64,000 nucleotides of DNA from an uncultured bacterium (GCA_966243015.1 CBIMES010000001.1:214837-278836); one strand, 5' to 3'; counted from the stretch's first letter, positions 1 through 64,000 are shown. Program-made: numbers and translations. Notes: generated from the letters alone by a model not told the origin.

Positions 1-1
1 G

Positions 2-514
2 CTCTGCCGCGCCTACAACAAGGAGTACGGCACGAATTACGTGTCGGTCATGCCTGCCAACCTGTACGGCCCGAACGACAACTTTGACCTGAGGACCTCG
101 CACGTCTTCCCGGCGCTCATCCGCAAATTCCACGAGGCCAAGGTTCGCGGCGACGAGAGCGTGACGATGTGGGGCACGGGATCGGCCCTCCGCGAGTTCA
201 TGCACGCGGACGATGTGGCTGCGGCCTGCCTCTGCGTCATGCTTAATCACAACGGCGACGATCTCGTGAATATCGGCACGGGACAGGACGTGACCATCAA
301 GGAGCTTGCCAACACCATGAAGAAGGTCATCGGCTTCCAGGGCGACATTGTCTGGGACTCAAGCAAGCCTGACGGCACGCCGCGCAAGCTTCTCGACGTA
401 TCGCGACTCAGGAGCCTTGGCTTCGAGCATTCGGTCGGCCTCGAGGAGGGAATCAGGAGGACCTACGAGTGGTACATGCAGTCTCTCGAGGACAAGAAGG
501 GGGCCCAGAAATAA
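2..514 (+). CDS. fcl: GDP-L-fucose synthase (GDP-4-keto-6-deoxymannose 3,5-epimerase/4-reductase), C-terminal part; 5' end lies outside the window
   Basis: The frame is open from nt 2. The translation (...CRAYNKEYGTNYVSVMPANLYGPNDNF...WGTGSALREFMHADD...) matches the conserved Fcl/WcaG short-chain dehydrogenase core. Stop at 512-514. Confidence 0.85.
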   Translation, partial: LCRAYNKEYGTNYVSVMPANLYGPNDNFDLRTSHVFPALIRKFHEAKVRGDESVTMWGTGSALREFMHADDVAAACLCVMLNHNGDDLVNIGTGQDVTIKELANTMKKVIGFQGDIVWDSSKPDGTPRKLLDVSRLRSLGFEHSVGLEEGIRRTYEWYMQSLEDKKGAQK

Positions 515-525
515 CATCTACATAC

Positions 526-1455
526 ATGAAAAAGGTAATCCAGTTCCTGACCAAGAAGAAAAATGGCCTCATCCTCCGCGGGCGACGCCTTAACCTCCGG
601 CTCAGGGGTAACCCACGACCGTCGAGCTATCCGATCGTGACAGGTGACTCGTTCCGCGCCCTCGCCAAGCACATTTATGACGAGACGGACGAGTTTATTC
701 CTGGCGCTGTCGCCGCGGGCGATATTGTCTTCGTCAGCCAGGCCAAGGCGCTGCGCTACCTTCAGGAGCAGCACCCGGACATTCCTGCACCGTACGTGCT
801 CATCGTCCACAACGGCGATCAGACCTTCGGCAAGCGACATACTGACCTTTTCGACGACAAGATCATTCACTGCTATGCCCAGAACACGGCCGTCAATCAC
901 CCGAAGGTGACGCCGCTGCCGATCGGCCTCTCGAATTTCCACAACTTCGAGCATACGGACGAGCTCTACTTCACCCCGCCCTCCCGCGTGCCCGAGTCAG
1001 AGTGGGCGACGCGGAAGGACCGCTTTTTCTACCGTTTCGCCAACGAGACGTGCCCGTCTGTCCGCGTGCCGCTGAAGGCCCTCTGCGACAAGATGCCTCT
1101 TGCCGAGACCGTGCGCGAGCGCGTCTCCCAGGAGCGTTTCAAGGAGATTCTTCGTAGCTACAAGTTCCTCGTCTCGCCGCGCGGGAACGCCATCGACACC
1201 CATAGGCCGTACGAGTCGTTCCATCTCGGCATCATTCCCGTGGTTGAGGACTCCGTCGCCCTTCGCTCGCTCCGTGACCGTGGCCTGCCGATCTGGATCG
1301 TGAACGACTGGAAGGACCTCGGGGGCCTCACCGAGAAGGACGTGGCGAAAAAGTACGCCGAACTCATGGGCAAGGCAAACTTCGAGGCCATGCACATGGA
1401 CTACTGGATCGCCAAGATCAAGGAAAGCCAGAAGAAGGCGCTCGCCGCCGCGTAG
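526..1455 (+). CDS. hypothetical protein (309 aa) next to fcl and the glycosyltransferase cluster; possibly polysaccharide-modifying, no domain recognised
   Basis: ORF-track ORF 469..1455. The internal ATG at 526 (MKKVIQF...) is taken as the start because it follows the fcl stop. GC-rich codon usage consistent with neighbours. A hairpin terminator follows at ~1477-1505. Confidence 0.5.
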   Translation: MKKVIQFLTKKKNGLILRGRRLNLRLRGNPRPSSYPIVTGDSFRALAKHIYDETDEFIPGAVAAGDIVFVSQAKALRYLQEQHPDIPAPYVLIVHNGDQTFGKRHTDLFDDKIIHCYAQNTAVNHPKVTPLPIGLSNFHNFEHTDELYFTPPSRVPESEWATRKDRFFYRFANETCPSVRVPLKALCDKMPLAETVRERVSQERFKEILRSYKFLVSPRGNAIDTHRPYESFHLGIIPVVEDSVALRSLRDRGLPIWIVNDWKDLGGLTEKDVAKKYAELMGKANFEAMHMDYWIAKIKESQKKALAAA

Positions 1456-1476
1456 GTTTTCGACGTTCGGGCAAGC

Positions 1477-1505
1477 AAAAAGGCTCCCTCGGGGGAGCCT
1501 TTGTC
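1477..1505. terminator. bidirectional intrinsic terminator hairpin (aggctccctcgggggagcct) between convergent genes
   Basis: Perfect GC-rich inverted repeat with A/T runs on both sides. It sits between the + gene ending at 1455 and the - gene ending at 1521. Confidence 0.5.
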
Positions 1506-1520
1506 TTTCCGTCGCTAACC

Positions 1521-1973
1521 CTATCTCGCCGTCGAGACGGGCGGACAGAAGTTCGGAGGGGCGAAGGGGGAGAGTCCGCCGGTCCGTATCAGTCTGTTGC
1601 GGAGCGCCCTTCTTCTCGAGAAGCCCGAGAGGACGGGGCTTGCCGTGCGCACGCTTCTGGCGTGCGCGGCGACCCGTCCCGCGTATTCCTTCACCCTCCT
1701 GAGGAGTTCGGGCTCGTCGAGGTTTGGCCAGATCGTCTTGATCCTTTCGAGTCTCGCCGTGATTGCGGCCTCGAGCGCCCTGCCGAACGGGTCGGCCTGA
1801 AACTCCGGGAGCTCTTTGGTGGCCGTGGCCTGGTCCACTATCTCGAAGAGAAGCCTCATGCCCTCTGTCCCGACATTCCGGGTGAAGCCCTCGTAATCGT
1901 GCCCGTGCGCCTGCTCGCCCTCGGGTTTGCTGCCCTGACGACTGTCGAAATCAAGCCTTCCTTGCGTTTCCAT
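1521..1973 (-). CDS. hypothetical protein (150 aa)
   Basis: ORF-track ORF with no compositional oddity. An AT-rich putative promoter region (1974-2075) lies upstream. The C-terminal tail is low-complexity, so the true stop or start may differ. Confidence 0.45.
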   Translation of the reverse strand: METQGRLDFDSRQGSKPEGEQAHGHDYEGFTRNVGTEGMRLLFEIVDQATATKELPEFQADPFGRALEAAITARLERIKTIWPNLDEPELLRRVKEYAGRVAAHARSVRTASPVLSGFSRRRALRNRLIRTGGLSPFAPPNFCPPVSTAR

Positions 1974-2075
1974 ACGTGCCTTTCATGGTGCGTGGTTGAT
2001 GTGCCTGTTTCTACCGATACTCTGAAGTGTCTATGTATATTTTGCAATATAAAACCTATTTACGCAAATAGTAAT

Positions 2076-2103
2076 CCCCACCGAGCCGAAGCTGGTGGGG
2101 ATG
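2076..2103 (-). terminator. intrinsic terminator (ccccaccgagccgaagctggtgggg) downstream of the small gene at 2115..2330
   Basis: 7-bp GC stem followed on the minus strand by a T-rich tract. Confidence 0.5.
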
Positions 2104-2114
2104 TACGCAGGTCC

Positions 2115-2330
2115 TCAGCGGTTGAAGACCTTTACTCGTTTGCCGCGGCCCATGGGGAAGTGACCCAGGAGGCGTGCGGCGCTGAGCCCATCGACGTTGT
2201 ATCTATGCTGTTCTGGTGCTGGTGAAGGGGACCTTTCGGAAGGTTCCCTGGCCGAATCGAGTTCGGCGAGCGCTTGCTTGAAGCCTTGCATCAATCCTCC
2301 GACGTGAACGGGATGTGAGATGGCGTGCAT
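2115..2330 (-). CDS. small hypothetical protein (71 aa, MHAISHPVHVGGLMQGFKQALAELD...GRGKRVKVFNR) with very strong expression signals
   Basis: This is the C-terminal in-frame part of the artefactual 600-aa ORF 2115..3917. Upstream on the minus strand lie a consensus TTGACA-17-TATAAT promoter (~2379-2407) and a GAAGGAGAAG Shine-Dalgarno 8 nt before the ATG. The terminator at 2076-2103 follows downstream. Confidence 0.5.
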   Translation of the reverse strand: MHAISHPVHVGGLMQGFKQALAELDSAREPSERSPSPAPEQHRYNVDGLSAARLLGHFPMGRGKRVKVFNR

Positions 2331-2378
2331 GGTTCTTCTCCTTCGACCGAAGCCTATCAAACAACTCTTACGTATATA

Positions 2379-2407
2379 ATTATACACCCAAGGGACACTT
2401 TTGTCAA
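2379..2407 (-). promoter_or_regulatory. consensus sigma70-type promoter (TTGACA-17 nt-TATAAT) driving the small gene at 2115..2330
   Basis: Minus-strand reading gives TTGACAaaagtgtcccttgggtgTATAAT, a perfect match to both hexamers with a 17-nt spacer. Confidence 0.5.
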
Positions 2408-2473
2408 TATTAGAAAACGCCGCGCTCCTTTTGGCAAGTGCGGCGTTTCCAGCACATCGAAAGGGAAGAGGGT

Positions 2474-2926
2474 TTAGGCGAAGAGGGAGTCTACGACCTC
2501 CTTGATGTCCGCTCCGTCGGCCTTGCCCTTGAGCTCTTTGTTGATGGCCCCGATGAGCTTGCCTGCGCCGGCCTTGTCGGCGACGCCGAGCTCCGCCTTC
2601 TTTGCCTCGGCGATTTTTCTGATTTCGTCCTTCGGCATGGTTGCGGGGAGATAAGCGACGAGGATGGCGAGCTCCTTCTGCTCGCTTTCGGCAAGCTCCG
2701 GTCGACCTCCTTTCACGAACTGGTCGATCGAGTCCTTGCGCTGCTTCACCAGTCGCTTCACGACGGCAATAACCTCGTCGTCGGTGCCCTCGGTCGCCGA
2801 GGACCCCTTGGCAATAAGCTCCTTCTGAATTTCGGCCGAGACGGCTCGCAGGGCGAGGAGTCGGTCCTGGTCCTTGGCGATCATGGCTTCCTTGGTGTGG
2901 GCTTTGATGGTTTGGTGTAGTGACAT
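2474..2926 (-). CDS. yqeY: GatB/YqeY domain-containing protein
   Basis: 150-aa translation with the characteristic YqeY-family Lys/Glu-rich sequence (…LRAVSAEIQKELIAKG…ILVAYLP…). A terminator hairpin lies downstream at ~2440-2470. Confidence 0.85.
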   Translation of the reverse strand: MSLHQTIKAHTKEAMIAKDQDRLLALRAVSAEIQKELIAKGSSATEGTDDEVIAVVKRLVKQRKDSIDQFVKGGRPELAESEQKELAILVAYLPATMPKDEIRKIAEAKKAELGVADKAGAGKLIGAINKELKGKADGADIKEVVDSLFA

Positions 2927-2966
2927 GCCAATACTCTAGCATATCTGCCTCTGGTATACTTGCTTC

Positions 2967-4070
2967 ATGAACACAACCCTTCTCGTCATTCTGATCCTCG
3001 CCCTGGTTGGCATCAACGGCGCGATTCTGTTCGTCGTCCTGCGCCGAAGACCCGCTGACGCCCCGAAGGCTGACGATACGGGACTCAAGCTCCTCCTGGA
3101 CCAGATGAACGAGCTTAATCGCACCGTTGACCGCAGAATCAACGAGACGAGTCGCACTATCACGGAGTCCATGCGTGACCAGCGTAACGAGTCGCAGAAG
3201 GTGGCGGGCGAGTCTCAGCGCCTCGTCGACCAGTTCCTTCGCGAGATCAAGTCCGTGACCGAGAAGGTGACCCGCGTCGAGGAGACCGGCAAGCAGATGG
3301 TGGGCTTCGCTGACCAGCTTCAGGGCCTCCAGGACATGCTCAAGAACCCGAAGCAGCGCGGGGTGCTCGGCGAGTACTATCTCGAGACGCTCCTCAAGAA
3401 CGTCCTGCCGCCGGGAAGCTTCGAGATGCAGTACCCGTTCAAGGACGGCGAAATCGTCGACGCCGTGGTGCGGATCAAGGATAAGATTATACCCGTTGAC
3501 TCGAAATTCTCGCTCGAGAATTACAATCGTATCGTCGAGACAAGGGACGAGGCCGAGAAGTCTCGCCTCGAGAAGCTTTTCGTCAACGACCTCAAGCTTC
3601 GCATTCAGGAGACCTCGAAATACATTCGCCCAAGCGAGAACACCATGGACTTCGCCTTCATGTTCATCCCGCACGAGGCCATCTATTACGACCTGCTCGT
3701 GAATAAGATTGGCGCTATTACCGAGGACACTGACAACCTGATTCAGCGTGCGGCCAATAAATACAAGGTCATCATCGTCTCGCCAACCTCGTTCCTCGCG
3801 TATCTCCAGACGGTGCTCCAGGGACTCAAGGCCCTTCAGATCGAGGAGGCCGCCAAGGACATCACCAAGCGCGTCGAGGAGCTCGGTAAGCACCTTCGCG
3901 CCTATGAGGAGTATCACGATAAGCTCGGCAACAACCTTCAGACGGTGGTAAATCAGTACAACTTCTCGTCAAAGGAGCTTAAAAAAGTAGACAAAGACGT
4001 GCTTCGCATCACGGGAAACGCGGCGGGTCTCGATCCGATGCTTGTCGCGGGGCCGGAGAGGGAGGATTAG
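2967..4070 (+). CDS. rmuC: DNA recombination protein RmuC
   Basis: 367 aa with an N-terminal TM segment, a coiled-coil region and the conserved RmuC C-terminal core (…FAFMFIPHEAIYYDL…VIIVSPTSFLAYL…). An extended -10 (ctcTGgTATACT) sits 6 nt upstream of the ATG. Confidence 0.85.
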   Translation: MNTTLLVILILALVGINGAILFVVLRRRPADAPKADDTGLKLLLDQMNELNRTVDRRINETSRTITESMRDQRNESQKVAGESQRLVDQFLREIKSVTEKVTRVEETGKQMVGFADQLQGLQDMLKNPKQRGVLGEYYLETLLKNVLPPGSFEMQYPFKDGEIVDAVVRIKDKIIPVDSKFSLENYNRIVETRDEAEKSRLEKLFVNDLKLRIQETSKYIRPSENTMDFAFMFIPHEAIYYDLLVNKIGAITEDTDNLIQRAANKYKVIIVSPTSFLAYLQTVLQGLKALQIEEAAKDITKRVEELGKHLRAYEEYHDKLGNNLQTVVNQYNFSSKELKKVDKDVLRITGNAAGLDPMLVAGPERED

Positions 4071-4176
4071 GGTGCCGCGATATCGCGGGACATAAGGCAA
4101 CTTGCCTTTTTTGGGGCCCTGTGTAATACTATCGGGACCCCAGCCCTTAACAGGGCTCTATATATTTAAAGATTTT

Positions 4177-4536
4177 ATGGCTACCACCAAAGCAAAGAAG
4201 ACCGAGACCTCAGCTGATACCTTCGCGGTTATCATGACCGGAGGCAAGCAGTACCAGGTTCGCGTAGGCGACGAGCTCAAGATCGAGAAGATCACGGGCG
4301 AGCACAAGGTCGGCGACAAGCTCACCTTCGACAAGGTTCTCCTCGTCGACGCAGCGGGTGAGACCAAGATCGGCGCTCCAGAGGTCAAGGGCGCAACCGT
4401 ATCTGCCGAGATCAAGGAGATCGGCCGACTCCCTAAGGTCACCGTTGTTCACTACAAGCAGAAGTCAAAGTACTTCAAGAAGTACGGCCACAAGCAGCCT
4501 TTCTTCAAGGTAGCGATCACCTCGATCGCAGCATAA
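4177..4536 (+). CDS. rplU: 50S ribosomal protein L21 with a short N-terminal Lys/Thr-rich extension
   Basis: Translation (FAVIMTGGKQYQVRVGDELKIEKI…VVHYKQKSKYFKKYGHKQPFFKV) is a typical L21. The internal ATG at 4177 is chosen over the ORF-track start at 4102. A terminator hairpin follows at ~4540-4567. Confidence 0.9.
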   Translation: MATTKAKKTETSADTFAVIMTGGKQYQVRVGDELKIEKITGEHKVGDKLTFDKVLLVDAAGETKIGAPEVKGATVSAEIKEIGRLPKVTVVHYKQKSKYFKKYGHKQPFFKVAITSIAA

Positions 4537-4602
4537 CAAAAAGCCCCGCTCAAGCGGGGCTTTTGCTGTGTACATTGATGGTCGATAGACTATAATCAAA
4601 TT

Positions 4603-5427
4603 ATGAATAATCGTAGGATCGGGTTCACGCTCATCGAGCTTCTCGTCGTCATAGCGATCATCGGTCTTCTTTCGTCGGTTGTCCTCGCGAGCCTTAACTC
4701 TGCCCGAGAGAGGGCTCGCCTCGCGGCGGCCCAGTCTTTTGCATCGCAGACGTATCGCGCCCTCGGGGCCTCTGCTGCGGGAGCCTGGAACTTCGAGGGC
4801 CAGTCCGCCTCAATCGCGACTGACTTGTCGGGAAACAATAACGGCGGCACGATCTCGGGTTCAGTCACCTATGTCAGCGGTCCCGTGTCCTCCTCCGTCG
4901 CGATTGGCCTCTTCTCGGACTCCTACGTGCAAATTGTCGATGATCCCTCGCTCAACATGGGCACGGGCGATTTCACCATCATGGCCTGGGTCCGCACCGC
5001 GGGCTACGTTGCCCACGGATCAGCCTGGAACATCCTTATCGGCAAGGGAGACTGTTGCATTAGCCCTGGGTACGCTATCGGGTACGGCGCCAACAATCTG
5101 CCGGGATTATTCCTCGGGTCAGCCCAGGTCGCCGTCGCGAGCACGGCAATCGGTGATGACAAGTGGCATCATATCGCGGCGGTAAGGAAGGGCACTGAAG
5201 TCAAAATGTACGTTGACGGCAGGGAAAGCGGCTCGGGCACAGTGAGCGGCTCCACGAGCGCTAGCCCGTCGTCAGCTTTGTTTATAGGGAAGGATTCAAA
5301 CGGCGTGGTGAGGGCGATACGGGGATATGTCGATGATGTCGTCCTCGTTCCTTCGGCGCTCACGGCGTCAGAGGTGTTTCTCAGGTATGCAGAGAGCTCT
5401 CCGGCCCCTGTCGTCGCTACTGAGTAG
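4603..5427 (+). CDS. type IV pilin-like protein (prepilin N-terminal methylation/cleavage motif) with a C-terminal LamG/ConA-like jelly-roll domain
   Basis: N-terminus MNNRRIGFTLIELLVVIAIIGLLSSVVLASLN is a class III signal peptide (G/FTLIE). The C-terminal region (GDFTIMAWVRT…KWHHIAAV…MYVDG…FIGKD…RGYVDDVVLVPSALTASEV) is a Laminin_G_3-type fold. TATAAT lies 6 nt upstream of the ATG. Confidence 0.8.
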   Translation: MNNRRIGFTLIELLVVIAIIGLLSSVVLASLNSARERARLAAAQSFASQTYRALGASAAGAWNFEGQSASIATDLSGNNNGGTISGSVTYVSGPVSSSVAIGLFSDSYVQIVDDPSLNMGTGDFTIMAWVRTAGYVAHGSAWNILIGKGDCCISPGYAIGYGANNLPGLFLGSAQVAVASTAIGDDKWHHIAAVRKGTEVKMYVDGRESGSGTVSGSTSASPSSALFIGKDSNGVVRAIRGYVDDVVLVPSALTASEVFLRYAESSPAPVVATE

Positions 5428-6565
5428 TGTTCGTTGCCGGTCCTTGTCTTTGAAGGCGCGACCTCAGCGCTTCCACGAATTTCTCGGTGTCAAAGTTTCC
5501 CGCTCGTTCCCTGCATGCGCGGTCGTATCTGCCGGGGTCTCGTGCGAGGTTGTCGGAGACTTCTCTCATGGCTGCCGCGAGCCGTCGCCCGTCGACGTCC
5601 TTTACGAGCAAACCTGTCTCTCCGTTGACAACGGTTTCCCTGTAACCTCCCTTGTCAGACGCGACGACTGGCTTTCCGGCGGCCATGGCCTCGACCGTCG
5701 ACATGCCGAAGTCCTCGTCGAGGGCCGTTGCGAGAAGGCCTTTTGCGCCCGCGTAGAGCGCGACAAGCTCTTCCTGGGGGACCCAGCTCCTGATGGACAC
5801 GTTGGATGGGCAGATTCTGTCGAGCTCCTCTTTGTAGCCCTCGAACTGTATCGCCCCTCGCTCGTAGCTGCCCACTATGACGAGTCTTTCCTCGGGCATG
5901 AGCGACAGCGCCTCCATTTGTATCTCGATGCGCTTGGGCCGCATGATTCTGTTTACCGACAGCCAGTATCCAGGCTTCTCGTTTGTCGCGGCTGTCGGCA
6001 GCTCAAACCTTTTCGTGTCCGTGGGCGGATAGGCTATCTCCGCCTCCTTTCGATAGTATCTTCTGATGCGATCCTGGGTGTTCGCGGAATTGCACATCCA
6101 GGCCCCGACGCTTTTCGCGTACCGCAGGGTGATTCTCCTGTTCATGTGTGCCCACAGGTCAAAAAGAGGCCTCTTCCATCGGGTCTTGACGATCTCGTCT
6201 CTGACGTAATCCTTGAATTCCCAGAGCTCGTTCAGGGGCGAGTGGGCGTACCACAGATTTGGCGAGTGGTTGACGGCGGCCGACATGGCCCAGTCGCCGC
6301 ATATGACGTACCTGTCATATGATTTTCCGAGGCTGAGCCTTCTGAAGCGCCAGAGCGTCGCCTGATGTCTGAAAGGGGCCTTCTTTGGCACCCGCCCGAT
6401 GGATTTGACGCGAGGGAGAACGTCCCCGAATCCCATGTTCCTAATATGCCCTTCGCTCACGTTCGTCGTGTAGACGTCCGCGCCCAGGGCTCGGGCAAGG
6501 GTGAGCGTGACGATTTCCGCCCCGCCGATGTTGTCCATGAAGCTGTGGAATATGGCGACTCTCAT
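5417..6565 (-). CDS. glycosyltransferase family 4 (GT-B, RfaG-like)
   Basis: 382 aa. The C-terminal EX7E-like region (…DEDFGMSTVEAMAAGKPVVASDKGGYRETV…) is typical of GT4. Confidence 0.8.
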   Translation of the reverse strand: MRVAIFHSFMDNIGGAEIVTLTLARALGADVYTTNVSEGHIRNMGFGDVLPRVKSIGRVPKKAPFRHQATLWRFRRLSLGKSYDRYVICGDWAMSAAVNHSPNLWYAHSPLNELWEFKDYVRDEIVKTRWKRPLFDLWAHMNRRITLRYAKSVGAWMCNSANTQDRIRRYYRKEAEIAYPPTDTKRFELPTAATNEKPGYWLSVNRIMRPKRIEIQMEALSLMPEERLVIVGSYERGAIQFEGYKEELDRICPSNVSIRSWVPQEELVALYAGAKGLLATALDEDFGMSTVEAMAAGKPVVASDKGGYRETVVNGETGLLVKDVDGRRLAAAMREVSDNLARDPGRYDRACRERAGNFDTEKFVEALRSRLQRQGPATNTTQ

Positions 6566-7722
6566 AGCTCCTGTATGCCAAGGGTGCTTATCATGAAGGA
6601 CGAGAAAATCGTCTGAACCCCGAGGGCGATGAGGGTGAGGGCGACGATCGAGCTCTTTGCGGCATCGAGCGATCCAAACCCGGACTGGGCCCAGGCGATA
6701 AAGACAGAGGCGTACACGGCCGTGCCGACCAGCGCGATCAGCATTCCGGCGACGCAGGCTCTCTCGAGGGTTACCACCCTGAGCGCCCTTTCGAAGAGGG
6801 GGCTTCTTTCACCGAGGTGCGCGAAAGCGTACGCCTTTGAGAAGGCGGAGAACAAGACGAGCTGATATCCGATGATTACCGTGGCGGCGAGGGGGAACAT
6901 GGGGTGGACGTAGAAATGCATGCCAAATATAGTTGGGTCTGAGAGCAAGAACACGATAAGGCCCAGCGCGCCCGTGAGCGACAGGGCAATGCCCGGCGCG
7001 AGAAAGAGGGCGACGGGGGAGCAGAGGAGTATGAAGCGGAGGTGCCTCCAGCCGTCGGAAAAGGACCTGAGCTTTGACGCACCGGTTCTCGCCCTGTATC
7101 TCACGGGTATTTCGGCCATGCGAAGTCGCTGTTTTGCGGATTTGACGATCATCTCAGAGGCAAACTCCATGCCGCTCGTCCTGAGTCCGATTGCTTCAAA
7201 CCCACGTCGCGTTATGGCGCGGGCGCCGCAGTGCATGTCGCCGAGAGGCGCCTTGAAGAGCACCCTTACCAGCGTCGAGAGAAGGGGGTTGCCCAAGAAT
7301 CTGTGGAGAGGCGGCATGGCGCCCGGATCTATGCCTCCAGAGAATCTGTTGCCGACCACCAGGTCGTTTCCCTTGCTGATCTCGTCTACGAAGCGGGGAA
7401 TGTCGGAAAAGTCGTAGGTCCCGTCCATGTCTGCCATATAGATAATCTCGCCGCGCGCCTCCCTGAATCCTCGCAGGCAGGCGCTTCCGTAGCCTCGTCT
7501 TTCTTCGCGGACGAGCCTGAGGCCGGGAAAGGCTCTTGCCTCCTCTTCTATAATGGGGGCGCTTCGGTCAGTAGAGCCGTTGTCGACGACTATCACCTCG
7601 GCGCTGATGCTCTCGCGCAGGATGGTCTCACGGAGTGCTTTCAGGCATTTTTGCGCGGAGTCCTCCTCATTCAGGCATGGTATGACCACGGAGACGAGCG
7701 GGCTGTTCGAAGTGGGGCTCAT
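6562..7722 (-). CDS. glycosyltransferase family 2 with C-terminal TM helices; polyprenol-phosphate sugar transferase (ArnC/DPM1-like)
   Basis: N-terminal SVVIPCLNEE…VVDNGSTD…DMDGTY motifs (DXD) are followed by 4 predicted TM helices. Overlaps the GT4 gene by 4 nt (ATGA). Confidence 0.85.
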   Translation of the reverse strand: MSPTSNSPLVSVVIPCLNEEDSAQKCLKALRETILRESISAEVIVVDNGSTDRSAPIIEEEARAFPGLRLVREERRGYGSACLRGFREARGEIIYMADMDGTYDFSDIPRFVDEISKGNDLVVGNRFSGGIDPGAMPPLHRFLGNPLLSTLVRVLFKAPLGDMHCGARAITRRGFEAIGLRTSGMEFASEMIVKSAKQRLRMAEIPVRYRARTGASKLRSFSDGWRHLRFILLCSPVALFLAPGIALSLTGALGLIVFLLSDPTIFGMHFYVHPMFPLAATVIIGYQLVLFSAFSKAYAFAHLGERSPLFERALRVVTLERACVAGMLIALVGTAVYASVFIAWAQSGFGSLDAAKSSIVALTLIALGVQTIFSSFMISTLGIQEL

Positions 7723-7736
7723 GTTATGATGGCTAA

Positions 7737-9488
7737 ATGTTTCAGGTGATTATGGGCCTCGTATGCACGGCTGCCCCCTTTGCTCTGGTCTCTCTTTTTG
7801 GGGATAAGAGGAGAGGAATTCTTTGGGTCGCCCTGGGTATCCTCTCGCTTCACGCCCTCGTTGGCATCGGGTCTCAGGCCCTCGGTGTCTTTTCCTATCC
7901 CGTTGTCGCGACAGTCCATGTCTTGGCGTCTCTCGGGGCCTTGGCTTACGCGCTCTCGCGCGGTGCGGTGCGGGGGTGGTCCTTTTCCCGAGAGGGCCTC
8001 ATCGTACTTTGGGCTGTGGCAATTATAGTATTCCAGCTCGCGTTGGTCCATTACGACTATTCGGGGCCGGTGGCGTCGATAAAGGGTGAATCAATAGACA
8101 GGGGGGTGAATTATCCGTACCCACTGTTCTCTGATGAGTGGGTCGCCTCGTCGCTCATCTCTCACACCGTGAAGACCGGTTCGCTCCCCCTGGCGAATTC
8201 GCTCTGGGAGGGTGAGCGGTCGGTCAATCTCCTTGTGCCGTTCCATTCGCTTGCCTCCGAGGTCTCCCTTTTCTTCGGCCTCGATCCCGTTGTCGGCGTG
8301 CCTGTGCTTGCCATCGTGTTCGGTGCGCTGGTGTCTGTCTCGGCCATGTTCTTGGCGTGGTCCATGGGAGGAGGGGTGCTTGCTTCGGTGCTCGCGGGCG
8401 TCTTCGTTCCCTTAATCACGAATGGGTCAAACCTGCCGGGAATCTGGTTTCTCATGCCTTTCGTCGTCTCGCTCTCACCGTTCCTCTGGTTTCTATCTGC
8501 GCTTTCCGTGGGACGTCGTGGCCTCGCCGTCGGGTGCGGGTCCGTTTCGGTGCTCCTGTATCCTCCCATGCTGGTTTTTGTCCTTCCCGCGGGCCTTGCC
8601 TCTGCCTGGGGTTCGGGAAATGCCTTTTTGCGACGCACGTTTTTAATATGTGGTGCCGCCGTGCTCGCGGTCGCTTCGGCGGCAGGGCTCTCGGTGCTCC
8701 TGGGGCCAGGTGATTTTTGGGCGCGCGTATCAAGCGCTGTATTCCACGGCAATCTTGATGGGGGTGTCGCCTCTTACTCCTTCTGGAAGGTGCTGCCTGG
8801 GGCGCTCGCGCCCTTTTTCGTTCTCGGCTTCTTCAGGGCGTGGGGCAGGGAGTCTCGTCACGTTGTCGCCGCCGTCATCGTCGGTGCCTTTGCGTGGGTC
8901 GCGTACTCTGTGTTGCCGGTCGTGTTTCTTATAGAGCACCCTCGCGTCGTCGTCATAACGGCTGTCCTACTTTCGGTTTTCGCCGCGTTTGGTTTCTCCG
9001 CCGTCTTGGACGGTCTTCTCGGCACTCGACTCAGGCTTGTTTCTTGTGTGGTCGCGCTGGCTCTCGCTTCCTCAGTCTCCTTTTTGTACCCGTGGGGAGA
9101 CTCGTGGCGAGACCTCACGTTGTCGGTTCGCGCGGGCGGCGATGTCGTCACGGTGAGGCCCGCGGCACCGGTAAACCGCTATCTGCACCCTGATGACCTC
9201 AGGTTGTTCGAGGGTGTAACGGGCTCTCGCTTCATAGCGCCGCCCTGGAAGGGTCTCGTCATTGGCGCCGCGACGGGGAATTACCCTCTTGAGTCAAAGG
9301 CCTCCACTATTACGAACAGATACGTTCTCTATGCTGACTTCATGTCTTCTGGTTGTGATGCCAAGGCATCGATTGCCCAAGAGTGGAAGGTGTCTGTGGT
9401 CTATTCTGAGCCGTTTGATTGTAACGGCTTCCGTTCAACGGCCACGAGTTCTGAGGGTCTGGTGTTCTATCGCGTTCGTGGCTTCTAG
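7737..9488 (+). CDS. polytopic integral membrane protein, probable GT-C-type glycosyltransferase (ArnT/PMT/YfhO-like) partner of the adjacent GT2
   Basis: 583 aa with ~12 hydrophobic helices in the N-terminal 450 aa and a soluble C-terminal domain. The GT2 plus GT-C gene pair is the classic polyprenol-phosphate-sugar glycosylation arrangement. An extended -10 (TGtTATGAT) sits 6 nt upstream of the ATG. Confidence 0.6.
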   Translation: MFQVIMGLVCTAAPFALVSLFGDKRRGILWVALGILSLHALVGIGSQALGVFSYPVVATVHVLASLGALAYALSRGAVRGWSFSREGLIVLWAVAIIVFQLALVHYDYSGPVASIKGESIDRGVNYPYPLFSDEWVASSLISHTVKTGSLPLANSLWEGERSVNLLVPFHSLASEVSLFFGLDPVVGVPVLAIVFGALVSVSAMFLAWSMGGGVLASVLAGVFVPLITNGSNLPGIWFLMPFVVSLSPFLWFLSALSVGRRGLAVGCGSVSVLLYPPMLVFVLPAGLASAWGSGNAFLRRTFLICGAAVLAVASAAGLSVLLGPGDFWARVSSAVFHGNLDGGVASYSFWKVLPGALAPFFVLGFFRAWGRESRHVVAAVIVGAFAWVAYSVLPVVFLIEHPRVVVITAVLLSVFAAFGFSAVLDGLLGTRLRLVSCVVALALASSVSFLYPWGDSWRDLTLSVRAGGDVVTVRPAAPVNRYLHPDDLRLFEGVTGSRFIAPPWKGLVIGAATGNYPLESKASTITNRYVLYADFMSSGCDAKASIAQEWKVSVVYSEPFDCNGFRSTATSSEGLVFYRVRGF

Positions 9489-9583
9489 GTATTTACTTTT
9501 TCCCCGGTGAGATGTAATCTGAAAAAGTTCCGATCGGTGTCGGACATTTCATACAACGTTAGTTCATTACAGAAGGAGAACAT

Positions 9584-9838
9584 ATGCTAGTCGCAGTCGT
9601 CCCTGCCACGTTAGACGGGGGAATCCCTCCCGTTGTCCATCAGAGCGAGGCCCATGTGCCTCAGGGTCAGAAGCCCGGCGGCTATGGTGCCAATGAATAC
9701 CTCGCTTTCCTTAAGGGGAATTTGGCGAGATCAAAGGCAGAAGCCGGTCAGAAGAAAGTGCTGTTGAATCGGTCGGGAGGCGTCGTCGCGCTGCCCTCCG
9801 ACGGCCTCGAAGTTGAAAAGGTGAAAGATGGTTACTGA
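9584..9838 (+). CDS. small hypothetical protein (84 aa)
   Basis: ORF with a strong Shine-Dalgarno (agaAGGAGaacatATG) and a downstream bidirectional terminator at 9850-9890. Confidence 0.4.
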   Translation: MLVAVVPATLDGGIPPVVHQSEAHVPQGQKPGGYGANEYLAFLKGNLARSKAEAGQKKVLLNRSGGVVALPSDGLEVEKVKDGY

Positions 9839-9849
9839 GACAGGCTAGG

Positions 9850-9890
9850 ACTAAATAAGCGGTCACCCTACAAGGTGGCCGCTTTTTGTT
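9850..9890. terminator. bidirectional intrinsic terminator (gcggtcaccctacaaggtggccgc + T-run)
   Basis: 8-bp GC stem flanked by A-run/T-run, between convergent genes. Confidence 0.5.
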
Positions 9891-10141
9891 TACTCGTCCC
9901 TGATCGACTTCACCTCGAGTTTTCTTCGAAGGGCCTTCCTTCGTTTCGCCTTTACCGGCACGGTGCCCGCGGCAATGTCCTGCATGAGCTTCCGCAGGTC
10001 CTCCTCCTTGTAGATGCGGTAGTTGCTCATCGGGTGCCTGGTGGTTGGCAACTTGCCGTTCTTGTCCCAGTTGCGCAGGGTGAGGGGAGTGACCCCGAGC
10101 ATTTCCGCCGCCTCTTTGATGGTGAGATACGTTCCTGACAT
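9890..10141 (-). CDS. small MerR/excisionase-family helix-turn-helix DNA-binding protein
   Basis: 83 aa. The stretch LTIKEAAEMLGVTPLTLRNWDKNGKLPTTRHPMSNYRIYKEEDL matches the HTH_17/excisionase (MerR-type) DNA-binding domain, and the C-terminal tail is basic. Confidence 0.7.
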   Translation of the reverse strand: MSGTYLTIKEAAEMLGVTPLTLRNWDKNGKLPTTRHPMSNYRIYKEEDLRKLMQDIAAGTVPVKAKRRKALRRKLEVKSIRDE

Positions 10142-10165
10142 GGTGTATAAACCTTGATAGATGAA

Positions 10166-10209
10166 AGTATACCAGAATTTCGGCGCATGCGGGTGAGTTC
10201 TGGTATACT
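10166..10209. promoter_or_regulatory. symmetric divergent promoter: two inverted 11-bp arms (gtataccagaa / ttctggtatac), each containing an extended -10 (TGGTATACT) facing outward, with a central cgcatgcg palindrome
   Basis: Perfect 11-bp inverted repeat with a 20-bp spacer. The right arm is the -10 for gap (ATG 10236) and the left arm read on the minus strand is the -10 for the HTH gene (ATG 10141). Confidence 0.5.
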
Positions 10210-10235
10210 GGACCCATCTAACTCACATCAACACC

Positions 10236-11279
10236 ATGTTCAGCACAAAGAAAATCCGCGTGGCAGTCAACGGCTTCGGCAGAATTGGCAGGGCTTTCGT
10301 GAAGGTCGCCCGCGAGTCAAAGGAAATTGAGGTCGTGGCGGTGAACGATCTTGGCAACGCGGCGAATCTGGCCTACCTTCTCAAGTACGACAGCGCCTAC
10401 GGAATTGCGCCGTTCGATGTGGAGGCGAAGGCCGACGGATCAGCCCTCGTCATCGACGGCAAGGAGATCAAGTTCATCCAGGAGAAAGACGCGACCAAGC
10501 TCCCGTGGAAGGCGCTCGACATTGACGTGGTTGTCGAGTCTACAGGCCTCTTCACCGCCTATGACAAGGCCCAGGTCCACATTACCGCGGGCGCCAAGCG
10601 CGTGGTAATCTCGGCCCCCGCAAAGGACGGCGACACCGCTTCTGTCCCGGGTGCGACCGTGCTCATGGGCCTTAACGAGGAGAAGATCGGCACCTGCCAG
10701 ATCACCTCGAACGCGTCGTGTACCACGAACGCAGGATCGCCCCTCATCGCTATCCTCGACGAGAAGATCGGCATCGCAAAGGCTCTCCTCAACACCGTGC
10801 ATGCCTACACCGCGACCCAGGCGCTCGTCGACGGGCCTTCCAAGAAGGATCTTCGCGAGGGCAGGGCGGCCGCGCAGAACATCATCCCGTCTTCGACCGG
10901 TGCGGCCATCGCCGTGACCAAGGCCTTCCCCCAGCTCGTGGGCAAGTTCGACGGCGTCTCGATTCGCGTGCCCGTCGTCGTCGGTTCTATTGTCGACATC
11001 ACTTTCCTCGCCAAGCGAAAGACGACCGCCGAGGAGGTTAACGCTATCCTCGTCGCGGCCTCAAAGGAGGATCGCTGGAAGAAGATTTTTGCCGTCTCCG
11101 ACGAACCCCTCGTCTCGACCGATATCAAGGGCAATCCGCACGCGTCAATCGCCGACCTCGAGTTCACCCGTGTCGTCGACGGCGACCTCGTGAAGGTTAT
11201 GGCCTGGTACGACAACGAGATGGGGTACACCCATACGCTGGTTGACCATGTCATCAAGGCAGGTCAGTCAATCAAGTAA
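10236..11279 (+). CDS. gap: glyceraldehyde-3-phosphate dehydrogenase (type I)
   Basis: 347 aa with the NGFGRIGR Rossmann motif and the SNASCTTN catalytic Cys motif. A terminator hairpin follows at ~11290-11325. Confidence 0.95.
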   Translation: MFSTKKIRVAVNGFGRIGRAFVKVARESKEIEVVAVNDLGNAANLAYLLKYDSAYGIAPFDVEAKADGSALVIDGKEIKFIQEKDATKLPWKALDIDVVVESTGLFTAYDKAQVHITAGAKRVVISAPAKDGDTASVPGATVLMGLNEEKIGTCQITSNASCTTNAGSPLIAILDEKIGIAKALLNTVHAYTATQALVDGPSKKDLREGRAAAQNIIPSSTGAAIAVTKAFPQLVGKFDGVSIRVPVVVGSIVDITFLAKRKTTAEEVNAILVAASKEDRWKKIFAVSDEPLVSTDIKGNPHASIADLEFTRVVDGDLVKVMAWYDNEMGYTHTLVDHVIKAGQSIK

Positions 11280-11336
11280 GTTATGTAAAAGGAAAAGCCC
11301 CGCATCATGATGCGGGGCTTTATGTTTCTGGCCTGG

Positions 11337-11876
11337 CTAGAAGGCCCGGCTGTAGCTGATGGACTTCATGCCTGACCACTTGAACTCGATTTTCTCGTGC
11401 CTGCTGACCTTCCACACGAGCCGTGACTGGACGTAGACGGTCACGTCCTGGCTCAGCACGGTGGTGTCGACGCCGCCCTTGAGGTCTCGGTAGAGCTCGT
11501 AGGTGCTGACGAACCTGTCTGCCACGTTGTAGAGCATGGACGTCTCGTCCCTGATCTTCGCTGTGAACTTGAACTGTCCGATGACCTCCATGGCGCTCGA
11601 CGAGTATGAGTGCCGGGGCGCGAACTTTTTTTCGAGATCGCGCAGACGGCGCTCGGTCTCCTTCGAGACCGTCGAGTAGTCGGTGAAGACAAGGACGACA
11701 GACGCCTCGGGCCGTCTTTCGTCGGTTGGGGTGGTTTGTTCTGCCTGTTTCGGTGTTTCTGATTTCTCCTCGGTCGTCGGCTCGTAGGGATACATCTCGA
11801 TGATGCGGTCCTTGGACGAGCCCGATGCCTCACTGGCTGCCGCAAGCGCTATGAGCGCGAACAACAGTGCTTTCAT
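11337..11876 (-). CDS. secreted hypothetical protein (signal peptide MKALLFALIALAAASEA)
   Basis: Internal Met of ORF-track ORF 11337..12047 chosen because it begins a canonical signal peptide. No domain recognised. Confidence 0.5.
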   Translation of the reverse strand: MKALLFALIALAAASEASGSSKDRIIEMYPYEPTTEEKSETPKQAEQTTPTDERRPEASVVLVFTDYSTVSKETERRLRDLEKKFAPRHSYSSSAMEVIGQFKFTAKIRDETSMLYNVADRFVSTYELYRDLKGGVDTTVLSQDVTVYVQSRLVWKVSRHEKIEFKWSGMKSISYSRAF

Positions 11877-12033
11877 AATCGTGTGCGTCGTGACGTTTCT
11901 GTGCGGGGTGGGGTACTCCTGACAAAGGTCCTTTGGGTATAAGTATCTGCCTTTTGCGGGGGAACGCCAGAAGGTTGTACACATGCTCCTCGGTACGGCT
12001 CTACAGGGCCCTTGGTCGTGATAGAATGAACAC

Positions 12034-12489
12034 ATGAGAATATTCATCGCAAGCGATCACGCCGGCTTCGAGCTCAAGAGGTTTCTCGTAGAGAGGCTCT
12101 CCCTCGCGGGACACGATGTGCGCGACCTGGGCGCGAAGGAGTTTGCCCCAGAGGATGACTATCCTGACTTCATATCTCTGGTGGGCAAGGAGATATCGCG
12201 CGAGCCAAGCTCGGTCAAGGGTATCGTCATCGGAGGCTCCGGCCAGGGCGAGGCGATTTGCGCCAATAAATTCTATGGCGTACGCGCCGTGGTCTATTAC
12301 GGCGGAAACACCGACATCGTGCGCCTCTCGCGCGAGCATAACGATGCGAATGTGCTCTCTCTCGGCGCACGGTTTCTCTCTGCGACTGACGCGCTCAACG
12401 CAGTCAATCTCTGGCTTGCCACGGCGTTCTCTGGGGACGAGAGGCACAAGAGGCGCATCCAAAAGCTCTATAACATCACCCATCTCTAG
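12034..12489 (+). CDS. rpiB: ribose-5-phosphate isomerase B (RpiB/LacAB family)
   Basis: 151 aa (MRIFIASDHAGFELK…GSGQGEAICANK…) typical of RpiB. An extended -10 (TGaTAGAAT) sits 6 nt upstream of the ATG. Confidence 0.9.
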   Translation: MRIFIASDHAGFELKRFLVERLSLAGHDVRDLGAKEFAPEDDYPDFISLVGKEISREPSSVKGIVIGGSGQGEAICANKFYGVRAVVYYGGNTDIVRLSREHNDANVLSLGARFLSATDALNAVNLWLATAFSGDERHKRRIQKLYNITHL

Positions 12490-12491
12490 GC

Positions 12492-12998
12492 ATGAGGACC
12501 AAGGGCTTTACTTTGATCGAGCTCCTCGTCGTGATATCTATTATCGCGCTCCTTTCGAGCGTTGTGCTGGCAAGCCTGAATACGGCGCGCGCCAAGGCGC
12601 GTGATTCCGAGAGGATCGCCGAGCTCAAGGCGGTTCAGACTGCCCTTGAGCTGTACCGAACTGACAACGGCTCCTATCCGTCCACGGGCGGCACCGGCAA
12701 CTGGCGGGGTATGTGCTCGAACTTCAACCCGGGCGGAACATATACGACCTCAGGCGCGTCCGGATACGTTCCTGGCCTCGCGCCGACCTACGTATCGGTT
12801 TTGCCACGCGATCCCAAGGAGGTGGCCGATTCGTGCTATGTCTACACCTCGAACGGCGTGGACTACATGATGCTTGCCTGGAGGACTGTCGAGGCGAACA
12901 TCGGTAACATTCCCGTCGCCTTGCAGAGGCAGAATACTTCATTTGGCTCGACTGACAGGACCTACGCGGTCTATTCGAGCGGCGCGGTCAGCTGGTAA
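12492..12998 (+). CDS. type IV pilin-like protein (short, 168 aa)
   Basis: N-terminus MRTKGFTLIELLVVISIIALLSSVVLASLN is a prepilin methylation motif. Paralogue of the gene at 17951..18436. Confidence 0.8.
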   Translation: MRTKGFTLIELLVVISIIALLSSVVLASLNTARAKARDSERIAELKAVQTALELYRTDNGSYPSTGGTGNWRGMCSNFNPGGTYTTSGASGYVPGLAPTYVSVLPRDPKEVADSCYVYTSNGVDYMMLAWRTVEANIGNIPVALQRQNTSFGSTDRTYAVYSSGAVSW

Positions 12999-13717
12999 TG
13001 CGTTATACTATTTCCATGAACGACATCATTCCCGCAATCCTTCCCAAGTCATACGCAGAGCTCGAGGACAAGCTCGGCTTGATAGCCTCGCACGCGCCCC
13101 TCGTGCAGATCGATATCTGCGATGGCGCGTACACGCAGTCGCGCACATGGCCGTACCTCAAGGGCGACTTTGACCAGATCTTCCAGGACATCATCGAGCA
13201 GAACCAGGCGCTTCCGGGCTGGGAGGAGATCGACTTCGAATTCGACCTCATGGTCAAGAATGCCCACGAGAAGATCCCTGATTTCATCTCAGCCGGCGCC
13301 TCGCGCATTGTCGTCCACAAGGACAGCCTGTCCGCGGACGAGCTCGAGGGCGTCGTAAGCGACTTCGGCAGGAAGTCGGAGGAACTGGGGCCCTTTGACA
13401 TCGAGCTGGGCGTCGCCCTCTCGAGCTCCGCGTCCGCGGGTGACATCGCCCCGCTTGTCGACAGGATTCACTTCGTCCAGGTCATGGGCATTGCGCAGGC
13501 GGGTTTCCAGGGCCAGCCGTTTGACCCTCGTGCGGTTGAGCTCGTGGCAGCCCTTCGCTCGGCATACCCCGATCTCCCGATATCGGTTGACGGGGGAGTG
13601 AATCTCGAGACCGCCAGGACTCTCCTTGATGCGGGTGCGGACCGCCTGGTCGTTGGTTCGGCACTTTTCAATGCGCCGAGTCTTATCGACGCGCTCGAGG
13701 GATTCCGATCCCTCTAG
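12998..13717 (+). CDS. rpe: ribulose-phosphate 3-epimerase-like TIM-barrel protein
   Basis: 239 aa with the Rpe-family pattern (…VQIDICDG…IVVH…FVQVMGIAQAGFQGQ…ISVDGGVN…LVVGSALF). Lies in a pentose-phosphate cluster with rpiB and tkt. Start overlaps the pilin stop. Confidence 0.75.
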   Translation: MRYTISMNDIIPAILPKSYAELEDKLGLIASHAPLVQIDICDGAYTQSRTWPYLKGDFDQIFQDIIEQNQALPGWEEIDFEFDLMVKNAHEKIPDFISAGASRIVVHKDSLSADELEGVVSDFGRKSEELGPFDIELGVALSSSASAGDIAPLVDRIHFVQVMGIAQAGFQGQPFDPRAVELVAALRSAYPDLPISVDGGVNLETARTLLDAGADRLVVGSALFNAPSLIDALEGFRSL

Positions 13718-13750
13718 AGTATCCGCGGCGCCATCTCGTCGTGGTAGAAT

Positions 13751-14617
13751 ATGCACATCACATCTATGGCCCTTTCAACCAAAAAAGTTCAGGAGCTCGA
13801 GCTTCAGGCGAACCAGATTCGCCAGTCCATCATCGAGATGCTGCTCGAGGCGGGCTCGGGTCACACCGCGGGACCGCTCGGCATGGCGGACATCTTCACG
13901 ACGCTCTATTTTTACACCCTCAATCATCGTCCCAAGGATCCGTCATGGGAAGGAAGGGACCGACTCGTTCTCTCGAATGGCCACATCTGCCCGGTGCTCT
14001 ACGCGACCATGGCTCACGCGGGATATTTTCCCGTTGAAGAGCTCAAGACCCTTCGCAAGTTCGGCTCGCGCCTTCAGGGGCATCCGCATCGCGAGTATCT
14101 GCCCATGCTCGAGACCTCGTCGGGTCCACTCGGCTCAGGCCTCTCTCAGGCCGTGGGTATGGCACTCGCCGATCGCATCGACAGCGGCAAGGCGTCGTCC
14201 CGCCGCATCTACTGCCTGACCTCCGATGGAGAGCATGACGAGGGTAATACATGGGAGGCGATTATGCTCGCGGGCAAGGAACGCCTCGGCAATCTCGTCT
14301 GCGTCATCGATCGCAACAATATTCAGATCGACGGTAACACGGAGGACATCATGCCTCTCGAGCCGTTCGTGAACAAGTACATCACCTTCGGTTGGCACGT
14401 CATCGAGATCGACGGCCACAACATGGAGGAGATTGCCGACGCCTTCGAGAAGGCTAAGGCCATTTTCGACAAGCCCGTCTGCATCATGGCCCACACAATT
14501 CCCGGCAAAGGCGTCGCTGAGTTTGAGAGGAAGTACGAGTGGCACGGCAAGCCGCCGAACAAGGAGGAGGCGGCGATGGCTTTGGCTGAACTTAAGGCGG
14601 CCGCGAAGAATATATAA
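13751..14617 (+). CDS. transketolase, N-terminal (thiamine-diphosphate-binding) subunit of a split transketolase
   Basis: Contains …AGSGHTAGPLGMADI… and GDG-type TPP-binding (…CLTSDGEHDEGNTWEA…). About 288 aa, which is subunit size. The ATG at 13766 (MALSTKK) is an alternative start, because the first ATG directly abuts an extended -10 (TGGTAGAAT). Confidence 0.9.
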   Translation: MHITSMALSTKKVQELELQANQIRQSIIEMLLEAGSGHTAGPLGMADIFTTLYFYTLNHRPKDPSWEGRDRLVLSNGHICPVLYATMAHAGYFPVEELKTLRKFGSRLQGHPHREYLPMLETSSGPLGSGLSQAVGMALADRIDSGKASSRRIYCLTSDGEHDEGNTWEAIMLAGKERLGNLVCVIDRNNIQIDGNTEDIMPLEPFVNKYITFGWHVIEIDGHNMEEIADAFEKAKAIFDKPVCIMAHTIPGKGVAEFERKYEWHGKPPNKEEAAMALAELKAAAKNI

Positions 14618-14620
14618 AAC

Positions 14621-14779
14621 ATGGCAATACAACCACGCTGCGATTTTTGCGGTAAGGAGCTCGTCGATTTCGGCGCGCTTCTCTTCAGCGCGCCTGACGC
14701 GAACAGCATGGTTCTCAAAGACCACGTCTGCAAGGCGTGTTACGCAAAGGTGATTGCCCTCAAGGAAACCAATTTTTAA
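14621..14779 (+). CDS. putative small zinc-ribbon protein (52 aa, CxxC…CxxC)
   Basis: Hand-translated ORF MAIQPRCDFCGKELVDFGALLFSAPDANSMVLKDHVCKACYAKVIALKETNF. It is too short for the ORF track. Starts 4 nt after the tkt-N stop. Coordinates approximate. Confidence 0.35.
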   Translation: MAIQPRCDFCGKELVDFGALLFSAPDANSMVLKDHVCKACYAKVIALKETNF

Positions 14780-14788
14780 TTTAATTGC

Positions 14789-15367
14789 ATGCAACCGCCA
14801 CGATCCCGAACGTACTGGCTTCACCGCATCATCCTGATCCTCGTGTCGGGGCTCTCTGTCGTTATTCTCTTTTCCGCTCTCGGCAAGTACGGCGGGGTAG
14901 ATGCGGGAGGCGTCCTGGGCTCTATCGCCCGGATGAAATACACGCCTCATGTGGCGCTAGCGGTCATGCTTATTGCCGCTTTGGTGACGGCCTACGACAT
15001 GGTCGCGACGCGGGCCCGCATGAGGAGGAGGGAAGCTGAGATTGATGCCCGCCTCGCGCCCTTCCGTCCCGAGGGTCAGCAGGGCGCCCCTGTGCCGTCT
15101 CAACCAGTCGCAGGCGGGTGGTCGTGGAAGAAAATCCTCGTCGAGGCCGTAGGATGGTACGGCGCGGCGGGCCTTCTTTCAGCCTATCTTCTCTCGAGCT
15201 TCGATATCCTCCACCCGAATCAGCCCCTTTACCAGATTCTCAATGTGACCGCGGCTCTCGGTATCGTTATCGTGTCCCTGAGCAAGAAAAACTATCAGCC
15301 GGCGGTTCTCGACATCATCTGGGCGACGATCGGAACCATCTCGCTTGTCAGGATGTTCGTGTCCTAG
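14789..15367 (+). CDS. hypothetical membrane protein (192 aa, 4-5 TM helices) inserted between the two transketolase genes
   Basis: ORF-track ORF with clearly hydrophobic segments at both ends. Confidence 0.55.
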   Translation: MQPPRSRTYWLHRIILILVSGLSVVILFSALGKYGGVDAGGVLGSIARMKYTPHVALAVMLIAALVTAYDMVATRARMRRREAEIDARLAPFRPEGQQGAPVPSQPVAGGWSWKKILVEAVGWYGAAGLLSAYLLSSFDILHPNQPLYQILNVTAALGIVIVSLSKKNYQPAVLDIIWATIGTISLVRMFVS

Positions 15368-15389
15368 TTGGTTGCGACGGTGTGGTAAA

Positions 15390-16403
15390 ATGAAAACCAT
15401 GATTTCTCCTTCCCAAAAACTCAATCCAAAGGTCTTCGAAAAGGACGTCGAGCAGGTGCCGATCCGCAAAGGCTTTGGCGAGGGTCTCCTCGCAGCGGGA
15501 GAGGCGGACAAGAACGTGGTCGGCCTCTGCGCGGACCTTACGGACTCGACGCAGATGAATCTCTTCCGCGACAAGTTCCCCGAGAGGTTTGTCCAGGTGG
15601 GCGTTGCCGAGCAGAACTTGGCCACTGTCGCATCGGGTATGGCGGCCATGGGTAAGGTGCCGTTTATAACCTCGTACGCCACGTTCTCCCCGGGGCGAAA
15701 CTGGGAGCAGATTCGTACCACCATCGCGTATAATGACGTGCCTGTTAAGGTTGTCGGTTCGCATGCGGGCGTATCTGTCGGTCCTGACGGAGGCACCCAT
15801 CAGGCCATCGAGGACATCGCGCTCATGCGCGCCATACCGAACATGACCGTTGTCTCGCCGTGTGACTCGATCGAGGCGAAGAAGGCGACCGTCGCCCTCG
15901 CGAAGACGGGCAAGCCCGCATACATTCGCCTTATTCGCGAGAAAACGCCTGTCGTGACTACCGTCGACACTCCGTTCGAGCTCGGCAGGGCCCAGGTCTT
16001 CTTCGAGCCTATAGCGGGACTGCCTGACGTGGCGATTATCGCCACGGGTGCCCTCGTCCACAAAGCTCTCGTTGCCGCACGCGACCTCGAAAAGGAGAAG
16101 ATCGGTGTCCGCGTCGTCAACCTCGCGACCATCAAGCCGCTTGACGAAGACACGCTCGTTCGGGCTGCCCGTGACGCTGGCGCTCTCGTTACCGTCGAGG
16201 AGCATCAGGTCGCGGGAGGCATGGGATCAGCCATCGCCGAGCTTCTGGCCGCAAAGTCTCCCGTGCCGATTGAGTTCGTCGGCGTCCAAGACAGGTTCGG
16301 GCAGTCGGGAACTCCGAGCGAGCTCGTCGAGCACTATGGCATGGGCGTCTCCCACATTGTTGCCGCAGCGAAGAGGGTGATTGCGAGAAAGTCGAAGAAA
16401 TAG
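15390..16403 (+). CDS. transketolase, C-terminal (pyrimidine-binding plus C-terminal domain) subunit
   Basis: Matches transketolase Pyr and C-terminal domains (…FGEGLLAAGEADKNVVGLCADLTDST…VGSHAGVSVGPDGGTHQAIEDIA…). An alternative leaderless start lies at 15399 (MISPSQ), 7 nt after TGGTAAAAT. A terminator follows at ~16418-16455. Confidence 0.9.
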   Translation: MKTMISPSQKLNPKVFEKDVEQVPIRKGFGEGLLAAGEADKNVVGLCADLTDSTQMNLFRDKFPERFVQVGVAEQNLATVASGMAAMGKVPFITSYATFSPGRNWEQIRTTIAYNDVPVKVVGSHAGVSVGPDGGTHQAIEDIALMRAIPNMTVVSPCDSIEAKKATVALAKTGKPAYIRLIREKTPVVTTVDTPFELGRAQVFFEPIAGLPDVAIIATGALVHKALVAARDLEKEKIGVRVVNLATIKPLDEDTLVRAARDAGALVTVEEHQVAGGMGSAIAELLAAKSPVPIEFVGVQDRFGQSGTPSELVEHYGMGVSHIVAAAKRVIARKSKK

Positions 16404-16451
16404 GGCTTTGAATATGATTTTAAAAAGGCTCACAACTGTGAGCCTTTTTTT

Positions 16452-17087
16452 CTAGAGAATGACCTCTTGCTTTCTTCCCAAGAGCGCGTTCTTGATGGTC
16501 TCGGCGTCTGAATACTCGAGTTCGGTGCCGGTGGAGAGTCCGCGGCCCAGGGTCGATACCTTGATGCCGTGTGCCTTCACGAGGGGTGCCACAAGACCTT
16601 CGACGTACTCGCGGGTGTGCTCTCCCTCTGTGTTGAGGGAGAGGGCAAGGATGATTTCCTTGAGCTCTCCCGCCCGCGCCTTGTGCTCGATAATTTCGAG
16701 GAGTTCCCGAGACCTGATTTTCGAGTCAGGGTCTTTCTCGATGAGGGAGAGGGCGTCTCCGAGCACAAAATAGAAGCCGTTGTAGACATGGCTTTTCTCG
16801 ATGGCGTCGAGATCGACGTCCTTGGCGACGACCATGAGCGCCGTCGTATCGCGGGTTGTGTCGCGACAGATAACGCAGAGGTCCGTGTCGACGCGCTTCT
16901 TGTCGAAGTAGCGATGGCAGGACGAGCACATGGACACGTGAGAGGCGAGATCGAGGATCTCGCGGGCGAGAGACGACCTGAGACTCTCGGGCGAGTTGAG
17001 GAGGAAGTAAACGAATCGGCGCGCCTGGCGCGGTCCGATGCCGGGGAACTTCTTGAAGATGTCGTGAAGGCGGTTGAGGCTGTCCAT
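16452..17087 (-). CDS. recR: recombination protein RecR
   Basis: N-terminal HhH (LNRLHDIFKKFPGIGPRQARRF), a C4 zinc finger (CSSCHRY…CVIC) and a Toprim domain. The internal Met is chosen as the start because a minus-strand extended -10 (TGcTATACT) sits 7 nt upstream. Confidence 0.9.
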   Translation of the reverse strand: MDSLNRLHDIFKKFPGIGPRQARRFVYFLLNSPESLRSSLAREILDLASHVSMCSSCHRYFDKKRVDTDLCVICRDTTRDTTALMVVAKDVDLDAIEKSHVYNGFYFVLGDALSLIEKDPDSKIRSRELLEIIEHKARAGELKEIILALSLNTEGEHTREYVEGLVAPLVKAHGIKVSTLGRGLSTGTELEYSDAETIKNALLGRKQEVIL

Positions 17088-17133
17088 GGCCACTAGTATA
17101 GCAAAACCAACCCTTACTTCGTATAATGGGAAC

Positions 17134-17940
17134 ATGCATCAGACTCGTCCCTCAAGGGGCTTCAACCTCATCGAGCTCCTCGTTGTCATCTCCATCATCG
17201 CGCTCCTCTCGAGCGTCGTGCTCGCGAGTTTGGGCACTGCACGAGAGCGTGCGAGAATCGCCGCTGCCCGCCAGTTTGGCTCTATGGTTGATCGCGTTGC
17301 GGGCGATCAGGCTGTTGGTATCTGGGATTTCGACGAATGTTCGGGTGCGACGGCCAATGATAGGTCTGGCAATGGCTACACAGGAACCCTGACGGGTTCG
17401 CCGTCATGGTCCTCCGACACACCTTCAGGTTCTGGCTGCTCCATACTCTTCAGCGGGGCAAATTGGGTCGCGCTCGCTAACAGTGCCTCGCTCGATGTCG
17501 GTCAAACCTTTACTATCTCCGCCTGGATTAAGCCTGACGCTCTCACGGCGGGCTGGCAGGATGTGCTTGCGGGTGGTATCAATGACGTGGGCTTTGGCTA
17601 CAATCCCACAAATGGGGGTGTCATGCGACTCACCAAGGTAAGCATCATTGATGCGACTCCGTCGCCGACAGTGGTTACGACGGGCGCTTGGCATCACGTC
17701 GCAGCAGTCTTCTCCTCGGGGTCTCTCACTTACTATCTTGACGGAAAGGAGGCGGGGAAATCGACGTTCGCCCAGACCTTTACATCTGGTCTCAAGCGCA
17801 TCGGTTCACGAGTATCGCTCTCAGGTTCGTTCGCCGGCCGCATTGATCAAGTCCGCGTCTTCACCAAGGACCTGACCGCGGCAGAGGTTAATCTTATATT
17901 CGCCTCGGAGAAAGCCTCGATTCATGTCGCCTCTAATTAA
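17134..17940 (+). CDS. type IV pilin-like protein with a C-terminal LamG/ConA-like domain
   Basis: N-terminus MHQTRPSRGFNLIELLVVISIIALLSSVVLASLG. The C-terminal region (…FTISAWIKPDA…AWHHVAAVFSSGSLTYYLDGKEAG…RIDQVRVFTKDLTAAEV) is LamG-like. TATAAT lies 6 nt upstream of the ATG. Confidence 0.8.
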   Translation: MHQTRPSRGFNLIELLVVISIIALLSSVVLASLGTARERARIAAARQFGSMVDRVAGDQAVGIWDFDECSGATANDRSGNGYTGTLTGSPSWSSDTPSGSGCSILFSGANWVALANSASLDVGQTFTISAWIKPDALTAGWQDVLAGGINDVGFGYNPTNGGVMRLTKVSIIDATPSPTVVTTGAWHHVAAVFSSGSLTYYLDGKEAGKSTFAQTFTSGLKRIGSRVSLSGSFAGRIDQVRVFTKDLTAAEVNLIFASEKASIHVASN

Positions 17941-17950
17941 TTTTGCTCTT

Positions 17951-18436
17951 ATGAAAACACGAAATCGCGGCTTCACCCTCATCGAGCTCCTTGTCGTCAT
18001 CTCCATCATCGCGCTCCTCTCGAGTGTCGTTCTCGCGAGCTTAAACGCCGCAAGGTCGAAGGCCAGGGACTCCGAGCGTCTCGCTGACGCCCGACAGCTG
18101 CGAAATGCCGTTGAGCTCTATCGCAACGACAGTGGTAGTTACCCAAGCACCTCGGGTAACTGGAGGGGGGTCTGCTCGAGCTTCGGTAGCCATGGCACGA
18201 CGGGATCAGGTGGCTATGTGCCGAATCTCGCCCCAACCTACATACCTGTTCTACCAACGGACCCAAAGCCGCTGGGGACGAACAATTGCTATCTCTACAG
18301 GTCGGACGGTATCGACTATATGATTCTCGTTTACGGGACAGTAGAGAACACGCCTATCAATCCCGCGCTTCTCCGGCCAAACTATCCAACGGAGCGTAAC
18401 TACGCCTTCTACAGTGAAGGGGCGAGGATGTGGTAG
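17951..18436 (+). CDS. type IV pilin-like protein (short, 162 aa)
   Basis: N-terminus MKTRNRGFTLIELLVVISIIALLSSVVLASLN. Paralogue of the gene at 12492..12998 with about 60% identity over the body. A terminator follows at ~18458-18500. Confidence 0.8.
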   Translation: MKTRNRGFTLIELLVVISIIALLSSVVLASLNAARSKARDSERLADARQLRNAVELYRNDSGSYPSTSGNWRGVCSSFGSHGTTGSGGYVPNLAPTYIPVLPTDPKPLGTNNCYLYRSDGIDYMILVYGTVENTPINPALLRPNYPTERNYAFYSEGARMW

Positions 18437-18634
18437 CCTGAGTCCTTCCAAATAAATAAAAAGGGCCCCGGACGCGCAAGCGCGTCCGGGGCTTTGTGTG
18501 AGGTGATGGTCGGGTGTCGGAATCCTCACGGCTGTCCTTGCTCCCTTCGTATTGTCGGGGTTTTACAAAGGAATGAAAGAGCAGGGCGTCAGCTCTTATA
18601 AGTATAGCAGAAAATATAGCCCAAGTCAAAAACG

Positions 18635-20014
18635 CTAGAACCCGCCGGCACCAAGGTTGAAGTCTCCGAAGTCGGCCTTCTCGGCCGAGAGGAAGGTTGA
18701 CTTGTCTGCGTCGAAGATGAGCTGGATTTCTCCGGTCGGTCCGTTTCGGTGCTTCTCGATGAGAATGGTGGTCTCGCGCGACCTGGCCTGCTCGCCGGAC
18801 TCGTCCTTCTCTCGGTGGATGAACATAACCACGTCGGCGTCCTGCTCGATGGATCCCGAGTCTCGGAGGTCGGAGAGTCGCGGCTTGCCTCCTCGGGTCT
18901 CCACGGCTCGCGAGAGCTGCGAGAGGGCGATGACGGGCACGTCGAGGTCTCGGGCGAGGTTCTTGAGGGAGCGGGAGATCTCGGTGACCTGCTGGACGAC
19001 GTTGTCTGTCTTCACGGACGACACGGGGGTCATGAGCTGGAGATAGTCCACGATGACGAGGCCGAGCGATTTCTCCGCCTTGAGGCGTCGCGCGATGGCG
19101 CGCATCTTGAGGATGTTGTTGCCCGGCTGGTCGTCGATATAGATAGGCGCCTTCGAGAGCTTGTCCATGGCGTCCCTGATGCGGGTGAAGTCATGCTCGA
19201 TGGAGAGACCCTTTCCGGTGCGGAGCTTCCAGGCGTCGACGCGGGCCTCCGCGGCGAGCATTCGGTCGACGAGCTGCTGCGAGGACATTTCGAGCGAGAA
19301 GATGCCGACGGGGATGTTGTGGTCGACCGCGGCCTTGCGGGCGAGGTCGAGGGCAAACGAGGTCTTTCCGACCGACGGTCGTGCGGCAAGGATGACGAGG
19401 TCTGACTTCTGGAATCCCGAGAGCTTGGCGTCGAGGGCGGGGAAGCCGGTCGGCACTCCGCGGATCTCGTCGCGGGTGTTGTGGAGACGGTCGAGTCGCT
19501 CCCATGCCTCGCCAAGGGTGTCCTTGATCTCAACAAACTTGTGGGTTCCGACGGAGTTTGTGACGTTGAAGAGCGTCTTCTCGGAGATGTCGATGATCTC
19601 CTCGAGCTCGCCCTCCTCCTGGAAGCTGATCTGGCTGATAGTCTCGCCGGCCTCGATGAGGCGTCGCATCATGCTCTTCTTTTGGACGATAGACGCATAG
19701 TGCCTGACGTTCGAGGCTGACGGCACGAGCTGGATGAGCTCGGATATGTACGAGGCGCCGCCGATGCGCTCGAGCTGGCCCTGGTCCTTGAGGCGGGCGG
19801 AGAGGGAAAGAAGGTCGATCGGCTCGGCCTTCTGCATCAGGGTGACGCAGGCGACCCAGATGATGCGATGCTTCTCGGAGTAGAAGTCCTCCTCCTTTAC
19901 GATGTCGGTGATCTCATGGATTGCCTCGGGACGAAGGCAGATTGATCCCAGGAGGGCCTGCTCGGCCTCGATGGACTGTGGTGGGACGCGAATGTGATCG
20001 CCGGTTCGTTTCAT
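18635..20014 (-). CDS. dnaB: replicative DNA helicase DnaB
   Basis: Has the N-terminal DnaB domain (PPQSIEAEQALLGS), Walker A (ARPSVGKTSFAL) and the RecA-like C-terminus. The internal Met (MKRTGDHIRVPP) is preferred over the upstream ORF start at 20143. Confidence 0.9.
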   Translation of the reverse strand: MKRTGDHIRVPPQSIEAEQALLGSICLRPEAIHEITDIVKEEDFYSEKHRIIWVACVTLMQKAEPIDLLSLSARLKDQGQLERIGGASYISELIQLVPSASNVRHYASIVQKKSMMRRLIEAGETISQISFQEEGELEEIIDISEKTLFNVTNSVGTHKFVEIKDTLGEAWERLDRLHNTRDEIRGVPTGFPALDAKLSGFQKSDLVILAARPSVGKTSFALDLARKAAVDHNIPVGIFSLEMSSQQLVDRMLAAEARVDAWKLRTGKGLSIEHDFTRIRDAMDKLSKAPIYIDDQPGNNILKMRAIARRLKAEKSLGLVIVDYLQLMTPVSSVKTDNVVQQVTEISRSLKNLARDLDVPVIALSQLSRAVETRGGKPRLSDLRDSGSIEQDADVVMFIHREKDESGEQARSRETTILIEKHRNGPTGEIQLIFDADKSTFLSAEKADFGDFNLGAGGF

Positions 20015-20134
20015 GGTGTGCCCATTGTATGTCATCAAGCGGACGTCAAGGAAGGGTAAAGGGAGGATAAAACTGGGGAGGGCATGTGGATAATTAATTT
20101 GATGCGGAAAAGCCGTGTTAATATCTACTATGAT

Positions 20135-23100
20135 ATGAAGCAAATAAAACGCGCGCTGGCGGGTCTTCTTGTTCTCGCAATGACCATCCCGCAGATTACT
20201 TTCTCACAGTCATCGGGAGAGACCCTTTACCTAAATGAGTTCGACGGCGCGGCGCCCGCCATATCGTATGCCTATGGTGAGGACTCGCCGTGGTACGACA
20301 CTACCTTCGGCTCCATCAGCGCCCAGGGCGGAATCCTGTCACTCTCGGGCATCACCGGCACGGATACGAGCGTCTTTTTCACCATTCCCGGGAGTGGCGA
20401 TGTCTTTCCGGGTGAAGTCAGCCCACTCGGGCTCATTGTTAGCGCACGGGTCAGGATCGTTTCCGATCTGCCTGACGTTGGCCTTACCCTTTTCACCGAC
20501 AATTGGCAGGGGGATAGCGCGTTTACCTCAGTCACGAATGAATGGGTGACCCTTGAGTTTAATGAGACGATTGATTTTACCGATTTTGGCTTTGAGCTGA
20601 GTTCTTACGACGGATCCTTCTCGCCGTCAGACACGATCGAGATCGACTGGGTCAAGGTTTCCAGCCCGGCCCTCGTACCAGGCGTCTATTTCAACGCGGC
20701 GTCTGACAATGACTGGTCAAACGTATCGAACTGGTGGGCAGACGCAGAGTTTACCGTCCCCGCAAACGTCCTTCCGGGTTCTGAGAGTGACGTCGTCATC
20801 TCTGGTCTCGTCTCGAGCGACAGCTCGGGCGCGGCAACCGTCAACTCGGCCGTATTCACGGACGGCTCGGAGCTGGTTGACATAACCCTTACCGCCGCCA
20901 CGACGACTTTCGAGGGGAGTGCCATCAACCGCGGTACCGTGGAAGGCAACGCCATATTTACTTCTGCCGAAGCGGGTACGCTCACTCTTGGGGACGGCAT
21001 GTACTGGGGGACTGTCAACGGATCCGTCTTTGGGTCGGACGACGCTCCTATAACCAGCTTTATCTTTAATGCGTCGAGCGTAAACGTCGGTACCGTTCCC
21101 GGCAATGCGACCTTCAACGCGGGCGCCCAGAATGACGGAACGGTGCAGGGCGACGCCCAGGTAAACTACCCCTTCGTCCTACCTCTTGGAGGAACTGTCG
21201 AGGGAAATGTCACGTACTCAGGCTACACAACCTATTATTACAACAACGCCGCCTCTGACGGAGACTGGGCAAATCTCGCGAATTGGTGGCTTGATTCGGG
21301 GCACACAACAAATCCGAGCGATTTGCCGGGAAATGAGAGCGACGTCTATATTCAGGCGAGCGTGTCTTCAAGCGGCGTTGGTCCCGTGGAAGTCGCCACC
21401 GCCACCTTCTCCTCGGGAGTAACCTGGGGCAGTGGCCTCTCGCTGACGGTTTCCGATGGGGCTGTGTTTAACGCCGCGCTTAATAGTGGATCGGTTACGG
21501 GATCGACCACGTTCAGCGGCAGCACGGCGAGGAACAATCTCGCGGGTTCCGTTACTGGAAACGTCACTTTCGACGATGGGTCTCGAAACTATGGATCGAT
21601 CACGGGCCCCGTTGTCTTTAACGGCGGTTCACGTCACGAGTTCGGCGCTCTTATCACGGGCAACGCCGTGTTCAACGACAGTTTGACTCAGTCGGGCTCA
21701 ACGATCGCGGGAGAGGCTGTCTTCAATAACAGCAATAACAGCGCAACCGTCGGTTCATCCACTTTCAACGGATCGAGCGCGAACCTTGGAGGAACGGTGT
21801 CGGGCGCCGTGTTCAATGATTCGAGCTACAACCAGCGCACCATCTCGGGCAACGCGGTGTTCAACGATTCGAGTTATAACAGCGGCGCGAGCATATATGT
21901 CGTCGTGACGGGAAACGCCACGTTCAACGGCAACTCGTATAACTCGGGAACGGTGCAGGGTAACGCTGAGTTCAATGATAGCTCTTCAAACGTTCTGCCC
22001 GCGAATCCTTCTCTGGGTCTCGTCGCTGGCGACGCGGTATTTAGGGACTCAAGCAGCAACACGGGTACGATACAGGGAAACGCTGACGTGTACTTCCCGG
22101 TCACCATGCCTCTCGGGGGAAGCGTCGGTGGCGCTTTGACCTATTACGACTACCCAGAAGGCGTGTATTTCAATAACGCGGCTGCTGACGGGGACTGGGC
22201 GAACATAGCCAACTGGTGGGCTGACGCCGGCTTCACCCAGCAGGCGGGATCCGTGCCAGGTGCGAACGCGGACGTCTTCGTGTCTGCTCCTGTTACGCAA
22301 AACACCGGCGACCCTGTCTCGGTCAACTCAATTCAGTTTTCCTCGGGGGCGTATAACGAGATCGAGGTTACGGTTGCCGACGGCGTGGTCTTTACCGGCG
22401 GTTCCTACAATAACGGCACGGTGAACGGGGCGGCCATTTTCGAGGATGGAAGCTACAATAGCAACACTGAGGGCGCCACGGTCAACGGTAGCGCGATTTT
22501 CCAGGGATCAGCCTATAACCAGGGCGTCATTACGGGTGATGCTATTTATGCATCTTCCACGGGTGGCACGTTGACCGTGCTGTCAGGCGGCGCCTGGAGC
22601 GGTTCTGTCGGCGGCACCGTGAGGGGCGGCGACGGCAACCCGATAACTGACTTCGTGTTCGAGGACGGGTCGTACAACAGCAGCGGCGTGACGGTTCCTG
22701 GCAACGCCACCTTCAGTGGATCGGCCTATAACTCTGGAACGGTGTCGGGCAATGCTACTTTCAACGGCTCGGCCTATAACGCCGGCGCCGTTCTTGGTGA
22801 CGCCACCTACTCATCCGCGTCAGGCGGCACGCTGACAATCTCTTCTGGGCTCTCCTGGACGGGCTCGGTTGGAGGGACGATCAGGGGCGGCGATAGCGAC
22901 CCTATAACCGACTTCGTCTTCGAGGACGGCTCGTATAACAGCTATGGTGTCACGGTTCCCGGTAACGCCACGTTCAACGGCTCGGCATACAACTCGGGAA
23001 CAACGACGGGTGACGCTGTCTTTAACGACAGTTCGTACAACTCTGGAACGGTGCAGGGTAACGCCATCTTCAATGGCTCTTCGTACAACTCAAATTTCTT

Positions 23101-25657
23101 CACTGTTGATGGTAACGCGACGTTCAACGACTCGTCTCATAACTCGGGTACCGTCATGGGCGACGCCGTCTTTAACGACAGCTCGTATAACGAGGGACTC
23201 GTGGAGGGTGACGCGACGTACTCCTGGGTCACGGGCACCTCTATCACGATCGAATCGGGCAACGCGTGGACAAGGACTGTCGCCGGCACCCTGAGAAATG
23301 TGAACGGCGATCCGGTGACACTCTTCATATTCGAAGACGGCTCGTATAACGATGGGGTAGTGTCTGGTGATGCCGTCTTTAACGGCACCGCGTACAACAA
23401 CGGAATCGTCACGGGTGACGCAACCTACGCTTCAACCACGGGAGGGGTGATGACGGTGACGGGCAGCTGGAACGGCAATGTGCTCGGCACGGTGAGGGGC
23501 GGCGATAACAATCCTATAAGCGACTTTGTCTTCGAGGACGGGTCGTACAACTTCGGAACGGCCCGGGGCAACGCGACGTTCAACGGGAATTCCTATAACA
23601 GGGGCACGACCACGGGCGACGCCATTTTCAACGACACCTCTTACAACTACTATGGTCACGTCGTCATGGGAGACGCCACCTTCAACGACGACTCGTTCAA
23701 CAGGGGAGCCATTCTCGGCGACGCGACCTATTCGTCCGCGTCGGGCGGCGTGATAACAATAAATTCGGGAATTTCCTGGATGGGTTCCGTGGCCGGAACT
23801 ATCAGGGGCGGCGACGGCAACCCGATAACCGACTTCGTGTTCGAGGACGGGTCGTATAATGCCGGAACTGTTTCGGGCGACGCGACCTTCAACGACGGCT
23901 CGTATAGCCAGGAAGGTGCGGTCGTCACGGGCAGCGCCACGTTCAACGGCTCGGCATACAACTCGGGAACGGTGCGGGGCGACGCGGTTTACGCCTCCTC
24001 GACTGAAGGCGTTATGAGGTTTGTTTCGGATGACGTGTATCTACAGGGTGTTGTTCAGGGGACGATCAGGGGCGGCGACGGTGTCGCGATAACCGACTTC
24101 GTCTTTGAGGATAACTCGCTGAATGCTGGCAATATAGTCGGAAACACTACTTTCGGCGGCAATTCGTCAAACCTGGGAACCACCACCGGTTCGACGGTCT
24201 TCAACGAGTCTTCTTCTAACGACAACGGGGGCGTCGTCTCGGGAGATATTTCCTTCAACGGGGAGGCCTCTAACAGAGGCAGGTTGATCGGCGATGCTGT
24301 CTTTAACGCGACCTCGACGAATCACGGCACGATAGTCGGAAACCCCGTCTTCAATGATTCGTCCTACGCCAGCGCAGGAGTTATACAGGGCAATGCCACT
24401 TTCAATGACAGCTCACATAACGCAGGGGATTCGACTGTCACGGGCGACGCCGTTTTCAACGACCAGGCTTTTAAACAGGGTACAGTGTCTGGCAATGCTA
24501 CCTTCTACGATGATTCCTTGCATCAGCATGGAACTATTGCAGGAAATGCCGTTTTCAACGGGCGATCATCAAACATCGCCACCGTCTCTGGCGACGCGAC
24601 CTTCAATGATGACTCTCGCAACGGTTCTGGCGGCACCGTCACGGGTGACGCTACCTTCAACAACGCCTCGATCGCTGCCACCGGATCCTTCGGCGACAGG
24701 GTTATCCGTCGCTTTACCATCGCAACGTCGACCGCTTTGAACTTCCTTACCGACGGTGGAAGGAATGACTGGGTAATCATCGCGGACGGTATCGTCCTGG
24801 ATCTGTCCGAAGCCACCTATAACGGAAGCAATGTGTTCCAGGCACGAAACGGCGGCTCCTTTGTCCCTGAGCTCAATCCGATTCTCGTCATCGCTCAGCC
24901 GAACTCATCAATCGTGACCTCGTGGTCGCCCCTGATATCGTGGGGTAACGCGTCGGTCTGTGAGTATTCGTTCTCAGGGGAGAACGCCTATGACGAGGTC
25001 GACTGTTCTCTTGCGGGAAGCGACATACCCGCTCCCGCCGACGGGTTGCGAACCCTGTTGGTCCGAGCGACAGGCGTCGAGGGAAACATAAACGAGAAGT
25101 CTTTCTCCTTTAGGTACTCTCCTCCGACCGCGCCCGTCTTTGCTTCGTCAAATCCGACGGTTCAGATGGGAACGAGTCTTTCCCGAAAGGTGGCGAACAT
25201 ACGAAGCCAGTCGGCGACAATTGTTTCGTCAGCCGTCGGAGTCTCCTTGGCCGGTCCAGGAAGCGTCGTCTCCTTCACGAAGTCTGTCCTCGAGCGCCTC
25301 ATCAACGTTCTTCGTGGACCATCGGCCGTGCCCGTTTCCATCGGCATTACTCCGGCGGGAATTGTGACCTCCTTCTCCCCGGCGGTCTTCCCTCCGGGCG
25401 AGAGGCTCTTGTCCTCGTGCCCTGACATGGTCACTGGTTCAGTCGGTCCTTGCGTGCAGTCCCTTCAGAAGTTTCTGAACTCTTCTGGATTTACCCTCGT
25501 GGAGGCTGGTCCAGGCTCGTCGGAGAATGAGACCACCTACTTCGGGCCTGCCACGCAGGCGGCACTGGTAAGGTTCCAGAAAGACAAGGGGATCTCTCCG
25601 GCCACCGGCCACTTTGGTTCAAAGACGAAGGCCTTCATATCGACCCTTGGACTCTGA
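20135..25657 (+). CDS. giant secreted repeat protein (~1840 aa): signal peptide, long array of 16-residue G(N/D)A(T/V)FN(G/D)S(S/A)YNxGxV beta-solenoid-like repeats nested in ~80-100-aa higher-order repeats, C-terminal peptidoglycan-binding (PG_binding_1-like) domain
   Basis: Signal peptide MKQIKRALAGLLVLAMTIPQITFSQ. There are hundreds of GNATFNGSAYNSGTV-type units and three copies of a ~60-aa YFNNAA(A/S)DGDWAN(I/L)ANWW module. The C-terminal …CVQSLQKFLNSSGFTLVEAGPGSSENETTYFGPATQAALVRFQKDKGI… fits the PG_binding_1 pattern. Confidence 0.75.
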   Translation: MKQIKRALAGLLVLAMTIPQITFSQSSGETLYLNEFDGAAPAISYAYGEDSPWYDTTFGSISAQGGILSLSGITGTDTSVFFTIPGSGDVFPGEVSPLGLIVSARVRIVSDLPDVGLTLFTDNWQGDSAFTSVTNEWVTLEFNETIDFTDFGFELSSYDGSFSPSDTIEIDWVKVSSPALVPGVYFNAASDNDWSNVSNWWADAEFTVPANVLPGSESDVVISGLVSSDSSGAATVNSAVFTDGSELVDITLTAATTTFEGSAINRGTVEGNAIFTSAEAGTLTLGDGMYWGTVNGSVFGSDDAPITSFIFNASSVNVGTVPGNATFNAGAQNDGTVQGDAQVNYPFVLPLGGTVEGNVTYSGYTTYYYNNAASDGDWANLANWWLDSGHTTNPSDLPGNESDVYIQASVSSSGVGPVEVATATFSSGVTWGSGLSLTVSDGAVFNAALNSGSVTGSTTFSGSTARNNLAGSVTGNVTFDDGSRNYGSITGPVVFNGGSRHEFGALITGNAVFNDSLTQSGSTIAGEAVFNNSNNSATVGSSTFNGSSANLGGTVSGAVFNDSSYNQRTISGNAVFNDSSYNSGASIYVVVTGNATFNGNSYNSGTVQGNAEFNDSSSNVLPANPSLGLVAGDAVFRDSSSNTGTIQGNADVYFPVTMPLGGSVGGALTYYDYPEGVYFNNAAADGDWANIANWWADAGFTQQAGSVPGANADVFVSAPVTQNTGDPVSVNSIQFSSGAYNEIEVTVADGVVFTGGSYNNGTVNGAAIFEDGSYNSNTEGATVNGSAIFQGSAYNQGVITGDAIYASSTGGTLTVLSGGAWSGSVGGTVRGGDGNPITDFVFEDGSYNSSGVTVPGNATFSGSAYNSGTVSGNATFNGSAYNAGAVLGDATYSSASGGTLTISSGLSWTGSVGGTIRGGDSDPITDFVFEDGSYNSYGVTVPGNATFNGSAYNSGTTTGDAVFNDSSYNSGTVQGNAIFNGSSYNSNFFTVDGNATFNDSSHNSGTVMGDAVFNDSSYNEGLVEGDATYSWVTGTSITIESGNAWTRTVAGTLRNVNGDPVTLFIFEDGSYNDGVVSGDAVFNGTAYNNGIVTGDATYASTTGGVMTVTGSWNGNVLGTVRGGDNNPISDFVFEDGSYNFGTARGNATFNGNSYNRGTTTGDAIFNDTSYNYYGHVVMGDATFNDDSFNRGAILGDATYSSASGGVITINSGISWMGSVAGTIRGGDGNPITDFVFEDGSYNAGTVSGDATFNDGSYSQEGAVVTGSATFNGSAYNSGTVRGDAVYASSTEGVMRFVSDDVYLQGVVQGTIRGGDGVAITDFVFEDNSLNAGNIVGNTTFGGNSSNLGTTTGSTVFNESSSNDNGGVVSGDISFNGEASNRGRLIGDAVFNATSTNHGTIVGNPVFNDSSYASAGVIQGNATFNDSSHNAGDSTVTGDAVFNDQAFKQGTVSGNATFYDDSLHQHGTIAGNAVFNGRSSNIATVSGDATFNDDSRNGSGGTVTGDATFNNASIAATGSFGDRVIRRFTIATSTALNFLTDGGRNDWVIIADGIVLDLSEATYNGSNVFQARNGGSFVPELNPILVIAQPNSSIVTSWSPLISWGNASVCEYSFSGENAYDEVDCSLAGSDIPAPADGLRTLLVRATGVEGNINEKSFSFRYSPPTAPVFASSNPTVQMGTSLSRKVANIRSQSATIVSSAVGVSLAGPGSVVSFTKSVLERLINVLRGPSAVPVSIGITPAGIVTSFSPAVFPPGERLLSSCPDMVTGSVGPCVQSLQKFLNSSGFTLVEAGPGSSENETTYFGPATQAALVRFQKDKGISPATGHFGSKTKAFISTLGL
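22560..24200 (+). repeat. tandem coding repeats (~240-300 nt period, 80-90% nucleotide identity) inside the giant gene
   Basis: Recurring DNA segments ggcggcgacggcaacccgataac(t/c)gacttcgt(g/c)ttcgaggacgg(g/c)tcgta(c/t)aac encode the repeated peptide RGGDGNPITDFVFEDGSYN, present at least 6 times. Confidence 0.6.
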
Positions 25658-25717
25658 TACATTTAGTTGCGGGAGCGCGGGTTGTGTATCGCGCAAACCT
25701 GCGCTAGGGTAGGGTCT

Positions 25718-27151
25718 ATGAAAAAGACCTTGATTGTGGCCCTGGCTATCCTTGCCCTGGCGCCATATGCCGCCGAGGCGGCGTGGTGGAACCCATTTGG
25801 TTGGGGTAAAAGCCCTCGCCCCGCCGTGGTTTCGGACAACGCGGATCAGGCGGCGACCTCGAGCGAGTCCACTGACGGCCTCTCTGTCTTGCCGACAACT
25901 GACGAGCTCTACAGGAGAATCGCCGAGCTCGAGGGAAAAATTGACGTTCTTCGCGCCCAGCTCGCCGAGGCAAGGGAAGGGAAATCAACGCCCGCCCCGG
26001 TCGTGGCTGTCGTCGATGTCGAGGCGGACAGCCCGCGTGACCTTTCCGCGAACGGCAAGGCGTCGGTTGTCCTCGTCGAGGGTCCGAAGGGTACCTCCGC
26101 GGGATCCGTCATTGATGCCAAGGGATTTATCGTCACTACCTCAAAGATATTGGGAACGTCGACGTCGGCGACGGTTGTCCTCTCGAGCGGCGCAAAGAGG
26201 CAGGCTCATCTGATTGGGCTTGAGGTGGCGAACAACGTGGCCGTCCTTCAGCTCTCTGACGCCAAGGCGTCATCTTATGCCTCGTACAGGACGGGTGCGC
26301 TACCTTCCGTTGGCGATACCTTGTACATGGTTGGATTCAATGTTGGAGGTGTTTCGGCAAGTGCGATTCCTGCCGTCGTCGCCCAGAACTCGGCGTCGTC
26401 GTTCCAGGTGACGGTCGAGTCAAAGCCTTTCGACACAAGCGTTCTCGTGACCTCAAATGGCTCTCTCGTGGCAATTCCATCGTCGTCGAGCTGTAAGGTG
26501 CTCGAGGAGGGGAGGACCTGTCTCAAGTACGCCGTTTCGGCGACGGTGTCATCCTCGCGCATACCACTTCTCGCGCAAGGCCTGAGGCTTTACGGCCCCT
26601 CGAAAGTCCCGACAAAGGAGGAGGAGGCCTTTCGCGGCTACATCGAATCACTCTATCGTGCGGTGACTGATGCCACTTCAGTTACGTCGGCCATCGACGC
26701 CGTGAGTGGAAAAAACTCTTTCGACTTCCTGAACGGCAGGCTCGCCGACGACGAGAACGGCAAGATCGCCAGACTCTACGCAACCAAGCTCAAGAACGCC
26801 GCTGACAGCCTTTCCCGCGCTTACGACTCGCTCAGGTCCGCGTCGTACACGTTCCGCACGGGGCTCATCAATGACAGCGCTCTTACCATCTATCTCAATG
26901 GCTATCAGAGGAAGACCATCCAGGCGCTTCAGGCAGAAAACGACGCGCGCCTCAAGAAGTATCAGGAGCAAATGGATTTCTGGACCAGGAAGAAGAACGA
27001 GTACGACTCGTACATCTCGGCGCCTGACAAAGCGACGCATGACCTGCTTATGACCGAAGGCGTCTTTGTCGAGAGTGGCGCGGGCACCCTCTCGAAGGAG
27101 AGGCAGAGGATTCTCGAAAGCCTGTCGAGCGACGTAAGGGGACAGTTCTAG
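25718..27151 (+). CDS. secreted protein with a degenerate trypsin-like (S1C/HtrA-type) fold lacking the catalytic His/Asp, plus a C-terminal coiled-coil region
   Basis: Signal peptide MKKTLIVALAILALAPYAAEA. The region GSVIDAKGFIVTTSKIL…ATVVLSSGAKRQAHLIGLEVANNVAVLQLSD…VGDTLYMVGFNVG parallels the DegP core (GSGFII…TNAHVV…DIALLKI…), but His is replaced by Ser and Asp by Asn. Confidence 0.55.
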   Translation: MKKTLIVALAILALAPYAAEAAWWNPFGWGKSPRPAVVSDNADQAATSSESTDGLSVLPTTDELYRRIAELEGKIDVLRAQLAEAREGKSTPAPVVAVVDVEADSPRDLSANGKASVVLVEGPKGTSAGSVIDAKGFIVTTSKILGTSTSATVVLSSGAKRQAHLIGLEVANNVAVLQLSDAKASSYASYRTGALPSVGDTLYMVGFNVGGVSASAIPAVVAQNSASSFQVTVESKPFDTSVLVTSNGSLVAIPSSSSCKVLEEGRTCLKYAVSATVSSSRIPLLAQGLRLYGPSKVPTKEEEAFRGYIESLYRAVTDATSVTSAIDAVSGKNSFDFLNGRLADDENGKIARLYATKLKNAADSLSRAYDSLRSASYTFRTGLINDSALTIYLNGYQRKTIQALQAENDARLKKYQEQMDFWTRKKNEYDSYISAPDKATHDLLMTEGVFVESGAGTLSKERQRILESLSSDVRGQF

Positions 27152-27501
27152 GATCCCGATTCGAGCGCGACGATTCGGGTCTCGTGATCCCTCCACATTC
27201 CTATCATCGTGTCACAGTGGTCCTCGACCTTGTCGAGCCTGATTTCAACCTTCCCCATTTTTATTTTGAGGTCAGTAACGTCGGATTGGAGGGTGTACAG
27301 CGCGCGTTCCGTATTGTCCTTGAAATCGTACATCTTTGTTTTAAATTCGCGCAATTCGGTTGTGAGCCCATTGATTTGGGATTGGGTGTCTGCGAAGCCT
27401 TGTCCGACGACGATGGCAAAAGCATCGATGGCCCGAGTGATGATGGTCTCGACATCTTTTTTCGTCGCAGGTATGCCTTGTGAAGCTCTCTTCCGCGTCA
27501 T
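27148..27501 (-). CDS. hypothetical coiled-coil protein (117 aa)
   Basis: Internal Met (MTRKRASQG…) of ORF-track ORF 27148..27564. Sits downstream of the cysS terminator, and its stop overlaps the stop of the convergent gene at 25718..27151. Confidence 0.4.
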   Translation of the reverse strand: MTRKRASQGIPATKKDVETIITRAIDAFAIVVGQGFADTQSQINGLTTELREFKTKMYDFKDNTERALYTLQSDVTDLKIKMGKVEIRLDKVEDHCDTMIGMWRDHETRIVALESGS

Positions 27502-27544
27502 GGAGAAAGTATAAATCACGCATGCCCGATTCCTCATAAATTGA

Positions 27545-27588
27545 AAATAAAATGCCGGCCGCAAATGCGGCCGGCATTTCTGCTTTAT
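27545..27588 (-). terminator. intrinsic terminator of cysS (gccggccgcaaatgcggccggc + TTTTATTTT on the minus strand)
   Basis: Perfect 9-bp GC stem followed by a T-tract, immediately after the cysS stop. Confidence 0.6.
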
Positions 27589-29001
<1,413 letters not shown>

Positions 29002-29036
29002 GGGTGTGGATTGGTGACTATAGTATAATGGCACCC

Positions 29037-30305
29037 ATGAATTCATCAAAGCGACCAATTATCGCGGCACTGATGGTTGTTGTCATCGCCGCATCGTACT
29101 TTGTCGGGTATCGCTCGGGAGTCGACTCGATCCCGGCCGAGTCCCTTGTGGCGTCTGTCGTTAACAAGGACGGCGAGATTGAGAACGTCGACTTCTCGAC
29201 CTTCTGGAAGGCGTGGAGGATTCTTGACGACAAGTTCTCGGGAACCTCGACCCCTGACCAGGACAGGGTCTGGGGAGCCATCAGCGGTATGACCGCGGCC
29301 CTCGGCGACCCGTACACGGTTTTCTTCCCGCCCGAGGAGGCCGAGCTCTTCAAGAGCGAGATCTCTGGCAACTTCGGCGGCGTCGGCATGGAGGTTGGCG
29401 TGAAGGACGGCAAGCTCGTGGTCGTGGCACCCCTCAAGGGAACTCCTGCCGATCGCGCGGGTGTAAAGGCAGGGGATTTCATTCTCAAGATTAACGATGA
29501 GGACTCAATCACCATGTCGACCGACAAGGCGGTGAAGCTCATCCGCGGCAAGAAGGGGACTACAGTCACCATCACCTTCGCGCGGGAGGGCGTCGAGAAT
29601 CCGTTTACCCTCAACATCGTCCGCGATATCATCGACATCCCGACCATCAAGACTGAAACCAAGAACGAGGACGGCACCGTGGCAAGCGGCACGGGTCTCC
29701 GCAAGGACGGCGTCTTCGTCATCTCGCTCTACAGCTTCAGCGCCAACTCCGCTAATCTCTTCCGCGGCGCCCTCAAGGACTTCGTGGCCTCTGGCTCGAA
29801 CAAGCTCGTGCTCGACCTTCGCGGCAATCCGGGAGGCTATCTCGACGCCGCCGTAGACATGGCTTCCTGGTTCCTGCCCGAGGGCAAGGTCATCGTCCGC
29901 GAGGAGAGCAGGTCTCACGACGGCGAGGACAAGACCTACCGCAGCAAGGGCTATAACATCTTTGCGGGCAAGGATCTCGACATGGTCATCCTCGTCGACG
30001 GGGGATCGGCCTCTGCCTCCGAGATCCTCGCCGGCGCTCTCTCCGAGCACGGCGTGGCGACTATCGTCGGTACCAAGACTTTCGGCAAGGGATCGGTCCA
30101 GGAGCTTATCCCGATTACCTCGGACACCTCCCTCAAGGTCACCGTGGCGCGATGGCTCACCCCGAACGGAATCTCCATCTCTCACGAGGGCATCAAGCCG
30201 GCCGTCGAGGTTCCTTTCACCGCGGCCGACACTGCGGCAAAGAAGGATCCTCAGATGGACAAGGCGATCGAGCTTCTCACTGGCAAAGCCACGGCGAAGA
30301 AATAA
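29037..30305 (+). CDS. ctpA: carboxyl-terminal processing protease (S41 family, PDZ domain) CtpA
   Basis: PDZ region (…GGVGMEVGVKDGKLVVVAPLKGTPADRAGVKAGDFILKIND…) and S41 catalytic region (…VLVDGGSASASEILAGAL…TFGKGSVQ…). TATAAT lies 7 nt upstream of the ATG at 29037. An alternative ATG is at 29028. Confidence 0.85.
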   Translation: MNSSKRPIIAALMVVVIAASYFVGYRSGVDSIPAESLVASVVNKDGEIENVDFSTFWKAWRILDDKFSGTSTPDQDRVWGAISGMTAALGDPYTVFFPPEEAELFKSEISGNFGGVGMEVGVKDGKLVVVAPLKGTPADRAGVKAGDFILKINDEDSITMSTDKAVKLIRGKKGTTVTITFAREGVENPFTLNIVRDIIDIPTIKTETKNEDGTVASGTGLRKDGVFVISLYSFSANSANLFRGALKDFVASGSNKLVLDLRGNPGGYLDAAVDMASWFLPEGKVIVREESRSHDGEDKTYRSKGYNIFAGKDLDMVILVDGGSASASEILAGALSEHGVATIVGTKTFGKGSVQELIPITSDTSLKVTVARWLTPNGISISHEGIKPAVEVPFTAADTAAKKDPQMDKAIELLTGKATAKK

Positions 30306-30387
30306 AACATAGAGGCAAAGATCTCCAGGGGAGTATCCGGGGGATATAACAAAAACATACTCACGAAGCTCGTTGTTTTTGTAAATA

Positions 30388-30425
30388 ATGAAAAACCCCG
30401 CCACAGAATGGCGGGGTTTGCTTTT
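30388..30425. terminator. bidirectional terminator (aaaaccccgccacagaatggcggggtttgctttt)
   Basis: GC stem with an A-run before and a T-run after. Confidence 0.55.
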
Positions 30426-30438
30426 GTCTCCAGGAGAC

Positions 30439-30675
30439 CTAATTGTCCGAGCTTCGGCTGTCCTCGTCGGCGGCGTGGCTGTGGGCTCGGTTGCTTTCGA
30501 TGACGGCGTGAAATATGCCCGTCACGATGGCTGTCACGACGCTGCCGATGATCAGGTAGAAGCAAAGCGGGTTATCCGTGATGCTCCCGCCTTTTGACGT
30601 GGCGGCAATGATGCCGCGAATGCCGAAGGCGAAGACAAGAAACGAAGCGAGGTAGGTGAGGAATACGTAGTGCAT
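30439..30675 (-). CDS. small hypothetical membrane protein (78 aa, 2 TM helices)
   Basis: ORF-track ORF with two hydrophobic helices. An AT-rich divergent promoter region (30676-30785) is shared with rplI. Confidence 0.4.
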   Translation of the reverse strand: MHYVFLTYLASFLVFAFGIRGIIAATSKGGSITDNPLCFYLIIGSVVTAIVTGIFHAVIESNRAHSHAADEDSRSSDN

Positions 30676-30785
30676 TTGAGTGGAAGGAGCGGGAAGGTTA
30701 CCTATATATTATACCACTTATATTATTACTGTCAATTACGTCAGAAGTGGCTCTGTTCGGCCACATATGCTAATCTAGTACCACT

Positions 30786-31229
30786 ATGAAAATCGTATTA
30801 CTGAAAGACGTTAAGGCAGTCGGAAAGAAGCATGATGTTAAGAACGTTGCGGACGGATTCGCCCTCAACAGCCTCATCCCACAGGGCCTCGCCGAGGTCG
30901 CGACCCCCAAGGTCCTCGCTCGCGTAGAGCTCCTCAAGAAGCAGGAGGAGGCAGACAGGAAGGTTCAGGAGGACCTTCTCGCCAAGAACCTTAAGGCCCT
31001 TCATGACGCGACCGTCGAGGTCGTAGCCGAGGCAAACGAGAAGGGTCACCTCTTCGCCGGGCTCCACGCCGCCGAGATCGCGCCTCTCGTAAAGGCTCAG
31101 ACCCAGATCGACGTGGCTCCAGAGTTCATCAAGATCGAGAAGCCTCTCAAGGAGGTGGGCGAGCACAAGATCGACGTGAAGGTGCAGGGCAAGTCAGCGA
31201 CCTTTACCCTCGTCATCAAGGCGAAGTAA
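30786..31229 (+). CDS. rplI: 50S ribosomal protein L9
   Basis: MKIVLLKDVKAVGKKHDVKNVADGFALNSLIPQGLA… is a typical L9 N-domain, and the length (147 aa) fits. A terminator follows at ~31250-31280. Confidence 0.85.
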   Translation: MKIVLLKDVKAVGKKHDVKNVADGFALNSLIPQGLAEVATPKVLARVELLKKQEEADRKVQEDLLAKNLKALHDATVEVVAEANEKGHLFAGLHAAEIAPLVKAQTQIDVAPEFIKIEKPLKEVGEHKIDVKVQGKSATFTLVIKAK

Positions 31230-31288
31230 GATCCCTTGTCGTATATCGAAAGACCGGCTTTGGCCGGTTTTTTCGTGGTTGGCTCACT

Positions 31289-31708
31289 CTAGATTCCTTT
31301 GCAATTCGCCGCTGCCGCGTACCCGGCCGCCTCTGCCTCTCCCTTGGTTTCGAACCACACCCTGTTTGCCTCTGAAATGGTCCTGGCGCCAGGGCAGGTG
31401 GCCAAATGGTACTTGGTGCCGCTTTTAGACGCCACATACTTACCAGACTGTTTTTGGGCTGTTGGCGCGGGGTCTGGTTGCTGCGCGGGCGTGGTAACAG
31501 GCTGTTCCGTGGCCGTTGGGATAGACGTCACGGGCATTTCCACGGTCTCTATCCGTACGGGCTGATGACCCGCCAAAACAGGGTCCAAACGGCCCAATAC
31601 ATAGCCGGTGGTGCCCGAAAGGCATATCATCGACACCGCCCAGACGTCCCTTCGGTCGAACAGGCTGGCCCAGGCCTTGATTTTTGCAGGGATATGCCTT
31701 ATACTCAT
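31289..31708 (-). CDS. membrane-anchored protein with a Pro/Thr-rich linker and a small C-terminal Cys-containing domain (KYHLATC…NRVWF…EAEAAGY…C motif)
   Basis: Internal Met (MSIRH…) followed by a TM helix (VWAVSMICLSGTTGYVLG). The linker is PVTSIPTATEQPVTTPAQQPDPAPTAQ. The C-terminal motif is recognised only at the pattern level. A TATACT box sits 8 nt before the ATG on the minus strand. Confidence 0.5.
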   Translation of the reverse strand: MSIRHIPAKIKAWASLFDRRDVWAVSMICLSGTTGYVLGRLDPVLAGHQPVRIETVEMPVTSIPTATEQPVTTPAQQPDPAPTAQKQSGKYVASKSGTKYHLATCPGARTISEANRVWFETKGEAEAAGYAAAANCKGI

Positions 31709-31763
31709 AGACCTAAGTATATAGCTCGATTCGAGAGAGGAGGGCTCAAATTTTCTTAAAACC

Positions 31764-32036
31764 ATGGCAACAAAAAAGGCAGCAGGTAAAACAAAGAACG
31801 GACGAGACTCAAACCCACGATACCTGGGTGTGAAGCTCTACGCCGGCGAGAAGACCAAGGTCGGCTCGATCATCATCCGACAGGAGGGTCTCAACACCCT
31901 CGCGGGACGAAACACCGCCCTCGGAAAGGACTACACCATCTACGCTCTCAAGGAGGGTACCGTGGCCGTAGGCACCAAGCGAAAGATCGGCTTCAACGGC
32001 AAGACCAAGATCAAGAACATCGTCTCGGTCAAGTAA
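31764..32036 (+). CDS. rpmA: 50S ribosomal protein L27
   Basis: [29 protein letters not shown]…IIIRQ matches the L27 N-terminus. 90 aa. A terminator follows at ~32058-32092. Confidence 0.9.
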
Positions 32037-32115
32037 TACTAGCGATCCCTCTCAGGAAAACCCGCCCTCCCGGCGGGTTTTCTTTTTGCCCGGGGCTCTC
32101 TGATATACTGTGCTT

Positions 32116-32712
32116 ATGATAATCGTAGACACCGAAACCACGGGCACCGACTGGCGACATCACGGCCTTGTATCTATAGGGGCGGTCGACTTCGACAATC
32201 CCGAGAATGAGTTCTACGGCGAGTGCCGCGTGTTCGACGGTGCCCATATCGAGCCGGGTGCCTTGGCCGTGAACGGCTTTACCGAAGAGGAGGTCCGTAA
32301 CCCGCAGGCTCGCTCCGAGAAGGAGCTTGTCGAGGCGTTCTTCGCCTGGGCGGCAAGGGTGGGGGATCGGACCATCGCGGGTGCCAATCCGTCCTTCGAT
32401 CGTGATTTCATCCGTGCCGTCGCTCTCCGCAACCATCTTGATTGGCCGTTCGCGTACCGGACCGTGGATCTTCATTCGGTTGCCTACGCAATCATGCTCG
32501 CCAAGGGGCATCTGCCGCCGTCAAAGAATGGCCACAGCGACTTGGATGTGCCGAAAATACTGGCGTACTGCGGAATTCCGACCAATCCGAGAGCCCATCA
32601 CGCCCAGGACGATGCCCTCTACGAGGCCGAAGCCTTCTCTCGTCTGATCTACGGTGTTTCTGCCATAGAGGACCTCGAACCACATCCAATCCCTGCTCAC
32701 CTAAAACGGTAA
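32116..32712 (+). CDS. 3'-5' exonuclease (DnaQ-like DEDDh family)
   Basis: MIIVDTETTG… (Exo I motif DxE) and the C-terminal H-x4-D (HHAQDDALYEAEAF, Exo III). The track start at 32110 is a GTG, so the ATG at 32116 is preferred. TATACT lies 6 nt upstream. Confidence 0.7.
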   Translation: MIIVDTETTGTDWRHHGLVSIGAVDFDNPENEFYGECRVFDGAHIEPGALAVNGFTEEEVRNPQARSEKELVEAFFAWAARVGDRTIAGANPSFDRDFIRAVALRNHLDWPFAYRTVDLHSVAYAIMLAKGHLPPSKNGHSDLDVPKILAYCGIPTNPRAHHAQDDALYEAEAFSRLIYGVSAIEDLEPHPIPAHLKR

Positions 32713-32773
32713 TTATACGGCTTAACAGGGCCGTATAAATGCATTGACATACCCCATTTTTATGGGATAACTA

Positions 32774-32802
32774 TTGACAATTCAATCGCAAGGTGCTACA
32801 AT
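32774..32802 (+). promoter_or_regulatory. consensus sigma70-type promoter TTGACA-17-TACAAT, followed by a ~100-nt leader before the gene at 32907
   Basis: Reads ctaTTGACAattcaatcgcaaggtgcTACAATat. The leader contains a 7-bp hairpin (atcagagttaatcctctgat). Coordinates approximate. Confidence 0.5.
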
Positions 32803-32906
32803 ATACCCACATCAGAGTTAATCCTCTGATTTTCTATTTAGGGGCAGATCTTCTCTCAAAGACGAAAGTCGATAGGGACTATCTCCTCTAAATCCGACCA
32901 AACCTT

Positions 32907-33365
32907 ATGATCGAGTTTACTACCGGCCTTCTGATGCTCGCTTCTGCCTTCTCGCCAGCTTCGACCAACACTGTCATCGAGTCTGATGAGACCGCGCAGG
33001 CTACTTCGACCGAGTCCTCAGTCGTTATCCCGCTCAGCATCGCCACCACCGAGGAGTACGTCCGACAGTACTTCAAGGAGACCCCGATTCTCGCGGAGAT
33101 CGCCAAGTGTGAGTCTTCGTTCCGCCAGTACGGCAAGGACGGAAAGGCTCTCCGAGGCATCGTGAACAGCGATGACGTGGGCGTGATGCAGATCAACACC
33201 CACTACCACGAGGATGATGCCGAGAAGCTCGGAATCAACATCTACACCCTTCAGGGTAACCTCGAGTTCGCCAAGGTCCTCTACGGCAAGTACGGCGACA
33301 AGCCTTGGGTCCACTCGTCTCCTTGCTGGAGCAAGACCCAGAACCAGTCGATCGCTCGGATCTAA
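32907..33365 (+). CDS. secreted lysozyme-like/transglycosylase-like small protein
   Basis: N-terminal hydrophobic signal, then …AKCESSFRQYGKDGKALRGIVNSDDVGVMQIN…, which resembles the E-S…GxMQ catalytic signature of SLT/lysozyme-like folds. A terminator follows at ~33398-33430. Confidence 0.5.
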   Translation: MIEFTTGLLMLASAFSPASTNTVIESDETAQATSTESSVVIPLSIATTEEYVRQYFKETPILAEIAKCESSFRQYGKDGKALRGIVNSDDVGVMQINTHYHEDDAEKLGINIYTLQGNLEFAKVLYGKYGDKPWVHSSPCWSKTQNQSIARI

Positions 33366-33448
33366 ACGAGAGGGTGAGTATCAAATCTAAAACGAAAGAC
33401 CGCCTCGCAAGGGGCGGTCTTTTGCTGTGCGTCTGGTACACTGTGCCT

Positions 33449-34231
33449 ATGTCATTTCGAACCATCGTATCAACAAAGGCTGACGGCAACCTCTCGTTTG
33501 TCTGGGGCGAGAGGCCGGTGGTCCAGGCCAATCGCGACAGGTTCTTCGCCTCTCGGGGTATCAGGGAGTCTGACGTGGTTTTTATCGACGCCAGGCATAC
33601 GGGAAGTGTTGCCGTGGTCTCAAGGACGGGCGAGGGGAGTGCGGGTGGGCCCGGCCTTGCGTTCGATCCTGTGATAAAAGCCCCTGTCATCGACGCCGAC
33701 TTTCCTGATTATCTCACGGCATGTGACGGTCTACTGACCTTCGATAAAAGCCTCTCTGTGGCTCTTCTGACCGCCGACTGTGTGCCTTTGGTCGTGGTGG
33801 ACGAGGAGACGGGGCTTCACGGCATACTCCACGTCGGCCTCCTCGGTCTTCTGAATGACATAACGGGGACTTTCGCCGATGTGCTGGCGAAGACGAGGGT
33901 TCCCATCAATCGTGTTCGATTCTATGTCGGCCCGCATATCGGTCCCGCCGAGTACGACCTCGGCAAATCAGGCATGTGGCACAGGGTAGGGGCTCAGGCT
34001 ACTGAAAGATGCCCGTGGATTGAGGGTTTCATTGAACGTAAGGAAGGTGGGTCTTTCCTCGACCTTGCCGCAGCAGTGGTGGCGAGGCTCGAGGCGATCG
34101 GCGCCCCTCGCGAGAACGTGACCGTGGACGAGCGAACTACGGCGGCCTTCGATTCAGACTTTTTCTCCCACTACCTCGCCCAGAGGAACGGTGCGGGTAA
34201 CGGCAGGTTCGTGACGGTCGTGGGAGTATAA
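33449..34231 (+). CDS. pgeF: YfiH/PgeF family (DUF152, purine nucleoside phosphorylase / peptidoglycan-editing factor)
   Basis: …LLTADCVPLVVVDEETGLHGILHVGLLGL… matches the conserved Cys/His region of the YfiH family. The internal Met (MSFRTIV) is taken as the start. TACACT lies 6 nt upstream (motif TAYACTGTGCYTATG, shared with the exonuclease gene at 32116). Confidence 0.75.
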   Translation: MSFRTIVSTKADGNLSFVWGERPVVQANRDRFFASRGIRESDVVFIDARHTGSVAVVSRTGEGSAGGPGLAFDPVIKAPVIDADFPDYLTACDGLLTFDKSLSVALLTADCVPLVVVDEETGLHGILHVGLLGLLNDITGTFADVLAKTRVPINRVRFYVGPHIGPAEYDLGKSGMWHRVGAQATERCPWIEGFIERKEGGSFLDLAAAVVARLEAIGAPRENVTVDERTTAAFDSDFFSHYLAQRNGAGNGRFVTVVGV

Positions 34232-34635
34232 AAAGGACCCACCTTCCGCAGTCATCGGCCCGAAGGCTCGTGAAGAGGGAAGGTGGGTCATATGTGCTCA
34301 TACGAGGGCCGTGAATCAACGGAGCGGGCCGTTGTAGCTGCTGTCATCACGACATGCGGCTCCTGCGATATGCGCCTGTCCGCATTGTGCGGATTTTTGA
34401 TCCACGCGGAACCTGGGCCAGAGCCCAGGCCTGCGTGGTGTTAGGAGCTGTCGAATTGGCCGGATTGGACCATTTCAAATATCACTATACTCTCGGGTCT
34501 TTATATTGCAAGGTTGATACGCATCCATTCATTGACTTAATGTATATTTATTGTATTGTAATTTCAGGCGTACATTTCGCCTCATTGAAATAAAGCCCAA
34601 AATAACTGGGCGTAAAACAGAAAGGATACTGTTAG

Positions 34636-35484
34636 ATGAACGCGTCAGAACAACAGGGTGTTCAGATTAAAGTAGGGAAAAAGCCTGTGAGCTGGAAGGA
34701 GTGGGCCGAGCGATGGAATCGCGACGATCTCTCTCATTTCGAGCGTATGGGCCTCTTGCATTACGGGTTCCATATTTTCTCCATGGCGAGTCAGGGCGGT
34801 TCGCTGACAGAGGACATGATCGATCGGCTCTCGCTTTATATCAGGCTCGCAAACACTGCCGGGTGCGAGGTTGTCTCGGACGAGCGAAGGGAGTTGGGGG
34901 ACAAGGCGCTCGCGATCCTTATCTCAAAAGTCGTGGGGGATAGCCAGAGGATCTCTCCCGGGCCAAACCTTTTCGCCATGACAAGCGGAAGCCTTCTGCC
35001 TCTTTTCGTCAGCTTGTTCTGTGACAGGGGTGCCGATGGCAGGTGCAATTGGTCATTCCGTAAGTCTGGAGGCGACGTGATTGATGTCGGCATGAGCAGT
35101 GTCTTCAGCTGGTTTTTCCGGCAGCGTTGCTTCGTGATGGACTCTCCGACAAGACTCGAGCTTGTGCAGTCAAAAGAGCTTGATCGCGTCGTTCAAACTG
35201 CATTCCTTGAGATGCCAGCAGAGTTTTCGATTATGATGAAGGCAATCATCGAAAGCGCTCCTGCGGCATTTCAGGAATCAAACCTGCGAGATCTTGTCAG
35301 GTGGGTGACATGGAACAGCGGCTACGACAAGTATCCACTTCCTGAGCTCCTTCTTGATGACGAGTGCAGGCAAGAGCTCACTGATCGGGTTTCGGAAAAG
35401 CTTTGCGGCCGGACGATTCACGGGCCCATAAATCACTGGCAGGCAATCGTGCTCGTGGGATCAGTCATCCATACGTATTCCTGA
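34636..35484 (+). CDS. hypothetical protein (282 aa), orphan; preceded by ~160 nt of strongly AT-rich DNA
   Basis: Clean ORF with host-like GC3. No domain recognised. A terminator hairpin follows at ~35500-35540. Confidence 0.5.
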   Translation: MNASEQQGVQIKVGKKPVSWKEWAERWNRDDLSHFERMGLLHYGFHIFSMASQGGSLTEDMIDRLSLYIRLANTAGCEVVSDERRELGDKALAILISKVVGDSQRISPGPNLFAMTSGSLLPLFVSLFCDRGADGRCNWSFRKSGGDVIDVGMSSVFSWFFRQRCFVMDSPTRLELVQSKELDRVVQTAFLEMPAEFSIMMKAIIESAPAAFQESNLRDLVRWVTWNSGYDKYPLPELLLDDECRQELTDRVSEKLCGRTIHGPINHWQAIVLVGSVIHTYS

Positions 35485-35727
35485 GGCGATTCGTAACAAG
35501 GCCGCGATGGCAACATCATCGCGGCTTTTTCTTCGGTGGTCTCTTAAAGGGAAGCGCTATTCGCCAGATTATATCAGTGTCGCACAATACACATTTTCGG
35601 TGATTAAGAAAGGGCGTAATAAAGCCTGTATCGTATATGGGCTTTGGGCCGCGACTCTCCTGTCTGTCTGATTAAAATAAAATCCTCGGACATACTCTGT
35701 CCGAGGATTTCAACGGTGTGTGCTTCC

Positions 35728-36222
35728 CTAGGCGCTACCGGATATCTTTTTCCTGACTATGTCCATGCTTTTCTTCATGGTCTCATCGAGAATCTGTCTG
35801 CCAAAGGTCTGCATTTGGATTGCGGCATCGAGAGGTTCCATCTCAGCCATCCTGGTGTCTCTTATCAGCTCATTTGCCAGTGACTCTGGTTTTTCGAGGT
35901 TGAGCGCCAGCTCGAGTTCTCGGTGTAAGCCCTGGTAGACCCTGATTCTCACGGTCTTGCCCCCGACGAGGTTTACGACCTCCTGGGTGCGTGTCTCGAA
36001 GACCTCCTTGGATATTACCGTCACCCGTTCCATCAAATCGATCGGGCCGCACAATTCCTTCTCAGATCGCTCGATGACAGCTTTGGATATTCTTCCTGGA
36101 TAGAGCCCGAATTCCTTCTGTATTGCCTGATAGAGGCAGAATGCGGCCATTTTCTGGGCTGTGGGATTACTGATGTCCAGTGTCTTTTGCATGTTAATGA
36201 ACATGGACGGTTGCGCCGTCAC
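35728..36222 (-). CDS. hypothetical protein (164 aa), convergent with the gene at 34636..35484
   Basis: ORF-track ORF. A terminator hairpin plus T-run follows on the minus strand at ~35680-35720, and an AT-rich region lies upstream (36280-36345). Confidence 0.45.
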   Translation of the reverse strand: MTAQPSMFINMQKTLDISNPTAQKMAAFCLYQAIQKEFGLYPGRISKAVIERSEKELCGPIDLMERVTVISKEVFETRTQEVVNLVGGKTVRIRVYQGLHRELELALNLEKPESLANELIRDTRMAEMEPLDAAIQMQTFGRQILDETMKKSMDIVRKKISGSA

Positions 36223-36369
36223 TTCCTGTAGAGGAAGATTTGATTCAGGACCCTCTCCGGCGTGTGCCGAATATCGAAAGGTCCCCTACTTAATATAATA
36301 CAATAAATATATAAAATGTAAAGTATATAAAAAGCCCCACACACGGGGCTTTTTACTGCGTCGCTTTCT

Positions 36370-36801
36370 TTAGTAGACCCTCGGCGCGCCCGCTGCATCG
36401 GCTTTCTGGATGCACTGAGCGAGCTCCGTGGTCTGGGTCCAGCCGCACTGACCCGTGGACTGTCGCTCACACTTAGCTCCGGTCGACTTATAGCATCCGT
36501 AGGCTTCTCGGTACTCGCAGGTCGACACCATGTCAGGCTGATCGCTGCAGATTTGCCCGCTGCAACCTCCTACGTAGCACCTTGCCTGGGTCACCGGCTT
36601 GGTCGAGGTCGCTGGCGTGACTGGGCTCACGGTCGTGCCCGTGGTCGATGTCGCCGTAGGCACCGTGCTGGTCGCCACGATCACCGTCGACGTGGCGGTC
36701 TGGCTCTGCTCGACCTGACGATTCCTTTCCATGCCGGCGCTCACGGCCGCCACGAGGCCGGCTGCGATGACGACTATGTAGATGAGGTTCTTTCTGATCA
36801 T
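36370..36801 (-). CDS. secreted/membrane-anchored protein with a Thr-rich (mucin-like) linker and a C-terminal 8-Cys domain
   Basis: Internal Met MIRKNLIYIVVIAAGLVAAVSA (signal/anchor). Linker TATSTVIVATSTVPTATSTTGTTVSPVTPATSTKPVTQA. C-terminal CYVGGCSGQIC…CEYREAYGCYKSTGAKCERQSTGQCGW…C. A bidirectional terminator follows at ~36331-36360. Confidence 0.55.
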   Translation of the reverse strand: MIRKNLIYIVVIAAGLVAAVSAGMERNRQVEQSQTATSTVIVATSTVPTATSTTGTTVSPVTPATSTKPVTQARCYVGGCSGQICSDQPDMVSTCEYREAYGCYKSTGAKCERQSTGQCGWTQTTELAQCIQKADAAGAPRVY

Positions 36802-36915
36802 GGTTTTTGGATATGAGCTAAATGACAATAGTTTGCATGTAATCGGGGACTGACTGACGCTGGTTTCGGGCTATCTGGAAACATCAAACGGGCCCGATGG
36901 CCCGTTGACGCTTTT

Positions 36916-37233
36916 CTATTCGGCTATGGGCTGGTATGGCTGATCCCCTATGTTCCAGAGTCTCTGTGCCGCGGCCTCGAGCTCGGTCGGTGCCCCCGAG
37001 TTGATTTTACCAAGGTTGTGGATGAAGGAGTTCCAGAGGAGGCCGATGAAGATGTTGTTCCAGAAGTATTTCACGGGATGCTCGAGATACTTTTCCCAGA
37101 CGGTGGTGATGCCGTCGCCGACATAGTGGAGGTTTTTCTGGGTCGCAGGGGCCTCGACGATGGTCTGGAGGTCATACCCGAGGAAACTGACGACGAGTAT
37201 GGCGATCAGGCCTATGATGATGTATTTGATCAT
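36916..37233 (-). CDS. small hypothetical membrane protein (105 aa)
   Basis: ORF-track ORF with an N-terminal TM helix (IIIGLIAILVVSFLGY) and a second hydrophobic segment. Confidence 0.45.
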   Translation of the reverse strand: MIKYIIIGLIAILVVSFLGYDLQTIVEAPATQKNLHYVGDGITTVWEKYLEHPVKYFWNNIFIGLLWNSFIHNLGKINSGAPTELEAAAQRLWNIGDQPYQPIAE

Positions 37234-37267
37234 ATAAAACTGTAGGTATGCAGGAATTATAGCATGC

Positions 37268-38563
37268 CTAGAGGCCTGGCAGGTACGAGAGCGGGTTGAG
37301 ATAGGCCTTCACGTCGGCGATTGGTATGACGACGTCCTTGCATCCCCTGCTGCTGCCGTATTTCTCGACTTTAACTCCCTGGCTCGCCAGGACGGTAAGG
37401 TGAAGGTGCGGTCCGGTCGAGTAGCCTGTGTTGCCGCTGTAGCCGATGCGCTCCCCTGTCTCGACCGTGTCCCCCGCCGACACGCTGATGACGGAGAGGT
37501 GCCCGTAAAGGCTCGAGAGGCCGTTTGGGTGTTTGATGAGGACCCACTTGCCGTACGAGTAGCAGCTCTTGGACAGATCGGTGTTCCCCGTCGCCTGGAC
37601 GGTTCCCGAGAGCACGGACATGACCGGTGTTCCTACGGCAGCGCGGAAGTCGACGCCGTTGTGCGTGCCCGACACGTAGAGGCGCTTTGAGTCGACGGTG
37701 GCACCGAAGTTCTGGGTGATGTAGACGTTCGCGAGCGGCCAGTCGAAGACTCCTGCGCGGGCACTTGGCACCGATGATGGGTCGATGACCAGCTTGAGTT
37801 GGGACTCGTACTCGAAGAGCTCCTTCTCGAAGGCTTCCTTCTCCTTGAGCTTCTGGCTGAGCTGTGCCTGGTACGCGGCGGCGCTGTTCTGGGTCGAGGT
37901 GAGAAGCTTGCTCTGCTCGGTCTTGCTGTACTCGACGGCCTGCTTCTGGCCCGAGAGGTTCTTCTGGAGGGTCACGAGGTTCGCCCTCTCCTTCTCGGCG
38001 CTCGACTTTTGGATGGTGAGGCTCTGGCGCAGGTCGCGGAGGTCGGCGAGGCTTCGGGTGACGCGGGCGTGGACGGAGCGAATGCCGTTCACGTAGTCCC
38101 AGGCCTCGGAGAGGGTTCGCTGATTGAGGAGTTCCTGCACGGCGCTCTGGTCCTCGGCCATTTGCATGTTGCGGATTCCCTGGGCCACGGCCTTGGCCGA
38201 GTTCTCTATCCTGCCCTCGGTTTCATCAATGTCGCCGGCGAGCTCGGTCAAAGTGAGTGAGGTTTTGGTGATCTTCGCCGTGGTGAGGGAGAGGTCCTTT
38301 TCGAGCTTGCTGCGGGTCAGCTCGAGGGATGCCAGGGCGTTCTTGAGGGTCTGGGCCTGTTTCGAGGTCGCGTCGAGGTTGGTGCTGAGGGCCGCGATTT
38401 CCTTTTCGAGGGCCTCTATGCGAGAGTTCGTGTCGGAAATCTGGTCGCGGAGGCTGTCCGCCGACTGCGCGTGCGTGGCTCTGGGCGCAAGTACAAACAT
38501 GCCGACCAGGACGAGGCCGGAGACGAGGGCGGCCAGGCTTGTGGTCTTATGAGTTGAGGGCAT
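37268..38563 (-). CDS. M23 family metallopeptidase (LytM/EnvC-like murein endopeptidase) with an N-terminal coiled-coil region
   Basis: Signal peptide at the internal Met (MPSTHKTTSLAALVSGLVLVGMFVLA). Coiled-coil heptads follow. The C-terminal M23 signature is …HNGVDFRAAVGTPV…GHLS…GNTGYSTGPHLHL…. Overlaps gltX by 17 nt. Confidence 0.8.
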   Translation of the reverse strand: MPSTHKTTSLAALVSGLVLVGMFVLAPRATHAQSADSLRDQISDTNSRIEALEKEIAALSTNLDATSKQAQTLKNALASLELTRSKLEKDLSLTTAKITKTSLTLTELAGDIDETEGRIENSAKAVAQGIRNMQMAEDQSAVQELLNQRTLSEAWDYVNGIRSVHARVTRSLADLRDLRQSLTIQKSSAEKERANLVTLQKNLSGQKQAVEYSKTEQSKLLTSTQNSAAAYQAQLSQKLKEKEAFEKELFEYESQLKLVIDPSSVPSARAGVFDWPLANVYITQNFGATVDSKRLYVSGTHNGVDFRAAVGTPVMSVLSGTVQATGNTDLSKSCYSYGKWVLIKHPNGLSSLYGHLSVISVSAGDTVETGERIGYSGNTGYSTGPHLHLTVLASQGVKVEKYGSSRGCKDVVIPIADVKAYLNPLSYLPGL

Positions 38564-40130
38564 GATCAGCGCATTTCTTGAGCGCCGCGTCGATTCGCCT
38601 GAGTACGGTCTCTTTGCCCAGAATTGCGGAGAGGGTGAACGGATTCGGCGACTTGTCCTTGCCCGACAGTGAGTAGCGAAGGGGCCACAGGACTGCTCCC
38701 CTGCCGTTCGCGTCCGCATAGGGCCAGACGGCGGCCTTGATGCCCTCCTCGGTCCAGTCCCCTGCCCTGACGCCCTCGATGACGCCGCGGACGTGCGTGA
38801 GGTGCTTCACGGTGTTCGAGAGGTCCGGCTCGTCCTTCCATTTGAGCGACAGCGCGTCGTAGTTTGGCTCGCTGAAATAGTAGTCGAGGTCCCGCTCGAG
38901 AATCATCTCGTCGATGTCGGAATACACCTCGATGCGATCGAGGATGACGGGCGCGATTGCCTTTACGGCTTCGTCGGTCACCTTCCAGCCGAGGTCCTTT
39001 GCCCGCTCGTTTGATTCGATGCGGTCCTTGATGGTCGCCTCGAGCTCGGCTCGCGGCAGGAGCTTGATGTGCTCCTTGTTCATCCAGCGGAGCTTCTCCT
39101 CGTTGAAGACGCCTCCCGCCTTGTGGATCTTCGAGATCTCGAACTCCTTCACGAGGCCTTCCTTGGTGAAGACCTCCTGCTCGGTGCCGGGATTCCAGCC
39201 GATGAGGGCGAGGAAGTTAACCATCGCTGACGAGAGGTATCCCTCCTTGCGGTACTCGAGGATATCCTTTGCGCCGTCTCGCTTGCCAAGCTTCTTGGTC
39301 TTGTCGCTGCGGAGAATCGGCGGAAGGGTTACGAGAACAGGAGGCTTGATGCCGAGAGCCTCGTAGAGGGCGAGGAACTTCGGGGTCGACGAGATGAACT
39401 CGTCGGCGCGCATGATGTGCGTCACGCCCATGAGGAGGTCGTCGATGATGTGCGCGAAGTTGTAGGTTGGGTAGCCGTCCTTCTTGATGAGAATGAAGTC
39501 GTCGAGAGCCTCCTCGCCCGCCTCGAGTCGCCCGCGTACCTCGTCCTTCCAGACGGATCGTCGCGGCGTACCTGAGTTAAAGCGGAGCGCCTGCGTACCG
39601 TCCCACTTCCCAAAGGTCTTTGGGCGATGGCGTCGGAAGAGGAAGGGCTTCTTGGCCGCCTCTGCCTGCGCGCGGAAGGCCGCGATCTCTTCGGTGGTGT
39701 ATGGGTCAGGATATGCGAGACCCTTGTCGACGAGCTCCTGCGCGTACTTGCGATAGGTGTCGAGTCGCTCGGACTGAATGCACGAGCCGAAAGGATTCTG
39801 CCTGTCCGGGCCGTAGTCCCAATTAATATCGAGCCATTTGAGTGTCTCCTGAATGTGCTCGATCGAGCCCTCGACCTCTCGCTCGGTATCGGTGTCCTCG
39901 ATGCGGAGGATGAAGGTGCCGCCGTGCTTGCGGGCCCAGAGATGCGCGAAGAGCGCGGTGCGTGCGCTGCCGATATGCATAAAGCCCGTCGGCGACGGCG
40001 CGAAGCGGGTCACCACGCCTGCGCGGTCGGCAGGAATACCCGAAAGGCTTTCGCTCGATGGTACTGACGGTTTTTTGCCGGTTTTGGTCGAAGGTTTCCT
40101 TGAAAAGAAGGCCTTGATGCGGGAAATCAT
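38547..40130 (-). CDS. gltX: glutamate--tRNA ligase with an ~40-aa N-terminal extension
   Basis: …VVTRFAPSPTGFMHIGSARTALF… (HIGH region) and …KKLGKRDGA… (KMSKS-like) with the GluRS catalytic-domain pattern. Confidence 0.9.
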   Translation of the reverse strand: MISRIKAFFSRKPSTKTGKKPSVPSSESLSGIPADRAGVVTRFAPSPTGFMHIGSARTALFAHLWARKHGGTFILRIEDTDTEREVEGSIEHIQETLKWLDINWDYGPDRQNPFGSCIQSERLDTYRKYAQELVDKGLAYPDPYTTEEIAAFRAQAEAAKKPFLFRRHRPKTFGKWDGTQALRFNSGTPRRSVWKDEVRGRLEAGEEALDDFILIKKDGYPTYNFAHIIDDLLMGVTHIMRADEFISSTPKFLALYEALGIKPPVLVTLPPILRSDKTKKLGKRDGAKDILEYRKEGYLSSAMVNFLALIGWNPGTEQEVFTKEGLVKEFEISKIHKAGGVFNEEKLRWMNKEHIKLLPRAELEATIKDRIESNERAKDLGWKVTDEAVKAIAPVILDRIEVYSDIDEMILERDLDYYFSEPNYDALSLKWKDEPDLSNTVKHLTHVRGVIEGVRAGDWTEEGIKAAVWPYADANGRGAVLWPLRYSLSGKDKSPNPFTLSAILGKETVLRRIDAALKKCADHALNS

Positions 40131-40244
40131 GGGTTAAGTATACCCCGACCGCCAGGCCTCTTATTATTGTAATAAGACAATTTTTGTGTCGTAATATACA
40201 GGGATATGCCTCGTTATCCTTCGAGAGTGGGCCTTTGTCAGAAA

Positions 40245-41378
40245 TTAATTTTCAATGATATACGCTTTATCCCGATTCAGAATTTTTTGGCTAATATCTT
40301 TAATCTGGGCCACCGTAACCCCTGAGAGACCCATCATTTCGGCGTATAGGTTCCCAGCCGTTCCTGTTTCCATGTAACTCTCCACAACCCAGTCCTGACG
40401 TGACATCGCTCCCGCCCAGTCGCTTTTCATTTCCGACAGCTTCTCCTTTTTGTATTTTTTGAGTTTATTACCGAGGGCCCTGTCTTCAATCACGGTTCTA
40501 ATTGTTGAGAAAAAAGTCTCGGCGAGAGCCTTCGGAAGCGCTTTGTCGGAGTGAATGCCGAACCACATGAATCCGTATCTCCTTTCAAGGCGGAGTTCCT
40601 GATACGGGCCGTGCATACCCTTTTCGGCAAATGTACTCGACAGTCTTCTTGATATCTCGCCGTGGATAAAATTAAGCGAGAACGCCGCCTCCCAGCCTTT
40701 TTCTATTCCGGGCACAGGAAACGCGATGCAGAACACATTGCCTCCCTGAGTCTTGGGTATGCGAATGTTTTTCTTTGCCGAGAACCTAACTTTTTCAAAT
40801 TCTCGTGTCGGAATGTGTCTTGGCGTCGATGTTGACCGCGAATGTCTCTCGCCAACGAATATGAGGGGCTTGGACGACAGCATCCTCTCTATCGTTCTTA
40901 TTGTCGACGCGAGATCGATTGAGTTCATGCTGTCGAGTTGGCCGAGTCTCCTGCGGGCCAAGCGCTTCGGCTGCTTGATGAGCTTGTTCTTAATGTATTC
41001 AGAAAACAACCCCGAAGCAGAGCCGTACTGGTTTTCGAGCTCTGTCCTTATGAGACCCTTCTCTTTTTTGACGTCCGCCTTCCCCGTCTGAAGAGAAATG
41101 TCGCGCAGTGTGTTTATTACTCCTTTTTTGGCGAGCTTTTCGTATTCAGGACGACTGAGTTTCATGTGTATGACGGTGCTCGTATCATCTATGTATCCTA
41201 ATATCTCTTTGGTCTGGAGGTTCTTCTGGATTGCCGCGCAGATACAGTGTTCCGCGAGGTGTCCGATTCCAAACTCCTTATCGCCGTCGTCCACGGTTCC
41301 ATAGGAAAAGGCGACGCTGACAATCACCTCGTCTTTCTTTGTGGGGATTTGTATGTAAATGGTTTTGTCTTCTACCAT
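40245..41378 (-). CDS. M16 (insulinase/pitrilysin)-like zinc peptidase candidate (HxxEH) on an AT-richer islet
   Basis: …FGIGHLAEHCICAAI… contains the inverzincin HxxEH motif near the N-terminus, as in M16. 377 aa. Codon usage is visibly more AT-rich than the neighbours. Confidence 0.55.
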   Translation of the reverse strand: MVEDKTIYIQIPTKKDEVIVSVAFSYGTVDDGDKEFGIGHLAEHCICAAIQKNLQTKEILGYIDDTSTVIHMKLSRPEYEKLAKKGVINTLRDISLQTGKADVKKEKGLIRTELENQYGSASGLFSEYIKNKLIKQPKRLARRRLGQLDSMNSIDLASTIRTIERMLSSKPLIFVGERHSRSTSTPRHIPTREFEKVRFSAKKNIRIPKTQGGNVFCIAFPVPGIEKGWEAAFSLNFIHGEISRRLSSTFAEKGMHGPYQELRLERRYGFMWFGIHSDKALPKALAETFFSTIRTVIEDRALGNKLKKYKKEKLSEMKSDWAGAMSRQDWVVESYMETGTAGNLYAEMMGLSGVTVAQIKDISQKILNRDKAYIIEN

Positions 41379-41442
41379 GCGTGACCTTATGGTACTTCCG
41401 GGTAGTAAAAATGGCCAATGGTATTTTGGCCATAGTGTGCGC

Positions 41443-41628
41443 TTAGCCTCGTCTTCCGAATATTGATCGGAGGCCTTTGGTTACGCGCGAATGTTCTTCT
41501 GATTTAGAGTGACCAACGTTTCGTTGTCGGCCGCCTCCACTGTTTGAACTGGGCGACGAGGAATCCCTTCGGCCTTTTGACCGTTGGAAACTGGCACCCT
41601 TGTCGGCGTTAACGTGTTTTTTAGGCAA
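41443..41628 (-). CDS. small basic Ser/Gly-rich protein (61 aa) with TTG start and a perfect Shine-Dalgarno
   Basis: The minus strand reads AAAGGAGGTGAtaagactTTG… and a downstream hairpin plus T-run terminator lies at ~41401-41440. The composition is low-complexity and KGG/stress-protein-like. Tentative. Confidence 0.45.
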   Translation of the reverse strand: MPKKHVNADKGASFQRSKGRRDSSSPSSNSGGGRQRNVGHSKSEEHSRVTKGLRSIFGRRG

Positions 41629-41732
41629 GTCTTATCACCTCCTTTCTGGGTTTGAGGTTATCAAAGGCGAGCTAAAATTCTCATAAAGAATTATTCAAGA
41701 AAAGTAAAAGCCCCACTCACTGGGGCTTCTGC

Positions 41733-42860
41733 TTACTTTGTATGGCTGAGTGCAATCCTGATGATCTCCCTCGCGATAGTGTCCGCCGCGTCCGTTCGGG
41801 CGAACGAGTTCGCACCCTTCTTCATGGCCTCGGCGATGCCCGGTTTCTCGATGATGCGGTCGATATCCGCCGCGAGCACGTGCGGGGTAAGGTTGAACTC
41901 CTCGATGACCGAGCAGGCGCCCGACGACGCGTAGGCGAAGGCGTTCGACTTCTGGTCGTGGCTGATGGCCTCGGGAATCGGGATGATGATGGACGGGACC
42001 TGCCAGAGGGCGATCTCGAAGATCGTCGAGCCGGCGCGGGAGATGATGACGCTCGCCTGCCCTGCCGCCATGCGGAGGGCGAGGTTGTTGAGGTACGCGA
42101 ACGGCCTGTAGCGGTTGGCGAACATGCTGTCGCCCAGGATGACCTTCGAGGTGTTGGTCATCTCCTCAATATTGTCCTTGCCCGTCTGGTGAATGACGTA
42201 GTACTTCTTCACGAGCTCGGGCAGAATGTCGATGATGGCGTCGTTTACCTTCCTTGACCCCTGCGATCCGCCGAGAATAAGAATCACCGGCACGGAGTCC
42301 TCGAGCCTGAGGAACTCGCGGGCGCCCTCTTTCAGGGTTTCGCGGATCTCCTTGCGAATCGGGTTGCCGGTGAAAGCCACCTTGTCTGCTGGGAAATACT
42401 TTGCGGCCTCGCGGTACGAGAGGGCGATCTTCTCGGCGAACTTCGCGGACCAGAGGCTCACGCGGCCCGGATGCGAGTCCGACTCGTGGATGATGACGGG
42501 GATGCGAAGGAGTCGCGCCGCCCAGAGAACCGGGAAGCTGACGTACCCGCCCTTGCTGAAGACCACGTCAGGGTAGATGCTCCAGACGTCCATAACGGCC
42601 GTGACGAGGCCAAGGGCCATCTTAAACATATCCACCACGTTCATGAGCGAGAAGTAGCGGCGAATCTTGCCTGCGTGGCTCTTCTGGTAGATGATGCCGT
42701 TCTCGAAGAGGGCTCGCTCGTCGTACTTTGACGGCGCCATGTAGTACATCGTTGCGTCGAGGAGCTTCTCCTCCTTGGCGATCCTGCGGATCGACTCGGC
42801 CACGGCGATGAGGGGATAGAAATGGCCGCCGGTTCCGCCTCCTGTGAGTAGTATCTTCAT
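41733..42860 (-). CDS. murG: UDP-N-acetylglucosamine--N-acetylmuramyl-(pentapeptide) pyrophosphoryl-undecaprenol N-acetylglucosamine transferase MurG
   Basis: MKILLTGGGTGGHFYPLIAVAESI… (the GT28 N-terminal G-loop) and C-terminal GT28 domain conservation. A terminator follows at ~41700-41732. Confidence 0.9.
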   Translation of the reverse strand: MKILLTGGGTGGHFYPLIAVAESIRRIAKEEKLLDATMYYMAPSKYDERALFENGIIYQKSHAGKIRRYFSLMNVVDMFKMALGLVTAVMDVWSIYPDVVFSKGGYVSFPVLWAARLLRIPVIIHESDSHPGRVSLWSAKFAEKIALSYREAAKYFPADKVAFTGNPIRKEIRETLKEGAREFLRLEDSVPVILILGGSQGSRKVNDAIIDILPELVKKYYVIHQTGKDNIEEMTNTSKVILGDSMFANRYRPFAYLNNLALRMAAGQASVIISRAGSTIFEIALWQVPSIIIPIPEAISHDQKSNAFAYASSGACSVIEEFNLTPHVLAADIDRIIEKPGIAEAMKKGANSFARTDAADTIAREIIRIALSHTK

Positions 42861-42881
42861 GCGTTCGGGTGTTTAGTCCCG

Positions 42882-43985
42882 TTATTTTAGCATATACCGG
42901 GATATGTTGAGCAGGATGCCCGCCTGGCCTAGGGCGAACAAGAGCGCCGTTCCTCCCTGGCTCACGAACGGCAGCGGGATGCCCGCGATCGGCAGGATGC
43001 CAATCATCGAGCCGATGTTGATGAATGCCTGGCAGATCATGAAGGTGGCGACGCCGACGATCACGTACGCGCCGAACGGGTGGCTCGACCTATTGGCGAC
43101 GACGAACGAGCGCAGGGTGAAGGAGACGAAGAGGGCGATGAGGGCGGTGCTGCCGATGAGGCCGAACTCTTCTGCTGCCACGGCGAATATCGAGTCGCCG
43201 ACAGGCTCGGGCAGATAGTTGAACTTCTGTATGCTCTGGCCGAATCCCCTGCCGTCGATGCCTCCCGACCCCACGGCGATGAGCGACTGCTGGATTTGGT
43301 ATCCCGAGCCAAGGCCGTTCTGGGCAGGATTAAGGAAGGTGTTCACGCGCGAGGCGATGTAGTCCGACGTCATGTACACCGCGCCAAGGCCAAGGGCGCC
43401 TGTGACGCCGAGGGCGATGACCCAGCGCCACTGCCCTCCCGCGGCAAGGTACATGGCCGTCAGGGCCACGATGATGACGGCAAGGGTGTCGTGGTCGGGC
43501 TGCGCCAGAAGGAGCATCGAGACGATGGCGATGATGATCAGAAGCGGCAGGAATCCCTCCTTGAATGTAGAGACCCTTTCCCGCACCGAGGAAAGCCATG
43601 CGGCAAAATAGAGGACCGCGCCGATTTTGAGCATCTCGGACACCTGGAACGTGAATCCGCCGAGGTCTATCCAGCGCGTCGCGCCTCCGTGCGAGAAGCC
43701 AATACCGAGCCACGGTATGAGGATGAGGATGTTGAGGATGATGGCGAGCAGGAATATCCAGAATGACATCTTTCGCCAGTAGAGGAAGTGAATCCTCGAC
43801 GTTGCGTAAAGGGCGACGAGGCCGGGCACGAGGCCGAAGAAGATCTGCCTGAAGGCGATCGAGCCAAACTGTACCGAGTCGCGCGACAGGAGGCCGAGCG
43901 ACGCCGAGAGAAAGATGAGGAAGCCCGCGCCCGCGAGGAGGAGGATCGATATAAGGAGCTGTCTGTCCATGCGGGCCTTTTTCAT
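42882..43985 (-). CDS. ftsW: SEDS-family peptidoglycan polymerase FtsW/RodA
   Basis: 10 TM helices with conserved SEDS segments (…GATRWIDLGGFTFQVSEMLKIGAVLYFAAWLS…, …PDHDTLAVII…). The internal Met start is supported by an extended -10 (TGaTATGAT) 7 nt upstream on the minus strand. Confidence 0.85.
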   Translation of the reverse strand: MKKARMDRQLLISILLLAGAGFLIFLSASLGLLSRDSVQFGSIAFRQIFFGLVPGLVALYATSRIHFLYWRKMSFWIFLLAIILNILILIPWLGIGFSHGGATRWIDLGGFTFQVSEMLKIGAVLYFAAWLSSVRERVSTFKEGFLPLLIIIAIVSMLLLAQPDHDTLAVIIVALTAMYLAAGGQWRWVIALGVTGALGLGAVYMTSDYIASRVNTFLNPAQNGLGSGYQIQQSLIAVGSGGIDGRGFGQSIQKFNYLPEPVGDSIFAVAAEEFGLIGSTALIALFVSFTLRSFVVANRSSHPFGAYVIVGVATFMICQAFINIGSMIGILPIAGIPLPFVSQGGTALLFALGQAGILLNISRYMLK

Positions 43986-44041
43986 GAGCATCATCATATC
44001 AGTGAGAGGCGAAATCAAAAAGTGTCTGCTAGAATATTTAC

Positions 44042-44440
44042 ATGAAAATCATCAATAACATTCTTCGAGTTTTGCTCGCTCTGCTTCTCGTAAGCCCTAT
44101 TCTCGGCACTCTCGGCGTCTTCCCCGCCCCGACCGCCGACATGTACAACACAGCGGCTGGCTGGAACTTTATCCAGGCGCTCTACGCGGTACCGTACATC
44201 ATGTACGTCATGGCCGCGGTCTTTGCCGTCGCCATCGGCCTTATCGTTACTAACCGTATGGCCCTCGCCGCGCTCCTCATTCTCCCTATTACGGTGAATA
44301 TCATTGGCTTCCACGCCTTCCTCGACGGCGGCCTTCTTACCGTGGGCGCCATCATGGCGAACGCCCTCGCCCTCATCAACATTTACTTCCTCTGGAGGAG
44401 CCGTGGCGTGTACCGCATTCTCCTCGCCAGGAACGGCTAA
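44042..44440 (+). CDS. hypothetical membrane protein (132 aa, 4 TM helices)
   Basis: ORF-track ORF. An extended -10 (TGcTAGAAT) sits 6 nt upstream of the ATG, and a terminator follows at ~44455-44490. Confidence 0.55.
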   Translation: MKIINNILRVLLALLLVSPILGTLGVFPAPTADMYNTAAGWNFIQALYAVPYIMYVMAAVFAVAIGLIVTNRMALAALLILPITVNIIGFHAFLDGGLLTVGAIMANALALINIYFLWRSRGVYRILLARNG

Positions 44441-44549
44441 GCATCATCTTGTCGTTAAAGGGCCCCGTCCGCATGCGGACGGGGCTTTTGTTGCTGCCTT
44501 TCGGTCATTATTTTCATAACCCCTCCCCTGTTTTCATAAAAAAGCCCGC

Positions 44550-44962
44550 GGATTATGTCCGGGGCTTTTCGAGGTTAGGATCGCTGTACAGGTGACAGGC
44601 GATCTGGTCTCATCGTCATTTTTCGCGGTGCGGAGCGTGGCATATGTCTATCCGCAGCGCGTACGATGGGTCTGGATTTTTAGTCCGGACACCTCCAGGA
44701 TGGGTCGCCGTTTGGCATACCTCGCCCTGCACAGAGTTGCTGCGTTTGCTTGCGTCGTGGTGTGACGCTGAGCAGCGCAAACTCAATGTGTACCAGTTTT
44801 TGTGTCTCGTTTTCCGTTGATGATGGCAATCTTAGGCCTCATTCTTTCATCGGTGCCGCGTCTTATCGCGGCCATCCATCATCATCCGTCCCTTTGGAGA
44901 GGCGCAAGTCATGAAAGATGACTCAGCGCGCTGCTTGCGGAAAACAATCTCAAAGAACCTAC
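44550..44962 (-). ncRNA. candidate ~400-nt non-coding RNA of unknown family, defined by a consensus promoter and an intrinsic terminator, immediately downstream of the dacA-like gene
   Basis: Minus-strand TTGACA-16-(TGc)TATAAT promoter at ~44970-44997. No ORF >35 codons on either strand between 44581 and 45001. Terminator hairpin (gccccggacataatccgcgggc + TTTTTTAT) at ~44547-44580. Confidence 0.35.
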
Positions 44963-44969
44963 AGTGAGT

Positions 44970-44997
44970 ATTATAGCATGACCATAAAAATTGTCAA
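44970..44997 (-). promoter_or_regulatory. full consensus promoter TTGACA-16 nt-TGcTATAAT on the minus strand
   Basis: Minus-strand reading gives ctgTTGACAatttttatggtcaTGcTATAATactcac, directly after the stop of the gene at 45002..45955. Coordinates approximate. Confidence 0.5.
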
Positions 44998-45001
44998 CAG
45001 T

Positions 45002-45955
45002 CTAGCGAGAGCTCTCGGTCTGGCCAAGGTATTCGACCGTAGAACCTACCAGTTGAGCCATATCCTGGAATCTCCCGTCGTAGGTCGAGCCGAGGACCGC
45101 GATGATGACCGGGTGGTTGAGGCCGGCGTCGAACGCCACGACCAGGTTGCCTCCCGAGAGGTCGGTGAAGCCCGTTTTGGACGCGATGACGTTGGGAATC
45201 ATGTTAATTGCCTTGTTGGTGTTCACGGCGCTGTGGCTCTCGGTCTGCGAGGACACGTTGATTTGGTCGAATGCGGTCGCTTCGAGAAGGTGGGGCTTGG
45301 TCCTGAGGATGTGGCCGACCAGGAGCGCCATGTCCTTGGCGGATCCGTACCCGCCCGAGAGCGTCGGCGACACGTCGAGGCCCGACTGGTTGAGGAAGTA
45401 GGTCTGGTAGAGGCCGAGCGACTTTGCGGTGTTGTTCATCTCCTTGACGAAGGCGCTCACAGCTGACGAGGTGGCGTCGACGGTGAGGAAGGCGCCGGCG
45501 ACCGACGCGAGGGCGCGCGACCCGTCGTTCGATGAGACTACGAGGCTAAAGTCGAGAAGGTCCTTCATAGCCCACTGCTCGTTCGGCACGAGGCCGCTGT
45601 CCCCTTCCTCGCCGAGGTCGCTTGGACTGATGCGGACGATGTCCTTGTCGGGCAGGAGGTTCGAGACTGTGAGCGCGGTCATGACCTTGGTAAGCGAGGC
45701 GAGCGGAAGCTGAAGGTCCGCATTCTTGTCGTAGATGACCTCGCCGGTCACTGTGTCGTAGACGTAGGCCGACGTCGCGAGGATCGCGGGCGGCGTGAAG
45801 GACGCTTTGGTCGATGTCGCGGCCTCGGTCGTGTCGACGAGTATGACGCCAGGTTCCACGGGCACTTTCTCGGGATATACCCACCACAAGAAAAGACCTA
45901 CGCAGAGGCCGAGGGCTCCGAGTTCTATGAAGGCTATGGTCTTAGGCTTGATCAT
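45002..45955 (-). CDS. dacA: D-alanyl-D-alanine carboxypeptidase (S11 peptidase, PBP5/6-like)
   Basis: SxxK (…LASLTKVMTAL…), SxN-type motif (…VVSSNDGS…) and KTG (…ASKTGFTDLSGGN…) motifs. N-terminal membrane anchor. Confidence 0.8.
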   Translation of the reverse strand: MIKPKTIAFIELGALGLCVGLFLWWVYPEKVPVEPGVILVDTTEAATSTKASFTPPAILATSAYVYDTVTGEVIYDKNADLQLPLASLTKVMTALTVSNLLPDKDIVRISPSDLGEEGDSGLVPNEQWAMKDLLDFSLVVSSNDGSRALASVAGAFLTVDATSSAVSAFVKEMNNTAKSLGLYQTYFLNQSGLDVSPTLSGGYGSAKDMALLVGHILRTKPHLLEATAFDQINVSSQTESHSAVNTNKAINMIPNVIASKTGFTDLSGGNLVVAFDAGLNHPVIIAVLGSTYDGRFQDMAQLVGSTVEYLGQTESSR

Positions 45956-46523
45956 GAGTTACGGGTGTCGCTTCTGGCTCTGTCTTGTCCTCGCCTTCTG
46001 CCGCCGCGAACGCCTCGAGCTCGGCGCGGGTCTTGTCGTAGTCGGGCAAGTCCTGGACCTTTGAGACGCCGAGATGCGCGAGGAGGTCGATGGTCGGGGC
46101 GTAGAGGAAGCCACGCTTGTCGCCCTCCCTTTCGGCGATGCGGCTGACGAGCCCGCGGACAAGGAGGTTTCGGACGATGAAGGACGAGTTAACGCCGCGG
46201 ATGTAGTCGATTTCAGAGCGTTTGACGGGCCCTTTGTAGAGGATGATGGAAAGGGTCTCGAGTCCGGCCTTGCCAAGGTCTCGCATGAGCTCCTCCTTAG
46301 TGAGGGCAGTGATGAGGTCGCTCGCCTCGGGCGCGGTGCGAAGCTCGAGCTCGCCCTCGTGTCGCATGAGGCGCAAGCCGCGGGTCAGTAAATTTGCCTC
46401 GAGGGCCTTGGATACCTCGGCGAGCTGCTCGACGGTGCAGCCGAGAGCGGCCACGATCTTCTTCTCGGCCATTGGCTCGCCTTTCCAGAACAGAAGCGCT
46501 TCGAGTTTTGAGTCCAGGTTCAT
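45942..46523 (-). CDS. scpB: segregation and condensation protein B
   Basis: …LEALLFWKGEPMAEKKIVAALG… and winged-helix repeats typical of ScpB. Sits in an operon with scpA. Confidence 0.85.
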   Translation of the reverse strand: MNLDSKLEALLFWKGEPMAEKKIVAALGCTVEQLAEVSKALEANLLTRGLRLMRHEGELELRTAPEASDLITALTKEELMRDLGKAGLETLSIILYKGPVKRSEIDYIRGVNSSFIVRNLLVRGLVSRIAEREGDKRGFLYAPTIDLLAHLGVSKVQDLPDYDKTRAELEAFAAAEGEDKTEPEATPVTHDQA

Positions 46524-46543
46524 GAGTGGTTTCTAGTATACGG

Positions 46544-47263
46544 TTAGTAGCGCGGAACGCCAAGGTTTTCCGTCTCCATCTGTATGTCGTCAAAGTGTTT
46601 CTCCTGACTGACGCTTATGACGCCCTGCTTCACGAGCTCGAGCATGGCGAGAAAGGAGACGATGACGTGCACGCGCTCGGCTTTGCCGGAGCCCGAGAAC
46701 TCCTTGAATCCCATCTTGAGGCTCGAGGTGATGCGCTCGGTGAGGTTGCCGATCATCTCCTCGAGGGACATGACCTTATCGACGACGACCTTCGGCAGGA
46801 ACTCCTTCTTCGGGAGGTGCGTGAGGACGCGGCCGATGGCGGCAAAGATGTTCGGCACGGTCATGTCGGCGTCGGGCGAGAACGTCGGAGGGAGGATGCG
46901 CTCGCTTCTGCCGAGCATGACCTGACTGCCGAACAGGGGCTTGAGCTTCGCGCCGAGCTCTCGGAATTTCTCATAGAGCTTGAGGCGTCGCTCGAGGTCG
47001 GCAACGCTCGCCTGCTCTTCCGTGGTCAGGGTGAGGGTCGGCAGGAGGGACTTTGACTTGATGAGAAGGAGGGTCGATGCCACGAGGACGAAGTGCGCGC
47101 TGTCCGCCACGGGAAACTCGCTCAGGCTACGGACGTACTCGATGTAGTCATCGGCCACTTGGGCGAGGGACACGTCGCTCACGAAAAGCTTCCTCTTCTC
47201 GATGAGGTCGAGGAGGAGCTCGAGGGGGCCTTCGAAATGGGTCTGCTTTACGGTAAAAGCCAT
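46544..47263 (-). CDS. scpA: segregation and condensation protein A
   Basis: MAFTVKQTHFEGPLELLLDLIEKRKLFVSDVSLAQVADDYIEYV… aligns with the ScpA N-terminus. The internal Met is chosen. An extended -10 (TGcTAAAAT) and a GGAAGGA Shine-Dalgarno lie upstream on the minus strand. Confidence 0.85.
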   Translation of the reverse strand: MAFTVKQTHFEGPLELLLDLIEKRKLFVSDVSLAQVADDYIEYVRSLSEFPVADSAHFVLVASTLLLIKSKSLLPTLTLTTEEQASVADLERRLKLYEKFRELGAKLKPLFGSQVMLGRSERILPPTFSPDADMTVPNIFAAIGRVLTHLPKKEFLPKVVVDKVMSLEEMIGNLTERITSSLKMGFKEFSGSGKAERVHVIVSFLAMLELVKQGVISVSQEKHFDDIQMETENLGVPRY

Positions 47264-47336
47264 GGCGGGTCGCTGTCCTTCCATTTTAGCACATCTGTGG
47301 TATTGTTCGGTGAGAGAAGTCTTTTGAGGTGAGATC

Positions 47337-47407
47337 GGTCGCGTTTGCCATCGGAAAGACCGGCGCCTTACCCGCGTTGGCCGGGGGTTCAATTCCCCTC
47401 GCGATCA
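47337..47407 (+). other. tRNA-like element: canonical T-arm (GGGGG-TTCAATT-CCCCT), 7-bp acceptor stem (GGTCGCG/CGCGATC), U8, A14 and GG in a D-loop-like segment, but no canonical D or anticodon stem
   Basis: Read by eye. The GGTTCAATTCC T-loop consensus is unique in the window. The central 37 nt cannot be folded into standard D and anticodon arms (position 37 would be C), so this may be a degenerate tRNA, a pseudogene or a tRNA-like structure. Confidence 0.25.
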
Positions 47408-47655
47408 TCACCAGCATACACGTGCCGGCGCCCGGGCCCTGCCCAGGTGTTAACCTCAGATAGAAAGTAGTAAGTCCATGTCCTTTGTAGTCATCATACA
47501 TAGTGACGGAACCGTGGAGCGAGTCGAGAGCCTCAAGGCGCTCGTCGCCGTCGCCGCGGACATCCGCACGTCACGCTAACGCGTGAAAAACACACCTCAA
47601 AGGACTTCTTGTCGAGCGCCCCTCCCCTCCGGGATCGGGCGCTTTTTCTTTGCGC

Positions 47656-48462
47656 CTACTGGCCGGGAACGGCTGCGTACACGCGAGCATTCGAGAGGTT
47701 GCCGTAGAGGGAATAGGTCCCACCGTACCCCATGCCGCCGAGCCCCATCTCGCCGGGCATTGTGGCGAGGGGCGCCGCGATGCTTCCGCTGCCGACCTGG
47801 GTTCCGTTTGCGTAAAGGGTTACCGATCCCCCGTTGCGAACTGCGGCGATATGAGTCCATTTGTTCAAAGGAGCCACGCCCGCCTGCGAAATCACCGAGG
47901 GCCAGGCGCTGCCCGTGAATACGCCAAACGACACCCCTCCGTTCGAGGTGAGTCCGAGGTTGTAGTTCATGTCAGAGTATCTTCCCCCACGAACCACGGC
48001 TGTACCCGCACCGCCGTATGCGGTAGGACGCACCCACGCGGACACCGTCACGTCACCTGTTATGCCGAGTTGTGGATTGGCGGTGCCAACGGGAGCGATT
48101 GCAAGACTCGTGTCGCCGCCAGAAAGAAGAAGGGAGCATCTGTTGTCGTAGGGGCCCTGGTTAGAGGACCATGATGCGGCGGCCTGAAGAGTTGCTGTGA
48201 CGCTCCTTCCCGATTTATCTGCCGCGGCCACGCCAGAGCATTCGTCAAAATCCCACCACCCCACAGCCCTGTCCCCGAGGGTTCTGTCGAGCATGGATGC
48301 GAACTGCTTGCCCGCGGCGAGACGGGCCCTGTCACGGGCCGCGTTCACGCTCGCCAAGACCACGCTCGAGAGGAGGCCGATGATCGATATGACCACGAGG
48401 AGCTCGATGAGAGTGAAGCCGTGTGAATCTCTTATGTTATCCAGTTTGATTAGAGTGGACAT
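47656..48462 (-). CDS. type IV pilin-like protein with a LamG/ConA-like domain
   Basis: N-terminus …DSHGFTLIELLVVISIIGLLSSVVLASVN. The C-terminal region (…VTVSAWVRPTAYGG…KWTHIAAVRNGGSVTLYANGTQVGSG…) is LamG-like. Confidence 0.8.
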   Translation of the reverse strand: MSTLIKLDNIRDSHGFTLIELLVVISIIGLLSSVVLASVNAARDRARLAAGKQFASMLDRTLGDRAVGWWDFDECSGVAAADKSGRSVTATLQAAASWSSNQGPYDNRCSLLLSGGDTSLAIAPVGTANPQLGITGDVTVSAWVRPTAYGGAGTAVVRGGRYSDMNYNLGLTSNGGVSFGVFTGSAWPSVISQAGVAPLNKWTHIAAVRNGGSVTLYANGTQVGSGSIAAPLATMPGEMGLGGMGYGGTYSLYGNLSNARVYAAVPGQ

Positions 48463-48472
48463 GCTTTGGGTT

Positions 48473-49237
48473 TTATTCGAGAGTTGGGTAATACACTCTC
48501 AACGAGTCAATTTGACCGACCCAGTACTCGCTTGGCAACGTCTGCCACGAGCGGGCAAAAGCCGTTTGGACGCCACCCATGTCGATAATGCTGGCGCTCG
48601 GCAGCGAGACCTCCTTGTCGAGCTTACCGTCGATGTAGAACTTGTAGCCGACGCCTCCCTCGAGCAGAAACGCGATGTGAGTCCACTTGTCGAGGGGAAT
48701 GGTCGCGTTCGACTGCGGCCAGTGGTTGCCGCCTGCGTTTATCATGAGCTGAAGCCTGCGCGATGGGTTGACCCCGAAGTAGAGAAAGCCCGGAAAGCCG
48801 TTCGCGATCATGCTATAGCCGCCGCTCACATACTGGGTCGGCTTGACCCATGTCATGAGCAGGATTTTACCGTTTGCCCCGCCGACCAGATCAATGCTCG
48901 ACCTCAGGTCTGGAACTGATACATAGCTATTCCCGTCGAAAGAGAGGGCTCCGCCGCTCGGGCCTGCCGTCCACTGGGGCGTTCCCGAGAAGGATCCGTG
49001 TCTTCCAGCGCCGGAAATATCCTGGGGAGCGCTACCGGATCCGTCGTTGAGCTCCCATATTCCGAGGGCGTTGTTGGCGTAGGCGCTGTGCATGCTTGCC
49101 GCAAAACGAATTCCCGAGGATATGCGCGCCTTCTCCCGAGCAGCGTTCACGCTCGACAGCACGACGCTCGAGAGGAGGCCGATGATCGATATGACCACGA
49201 GGAGCTCGATGAGGGTGAATCCGCGCGACGCTTTCAT
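48473..49237 (-). CDS. type IV pilin-like protein with a LamG/ConA-like domain (tandem with the gene at 47656..48462)
   Basis: N-terminus MKASRGFTLIELLVVISIIGLLSSVVLSSVN. The C-terminal region (…KILLMTWVKPTQYVSGG…KWTHIAFLLEGGVGYKFYIDGKLD…) is LamG-like. An extended -10 (TGGTATAAT) sits 8 nt upstream of the ATG. Confidence 0.8.
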   Translation of the reverse strand: MKASRGFTLIELLVVISIIGLLSSVVLSSVNAAREKARISSGIRFAASMHSAYANNALGIWELNDGSGSAPQDISGAGRHGSFSGTPQWTAGPSGGALSFDGNSYVSVPDLRSSIDLVGGANGKILLMTWVKPTQYVSGGYSMIANGFPGFLYFGVNPSRRLQLMINAGGNHWPQSNATIPLDKWTHIAFLLEGGVGYKFYIDGKLDKEVSLPSASIIDMGGVQTAFARSWQTLPSEYWVGQIDSLRVYYPTLE

Positions 49238-49301
49238 GTCCTCTGATTATACCAGAACATCTGGAGCGCATGGTGTATACTTTTCCCTGAAAACCCTTCC
49301 C

Positions 49302-49439
49302 ATGAAAAAACAGGCCATCTCCGTCCTTCTCGGGCTGTCCGGATTCGCGCTCTTTCTCCTCTGGGCCAGGCACAATATCGAGGCCGATCGTGCCGCCAAG
49401 GCGGCACGCGAGTCCCCGGTGACCGTCGTCGCCAAGTGA
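49302..49439 (+). CDS. putative small membrane protein (45 aa, MKKQAISVLLGLSGFALFLLWARH…)
   Basis: In-frame part of ORF-track ORF 49092..49439, which is otherwise antisense to the pilin gene. Has a single TM helix and is followed by a bidirectional terminator at ~49446-49478. Confidence 0.35.
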   Translation: MKKQAISVLLGLSGFALFLLWARHNIEADRAAKAARESPVTVVAK

Positions 49440-49491
49440 AAGACAAAGACCGCCATGGGGCGGTCTTTTGCTGTCTGGCCGGATTATCTCT

Positions 49492-50787
49492 TTACGGATT
49501 AAGCCTCTTCACGTCCCTCGGGAGGTAGGTTGCCTCGCGGACGTTCGGGAGGTCGAGCATCTTCATGATGAGACGTCCCGGTCCGATGCCCGCTCCGCCG
49601 TGCGGAGGGCAGCCGTACCTGAAGAAGTTGATGTAGTCCTTGAGCGACTCGAGCGACATGCCCTTGTCGAGGGCCTGCTTCTCGAGGATCTCGACGCGAT
49701 GCTCTCGCTGGGCGAGGGTCGTGACCTCGATGCCTCGGTAGATGAGGTCTGCTCGCTTCGAGCGGTCGTTGTCGTTCTCGTGGCGCATGTGGTAGAAGGC
49801 GCTCTTCGACTTGTGGTAGTCGGTGATGAATACGAAATCGTGATTGTGCTTCTCCTTCACGTACTCCGAGATGGCTCGCTCCTCCTCGGGCGAGAGGTCA
49901 TGATCCTCTCCCGATGCAATTCCCCTCTCGGCGAGGATCTTCTTTGCCTCGACAATCGGGATGCGTGGGAACGGCTGTGCCGGAACCTCGATGTTGAGGG
50001 TCGGGAACGCCTCCTTTACGGCCGCGAAGCCTGCGACGATCATGCCCTCCTCGGCATCCATGATGTCGTGGTGAGACTCGATGTAGCTGATTTCGAAGTC
50101 CCAGCCGGTGAACTCGGTGAGGTGTCGGGTGGTGTATGACTCCTCGGCTCGGAAGACGGGGCCGACCATGAAGGCCTTCTCGAAGCCCGACGCCATGGCC
50201 ATCTGCTTGTAGAACTGTGGCGACTGCGCGAGGTACGCCTTGCGGTCGAAGTAGTCTACGGCGAACACCTCGGCGCCCGTCTCTGACGGTGTCGACATGA
50301 ACGACGGCGAGTAGATCTGCATGTAGCCGTTCTTGTACCAGTAGTCGCGGAAGCCCTTCTCGAGCGCGGTCCAGACCTTGAAGATCTGCGCCTTCTCGGG
50401 CTTGCGGAGGTCGATCCAGCGGAAGTCGAAGCGGGTCGGCGCCTCGGTCTCCTCGCCGCCCTTGAGGGTGACGACAGGGATGGCGAGCTCGGGAGCCGCC
50501 TTCGAGAGAACCTCGATGCCCGTGATGTCCATCTCGGCTCCGCCCGGCGCCTGCGCAGCCGCCTTGACGGTTCCGGTTACCTCGACGACTGACTCGGTCG
50601 AGAGACCCTTCACGGTCTCGAAGGTCGGGCTGTCCTTCATGACGACGATTTGCACGAGGCCCTCGATGTCGCGGAGGACGAGGAAGGCGATTTTTGACTG
50701 AACGCGGAGCGCGTGCACGAAGCCGCGAACCATGACGGTCTCGCCGACGTGATCCTTGACCTTGCTGGTGTGTACGAATGCTTTCAT
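49492..50787 (-). CDS. aspS: aspartate--tRNA ligase, archaeal/eukaryotic type (class IIb; possibly non-discriminating Asp/Asn-RS)
   Basis: N-terminal OB fold, class II motifs (…FRAEESYTTRHLTEF…, …GGAGIGPGRLIM…). The internal Met (MKAF…) is taken as the start because the upstream 36 codons of the ORF-track ORF are the T-box terminator region. Confidence 0.85.
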   Translation of the reverse strand: MKAFVHTSKVKDHVGETVMVRGFVHALRVQSKIAFLVLRDIEGLVQIVVMKDSPTFETVKGLSTESVVEVTGTVKAAAQAPGGAEMDITGIEVLSKAAPELAIPVVTLKGGEETEAPTRFDFRWIDLRKPEKAQIFKVWTALEKGFRDYWYKNGYMQIYSPSFMSTPSETGAEVFAVDYFDRKAYLAQSPQFYKQMAMASGFEKAFMVGPVFRAEESYTTRHLTEFTGWDFEISYIESHHDIMDAEEGMIVAGFAAVKEAFPTLNIEVPAQPFPRIPIVEAKKILAERGIASGEDHDLSPEEERAISEYVKEKHNHDFVFITDYHKSKSAFYHMRHENDNDRSKRADLIYRGIEVTTLAQREHRVEILEKQALDKGMSLESLKDYINFFRYGCPPHGGAGIGPGRLIMKMLDLPNVREATYLPRDVKRLNP

Positions 50788-50789
50788 TG

Positions 50790-51180
50790 TGTTTGTAAAA
50801 ACGTTAATAAGGTTAATCGATGCGGGGTTGCCTGTATAAAACAAAAGCGCCCCTTCGAATACATCGCGTGGATACATTCGCAGGGGCGATTTCATCGCGG
50901 TGCCACCCTGTGTTCAGGCTGGCCTCAGGTTGCCCTGGGGCCAGCCTCTTTTGGTTTAGTCGTAATCGGACGACATCCGGGGGATTCTACTTGCCTCGGG
51001 CTGATTTGAGGCCCACGGAGGCTTTCCTTCCCCTACCTCGCCGGTGTCAGCCGGGTCAGTGGTATGCGAGTACTTTAGCTGATTTTCAGGGTTTGGGCAA
51101 ACTTTCTATCCTGACCAGCATAAGGGTTCTGATAGCTTGGCCTTCGGGCTCCAAGGCCCCGTTTTCGCGGGGTTTCGCTT
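50790..51180 (-). promoter_or_regulatory. T-box riboswitch leader regulating aspS
   Basis: The minus strand carries the T-box consensus AGGGUGGCACCGCG (~50896-50909). It is immediately followed by an 18-bp terminator helix (CGCCCCUGCGAAUGUAUC/GAUGUAUUCGAAGGGGCG) plus CUUUUGUUUU, about 50 nt before the aspS ATG. A ~270-nt structured region with a UUCG-capped helix lies upstream. Confidence 0.7.
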
Positions 51181-51185
51181 TTTCC

Positions 51186-51854
51186 CTAGCGTATGTATGC
51201 CATTGATGCGGCGACACCATCGATGTTTCGGTAGACCTTATCGGAAGGCTGATTCTTCATTTCCCAGGTCTCAGATACTATAAATCCCGGAAACTTTTTT
51301 GATTTAGTTTGTGCAAGAGCGGCAATCGTCCTGGCGCACGACTCCTCGGCGTAGGCGGGCTTGGTCACGCTCGCCATAATCCTGCGAATGAGGCCATATC
51401 CCGACGTGTCTACTGAGCATATTTCAATTATGGCGTACGGGACCCCATGTGCGCTTATTTTTTCCTCGCAGTTTATAACTGTAATGTCGTAATCTCCTTT
51501 ATTGAGAAATACTTCGGTTGAACACATTCCTTCGATTCTTTGTCCCGTGTACGATATTGGTCCAGAGGGACCCTCGTAGCTTTTTCCCTCGGTCTCTTTG
51601 TTTGTCGCCTCTAGGCGTGGTGAGTTAAGACCGGTTAACGCCCAATGCTCGTAGGGCATCTTTTCGTTGTCTGAAGGACGAACACTTTCAATGACAGCCT
51701 CTGGGCTGGGCACAGCAAAGGCTAGGCCGAGGATTTCTGAGCGGAAAAGGCCATCCGTGTCGAGGTTGTTTTTGACGGACCAATCTTTTGATAGGAAAAG
51801 ATATCCTGAAAAGAAGAGTGCGCCGAGAGTTGTAATTAAGATTATTTTTTTCAT
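51186..51854 (-). CDS. hypothetical membrane-anchored protein (222 aa), AT-richer than surroundings
   Basis: Internal Met MKKIILITTLGALFFSGYLF (N-terminal TM helix). No domain recognised. Confidence 0.5.
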   Translation of the reverse strand: MKKIILITTLGALFFSGYLFLSKDWSVKNNLDTDGLFRSEILGLAFAVPSPEAVIESVRPSDNEKMPYEHWALTGLNSPRLEATNKETEGKSYEGPSGPISYTGQRIEGMCSTEVFLNKGDYDITVINCEEKISAHGVPYAIIEICSVDTSGYGLIRRIMASVTKPAYAEESCARTIAALAQTKSKKFPGFIVSETWEMKNQPSDKVYRNIDGVAASMAYIR

Positions 51855-51924
51855 TATGCTTAGTTTATCACGATGGTTTTTATAGAAAGCCGCCCAATAA
51901 AAATCGGGCGGCAGAAACACCATT

Positions 51925-53064
51925 TTAAGGTGTGTTTGTTGAGGGAAAGCAAGAGTCAGCCGTCCTATTTCCCCATGAATCAACGTCAGTTTGATACTGT
52001 TTGAGGTGTATTCCTTCCATCTTCACATACGTTAGGGGACCGTTTGACGATGAACCGCCTCCGTCATACCTTACTCCAAAATGAAGGTGGACGCCTTGCG
52101 CGTCACCCGTGTCACCCATATAGCCGATAAGATCACCTTGGGCAATTGAGCTCCCTTGGGTCAGACCGGATGAATATTTAAGGTGTAGGTATCGAGTGGT
52201 GTATCCAGTTGTTTCGCTGTTGACTCCGCTATGGTTAATCACGACATAATTACCGTTTGCCGAACTCGTATCAACCTTCGCGACGATTCCGCTCGCCACG
52301 GCCCGTATTGGTATATCCCCAGAATAGGAGGGGTTACTTGAGGGGCCGAAGTCAATTGCGAAATAATTCGACCCGATATGTGATCCAAGTTGTTGTCCCG
52401 GATATTTTGCATCCCAACCTCCAATTTCAGTGGTCACCACCCAGCTTCTCCTTCCCGGCAGTGGAAGCTTGAGGCTCGGCGGCGTGACGGTCTCAGTATA
52501 TTGCAGATACAAATATGGCCGATACGCTTTGGAGGTTACGTCTGAGCTGTGGAGGCCATGGACTTGGTTAACCGTTCCCGTTGGAACAAAGAACAGTCCG
52601 CCGTTCGTGATGCTCCCTGATTTCCACTGGCCGTAGAGTGAGGTCATCCCGATTCCATTGAACGCGCCGGTCGTAGGCGCACCAATGTTTCCGAGGTTGT
52701 ATCCGCTCCATGCCGTGTTGTTCCAGGTCGACGTTTCGTCCCAGTTGTTCACCAGTGCGTAGAGTGTCGAGCCCGTCGGCGTGTATCCCGATCCAGCCGA
52801 ATACGCCCAAACATACAATCCGACGAATGAGGGACTCGCTGGCAGCCCCTCCAGGTCGAGCTTTAGGGCCGAGCAGTAGAGATTCGAGTCCTCGCCTATT
52901 CTGAGCTCCGATGCGTTGCTGGCGGTATTCGGAGTGTCTGGTGACACCGTGACGTCAGTTCCCCGGTAAGGGGAGGGTTGATAGGTTAGCGTTGCCGCCG
53001 TGACTACAGAGGAAAAGACGGCTGCCGCGAGGCAGGCCATTCTTGATGCGATTCCGACTTTCAT
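51925..53064 (-). CDS. secreted M23 family metallopeptidase with an N-terminal carbohydrate-binding-like (DNRLRE/CBM96-like) domain
   Basis: Signal peptide. The N-terminal region (LYCSALKLDLEGLP…WDETSTWNN) is recognised at the pattern level only. The C-terminal M23 signature is …NYFAIDFG…GNYVVINHSG…GYMGDTGDAQGVHLHFGV. An AAGGAT Shine-Dalgarno lies upstream. Confidence 0.75.
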   Translation of the reverse strand: MKVGIASRMACLAAAVFSSVVTAATLTYQPSPYRGTDVTVSPDTPNTASNASELRIGEDSNLYCSALKLDLEGLPASPSFVGLYVWAYSAGSGYTPTGSTLYALVNNWDETSTWNNTAWSGYNLGNIGAPTTGAFNGIGMTSLYGQWKSGSITNGGLFFVPTGTVNQVHGLHSSDVTSKAYRPYLYLQYTETVTPPSLKLPLPGRRSWVVTTEIGGWDAKYPGQQLGSHIGSNYFAIDFGPSSNPSYSGDIPIRAVASGIVAKVDTSSANGNYVVINHSGVNSETTGYTTRYLHLKYSSGLTQGSSIAQGDLIGYMGDTGDAQGVHLHFGVRYDGGGSSSNGPLTYVKMEGIHLKQYQTDVDSWGNRTADSCFPSTNTP

Positions 53065-53276
53065 TAGGTATCCTTTTGTTTGAAGATCGGGCTCACGTCA
53101 TGTAAGCCTCTGTAGAAAAGATAACAAATGGTGGGTAAAGTTTTGGTAAAGATTTGCTTTACAAAAATTTCCTTGATTTCCCTAAACCGCGCCGCGAATT
53201 CCTCGGTTTAACTCGATACATCTTTTCGTGCGTTGCCATAAAAAAGCCGCGCGTGGCGGCTTGCTTGTTCTCCGTC

Positions 53277-53600
53277 TCAACACTGTTTGAGGATGGAGAG
53301 CTGGAAGGTGGCATGCGGGAAATGCCTCGCGACCACGGCCCTGAAAGATTCCTCGAGCGAGCCTCTTGCGGGTCGACCGAGGCATCCGTCGGGTATCCCC
53401 GAGACTCGTATACAGAAATGTGCCTGTTTTGGCAGGGGGTTCGCCCTATGGATGACAGTTTGCACGGGTTGGCCGGCAAGGTTCTGCTTGACGCCGTGAT
53501 TCTTGATGAATTCGAGGGCGAGGTCTGTGACGAGGCCGTCGGTGCGCGCCGGTGCAAGGTCGGTCGTGGTGCGGGAATAGAATATCTCGAGGAGTGGCAT
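53277..53600 (-). CDS. hypothetical protein (107 aa, MPLLEIFYSR…)
   Basis: ORF-track ORF between the trpS terminator (~53660-53695) and its own terminator (aaaaaagccgcgcgtggcggctt, ~53240-53268). Confidence 0.4.
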   Translation of the reverse strand: MPLLEIFYSRTTTDLAPARTDGLVTDLALEFIKNHGVKQNLAGQPVQTVIHRANPLPKQAHFCIRVSGIPDGCLGRPARGSLEESFRAVVARHFPHATFQLSILKQC

Positions 53601-53700
53601 GGTTGTGGTGTGGGTTCAAGGTTCGTTTCTTGCTCCACGGTACTCTGTTGCCGGCATAAGTCAAACAAGGCCCCAGATTTCTCTGGGCCTTTGAGCGTAT

Positions 53701-54678
53701 CTAGAGTCTTACTCCCACCGCCTTCCGCACTATCTCCATGGTCTCCCCCGCCCTCTTCGCCGCCTTCTTTCCGCCCTTGGCGAGGATCTTGAGGACCTTC
53801 GCGCGGTTCTTGGCCAGCTTCTCGCGCCTTTCGCGGAGCGGCCTGATGAAGTTCTGCGCGTCGGCGACGAGCGCCTCTTTAAGGTCCTTGTATCTGCCCG
53901 CCTTCTCGGCATAGAGCTGGTCGAGGTACGCCTTGTCGCGGAAGAGCTCGTGTATCGCGCGCACGTTAACAGGAACAGACGGCGTGCCGTCGGCGTTCTT
54001 GCCGGAATCGGTGACGATGGACATGACGGCCTTCTTGATCTCCTCGTCCGAGGCGAAGAGTGGAATGGTGTTGCCGTACGACTTGGACATCTTGCGTCCG
54101 TCGGTGCCCGGAACAGTCTTTACGCTCTCGACGATGAGGTCGTTCGGGAGCTTGAAGGTCTCGCCGAAGGTGCCGTTGAACTTCTGGGCGATGTCGCGGG
54201 CGTACTCGATGTGCTGCTTCTGGTCGAGGCCAACGGGAACGACGTCGGTTCCGTAGAGCAGGATGTCTGCGGCCATAAGCACAGGATAGTTGAAGGTGCC
54301 GACGTTGATCTCCTTGTCCTTGGCCTCCGCGTCCTTGAAGGCGTGCGCCCTCATGAGGTACGGCATGGTGACGAGGGTGTCGAAGACCCAGCAGAGCTCG
54401 GTGTGCGCGGGCACGTCAGACTGCTTGAAGATGACGGCCTTCTTTGGGTCGAGGCCAATCGCCATGTAGTCGAGGGCGAGATCGACGATATGCTCGCGCA
54501 TTTGCGCGGCGTTCTGAATGAGATTGAGCGCGTGATAGTCTGCGATCATGACGTAGCACTGATAGTCGCCGGTGTTGAGGAGGTCGACGAACTGCTTCAT
54601 TGCCCCGAAGTAGTTGCCGATGTGCGGGCGGCCGGTCGGCTTCACGCCCGAAAGGAGGGTTTTCTGTGGCTTGGACAT
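53701..54678 (-). CDS. trpS: tryptophan--tRNA ligase
   Basis: …LLSGVKPTGRPHIGNYFGA… (HIGH-type) and KMSKS motifs. 325 aa. Confidence 0.9.
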   Translation of the reverse strand: MSKPQKTLLSGVKPTGRPHIGNYFGAMKQFVDLLNTGDYQCYVMIADYHALNLIQNAAQMREHIVDLALDYMAIGLDPKKAVIFKQSDVPAHTELCWVFDTLVTMPYLMRAHAFKDAEAKDKEINVGTFNYPVLMAADILLYGTDVVPVGLDQKQHIEYARDIAQKFNGTFGETFKLPNDLIVESVKTVPGTDGRKMSKSYGNTIPLFASDEEIKKAVMSIVTDSGKNADGTPSVPVNVRAIHELFRDKAYLDQLYAEKAGRYKDLKEALVADAQNFIRPLRERREKLAKNRAKVLKILAKGGKKAAKRAGETMEIVRKAVGVRL

Positions 54679-54763
54679 GACAAAAGAGTATCAGAGTTCA
54701 CGGCAATAAAAAAGAGCGCCGCTTTGACGGCGCTCTCGCTCTAACTTCGCGTGAAGGGTGTGC

Positions 54764-56215
54764 CTAGACGACGGTTTCGCCCTGATCCCGGAGGGCTGAC
54801 CAGTATCCCGGCTTTATCTTTCGGGGACCATAGCTCTCTCTGTTGAGGATTGCCACGTGGTACCCCTTCTCCATGCGCATGATGTCCTCGACGCGTCTCG
54901 CCTTATCGGGATAGGCCTCGCTCCAGGGCATTTCCTTGCCACCCACGGACACGTTCCAGTTTCCCGTCTTGCTCTTTGTGGCCGAGGGCCAGGCGTAGAT
55001 GAGGCCACAGAGCCTCGCGTTGCCCATCGTCGACAGGCGCACGTGGCACTGGGCTTCCTCGAGGGTCCTGAAGAAGTGAGTCTCTCCGTTTGCGCTGTGG
55101 TGAAACAGCCCGTCACGGAATCCCGTCTCTTCCTCAACCTTGTCCCAGATGATGTTGTCGATACCCCTTTCGCCGAAGAAGTCCTCGGGCGATATGTGGC
55201 CTCGATCCATCATGATCTTGATGAGTCGAACCGCCAGCATATACTCCACGTGCCGTGTCTGGCGGTGGTAGTAGAGGAGCTTGAACAGAAGGGCTCTTGC
55301 CAGAAGGAACTTGTGCAGGGCCTCGTGGTTGTCGATAACAATCGTATCGTTCTTCCCTCGCCTGACTGATTCCCAGACGCAGAATGCGTTTGGGTTGTCG
55401 GCGATGAAGACCAGCTCCTGCTCGAGAAGACGGTCGGATTCCTCTTCGTAGAACGAATAGTCCTTGGCGTGATACCCGTAGAGCATATGGAGGTCTCGCG
55501 ACACATACGCCACGGTGTCAGCAAGGTCTCGGATCGAGCACAGGATTCCGTCCTTCTCTTGGTCGATGCGGATTGGTTCCCGTGGGTCGATCCCGACTTC
55601 CGAGCACAGGTGTGTCCAGCGCTCGTCTTCGAGAAGCCTCGAGAGCATCTCGTCCTCGTCATATCTCTTCCTGTCGACGAACTTCATGAGGTCGCCACAG
55701 GCCGAGGTGAACATGTCGTGAACGAGAAGGCCCAGGCGCAATGCCATGAAGTCCCTGCCCTTTACGCCCAGATTGTGGGCGATGATCATACCGATTGCAT
55801 ACACGTCGTAGGTGTGCAGCAGTCGGTTGTGGTCAAACCCGAACGAGCTCTGACTGTGACCCTCGTCCTGTCTGACTGCGGGCGAGAGGAGGGCAAGCTG
55901 CCGAATCTCTCGAAGCCTTATCAGGCCCAGGACCCAGCCAAGCTGGTGCGCCAGGCCATTTACCGACTCAAACCAGGCTATGCCGCCGCTGTAGGGTATC
56001 CAGCATCTGCCGAGAACCGAATCGTCGTCGGTCACGTAGGCGCTTGGGCTTGAGTCGAGGGCGAAATCGCCCAAAGCGACTGCCCGTCTTTGAATGAGGG
56101 TGCGGGTGATCCGCTCCTCGGGACCGACGTCTTTGCCGATTCCGTTCCTGCGAATGGCCGCCTCTGCGTTTAGAAGGTCGGCGCGTGAGAATCTGTCATC
56201 TATGTTGGTGTTCAT
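54764..56215 (-). CDS. HD-domain metal-dependent phosphohydrolase family protein (483 aa)
   Basis: H…HD signature (…FDHNRLLHTYDVYAIGMIIAHNLG…LVHDMFTSACGD…). Internal Met start (MNTNIDDRF…). Confidence 0.65.
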   Translation of the reverse strand: MNTNIDDRFSRADLLNAEAAIRRNGIGKDVGPEERITRTLIQRRAVALGDFALDSSPSAYVTDDDSVLGRCWIPYSGGIAWFESVNGLAHQLGWVLGLIRLREIRQLALLSPAVRQDEGHSQSSFGFDHNRLLHTYDVYAIGMIIAHNLGVKGRDFMALRLGLLVHDMFTSACGDLMKFVDRKRYDEDEMLSRLLEDERWTHLCSEVGIDPREPIRIDQEKDGILCSIRDLADTVAYVSRDLHMLYGYHAKDYSFYEEESDRLLEQELVFIADNPNAFCVWESVRRGKNDTIVIDNHEALHKFLLARALLFKLLYYHRQTRHVEYMLAVRLIKIMMDRGHISPEDFFGERGIDNIIWDKVEEETGFRDGLFHHSANGETHFFRTLEEAQCHVRLSTMGNARLCGLIYAWPSATKSKTGNWNVSVGGKEMPWSEAYPDKARRVEDIMRMEKGYHVAILNRESYGPRKIKPGYWSALRDQGETVV

Positions 56216-56259
56216 TCTGAACACCAGACTACTTATTGCATAGTAAAAGTCAATTCTGG

Positions 56260-56655
56260 TCAATGCTTCCCCGCCACCCTAAAATTCACGTACAAATTCA
56301 TGAGGTAATTCCAGACGCCGACCGCGGCGGCGACGAGGATTCTCGACGGCACGTAATGCCAGTCGAGCACTGATACGAAGACTGCCATAAGCCCCGTGAC
56401 GGCAGTGAGCCCGACGCCTGTTATGAGGAGGTAGATCGCGTAGCCGTGATGAACGGGACGCTGGCTTCCTTTGAAGATGAGCGATCGGCTGAGGGCGTAG
56501 TTGATTGTTACCGCAACCAGGAAGGCTACTCCTGCCGAGAATATTGGGTTCCAGTGAAGGAGCTCGGTGAAAAGAGACAGCAGAAGAAGGTCGAAGGCGA
56601 AGGTTCCGACGCCTATGGCTGAGTACGACATAAACCTTCGAACTCCCTTTCGCAT
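56260..56655 (-). CDS. GtrA-family membrane protein (polysaccharide/glycolipid synthesis-associated)
   Basis: 131 aa with 4 TM helices and the GtrA-like pattern (…RFMSYSAIGVGTFAFDLLLLSLFTELL…NYALSRSLIF…). Overlaps the HD gene by 4 nt. Confidence 0.7.
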   Translation of the reverse strand: MRKGVRRFMSYSAIGVGTFAFDLLLLSLFTELLHWNPIFSAGVAFLVAVTINYALSRSLIFKGSQRPVHHGYAIYLLITGVGLTAVTGLMAVFVSVLDWHYVPSRILVAAAVGVWNYLMNLYVNFRVAGKH

Positions 56656-56667
56656 GCCTTGTTGCTT

Positions 56668-59600
56668 TTATCGCCCTATCGTCGCGCGCGTCTTCGGGCC
56701 AAAGTATCCGATGGATGGGGTGATGCCCTTTGACACCTGATACCCAGAAAGCGCCGACTGGGTCGCCAGGCCAAAGTAGAGAGTCTCGAGGCCGGGCGAT
56801 CCCGCGCCGGAGAGGGACACGACGAATCCCCTTTCGTTAAGATATCGCTGAAGAAGGAGCACGCAGTCACCCTTTGAGCCGAGGGTCATGTTTGGGCAGG
56901 ATGCCAAGCCCTCTGTCTCCTGACTCTCGTCAGACACAGGCTTATCTTCACCAAGCAGAACCGAGATAAGGCGCTGAAGAGTCCCTTGGTCAGCGTTCAC
57001 TGTCGCTTGATTTTGTCTCGCCTGTTGCCCTAGGGCGGCAAGATTGGACGCCCTTCGAGCTGCAGAGGTTCCAGAATGAGGAATCGGTCTCTGATTTTCC
57101 TCCTGCTGCGGCGCGGGTGCCGTCGTCACTGACGTGGTATCGGACGGGTCTGACTCACCCATGGCGTTAAACGCCCTGACGTAATATGAGTACTCGGTGC
57201 CGTTGGATAGGCCCGTAATCACGGCCGTTGACGATGACGTCGTGGCCACGAGTGCGTCCGTTCCCGTTTGATACACGCGGTAACCGAGTATCGTGGAGCT
57301 TCCGTTCTGCAAAGGGGTGTCCCACGACAGGCTCGCCGTCAGATCATCGAGCGAAATCTGCGGATTCAAAGGAGCCGATGGAACGGTGATAGAGAGTATT
57401 GCGTCCTCGAGAAGGCTGGCGACACGGTCGTTTCCCGCACCGTTCGGATGAAGGCCGTCAGTGGTTGTGTACCCACTTATAGTGCCCAAGTCTATAAGAT
57501 AAGTCTTGTCCGATGGATTCGACTCCATGTAAGCGTTGAATCCGGACGTTATGTTCGCACGACCCGTGCCGTTGAAGGGTACGTTGAGGTAGATGGCCGT
57601 AGACGTTGATACGGCTGATCGAAGGGAAGTTAGCCAGTTGGTAACCGTCGAGGCGGCAGAGACTCCCCCGTTGGTTCCCATGTTGATGAAAACCATGTCT
57701 GGGTTCGGCAGTATCTTTCCGTCGGTCAGCCTTGACCTTCCCGCCGAGTATAGGCTCCATGCGCTCACGAGTCCGGGAACGTTAGTCAGTCCGCCGCTCG
57801 TCCAGCCCTGCCCGCCGACGGCGGTGTTTCCGAACTCCGCGTCGAGAGCCTCGGCAAGTTGGGTGATATATACGCGTGTGCTGTTGGCGATAAGGGCGCC
57901 AACTCCCGATTGTCCCGTGTTGCCGCTCGAGGTCTGGTCCACCCACTGGCCCTCCGCTATGGAGTCTCCGTAGACGAGCATTCTCCTCGAGCGCACAGGG
58001 AAGGCGTTGAGTTCAGAGCCCTCCTCAAGCACAATACCTGTTATTTTGAGCTGCTGGACCGGTGTATTCCAGCTGTCGTAGTACATGTTTCGCTGGTAGT
58101 AGGCCTCTACGGTGTGGTTACCCTCGCTCAGACTCGAGGCCAAGGTCACGACGCTCGAAGTACCTGTGAGCTGGATCGTCTGGTACTCCCCGCCATCGAT
58201 ACGGTATTTAAGCACGGGGTACGCAATGGCGTTCATTGAAGCCGAGACCTGGGAGGAAACGTCAACCTCTAGCCCGAATCGAGGGCCCGTAAAGCCCACT
58301 TTGAAATAAGCGTTCGAGCCGCCCGCGCTGGTCACAAATCCGTCCCCTTTATACCAGACGTAAGGGCTGAGACCTGTTTCAAACGACGCGTCAGTAACGG
58401 GAAGGGTCACGGTCGCGAAGGGTGTCGCCGATACGACGCTTGATGAGGCGGACGCACCTGCGGCATTTGACGCGGTCACATAGTATGAGTATTCAGTACC
58501 GTTTGAGAGGCTCGGTATTGTTACCGAGGTCACAAGCGTTGTGGTCGCGAGTTCGTTCGACGGATACGAATATACCGAGTAGTGAGTTATTGCTGACCCG
58601 CCAGGGCTGGTCGGCGTGCCCCACGACAAAGCTATTTGCCCGTCACCAGGCGTCGCTGTGGGATTGAGAGGCTCTGAGGGGACCGTGGTAGAAGATGTCG
58701 CTGGGTCAAAAAGTGTTCCCACGCCGCCAATATCGAATTGCATTCCCAAAGGCGATGTTCCCCCGGAAGTCGTGAATCCTCCGATTCCCACGAGTCCACC
58801 GGCCTGGCTGTCGGTTCCCGTGGCTACCGCCATTCTCAGCGTGCTGTCAAAAGACCTTGTGTCTAGATTGAGCCACATGCCCGTAGACACGCGCTTTACG
58901 TACATTGAGTAGTTCGAGCCCGTCACTCCCACGACGATATAGTACTCGCCCGCGGGGAAAGAGAACCCTGTCGTCGCGCTGCTCGATGAGGTTATATAGG
59001 TTGAGCTCGAAAACGGTGTGTACGCCCTTCTCAATCCAACCGATCCCCTCCCTATGTCCACCTCGGCCCATATTCCGCTCGTGCCGGCCGGGTTGGTGCG
59101 AACGATCGGCGAAATGTAGTTGTTGAAGCCAACCGCTGAAGTCGTATCGATGAGCAATCCCACTTCCGTGTCTGATCCCGCGTTTGTCGAATTGTAATAG
59201 CGCAAAGCGCCACCAGTTCCCTGCCGAAGGCTCGATGACGTGGCGAAGAGCGTGTACTCCTGAGCGGTCAATGATTTCGTCCACGAGCTACCGTTCTCGG
59301 CCTGGTGGCTTTGGAGAAGGAACGGGGAACTTTCACTCACGCCCCTTGTGAATTTATCGATGACAATTGGCTCTGTGCTAGAGCGAGGCATCGCCAGAAC
59401 AGGACTCGATGACGCCGATTCTCCAACTGAATTCGTCGCGGTGACGTAGTATGAATAATAAATGCCGTTAGTCAGCCCCGTGAGGCTGATCGACGCGCTG
59501 GTGCTGCTTGCGATGAATGAGTTAGTTGAGCTGCTGTATACAGAGTAATGGGTTATCGTTGATCCCCCGTCTGAAATCGGTGCAAGCCACGAAAGCACCA

Positions 59601-60396
59601 CCTGTCCGTCGCCCGGTGTCGCGACGAGGGAACGAGGACGGGTGCTTGCGGAAAGGAGGGGGTCGGTGAGGGATCCAAGGTCACCAAGATCAATCTGTTT
59701 CGTGAGTGGCGATCCGGTCGAGGTAAAGCCTCCGATTCCTATAAGGTTTCCCGACTGCGTGTCGGTTGCGGAAACCACAGCGATTCGCGACGAACTGTCG
59801 AAGAGTTTGTTTGAGGGATTAAGCCACATGCCCGTCGAAATCTGCTTGACGTACATGTGGTAGGTTGATGAGCTTGCGCCGACAACCACGTAGTAGTCAG
59901 ATGAGGGAAAGGAAAAACCCGTGCTAGTACTCGTGTTGCTTATGTAGTTGAAAGGAGAGTACGCCTGTCGAAGCCGCACCGTGCCGGCCGAGAAATCAAG
60001 CTCGGCCCATATTCCGCTCGTGCCGGCCGAGTTGGTGCGAACGATCGGCGAAATGTAGTTGTTGGATCCGGTCGCCCCGTTTTTGTTCAGCAAAACACCT
60101 ACTTCGATGTCGTTGCTGACGGTCGTGCTGTTATAGTATCTCACCACGCCAGACCCCGACTGCGTGAGGCTCGTGCTGCTGGCGCTCAGTCGATAGTCGG
60201 CGGAACCCGTCGATTTGGTCCAAACCCCTCCGTTGTCAGCTTGGTGACCCTGCAAAGGAAAAGGGGTCGTCTCATTCTCCTGCCTTGTAAATCTATCGAA
60301 GACCACGGTTGAGGCGTGGACCGATGAGCCCGCAAGGAAAAAAGACGAGGATACGAAAAGCGCGGAAAATAGAAATCGTAGCTTGGGTCGATTCAT
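56668..60396 (-). CDS. giant secreted multidomain protein (1242 aa): two ~250-aa duplicated modules each followed by a fibronectin type III domain, an SGNH/GDSL-hydrolase-like domain, a third FN3, and a C-terminal PG_binding_1-like domain
   Basis: Signal peptide MNRPKLRFLFSALFVSSSFFLAGSSVHA. FN3 consensus (…LSWxxPxSxGGSxITHYxVY…NGxxYxYYVxAxNxxGxS) occurs three times. The GDSL block is MLVYGDSIAEGQ and the block V is DGLHPNGAGNDRVA. The C-terminal …CVLLLQRYLNERGF…YFGLATQSALSGYQVSKGI… is PG-binding. Confidence 0.75.
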   Translation of the reverse strand: MNRPKLRFLFSALFVSSSFFLAGSSVHASTVVFDRFTRQENETTPFPLQGHQADNGGVWTKSTGSADYRLSASSTSLTQSGSGVVRYYNSTTVSNDIEVGVLLNKNGATGSNNYISPIVRTNSAGTSGIWAELDFSAGTVRLRQAYSPFNYISNTSTSTGFSFPSSDYYVVVGASSSTYHMYVKQISTGMWLNPSNKLFDSSSRIAVVSATDTQSGNLIGIGGFTSTGSPLTKQIDLGDLGSLTDPLLSASTRPRSLVATPGDGQVVLSWLAPISDGGSTITHYSVYSSSTNSFIASSTSASISLTGLTNGIYYSYYVTATNSVGESASSSPVLAMPRSSTEPIVIDKFTRGVSESSPFLLQSHQAENGSSWTKSLTAQEYTLFATSSSLRQGTGGALRYYNSTNAGSDTEVGLLIDTTSAVGFNNYISPIVRTNPAGTSGIWAEVDIGRGSVGLRRAYTPFSSSTYITSSSSATTGFSFPAGEYYIVVGVTGSNYSMYVKRVSTGMWLNLDTRSFDSTLRMAVATGTDSQAGGLVGIGGFTTSGGTSPLGMQFDIGGVGTLFDPATSSTTVPSEPLNPTATPGDGQIALSWGTPTSPGGSAITHYSVYSYPSNELATTTLVTSVTIPSLSNGTEYSYYVTASNAAGASASSSVVSATPFATVTLPVTDASFETGLSPYVWYKGDGFVTSAGGSNAYFKVGFTGPRFGLEVDVSSQVSASMNAIAYPVLKYRIDGGEYQTIQLTGTSSVVTLASSLSEGNHTVEAYYQRNMYYDSWNTPVQQLKITGIVLEEGSELNAFPVRSRRMLVYGDSIAEGQWVDQTSSGNTGQSGVGALIANSTRVYITQLAEALDAEFGNTAVGGQGWTSGGLTNVPGLVSAWSLYSAGRSRLTDGKILPNPDMVFINMGTNGGVSAASTVTNWLTSLRSAVSTSTAIYLNVPFNGTGRANITSGFNAYMESNPSDKTYLIDLGTISGYTTTDGLHPNGAGNDRVASLLEDAILSITVPSAPLNPQISLDDLTASLSWDTPLQNGSSTILGYRVYQTGTDALVATTSSSTAVITGLSNGTEYSYYVRAFNAMGESDPSDTTSVTTAPAPQQEENQRPIPHSGTSAARRASNLAALGQQARQNQATVNADQGTLQRLISVLLGEDKPVSDESQETEGLASCPNMTLGSKGDCVLLLQRYLNERGFVVSLSGAGSPGLETLYFGLATQSALSGYQVSKGITPSIGYFGPKTRATIGR

Positions 60397-60462
60397 GCAC
60401 GTCTAGTATACCAGAAAGTGTCGTTGGTTTTCTTCGACAGAGTGCCATCGTCGCTCGAAACG

Positions 60463-61617
60463 TCAGGCTCGCGGCGCCTGCTTCGCGGTCACGCTCTCGT
60501 AGAGCCTGAGAAGCTTCCGCGCGATGACCTTGCTCCTGAAGCAGCGGGCGGTCTTTCTCGCCTCATCAGACATTCTCTCTCTCGCGGATCGGTCGCCCAT
60601 GAGCGCGCGTATCTTTTCCTCGGCCTCGCCCTGTGACGACACGACAAACCCGTTTTCGCCGTTCCGTATCGCCTCTGGGGCGACTCCTACGGAGTACACA
60701 ACGGGCACGAGCCCCTGGGACATGGCCTCGATCAGGCTGAGCGAAAAGCCCTCATACCGCGAAGGTATAAAAACGATCGACCCCCTAAGAGACCTGAGCA
60801 GGTTCGGTATCTCGTCCTTCTTTGCGTTTACGTGAATGAGGTGGTTTGGCAGCCGCCTCGTCATCCAGTCCACGAGTTTGCTGTTCGTGGTCATGCAGAT
60901 CGTTACCTTCGGCGCTTCGGGAAATTTCTCGTATATGTCCACCAAGCGATCGCACCCCTTGAGCTTGAGGGTAAAGGCGTCTGAGCCGAGCCTTCCGAGA
61001 AACACGAGCGACGGGTTTTCGACAAAGGCGCCCGGCCTACCCTCGAACCAATAGTCCTCGATGGCATTGTGTATCAGGTGTATTTTGTCTGGGCTCACGC
61101 CCGACGCCGTCAGCTCCGCTCGCACGTTCTCTGAGGTTGCTATGACCGCCTCGGCGCGGCTCGCGACAAAGGTCTCTATCTCAGCAATGTCTCTGAGGGG
61201 CTTTCTGGTGCGTATATTGAGCTCTCGTATCGCGCCCTCTTTCTTGAGTCGGTACCAGACCTGTCTGGGGCCGTCCTCCTCGATTCGCGTCGCGAGGGGC
61301 ACCCTGCTCAGAAATCCCTGTGTCGTCGAGCCGAAATGAGTGACCACGGGAATCTTTTCCTCGAGGAACGGCAGCGGCGTATAGGTCGTGCCCTGAATCA
61401 TGTCGAACTTGCTAATCTGACGCTTTTTCTCGAGAAGCGAGTGGAAGAAGAGGATGTTCTTTATACCCGAGAGTCTCGTGGGCGTGTCGAGCGACATCTC
61501 AGGGTAGAAGTTTTTGGTTTCGACATTCGCCTCCCTCAGTTTGAGGGACATGAGATCGTTTATGTAATGGGCTCCCGTGCCGAGTTTCTTCTCGTTGTGA
61601 ATGAATGCTACTTTCAT
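60463..61617 (-). CDS. glycosyltransferase family 4
   Basis: Internal Met MKVAFIHNEKKLGTGAHY… and the C-terminal …RYEGFSLSLIEAMSQGLVPVV… (GT4 EX7E region). Confidence 0.75.
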   Translation of the reverse strand: MKVAFIHNEKKLGTGAHYINDLMSLKLREANVETKNFYPEMSLDTPTRLSGIKNILFFHSLLEKKRQISKFDMIQGTTYTPLPFLEEKIPVVTHFGSTTQGFLSRVPLATRIEEDGPRQVWYRLKKEGAIRELNIRTRKPLRDIAEIETFVASRAEAVIATSENVRAELTASGVSPDKIHLIHNAIEDYWFEGRPGAFVENPSLVFLGRLGSDAFTLKLKGCDRLVDIYEKFPEAPKVTICMTTNSKLVDWMTRRLPNHLIHVNAKKDEIPNLLRSLRGSIVFIPSRYEGFSLSLIEAMSQGLVPVVYSVGVAPEAIRNGENGFVVSSQGEAEEKIRALMGDRSARERMSDEARKTARCFRSKVIARKLLRLYESVTAKQAPRA

Positions 61618-61688
61618 GAGCACTTTCTGTATTGTGCGCCGTGACAGGAGGTCGCGCGCGTTAGCTGGCAATGGAACCATACTCGCAG

Positions 61689-61707
61689 ATATTGACATGA
61701 TGTCAAT
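61689..61707. promoter_or_regulatory. perfect 9-1-9 palindrome TATTGACATgATGTCAATA (candidate operator containing TTGACA on both strands) in the intergenic region upstream of the GT4 gene
   Basis: Exact inverted repeat. It lies between the stop of the gene at 61732..62445 and the GT4 start. Coordinates approximate. Confidence 0.4.
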
Positions 61708-61731
61708 ACCCTTATGCCCAATCGGGCCAAC

Positions 61732-62445
61732 CTAGCTCTTGCTTAGGTGAAACCTAAGGGTGTAGATCCAATCCTCGTCCTTGTCGTCCGCGACGGTCTT
61801 CTGGTTGAGCAGCCACTCGAGATAACCTTTGTCGGTCTTGGCCACGTCCTCGATCTTCTTGCCCATGTATTTGCCGAAGTTGAAGGCACGGAAGAGCGAG
61901 GGCTTTGACGAGATGTCGATCATCTTGGCGATGGCCGCCTCGTCTGACGCCTCGCCCGCCCTGACCTTGGCGAAGAGCCTCTGGAAGACGGCGTGGAGTA
62001 CGTTCACGTCCCCTTCTGCGTCATGGGCGCTGCCCTCAACATCGAGGTCAAGGTAGTAGCGGAGGTACTGAAGCTTGTACTGAGGGATGACGCCCTCGAC
62101 ATCGAGGTGACGTGCCACGCGGAGGGTGCAGATGAAGCGCGGGACGACGAGCCCATCGTTCTCGAGCATGACTTTGTCGAACTTGGCGTTGTGAGCGACG
62201 AGGACACCGTCTTTGAGAAGTCCCTCGAGCTCTCGGTACATGTCGCTTCCCTTGAAAGCGGGCTTGCCCGCCACCATTTTGTTGGTGATATGGGTGACGC
62301 TCATGGCCTCGACCGAGATGGGCACGGCGGGCTTGAAGTACTCCATGCGGGTGCCGAGCCTGTCGGTGCGATAGCAGACCTGGCAGAGCCGATCCTTCAC
62401 GGGATCGATGCCTGTCGATTCGGTGTCCAAGAAGATGAGTTCCAT
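61732..62445 (-). CDS. DEDDh 3'-5' exonuclease with an ExoX-like C-terminal domain
   Basis: MELIFLDTESTG (Exo I), …VAHNAKFDKVML… (Exo II) and …HDAEGDVNVL… (Exo III). The C-terminal …FNFGKYMGKKIEDVAKTDKGYLEWLL… matches the ExoX C-terminal/DUF3820 pattern. Confidence 0.7.
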   Translation of the reverse strand: MELIFLDTESTGIDPVKDRLCQVCYRTDRLGTRMEYFKPAVPISVEAMSVTHITNKMVAGKPAFKGSDMYRELEGLLKDGVLVAHNAKFDKVMLENDGLVVPRFICTLRVARHLDVEGVIPQYKLQYLRYYLDLDVEGSAHDAEGDVNVLHAVFQRLFAKVRAGEASDEAAIAKMIDISSKPSLFRAFNFGKYMGKKIEDVAKTDKGYLEWLLNQKTVADDKDEDWIYTLRFHLSKS

Positions 62446-62478
62446 GGAAGCTAGTGTACTATGCGAACACCTGTAACC

Positions 62479-62949
62479 CTAGAGAGGATTAGCGATAAAG
62501 CGGAAGGCGTAGTCGGCGTCAGTGATGGTACCCGGGTTTTCTGGGTACGGCGTCACCTCGACGAGAGTGACAGCGTAGCCGCCCGCCGCAAAGTTTGCCG
62601 AAGATTCAACCTCGTGAATTGTCCTGCCGGCTGTCGACTCAACTTGTACCGATGCGCGGATGCGGCCCGCCTGAATACACTGGACGCTCGACGGGCAGCG
62701 ACTGTCTTCGATTACGTCAAGCACGGTAAGGCTCAGTGGTCCGACGACGACGGTCTGATTGAGCTTGGCGACGACTTGGATAAGGTCATCTGCCGTATCT
62801 CCAGAGGTATCGACGATCGGGCTTCCGGAATCGTAGCTTGTGTCCACGCCTCCCTTGGGCCCCTCTGCGGGCGTACGGAAAACGAGAGTGAAGGCAATGA
62901 CGACCGCCATGACGGCGACCGCGCCAATGATGATGTTCCTGGTTTCCAT
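62479..62949 (-). CDS. hypothetical membrane-anchored protein (156 aa)
   Basis: N-terminal TM (IIIGAVAVMAVVIAFTLVF) followed by a soluble domain. No domain recognised. Confidence 0.45.
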   Translation of the reverse strand: METRNIIIGAVAVMAVVIAFTLVFRTPAEGPKGGVDTSYDSGSPIVDTSGDTADDLIQVVAKLNQTVVVGPLSLTVLDVIEDSRCPSSVQCIQAGRIRASVQVESTAGRTIHEVESSANFAAGGYAVTLVEVTPYPENPGTITDADYAFRFIANPL

Positions 62950-62954
62950 GGTTT

Positions 62955-63371
62955 TTATATCTTATGTGGCGCCTCGGCGACCGAGACGATGCCCTCGAAG
63001 TCGTACCGCATCCATCTGTCGGAGCTCAGGGCCATGGCGGGGGTGAAATAGCCGGTGACCGAGACTCTCTCGCCAAGGCGGGGCGGCTCTACGAATGAGC
63101 CCGGTGCGGGCACAAAATCGATGACGTAGTGTTTTCCCTCTTCGGTTTCGATGCCCTCCACACACTCCTCAGTCTGCAGGCCCGACGTATCCCTGTGCGG
63201 AATGCAGACATACGCGCCCACGAGTGACAAGACGGGGCGCCCGTCTGTTGTACGTGCGTTGGTAATAGGCTTCTCTTTCGACGTCTGCACAAGAAAGACA
63301 AGGCCCACCAGAGCCAGGGTCACGAATACTCCGATAAGCAAATTCTTTCGTTTTGATGTGGCCATAAGCAT
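62955..63371 (-). CDS. hypothetical membrane-anchored protein (138 aa)
   Basis: N-terminal TM (LLIGVFVTLALVGLVFLV). Same architecture as the preceding gene. Confidence 0.45.
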   Translation of the reverse strand: MLMATSKRKNLLIGVFVTLALVGLVFLVQTSKEKPITNARTTDGRPVLSLVGAYVCIPHRDTSGLQTEECVEGIETEEGKHYVIDFVPAPGSFVEPPRLGERVSVTGYFTPAMALSSDRWMRYDFEGIVSVAEAPHKI

Positions 63372-63486
63372 GTCTACATGATATCACCGCTCGACACCGA
63401 CTGAAAACTATTTCATAGGTCTTATCAACATATTGACCTTTGCGAAGCGACGGGTGTACTCTCGAACGGTAACACTGTTCTCTCCT

Positions 63487-64000
63487 ATGAAATCACACGC
63501 GTCAGCTCAAACGTCAGTTCTCGAAGAGGATCCCCCGTCATGCGGCGGCGACCTCCAGGAAATCATGTTGATGGGGGCCTCCGTGGCCGACGTCTTCCAG
63601 ACCAGGGGACTTGGTGTGTCCGCCTGTATCACTGCCCCGGATGGCACGAGGCTCAACTACAGGGGCACTCTCTGCGATCTTGGCAATGAACCCGAGTGCC
63701 CTCGCGCCTCGTTTCCGTTCGGCGAAATCGTTCGCATCATGAGAGGCCCGACCAGGATGGCCCTCTCGGTTCGAGGGGCGCGCATGAGGCTTGCCGGCGA
63801 GATACGCGCCAAGCACCCCGTGTCATTGTCACTCAAGACGAGTGGCCTCCGCCTCGAGATGCCCCTGGGCATGCGAGACGGGTCGCGATTCTTGGTCTGC
63901 GCAAGCATGAGGCCCGCGACTCCTGCCACCGGCAGCTGCTCCGAGTGCCCCTACTTCGTGCAGTCTGACGAGGTGTCGAAGGCCCGCGCCGACGGCGAGA
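63487..64000 (+). CDS. hypothetical Cys-rich protein, 5' part only (continues past the window end)
   Basis: Hand-found open frame from ATG 63487 (MKSHASAQTSVLEEDPPSCGGDLQ…) with no stop to nt 64000. It is not in the ORF track. Host-like GC3. Confidence 0.4.
   Translation, partial: MKSHASAQTSVLEEDPPSCGGDLQEIMLMGASVADVFQTRGLGVSACITAPDGTRLNYRGTLCDLGNEPECPRASFPFGEIVRIMRGPTRMALSVRGARMRLAGEIRAKHPVSLSLKTSGLRLEMPLGMRDGSRFLVCASMRPATPATGSCSECPYFVQSDEVSKARADGE

Follow-up and report, generated by a model that had tools for sequence, protein, structure and literature searches.

A gene on the minus strand of a 64,000-nucleotide stretch of DNA from an uncultured bacterium (the window, meaning here the whole stretch that was analysed) encodes a 1242-aa protein that combines an SGNH-type esterase with putative carbohydrate-binding modules and a predicted peptidoglycan anchor. 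This raises the question of which glycan such an enzyme would act on: a polymer of the cell that produces it, or one belonging to another cell. DnaB is 83–88% identical to proteins named Candidatus Paceibacterota, and on sequence grounds the source cell is assigned to the Paceibacteria (Patescibacteria/CPR); an episymbiotic lifestyle of this organism is assumed from its phylum.

Domain layout and predicted wall anchorage

The coding sequence (56668..60396, minus strand, as are all features below unless marked otherwise) appears in the ORF list with an ATG start, 1242 codons and a stop codon. Five contigs on record, the largest of 493,814 nt, carry an identical protein, which is thus not a one-off assembly product. 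From the N-terminus, the protein comprises a signal peptide, two repeats, each made up of a ~222-aa module and an FN3 domain, an esterase, a further FN3 domain, a linker and a PG_binding_1 domain; Pfam and the alignments bear out the layout given in an earlier note on this DNA, which had named a signal peptide, two modules each with an FN3, a GDSL/SGNH-type esterase, another FN3 and a PG_binding_1-like C-terminus. The Sec-type signal peptide (aa 1–28, MNRPKLRFLFSALFVSSSFFLAGSSVHA followed by S; 60313..60396) was read directly from the translation, where a basic n-region precedes a hydrophobic core, with VHA-S as a cleavage-like site. The Pfam fn3 model (PF00041) passes its gathering score with 106.9 bits over three stretches, in agreement with alignments to titin FN3: domain 1 (~aa 252–338; 59383..59643; titin FN3 alignments aa 253–336), domain 2 (~aa 570–656; 58429..58689; FN3_DSCAM aa 621–656, PDB FN3 alignments aa 573–656) and domain 3 (aa 1007–1090; 57127..57378), which is the best Pfam fn3 stretch and is also covered by titin alignments.

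The C-terminus consists of a low-complexity linker (aa 1091–1165; 56902..57126) and a PG_binding_1 domain (56671..56901), the predicted non-covalent peptidoglycan anchor. The earlier note had staked this anchor on a match to PG-binding models, and the match is there: PG_binding_1 (PF01471) narrowly passes its cut-off (23.5 bits vs 23; Pfam stretch aa 1177–1239). The same C-terminal cassette ends a second large protein of the window (1857 aa; 20084–25657, plus strand), whose own PG_binding_1 (25262–25639, plus strand) scores 37.1 bits and whose LERLINVLRG pairs with the conserved, helix-like linker motif LQRLISVLLG. The C-terminal identity between the two proteins, previously given as ~50%, holds for the PG-binding core (~53%, 40/75) but falls to 37% over the full 165-aa stretch. 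Homologues P0002, P0003 and P0056 likewise end in PF01471, as does the L071 protein, a Saccharibacteria protein that is one of the PG_binding_1-anchored chromosomal versions recurring in Patescibacteria. Peptidoglycan binding by this domain is predicted from family membership; it could be the peptidoglycan of a partner cell, instead of the cell's own, that is bound.

A predicted CE2-type esterase of a remote clade

The esterase unit consists of a CE2-type N-terminal beta-jelly-roll domain (~aa 661–800; 57997..58416) followed by an SGNH catalytic domain (~aa 801–1003; 57388..57996), the latter supported by a 14-sequence alignment and a profile alignment to CtCE2. This is the bi-domain architecture of CE2 enzymes, in which the C-terminal SGNH domain is an atypical alpha/beta-hydrolase. 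The CE2_N domain, located between the second FN3 and the SGNH domain, had been missed by the earlier note. Both Pfam models fall slightly under their cut-offs (Lipase_GDSL, aa 810–995, 22.3 bits vs 23.6; CE2_N, aa 694–798, 27.0 bits vs 27.9), and the NCBIfam equivalog model AxeC2 (E 4.7e-8) reaches 32.3 bits where 500 are required; judged by these comparisons, the esterase belongs to a remote CE2 clade and is not an AxeC2 equivalog.

The SGNH blocks are nonetheless complete: block I (VYGDSIAEG), block II (GGQGW, aa 861–865), block III (MGTNGG) and block V (DGLHPN). These blocks are intact across 14 relatives, whose alignment shows no variation in GDSI..G, G-x-N and H and hardly any in D, confirming the GDSL/SGNH-type assignment made before. 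The catalytic residues on which that assignment had been made to depend all align and were each verified by position, these being Ser812 in the GDSI motif (57961–57963) and, in block V, Asp980 (57457–57459) and His983 (57448–57450). A family profile matches CtCE2 at E 1.4e-19, placing Ser812 on S612 and His983 on H791 and so reproducing the Ser-His pair of CE2, whilst the GTN of block III, with Asn909 (57670–57672), aligns with GTND of CtCE2, the motif to which Asn-705 belongs. Gly907 and Asn909 are invariant among the relatives, and by sequence motifs the oxyanion-hole residues of CE2 (Ser, block II Gly and the Asn side chain) are present. When compared to characterised CE2 enzymes (CjCE2A/B/C, CtCE2 of Cel5C-CE2 and Est2A; Montanier et al. 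2009, PMC2661963), the unit is however only ~20% identical, misses the curated CE2 cut-offs narrowly or clearly, and carries in block V the classical SGNH D-x-x-H (D-G-L-H) where Asp-retaining CE2 have D-x-H (D-W-H in CtCE2). It also differs in lying between FN3 domains of a protein that further carries lectin modules and a peptidoglycan anchor, and in occurring in a non-plant-degrading CPR organism within a clade that is itself largely phage-borne.

An acetyl-esterase activity on acetylated polysaccharides is predicted from these features. Whether catalysis is the main role of the unit has to be weighed against the behaviour of CtCE2, which binds cellulose non-catalytically via its Ser-His active site (PMC2661963), and of lactococcal 936-phage neck passage proteins, whose 2waa-like C-terminal domains are described as carbohydrate-binding modules (PMC6669499). 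Since multiple lectin and FN3 domains also resemble Patescibacteria adhesins (PMC13059738), the protein could be mainly an adhesin, with the CE2-like unit chiefly a carbohydrate-binding module and catalysis secondary or lost. The catalytic and oxyanion residues are however conserved clade-wide, phage members included, which argues for retained catalysis, and we give the adhesin explanation little credence.

The earlier note had proposed an esterase acting on O-acetyl-peptidoglycan or O-acetyl-polysaccharide, of which we prefer the latter. CE2 enzymes favour 6-O-acetyl groups on hexopyranoses and peptidoglycan is O-acetylated at C6 of MurNAc, so that the chemistry of an Ape1-like esterase, removing MurNAc 6-O-acetyl groups from peptidoglycan, whether of the cell itself or of a host, would be compatible with the unit; an intact SGNH catalytic set and the PG_binding_1 domain also fit. 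Ape1 and the SGNH domains of OatA/PatB share with the protein the SGNH fold, the Ser/His/Asp set and, as far as its activity is predicted, an envelope-associated action on glycan acetyl groups. The comparison with the Ape and OatA families, put forward previously, nevertheless revealed no specific structural or sequence kinship to the Ape1 type or to OatA-PatB beyond the generic SGNH fold, and nothing found is specific for O-acetyl-peptidoglycan. We consider peptidoglycan deacetylation improbable.

Two rare lectin-like modules sharing a converted tract

The N-terminal half of the protein arose by tandem duplication (aa 31–319 vs aa 344–641, 54% identical over 298 aa, E 3e-104). What had been described as two diverged ~250-aa modules is a real pair, but one better read as ~222-aa concanavalin-A-like lectin domains with a fold match to phage baseplate and minor-tail proteins: module 1 spans aa 29–250 (59647..60312) and its paralogue, module 2, aa 342–569 (58690..59373), with ~55–57% identity between them (54.9% by tblastn, 57% by global alignment). 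Both show the beta-jelly-roll sandwich of ConA-like lectins/glucanases (CBM66, Laminin_G_3 and phage DUF7257-type), and it is this fold that makes them putative lectins. No Pfam, NCBIfam or PHROG model matches aa 29–250 or 342–569, and a profile search of PDB sequences with the lectin module returned no match. The module is rare: only six proteins among 1.84 billion representatives match it at E <= 1e-3.

Within the two modules lies a 64-nt tract with a single mismatch between its copies, at codons 112–132 of module 1 (NNYISPIVRTNSAGTSGIWAE; 60001..60064) and codons 425–445 of module 2 (NNYISPIVRTNPAGTSGIWAE; 59062..59125). The location reported earlier (~59999–60062 and ~59063–59126) was right to within 1–2 nt, and the suspected gene conversion is supported by codon usage: identical residues share the same codon at 20 of 20 positions inside the tract, compared with 60 of 153 (39%) outside it. 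Such agreement is far above codon-level expectation, its chance being ~0.39^20, roughly 1e-8 per position, and the tract is therefore the product of a short, recent conversion event between the lectin modules. In the modelled jelly-roll it falls on the core beta-strands 86–93 and 101–106. The homologous P0002 gene, which also has two modules, is without such a tract: the most similar 63-nt window, at 78% identity, falls in FN3. As a separate candidate, a target of a diversity-generating retroelement was rejected, the copies differing at one position in 64 nt although 10 A and 16 T occur in the tract; a search of all long ORFs of the window gave no plausible reverse-transcriptase motif.

Phage kinship, genomic neighbourhood and the probable target

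By sequence comparison, the relatives of the esterase unit are mostly phage proteins of the tail-fibre type. The full 343-aa unit is encoded at 65 IMG/VR loci, mostly as the C-terminal half of proteins of 560–1066 aa, and its nearest stand-alone relatives (40–42% identity) adjoin tail-fibre and depolymerase genes. PHROG 7918, 'neck passage structure protein', is matched at E 5.8e-17 (profile positions 444–727 of 735), with the match confined to the esterase unit. The combination of a CE2-like/SGNH esterase with ConA-like modules is shared with phage tail-fibre, minor-tail and neck-passage proteins (PHROG 7918; groups F and G of the 936 phages, PMC6669499; mycobacteriophage Douge and TM4 gp23), and the phage proteins L021, which adds two Laminin_G_3 domains to the unit, and L010, which adds FN3 and He_PIG, follow the order found here: two lectins, Ig/FN3 and then esterase. 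The closest fold to the lectin modules is that of phage baseplate/receptor-binding domains. The phage units are however only 26–42% identical to ours, the N-terminal virion-attachment domain is replaced here by the signal peptide and C-terminal PG_binding_1, and the gene sits among housekeeping genes.

A phage tail fibre or neck passage protein was accordingly rejected as an identity for the protein itself: its neighbours are cellular, its N-terminus is a signal peptide and only one unit matches PHROG 7918. That the gene is a tail gene of a prophage or phage remnant, and not that of a cellular surface protein, is in our view extremely improbable: the kinship of esterase and lectin fold to phage tail proteins speaks for it, but the product would be exported and anchored to the wall, the nearby genes encode GT4, GtrA, TrpRS, AspRS and an ExoX-like exonuclease, with no phage genes among them, neither a tRNA nor an integrase gene is adjacent and the GC content of the gene matches its surroundings.

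Our preferred explanation, tentative and judged to fall just short of an even chance, is a wall-tethered, lectin-guided polysaccharide O-acetylesterase that follows the logic of phage receptor binding and whose target is likely a glycan of another cell or of the surroundings. The protein would leave a Paceibacteria cell by the Sec route and work as an enzyme on its surface, held non-covalently on the cell's own peptidoglycan by PG_binding_1, with the three FN3 domains and the linker as spacers projecting the remainder outward. The two lectin modules at the distal end would bind a specific glycan and the CE2-type unit would hydrolyse O-acetyl esters on the bound polysaccharide, with Ser812, His983 and Asp980 as catalytic residues and the block II Gly and Asn909 forming the oxyanion hole. 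An acetylated surface polysaccharide of a host or partner cell, or one in the surroundings, would thus be recognised and deacetylated on contact; a foreign-cell or environmental polysaccharide is the most likely target because phage tail-fibre/receptor-binding proteins are built in the same way, from lectin, Ig-like spacer and CE2-like esterase.

The neighbourhood of the gene offers a different explanation. A GT4 glycosyltransferase gene (60463..61698; Pfam Glycos_transf_1, 71.1 bits, and Glyco_transf_4) lies 66 nt upstream, and a gene for a GtrA-family membrane protein (56260..56655; GtrA_DPMS_TM, 59.5 bits) 12 nt downstream, overlapping by 4 nt with that of a 499-aa protein (54764..56263). 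Flanking GtrA, HD-domain and GT4 genes had been named before; the first and last are secure, whilst the 499-aa protein is possibly of HD type, with sub-threshold matches only (HD_3 E 0.068, HD_assoc_2 E 0.11, dGTPase E 0.087). The esterase and GtrA genes seem to share a transcript, since the terminator scan found no terminator-like site in the 12-nt gap between them; we leave GT4 outside this claim. A terminator-like hairpin with 11 pairs (7 G-C) and a T-run (54712..54737) probably ends the transcription unit of esterase, GtrA and 499-aa protein. Moreover, envelope genes are abundant in the window (MurG, FtsW, a D,D-carboxypeptidase, two M23 peptidases and other glycosyltransferases). The esterase could thus act in cis on a wall polysaccharide or glycopolymer of its own cell, made with the help of GT4 and GtrA and trimmed of O-acetyl groups after export: the four same-strand, closely spaced genes with a single strong terminator after the last are in keeping with this, the apparent co-transcription with GtrA and the adjoining GT4 fit it equally well, and the PG_binding_1 tether would place the enzyme beside such polymers. 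We nevertheless regard this as unlikely. The GT4/GtrA neighbourhood is absent from three homologous loci, L002 (an unknown gene, DUF3800, a class II aminoacyl-tRNA synthetase with tRNA-synt_2b and HGTP_anticodon, MreB/MreC), L071 (PoNi immunity, Mqo-like and DUF2207 genes) and L003 (Replic_Relax, primase); two distal lectins on long FN3 spacers better suit outward reach than an adjacent wall, and the closest relatives are phage proteins acting on foreign cells. Were the protein merely a housekeeping deacetylase of its own envelope, it would be a carbohydrate esterase of ordinary kind, if a nicely modular one.

The enzyme type is already known and parts of the protein resemble phage tail proteins; what the locus adds is a documented phage-dominated clade of CE2-like esterases and the sharing of lectin, Ig-like spacer and esterase modules by phage tail and CPR surface proteins, which suggests an exchange of modules. 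A more far-reaching proposal, which we consider rather unlikely, is that the lectin modules and the esterase were taken from, or exchanged with, phage receptor-binding proteins, giving Patescibacteria a peptidoglycan-anchored, cell-borne 'tail fibre' that acts as a host-range determinant by recognising and deacetylating host surface polysaccharide before attachment. If so, gene conversion between the lectin modules would homogenise or shuffle binding specificity. Patescibacteria are mostly uncultured, and how they recognise and attach to partners is largely unknown; the usual suspects are large surface proteins whose domains are of adhesion type or bind peptidoglycan (PMC13059738, PMC10936435), and for Paceibacteria a role in host attachment has been proposed for extracellular proteins that are highly expressed and carry peptidoglycan-binding domains (PMC10936435). 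The 1242-aa protein is a testable candidate with three separable parts, namely an enzyme of the biochemically well understood CE2 fold, a wall anchor and two rare lectins, each of which can be expressed and assayed alone.

Two further proteins show a similar construction. The L071 protein (CAZUZL010000006.1; 1386 aa: two Laminin_G_3, CE2_N, GDSL, MBG_3 and PG_binding_1) and the metagenomic P0056 are, like the protein described here, large secreted proteins of Patescibacteria type with two ConA-like modules, Ig-like spacers and a C-terminal PG_binding_1, and their CE2-like esterases are 40–41% identical to ours. Their lectins are however ordinary Laminin_G_3 domains (108.7 bits) in place of the rare module, their spacers are MBG_3, Big_7 or PhoD_N-like in place of FN3, and their genomic context is different.

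Organisation and genomic setting of the esterase protein

The open reading frame at 56668–60396 (minus strand) has an ATG start codon; its 1242-aa product, here termed the esterase protein, is present in identical form on five contigs (the longest of 493,814 nt), which rules out an assembly artefact as its source. A 723-aa relative from an ENA contig of 5961 nt (P0001) matches it exactly up to residue ~695, after which an unrelated Arg/Ser-rich sequence follows; this truncated, frameshifted copy probably reflects a frameshift or misassembly in another assembly of this organism. The window is chromosomal and contains genes for DnaB, AspRS, TrpRS, CysRS, GluRS, MurG, FtsW, a D,D-carboxypeptidase, GAPDH and a transketolase subunit, with the GC content of the esterase gene being the same as that of its surroundings. 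DnaB shares 83–88% identity with entries from 'Candidatus Paceibacterota' and 77–78% with Patescibacteria-group and Taylorbacteria entries, which places the source organism in the Paceibacteria class of the Patescibacteria (CPR). A prophage origin of the gene was rejected, given that phage genes, a tRNA and an integrase are all absent nearby; an Rfam scan of the window detected no RNA families. The AspRS reading frame (49492–50895, minus strand) is listed with 467 aa, and as its cluster relatives, some of which are annotated as non-discriminating aspartyl-tRNA synthetase, have 431 aa, the true start probably lies ~36 codons downstream.

The esterase protein begins with a Sec-like signal peptide (residues 1–28, by direct reading only), followed by lectin module 1 (29–250, assigned through a structure model and fold comparison), FN3-1 (~252–338), lectin module 2 (342–569, assigned through the tandem duplication and its similarity to module 1), FN3-2 (~570–656), a CE2-type β-jelly-roll (~661–800), an SGNH catalytic domain (~801–1003), FN3-3 (1007–1090), a linker (1091–1165) and a PG_binding_1 domain (1166–1242). 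The tandem duplication relates residues 31–319 to 344–641 with 54% identity across 298 aa, each copy comprising a ~222-aa module plus FN3. Pfam returned three FN3 stretches (106.9 bits) and PG_binding_1 (residues 1177–1239, 23.5 bits, cut-off 23), together with CE2_N (694–798, 27.0 bits, cut-off 27.9) and Lipase_GDSL (810–995, 22.3 bits, cut-off 23.6) just under threshold, and the NCBIfam model AxeC2, which describes a CE2 enzyme, matches residues 698–865 (E 4.7e-8). The SGNH, FN3 and PG_binding_1 domains of the layout proposed in the earlier note were recovered, although that layout had overlooked the ~140-aa β-domain located between FN3-2 and the SGNH domain.

The CE2-type esterase unit and its relatives

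The esterase unit (residues 661–1003) most closely resembles CE2 enzymes, with fold scores of 26.7–30.7 (CjCE2C, 2waa: 30.7; Est2A, 3u37: 30.3; CtCE2, 2wao: 29.0; fungal CE2, 4xvh: 26.8; CjCE2B, 2w9x: 26.7); as 285–312 residues are covered in each case, these matches span both domains. The earlier note had suggested comparison with the Ape/OatA families, and kinship to these did not hold up: Ape1 (9.6, 9.3), OatA-C (9.7) and PatB (9.0) all score far lower, and no such family was matched in Pfam or NCBIfam. Action of the enzyme on O-acetyl-peptidoglycan itself appears quite improbable.

At the sequence level, the family profile matches CtCE2 with an E-value of 1.4e-19 and places GDSI on the catalytic Ser-612, GTN on the Asn-705 motif and the histidine on His-791; 2wab, the S612A crystal variant of CtCE2, reads GDAI at the GDSI position. 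CE2 enzymes are defined as bi-domain units with an invariant Ser-His pair and an oxyanion hole formed by Ser N, Gly N and Asn (PMC2661963). In an alignment of the esterase unit with 13 relatives, G-D-S-I..G of block I, G-x-N of block III and the histidine of block V do not vary among the 14 sequences, and the aspartate of block V hardly varies. The corresponding residues of the esterase protein are Ser812, Gly907/Asn909, Asp980 and His983, with GGQGW as block II, and judged from this alignment the catalytic apparatus is intact. One difference concerns the aspartate: CE2 enzymes that retain it show D-x-H (D-W-H in CtCE2), whereas the window clade exhibits the classical SGNH spacing D-x-x-H (D-G-L-H). 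In its architecture, the esterase protein is a novel form of an enzyme type already known.

Homologues with the full architecture are few: P0002 (1188 aa, 53% identical) has the same layout and P0003 (1004 aa) has one module and two FN3 domains, both ending in PG_binding_1. The esterase unit alone is 40–42% identical to stand-alone proteins of ~360–380 aa, two of which are encoded in phage-like contigs beside tail-fibre, EPS-depolymerase or tailspike-type genes and other SGNH proteins. It also shares 41% identity with P0056, a protein that combines other lectin-like modules with PG_binding_1, and 40% with a 1386-aa Saccharibacteria protein composed of two Laminin_G_3 domains, CE2_N, GDSL, MBG_3 and PG_binding_1. 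Scanning of IMG/VR identified 65 loci encoding the full unit at 26–36% identity, usually as the C-terminal half of proteins of 560–1066 aa; two Laminin_G_3 domains also occur on a protein of the viral contig L021, and FN3 with He_PIG on L010. In addition, the esterase unit is matched by PHROG 7918 ('neck passage structure protein'; E 5.8e-17), in agreement with the published finding that, in some lactococcal 936 phages, the neck passage proteins carry a 2waa-like domain at their C-terminus (PMC6669499). Modules of the esterase protein are kin to phage tail proteins, and versions anchored by PG_binding_1 recur in Patescibacteria. In a rough neighbour-joining tree, the clade of the window protein, P0002 and P0003 is sister to a group mixing the Saccharibacteria protein and P0056 with phage-contig proteins, both within a largely viral radiation; since the tree is crude and unbootstrapped, it is read as only suggestive of exchange.

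Several observations were made around these relatives. The gene for P0056 (1692 aa; locus L003) lies between genes for a Replic_Relax protein (287–1282) and a DnaG-like primase/Toprim (6481–7509), an arrangement suggesting that it may be carried by a plasmid-like or mobile element. In L071, PoNi (PoNe-toxin immunity; 1060–1803) is encoded upstream of the gene for the Saccharibacteria homologue, a hint of an inter-bacterial conflict neighbourhood. On the phage-like contig L004, a span of 8 kb holds genes for three distinct SGNH/GDSL proteins (5718–9245, 10001–11113 and 12500–13996), one of which is tail-fibre-like with 1175 aa, and several short CE2-like relatives (P0122–P0126) have signal-peptide-like starts, which is unusual among virion proteins.

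The duplicated modules and the 64-nt tract

An exhaustive HMMER search with residues 29–250 against 1.84 billion representatives returned six proteins at E ≤ 1e-3, half of them (the esterase protein's own fragment, P0002 and P0003) at E ≤ 1e-30, and no Pfam, NCBIfam, PHROG or PDB-sequence match falls within the module. The structure model from a 10-sequence alignment (pLDDT 86.6) is an all-β sandwich, for which Foldseek against BFVD retrieved mainly actinobacteriophage minor tail proteins of the DUF7257 type, one annotated 'Lipase'; on this model, the duplicated modules are predicted to have a lectin fold. The module and the same esterase also recur together in more distant sequence relatives: P0131 combines the lectin module, Ig-like repeats and esterase without a signal peptide, and P0128 and P0129 place a related N-terminal domain (PF13385, Laminin_G_3, from the precomputed Pfam list) before the esterase. 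Orthology of module positions between the esterase protein and P0002 is unsupported by a flat identity matrix (46–57%), and the duplication may be ancient with concerted evolution or may have arisen independently.

Within the two units, which are 58% identical at the nucleotide level overall, positions 60001–60064 and 59062–59125 differ only once (TCG, Ser123, versus CCG, Pro436). The encoded residues form two core jelly-roll strands in the structure model and are the best-conserved stretch of the module among homologues. The earlier note had left the choice between conversion and strong constraint: the latter is real for the residues but fails as the sole cause of the nucleotide identity, as identical residues share the same codon at 20/20 positions inside the tract and at only 60/153 (39%) outside it. 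Together with the lack of a comparable tract at that place in the two-module P0002 gene, this requires gene conversion, and the 64-nt tract is a recent, short conversion event. A diversity-generating retroelement can be excluded as the origin of the tract, since there is just a single mismatch and the window lacks a reverse-transcriptase motif.

Putative wall anchor, candidate target and gene order

The last ~165 residues of the esterase protein are 37% identical to the C-terminus of a 1857-aa repeat protein (20084–25657, plus strand), rising to about 53% over the 75-aa PG-binding core, and PG_binding_1 is the only Pfam match of the latter protein (37.1 bits). This C-terminus looks like a wall-anchoring cassette common to both. 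Degenerate 'GNATFNGSAYNSGT'-type repeats make up nearly all of the 1857-aa protein, whose gene is directly followed by one for a Trypsin_2-domain protein (25667–27151, plus strand). Two M23 peptidase proteins are also encoded (51925–53064 and 37268–38719, both minus strand), the first with a signal-peptide-like start and an N-terminal region that resembles CBM96 below threshold (22.3 bits versus 26); taken with the esterase, these proteins suggest that this stretch is rich in genes for secreted enzymes acting on the envelope.

We propose that the esterase protein would be exported and then tethered to the cell's own peptidoglycan, with the FN3 spacers projecting it outward, the lectin modules targeting a glycan and the CE2-type unit O-deacetylating a polysaccharide. 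The set of modules parallels that of phage receptor-binding proteins, and on this ground we tentatively prefer a target beyond the cell itself, on the surface of a partner or host; action on an envelope glycan of the cell itself seems rather unlikely. No O-acetyltransferase domain was detected among the long reading frames of the window that were scanned (all but three of those of ≥300 aa). For Paceibacteria, extracellular proteins with peptidoglycan-binding domains have been described as highly expressed candidates for attachment to a host (PMC10936435), and other Patescibacteria are reported to have giant proteins with adhesion-type domains (PMC13059738). The esterase protein is experimentally tractable.

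The genes for a GT4, the esterase protein, GtrA and a 499-aa protein share one orientation, separated by gaps of 66 nt and 12 nt and then a 4-nt overlap, with a single strong terminator-like hairpin after the last gene (54712–54737). This GT4/GtrA neighbourhood is not conserved at the homologous loci L002, L003 and L071, whose differing neighbours rule out a conserved operon. The 499-aa protein (54764–56263, minus strand) had been labelled an HD-domain protein, which is unproven: it has no significant family match and only sub-threshold HD-type hints (HD_3, E 0.068; HD_assoc_2, E 0.11; dGTPase, E 0.087). Just upstream of the esterase ATG (60397–60425, minus strand), the sequence ...ctTGgTATACTagacgtgcATG carries an extended -10-like box, TGnTATACT, ending ~9 nt before the start codon, and a Shine-Dalgarno sequence is not evident. 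It is possible that the gene is transcribed from a promoter of its own into a nearly leaderless mRNA.
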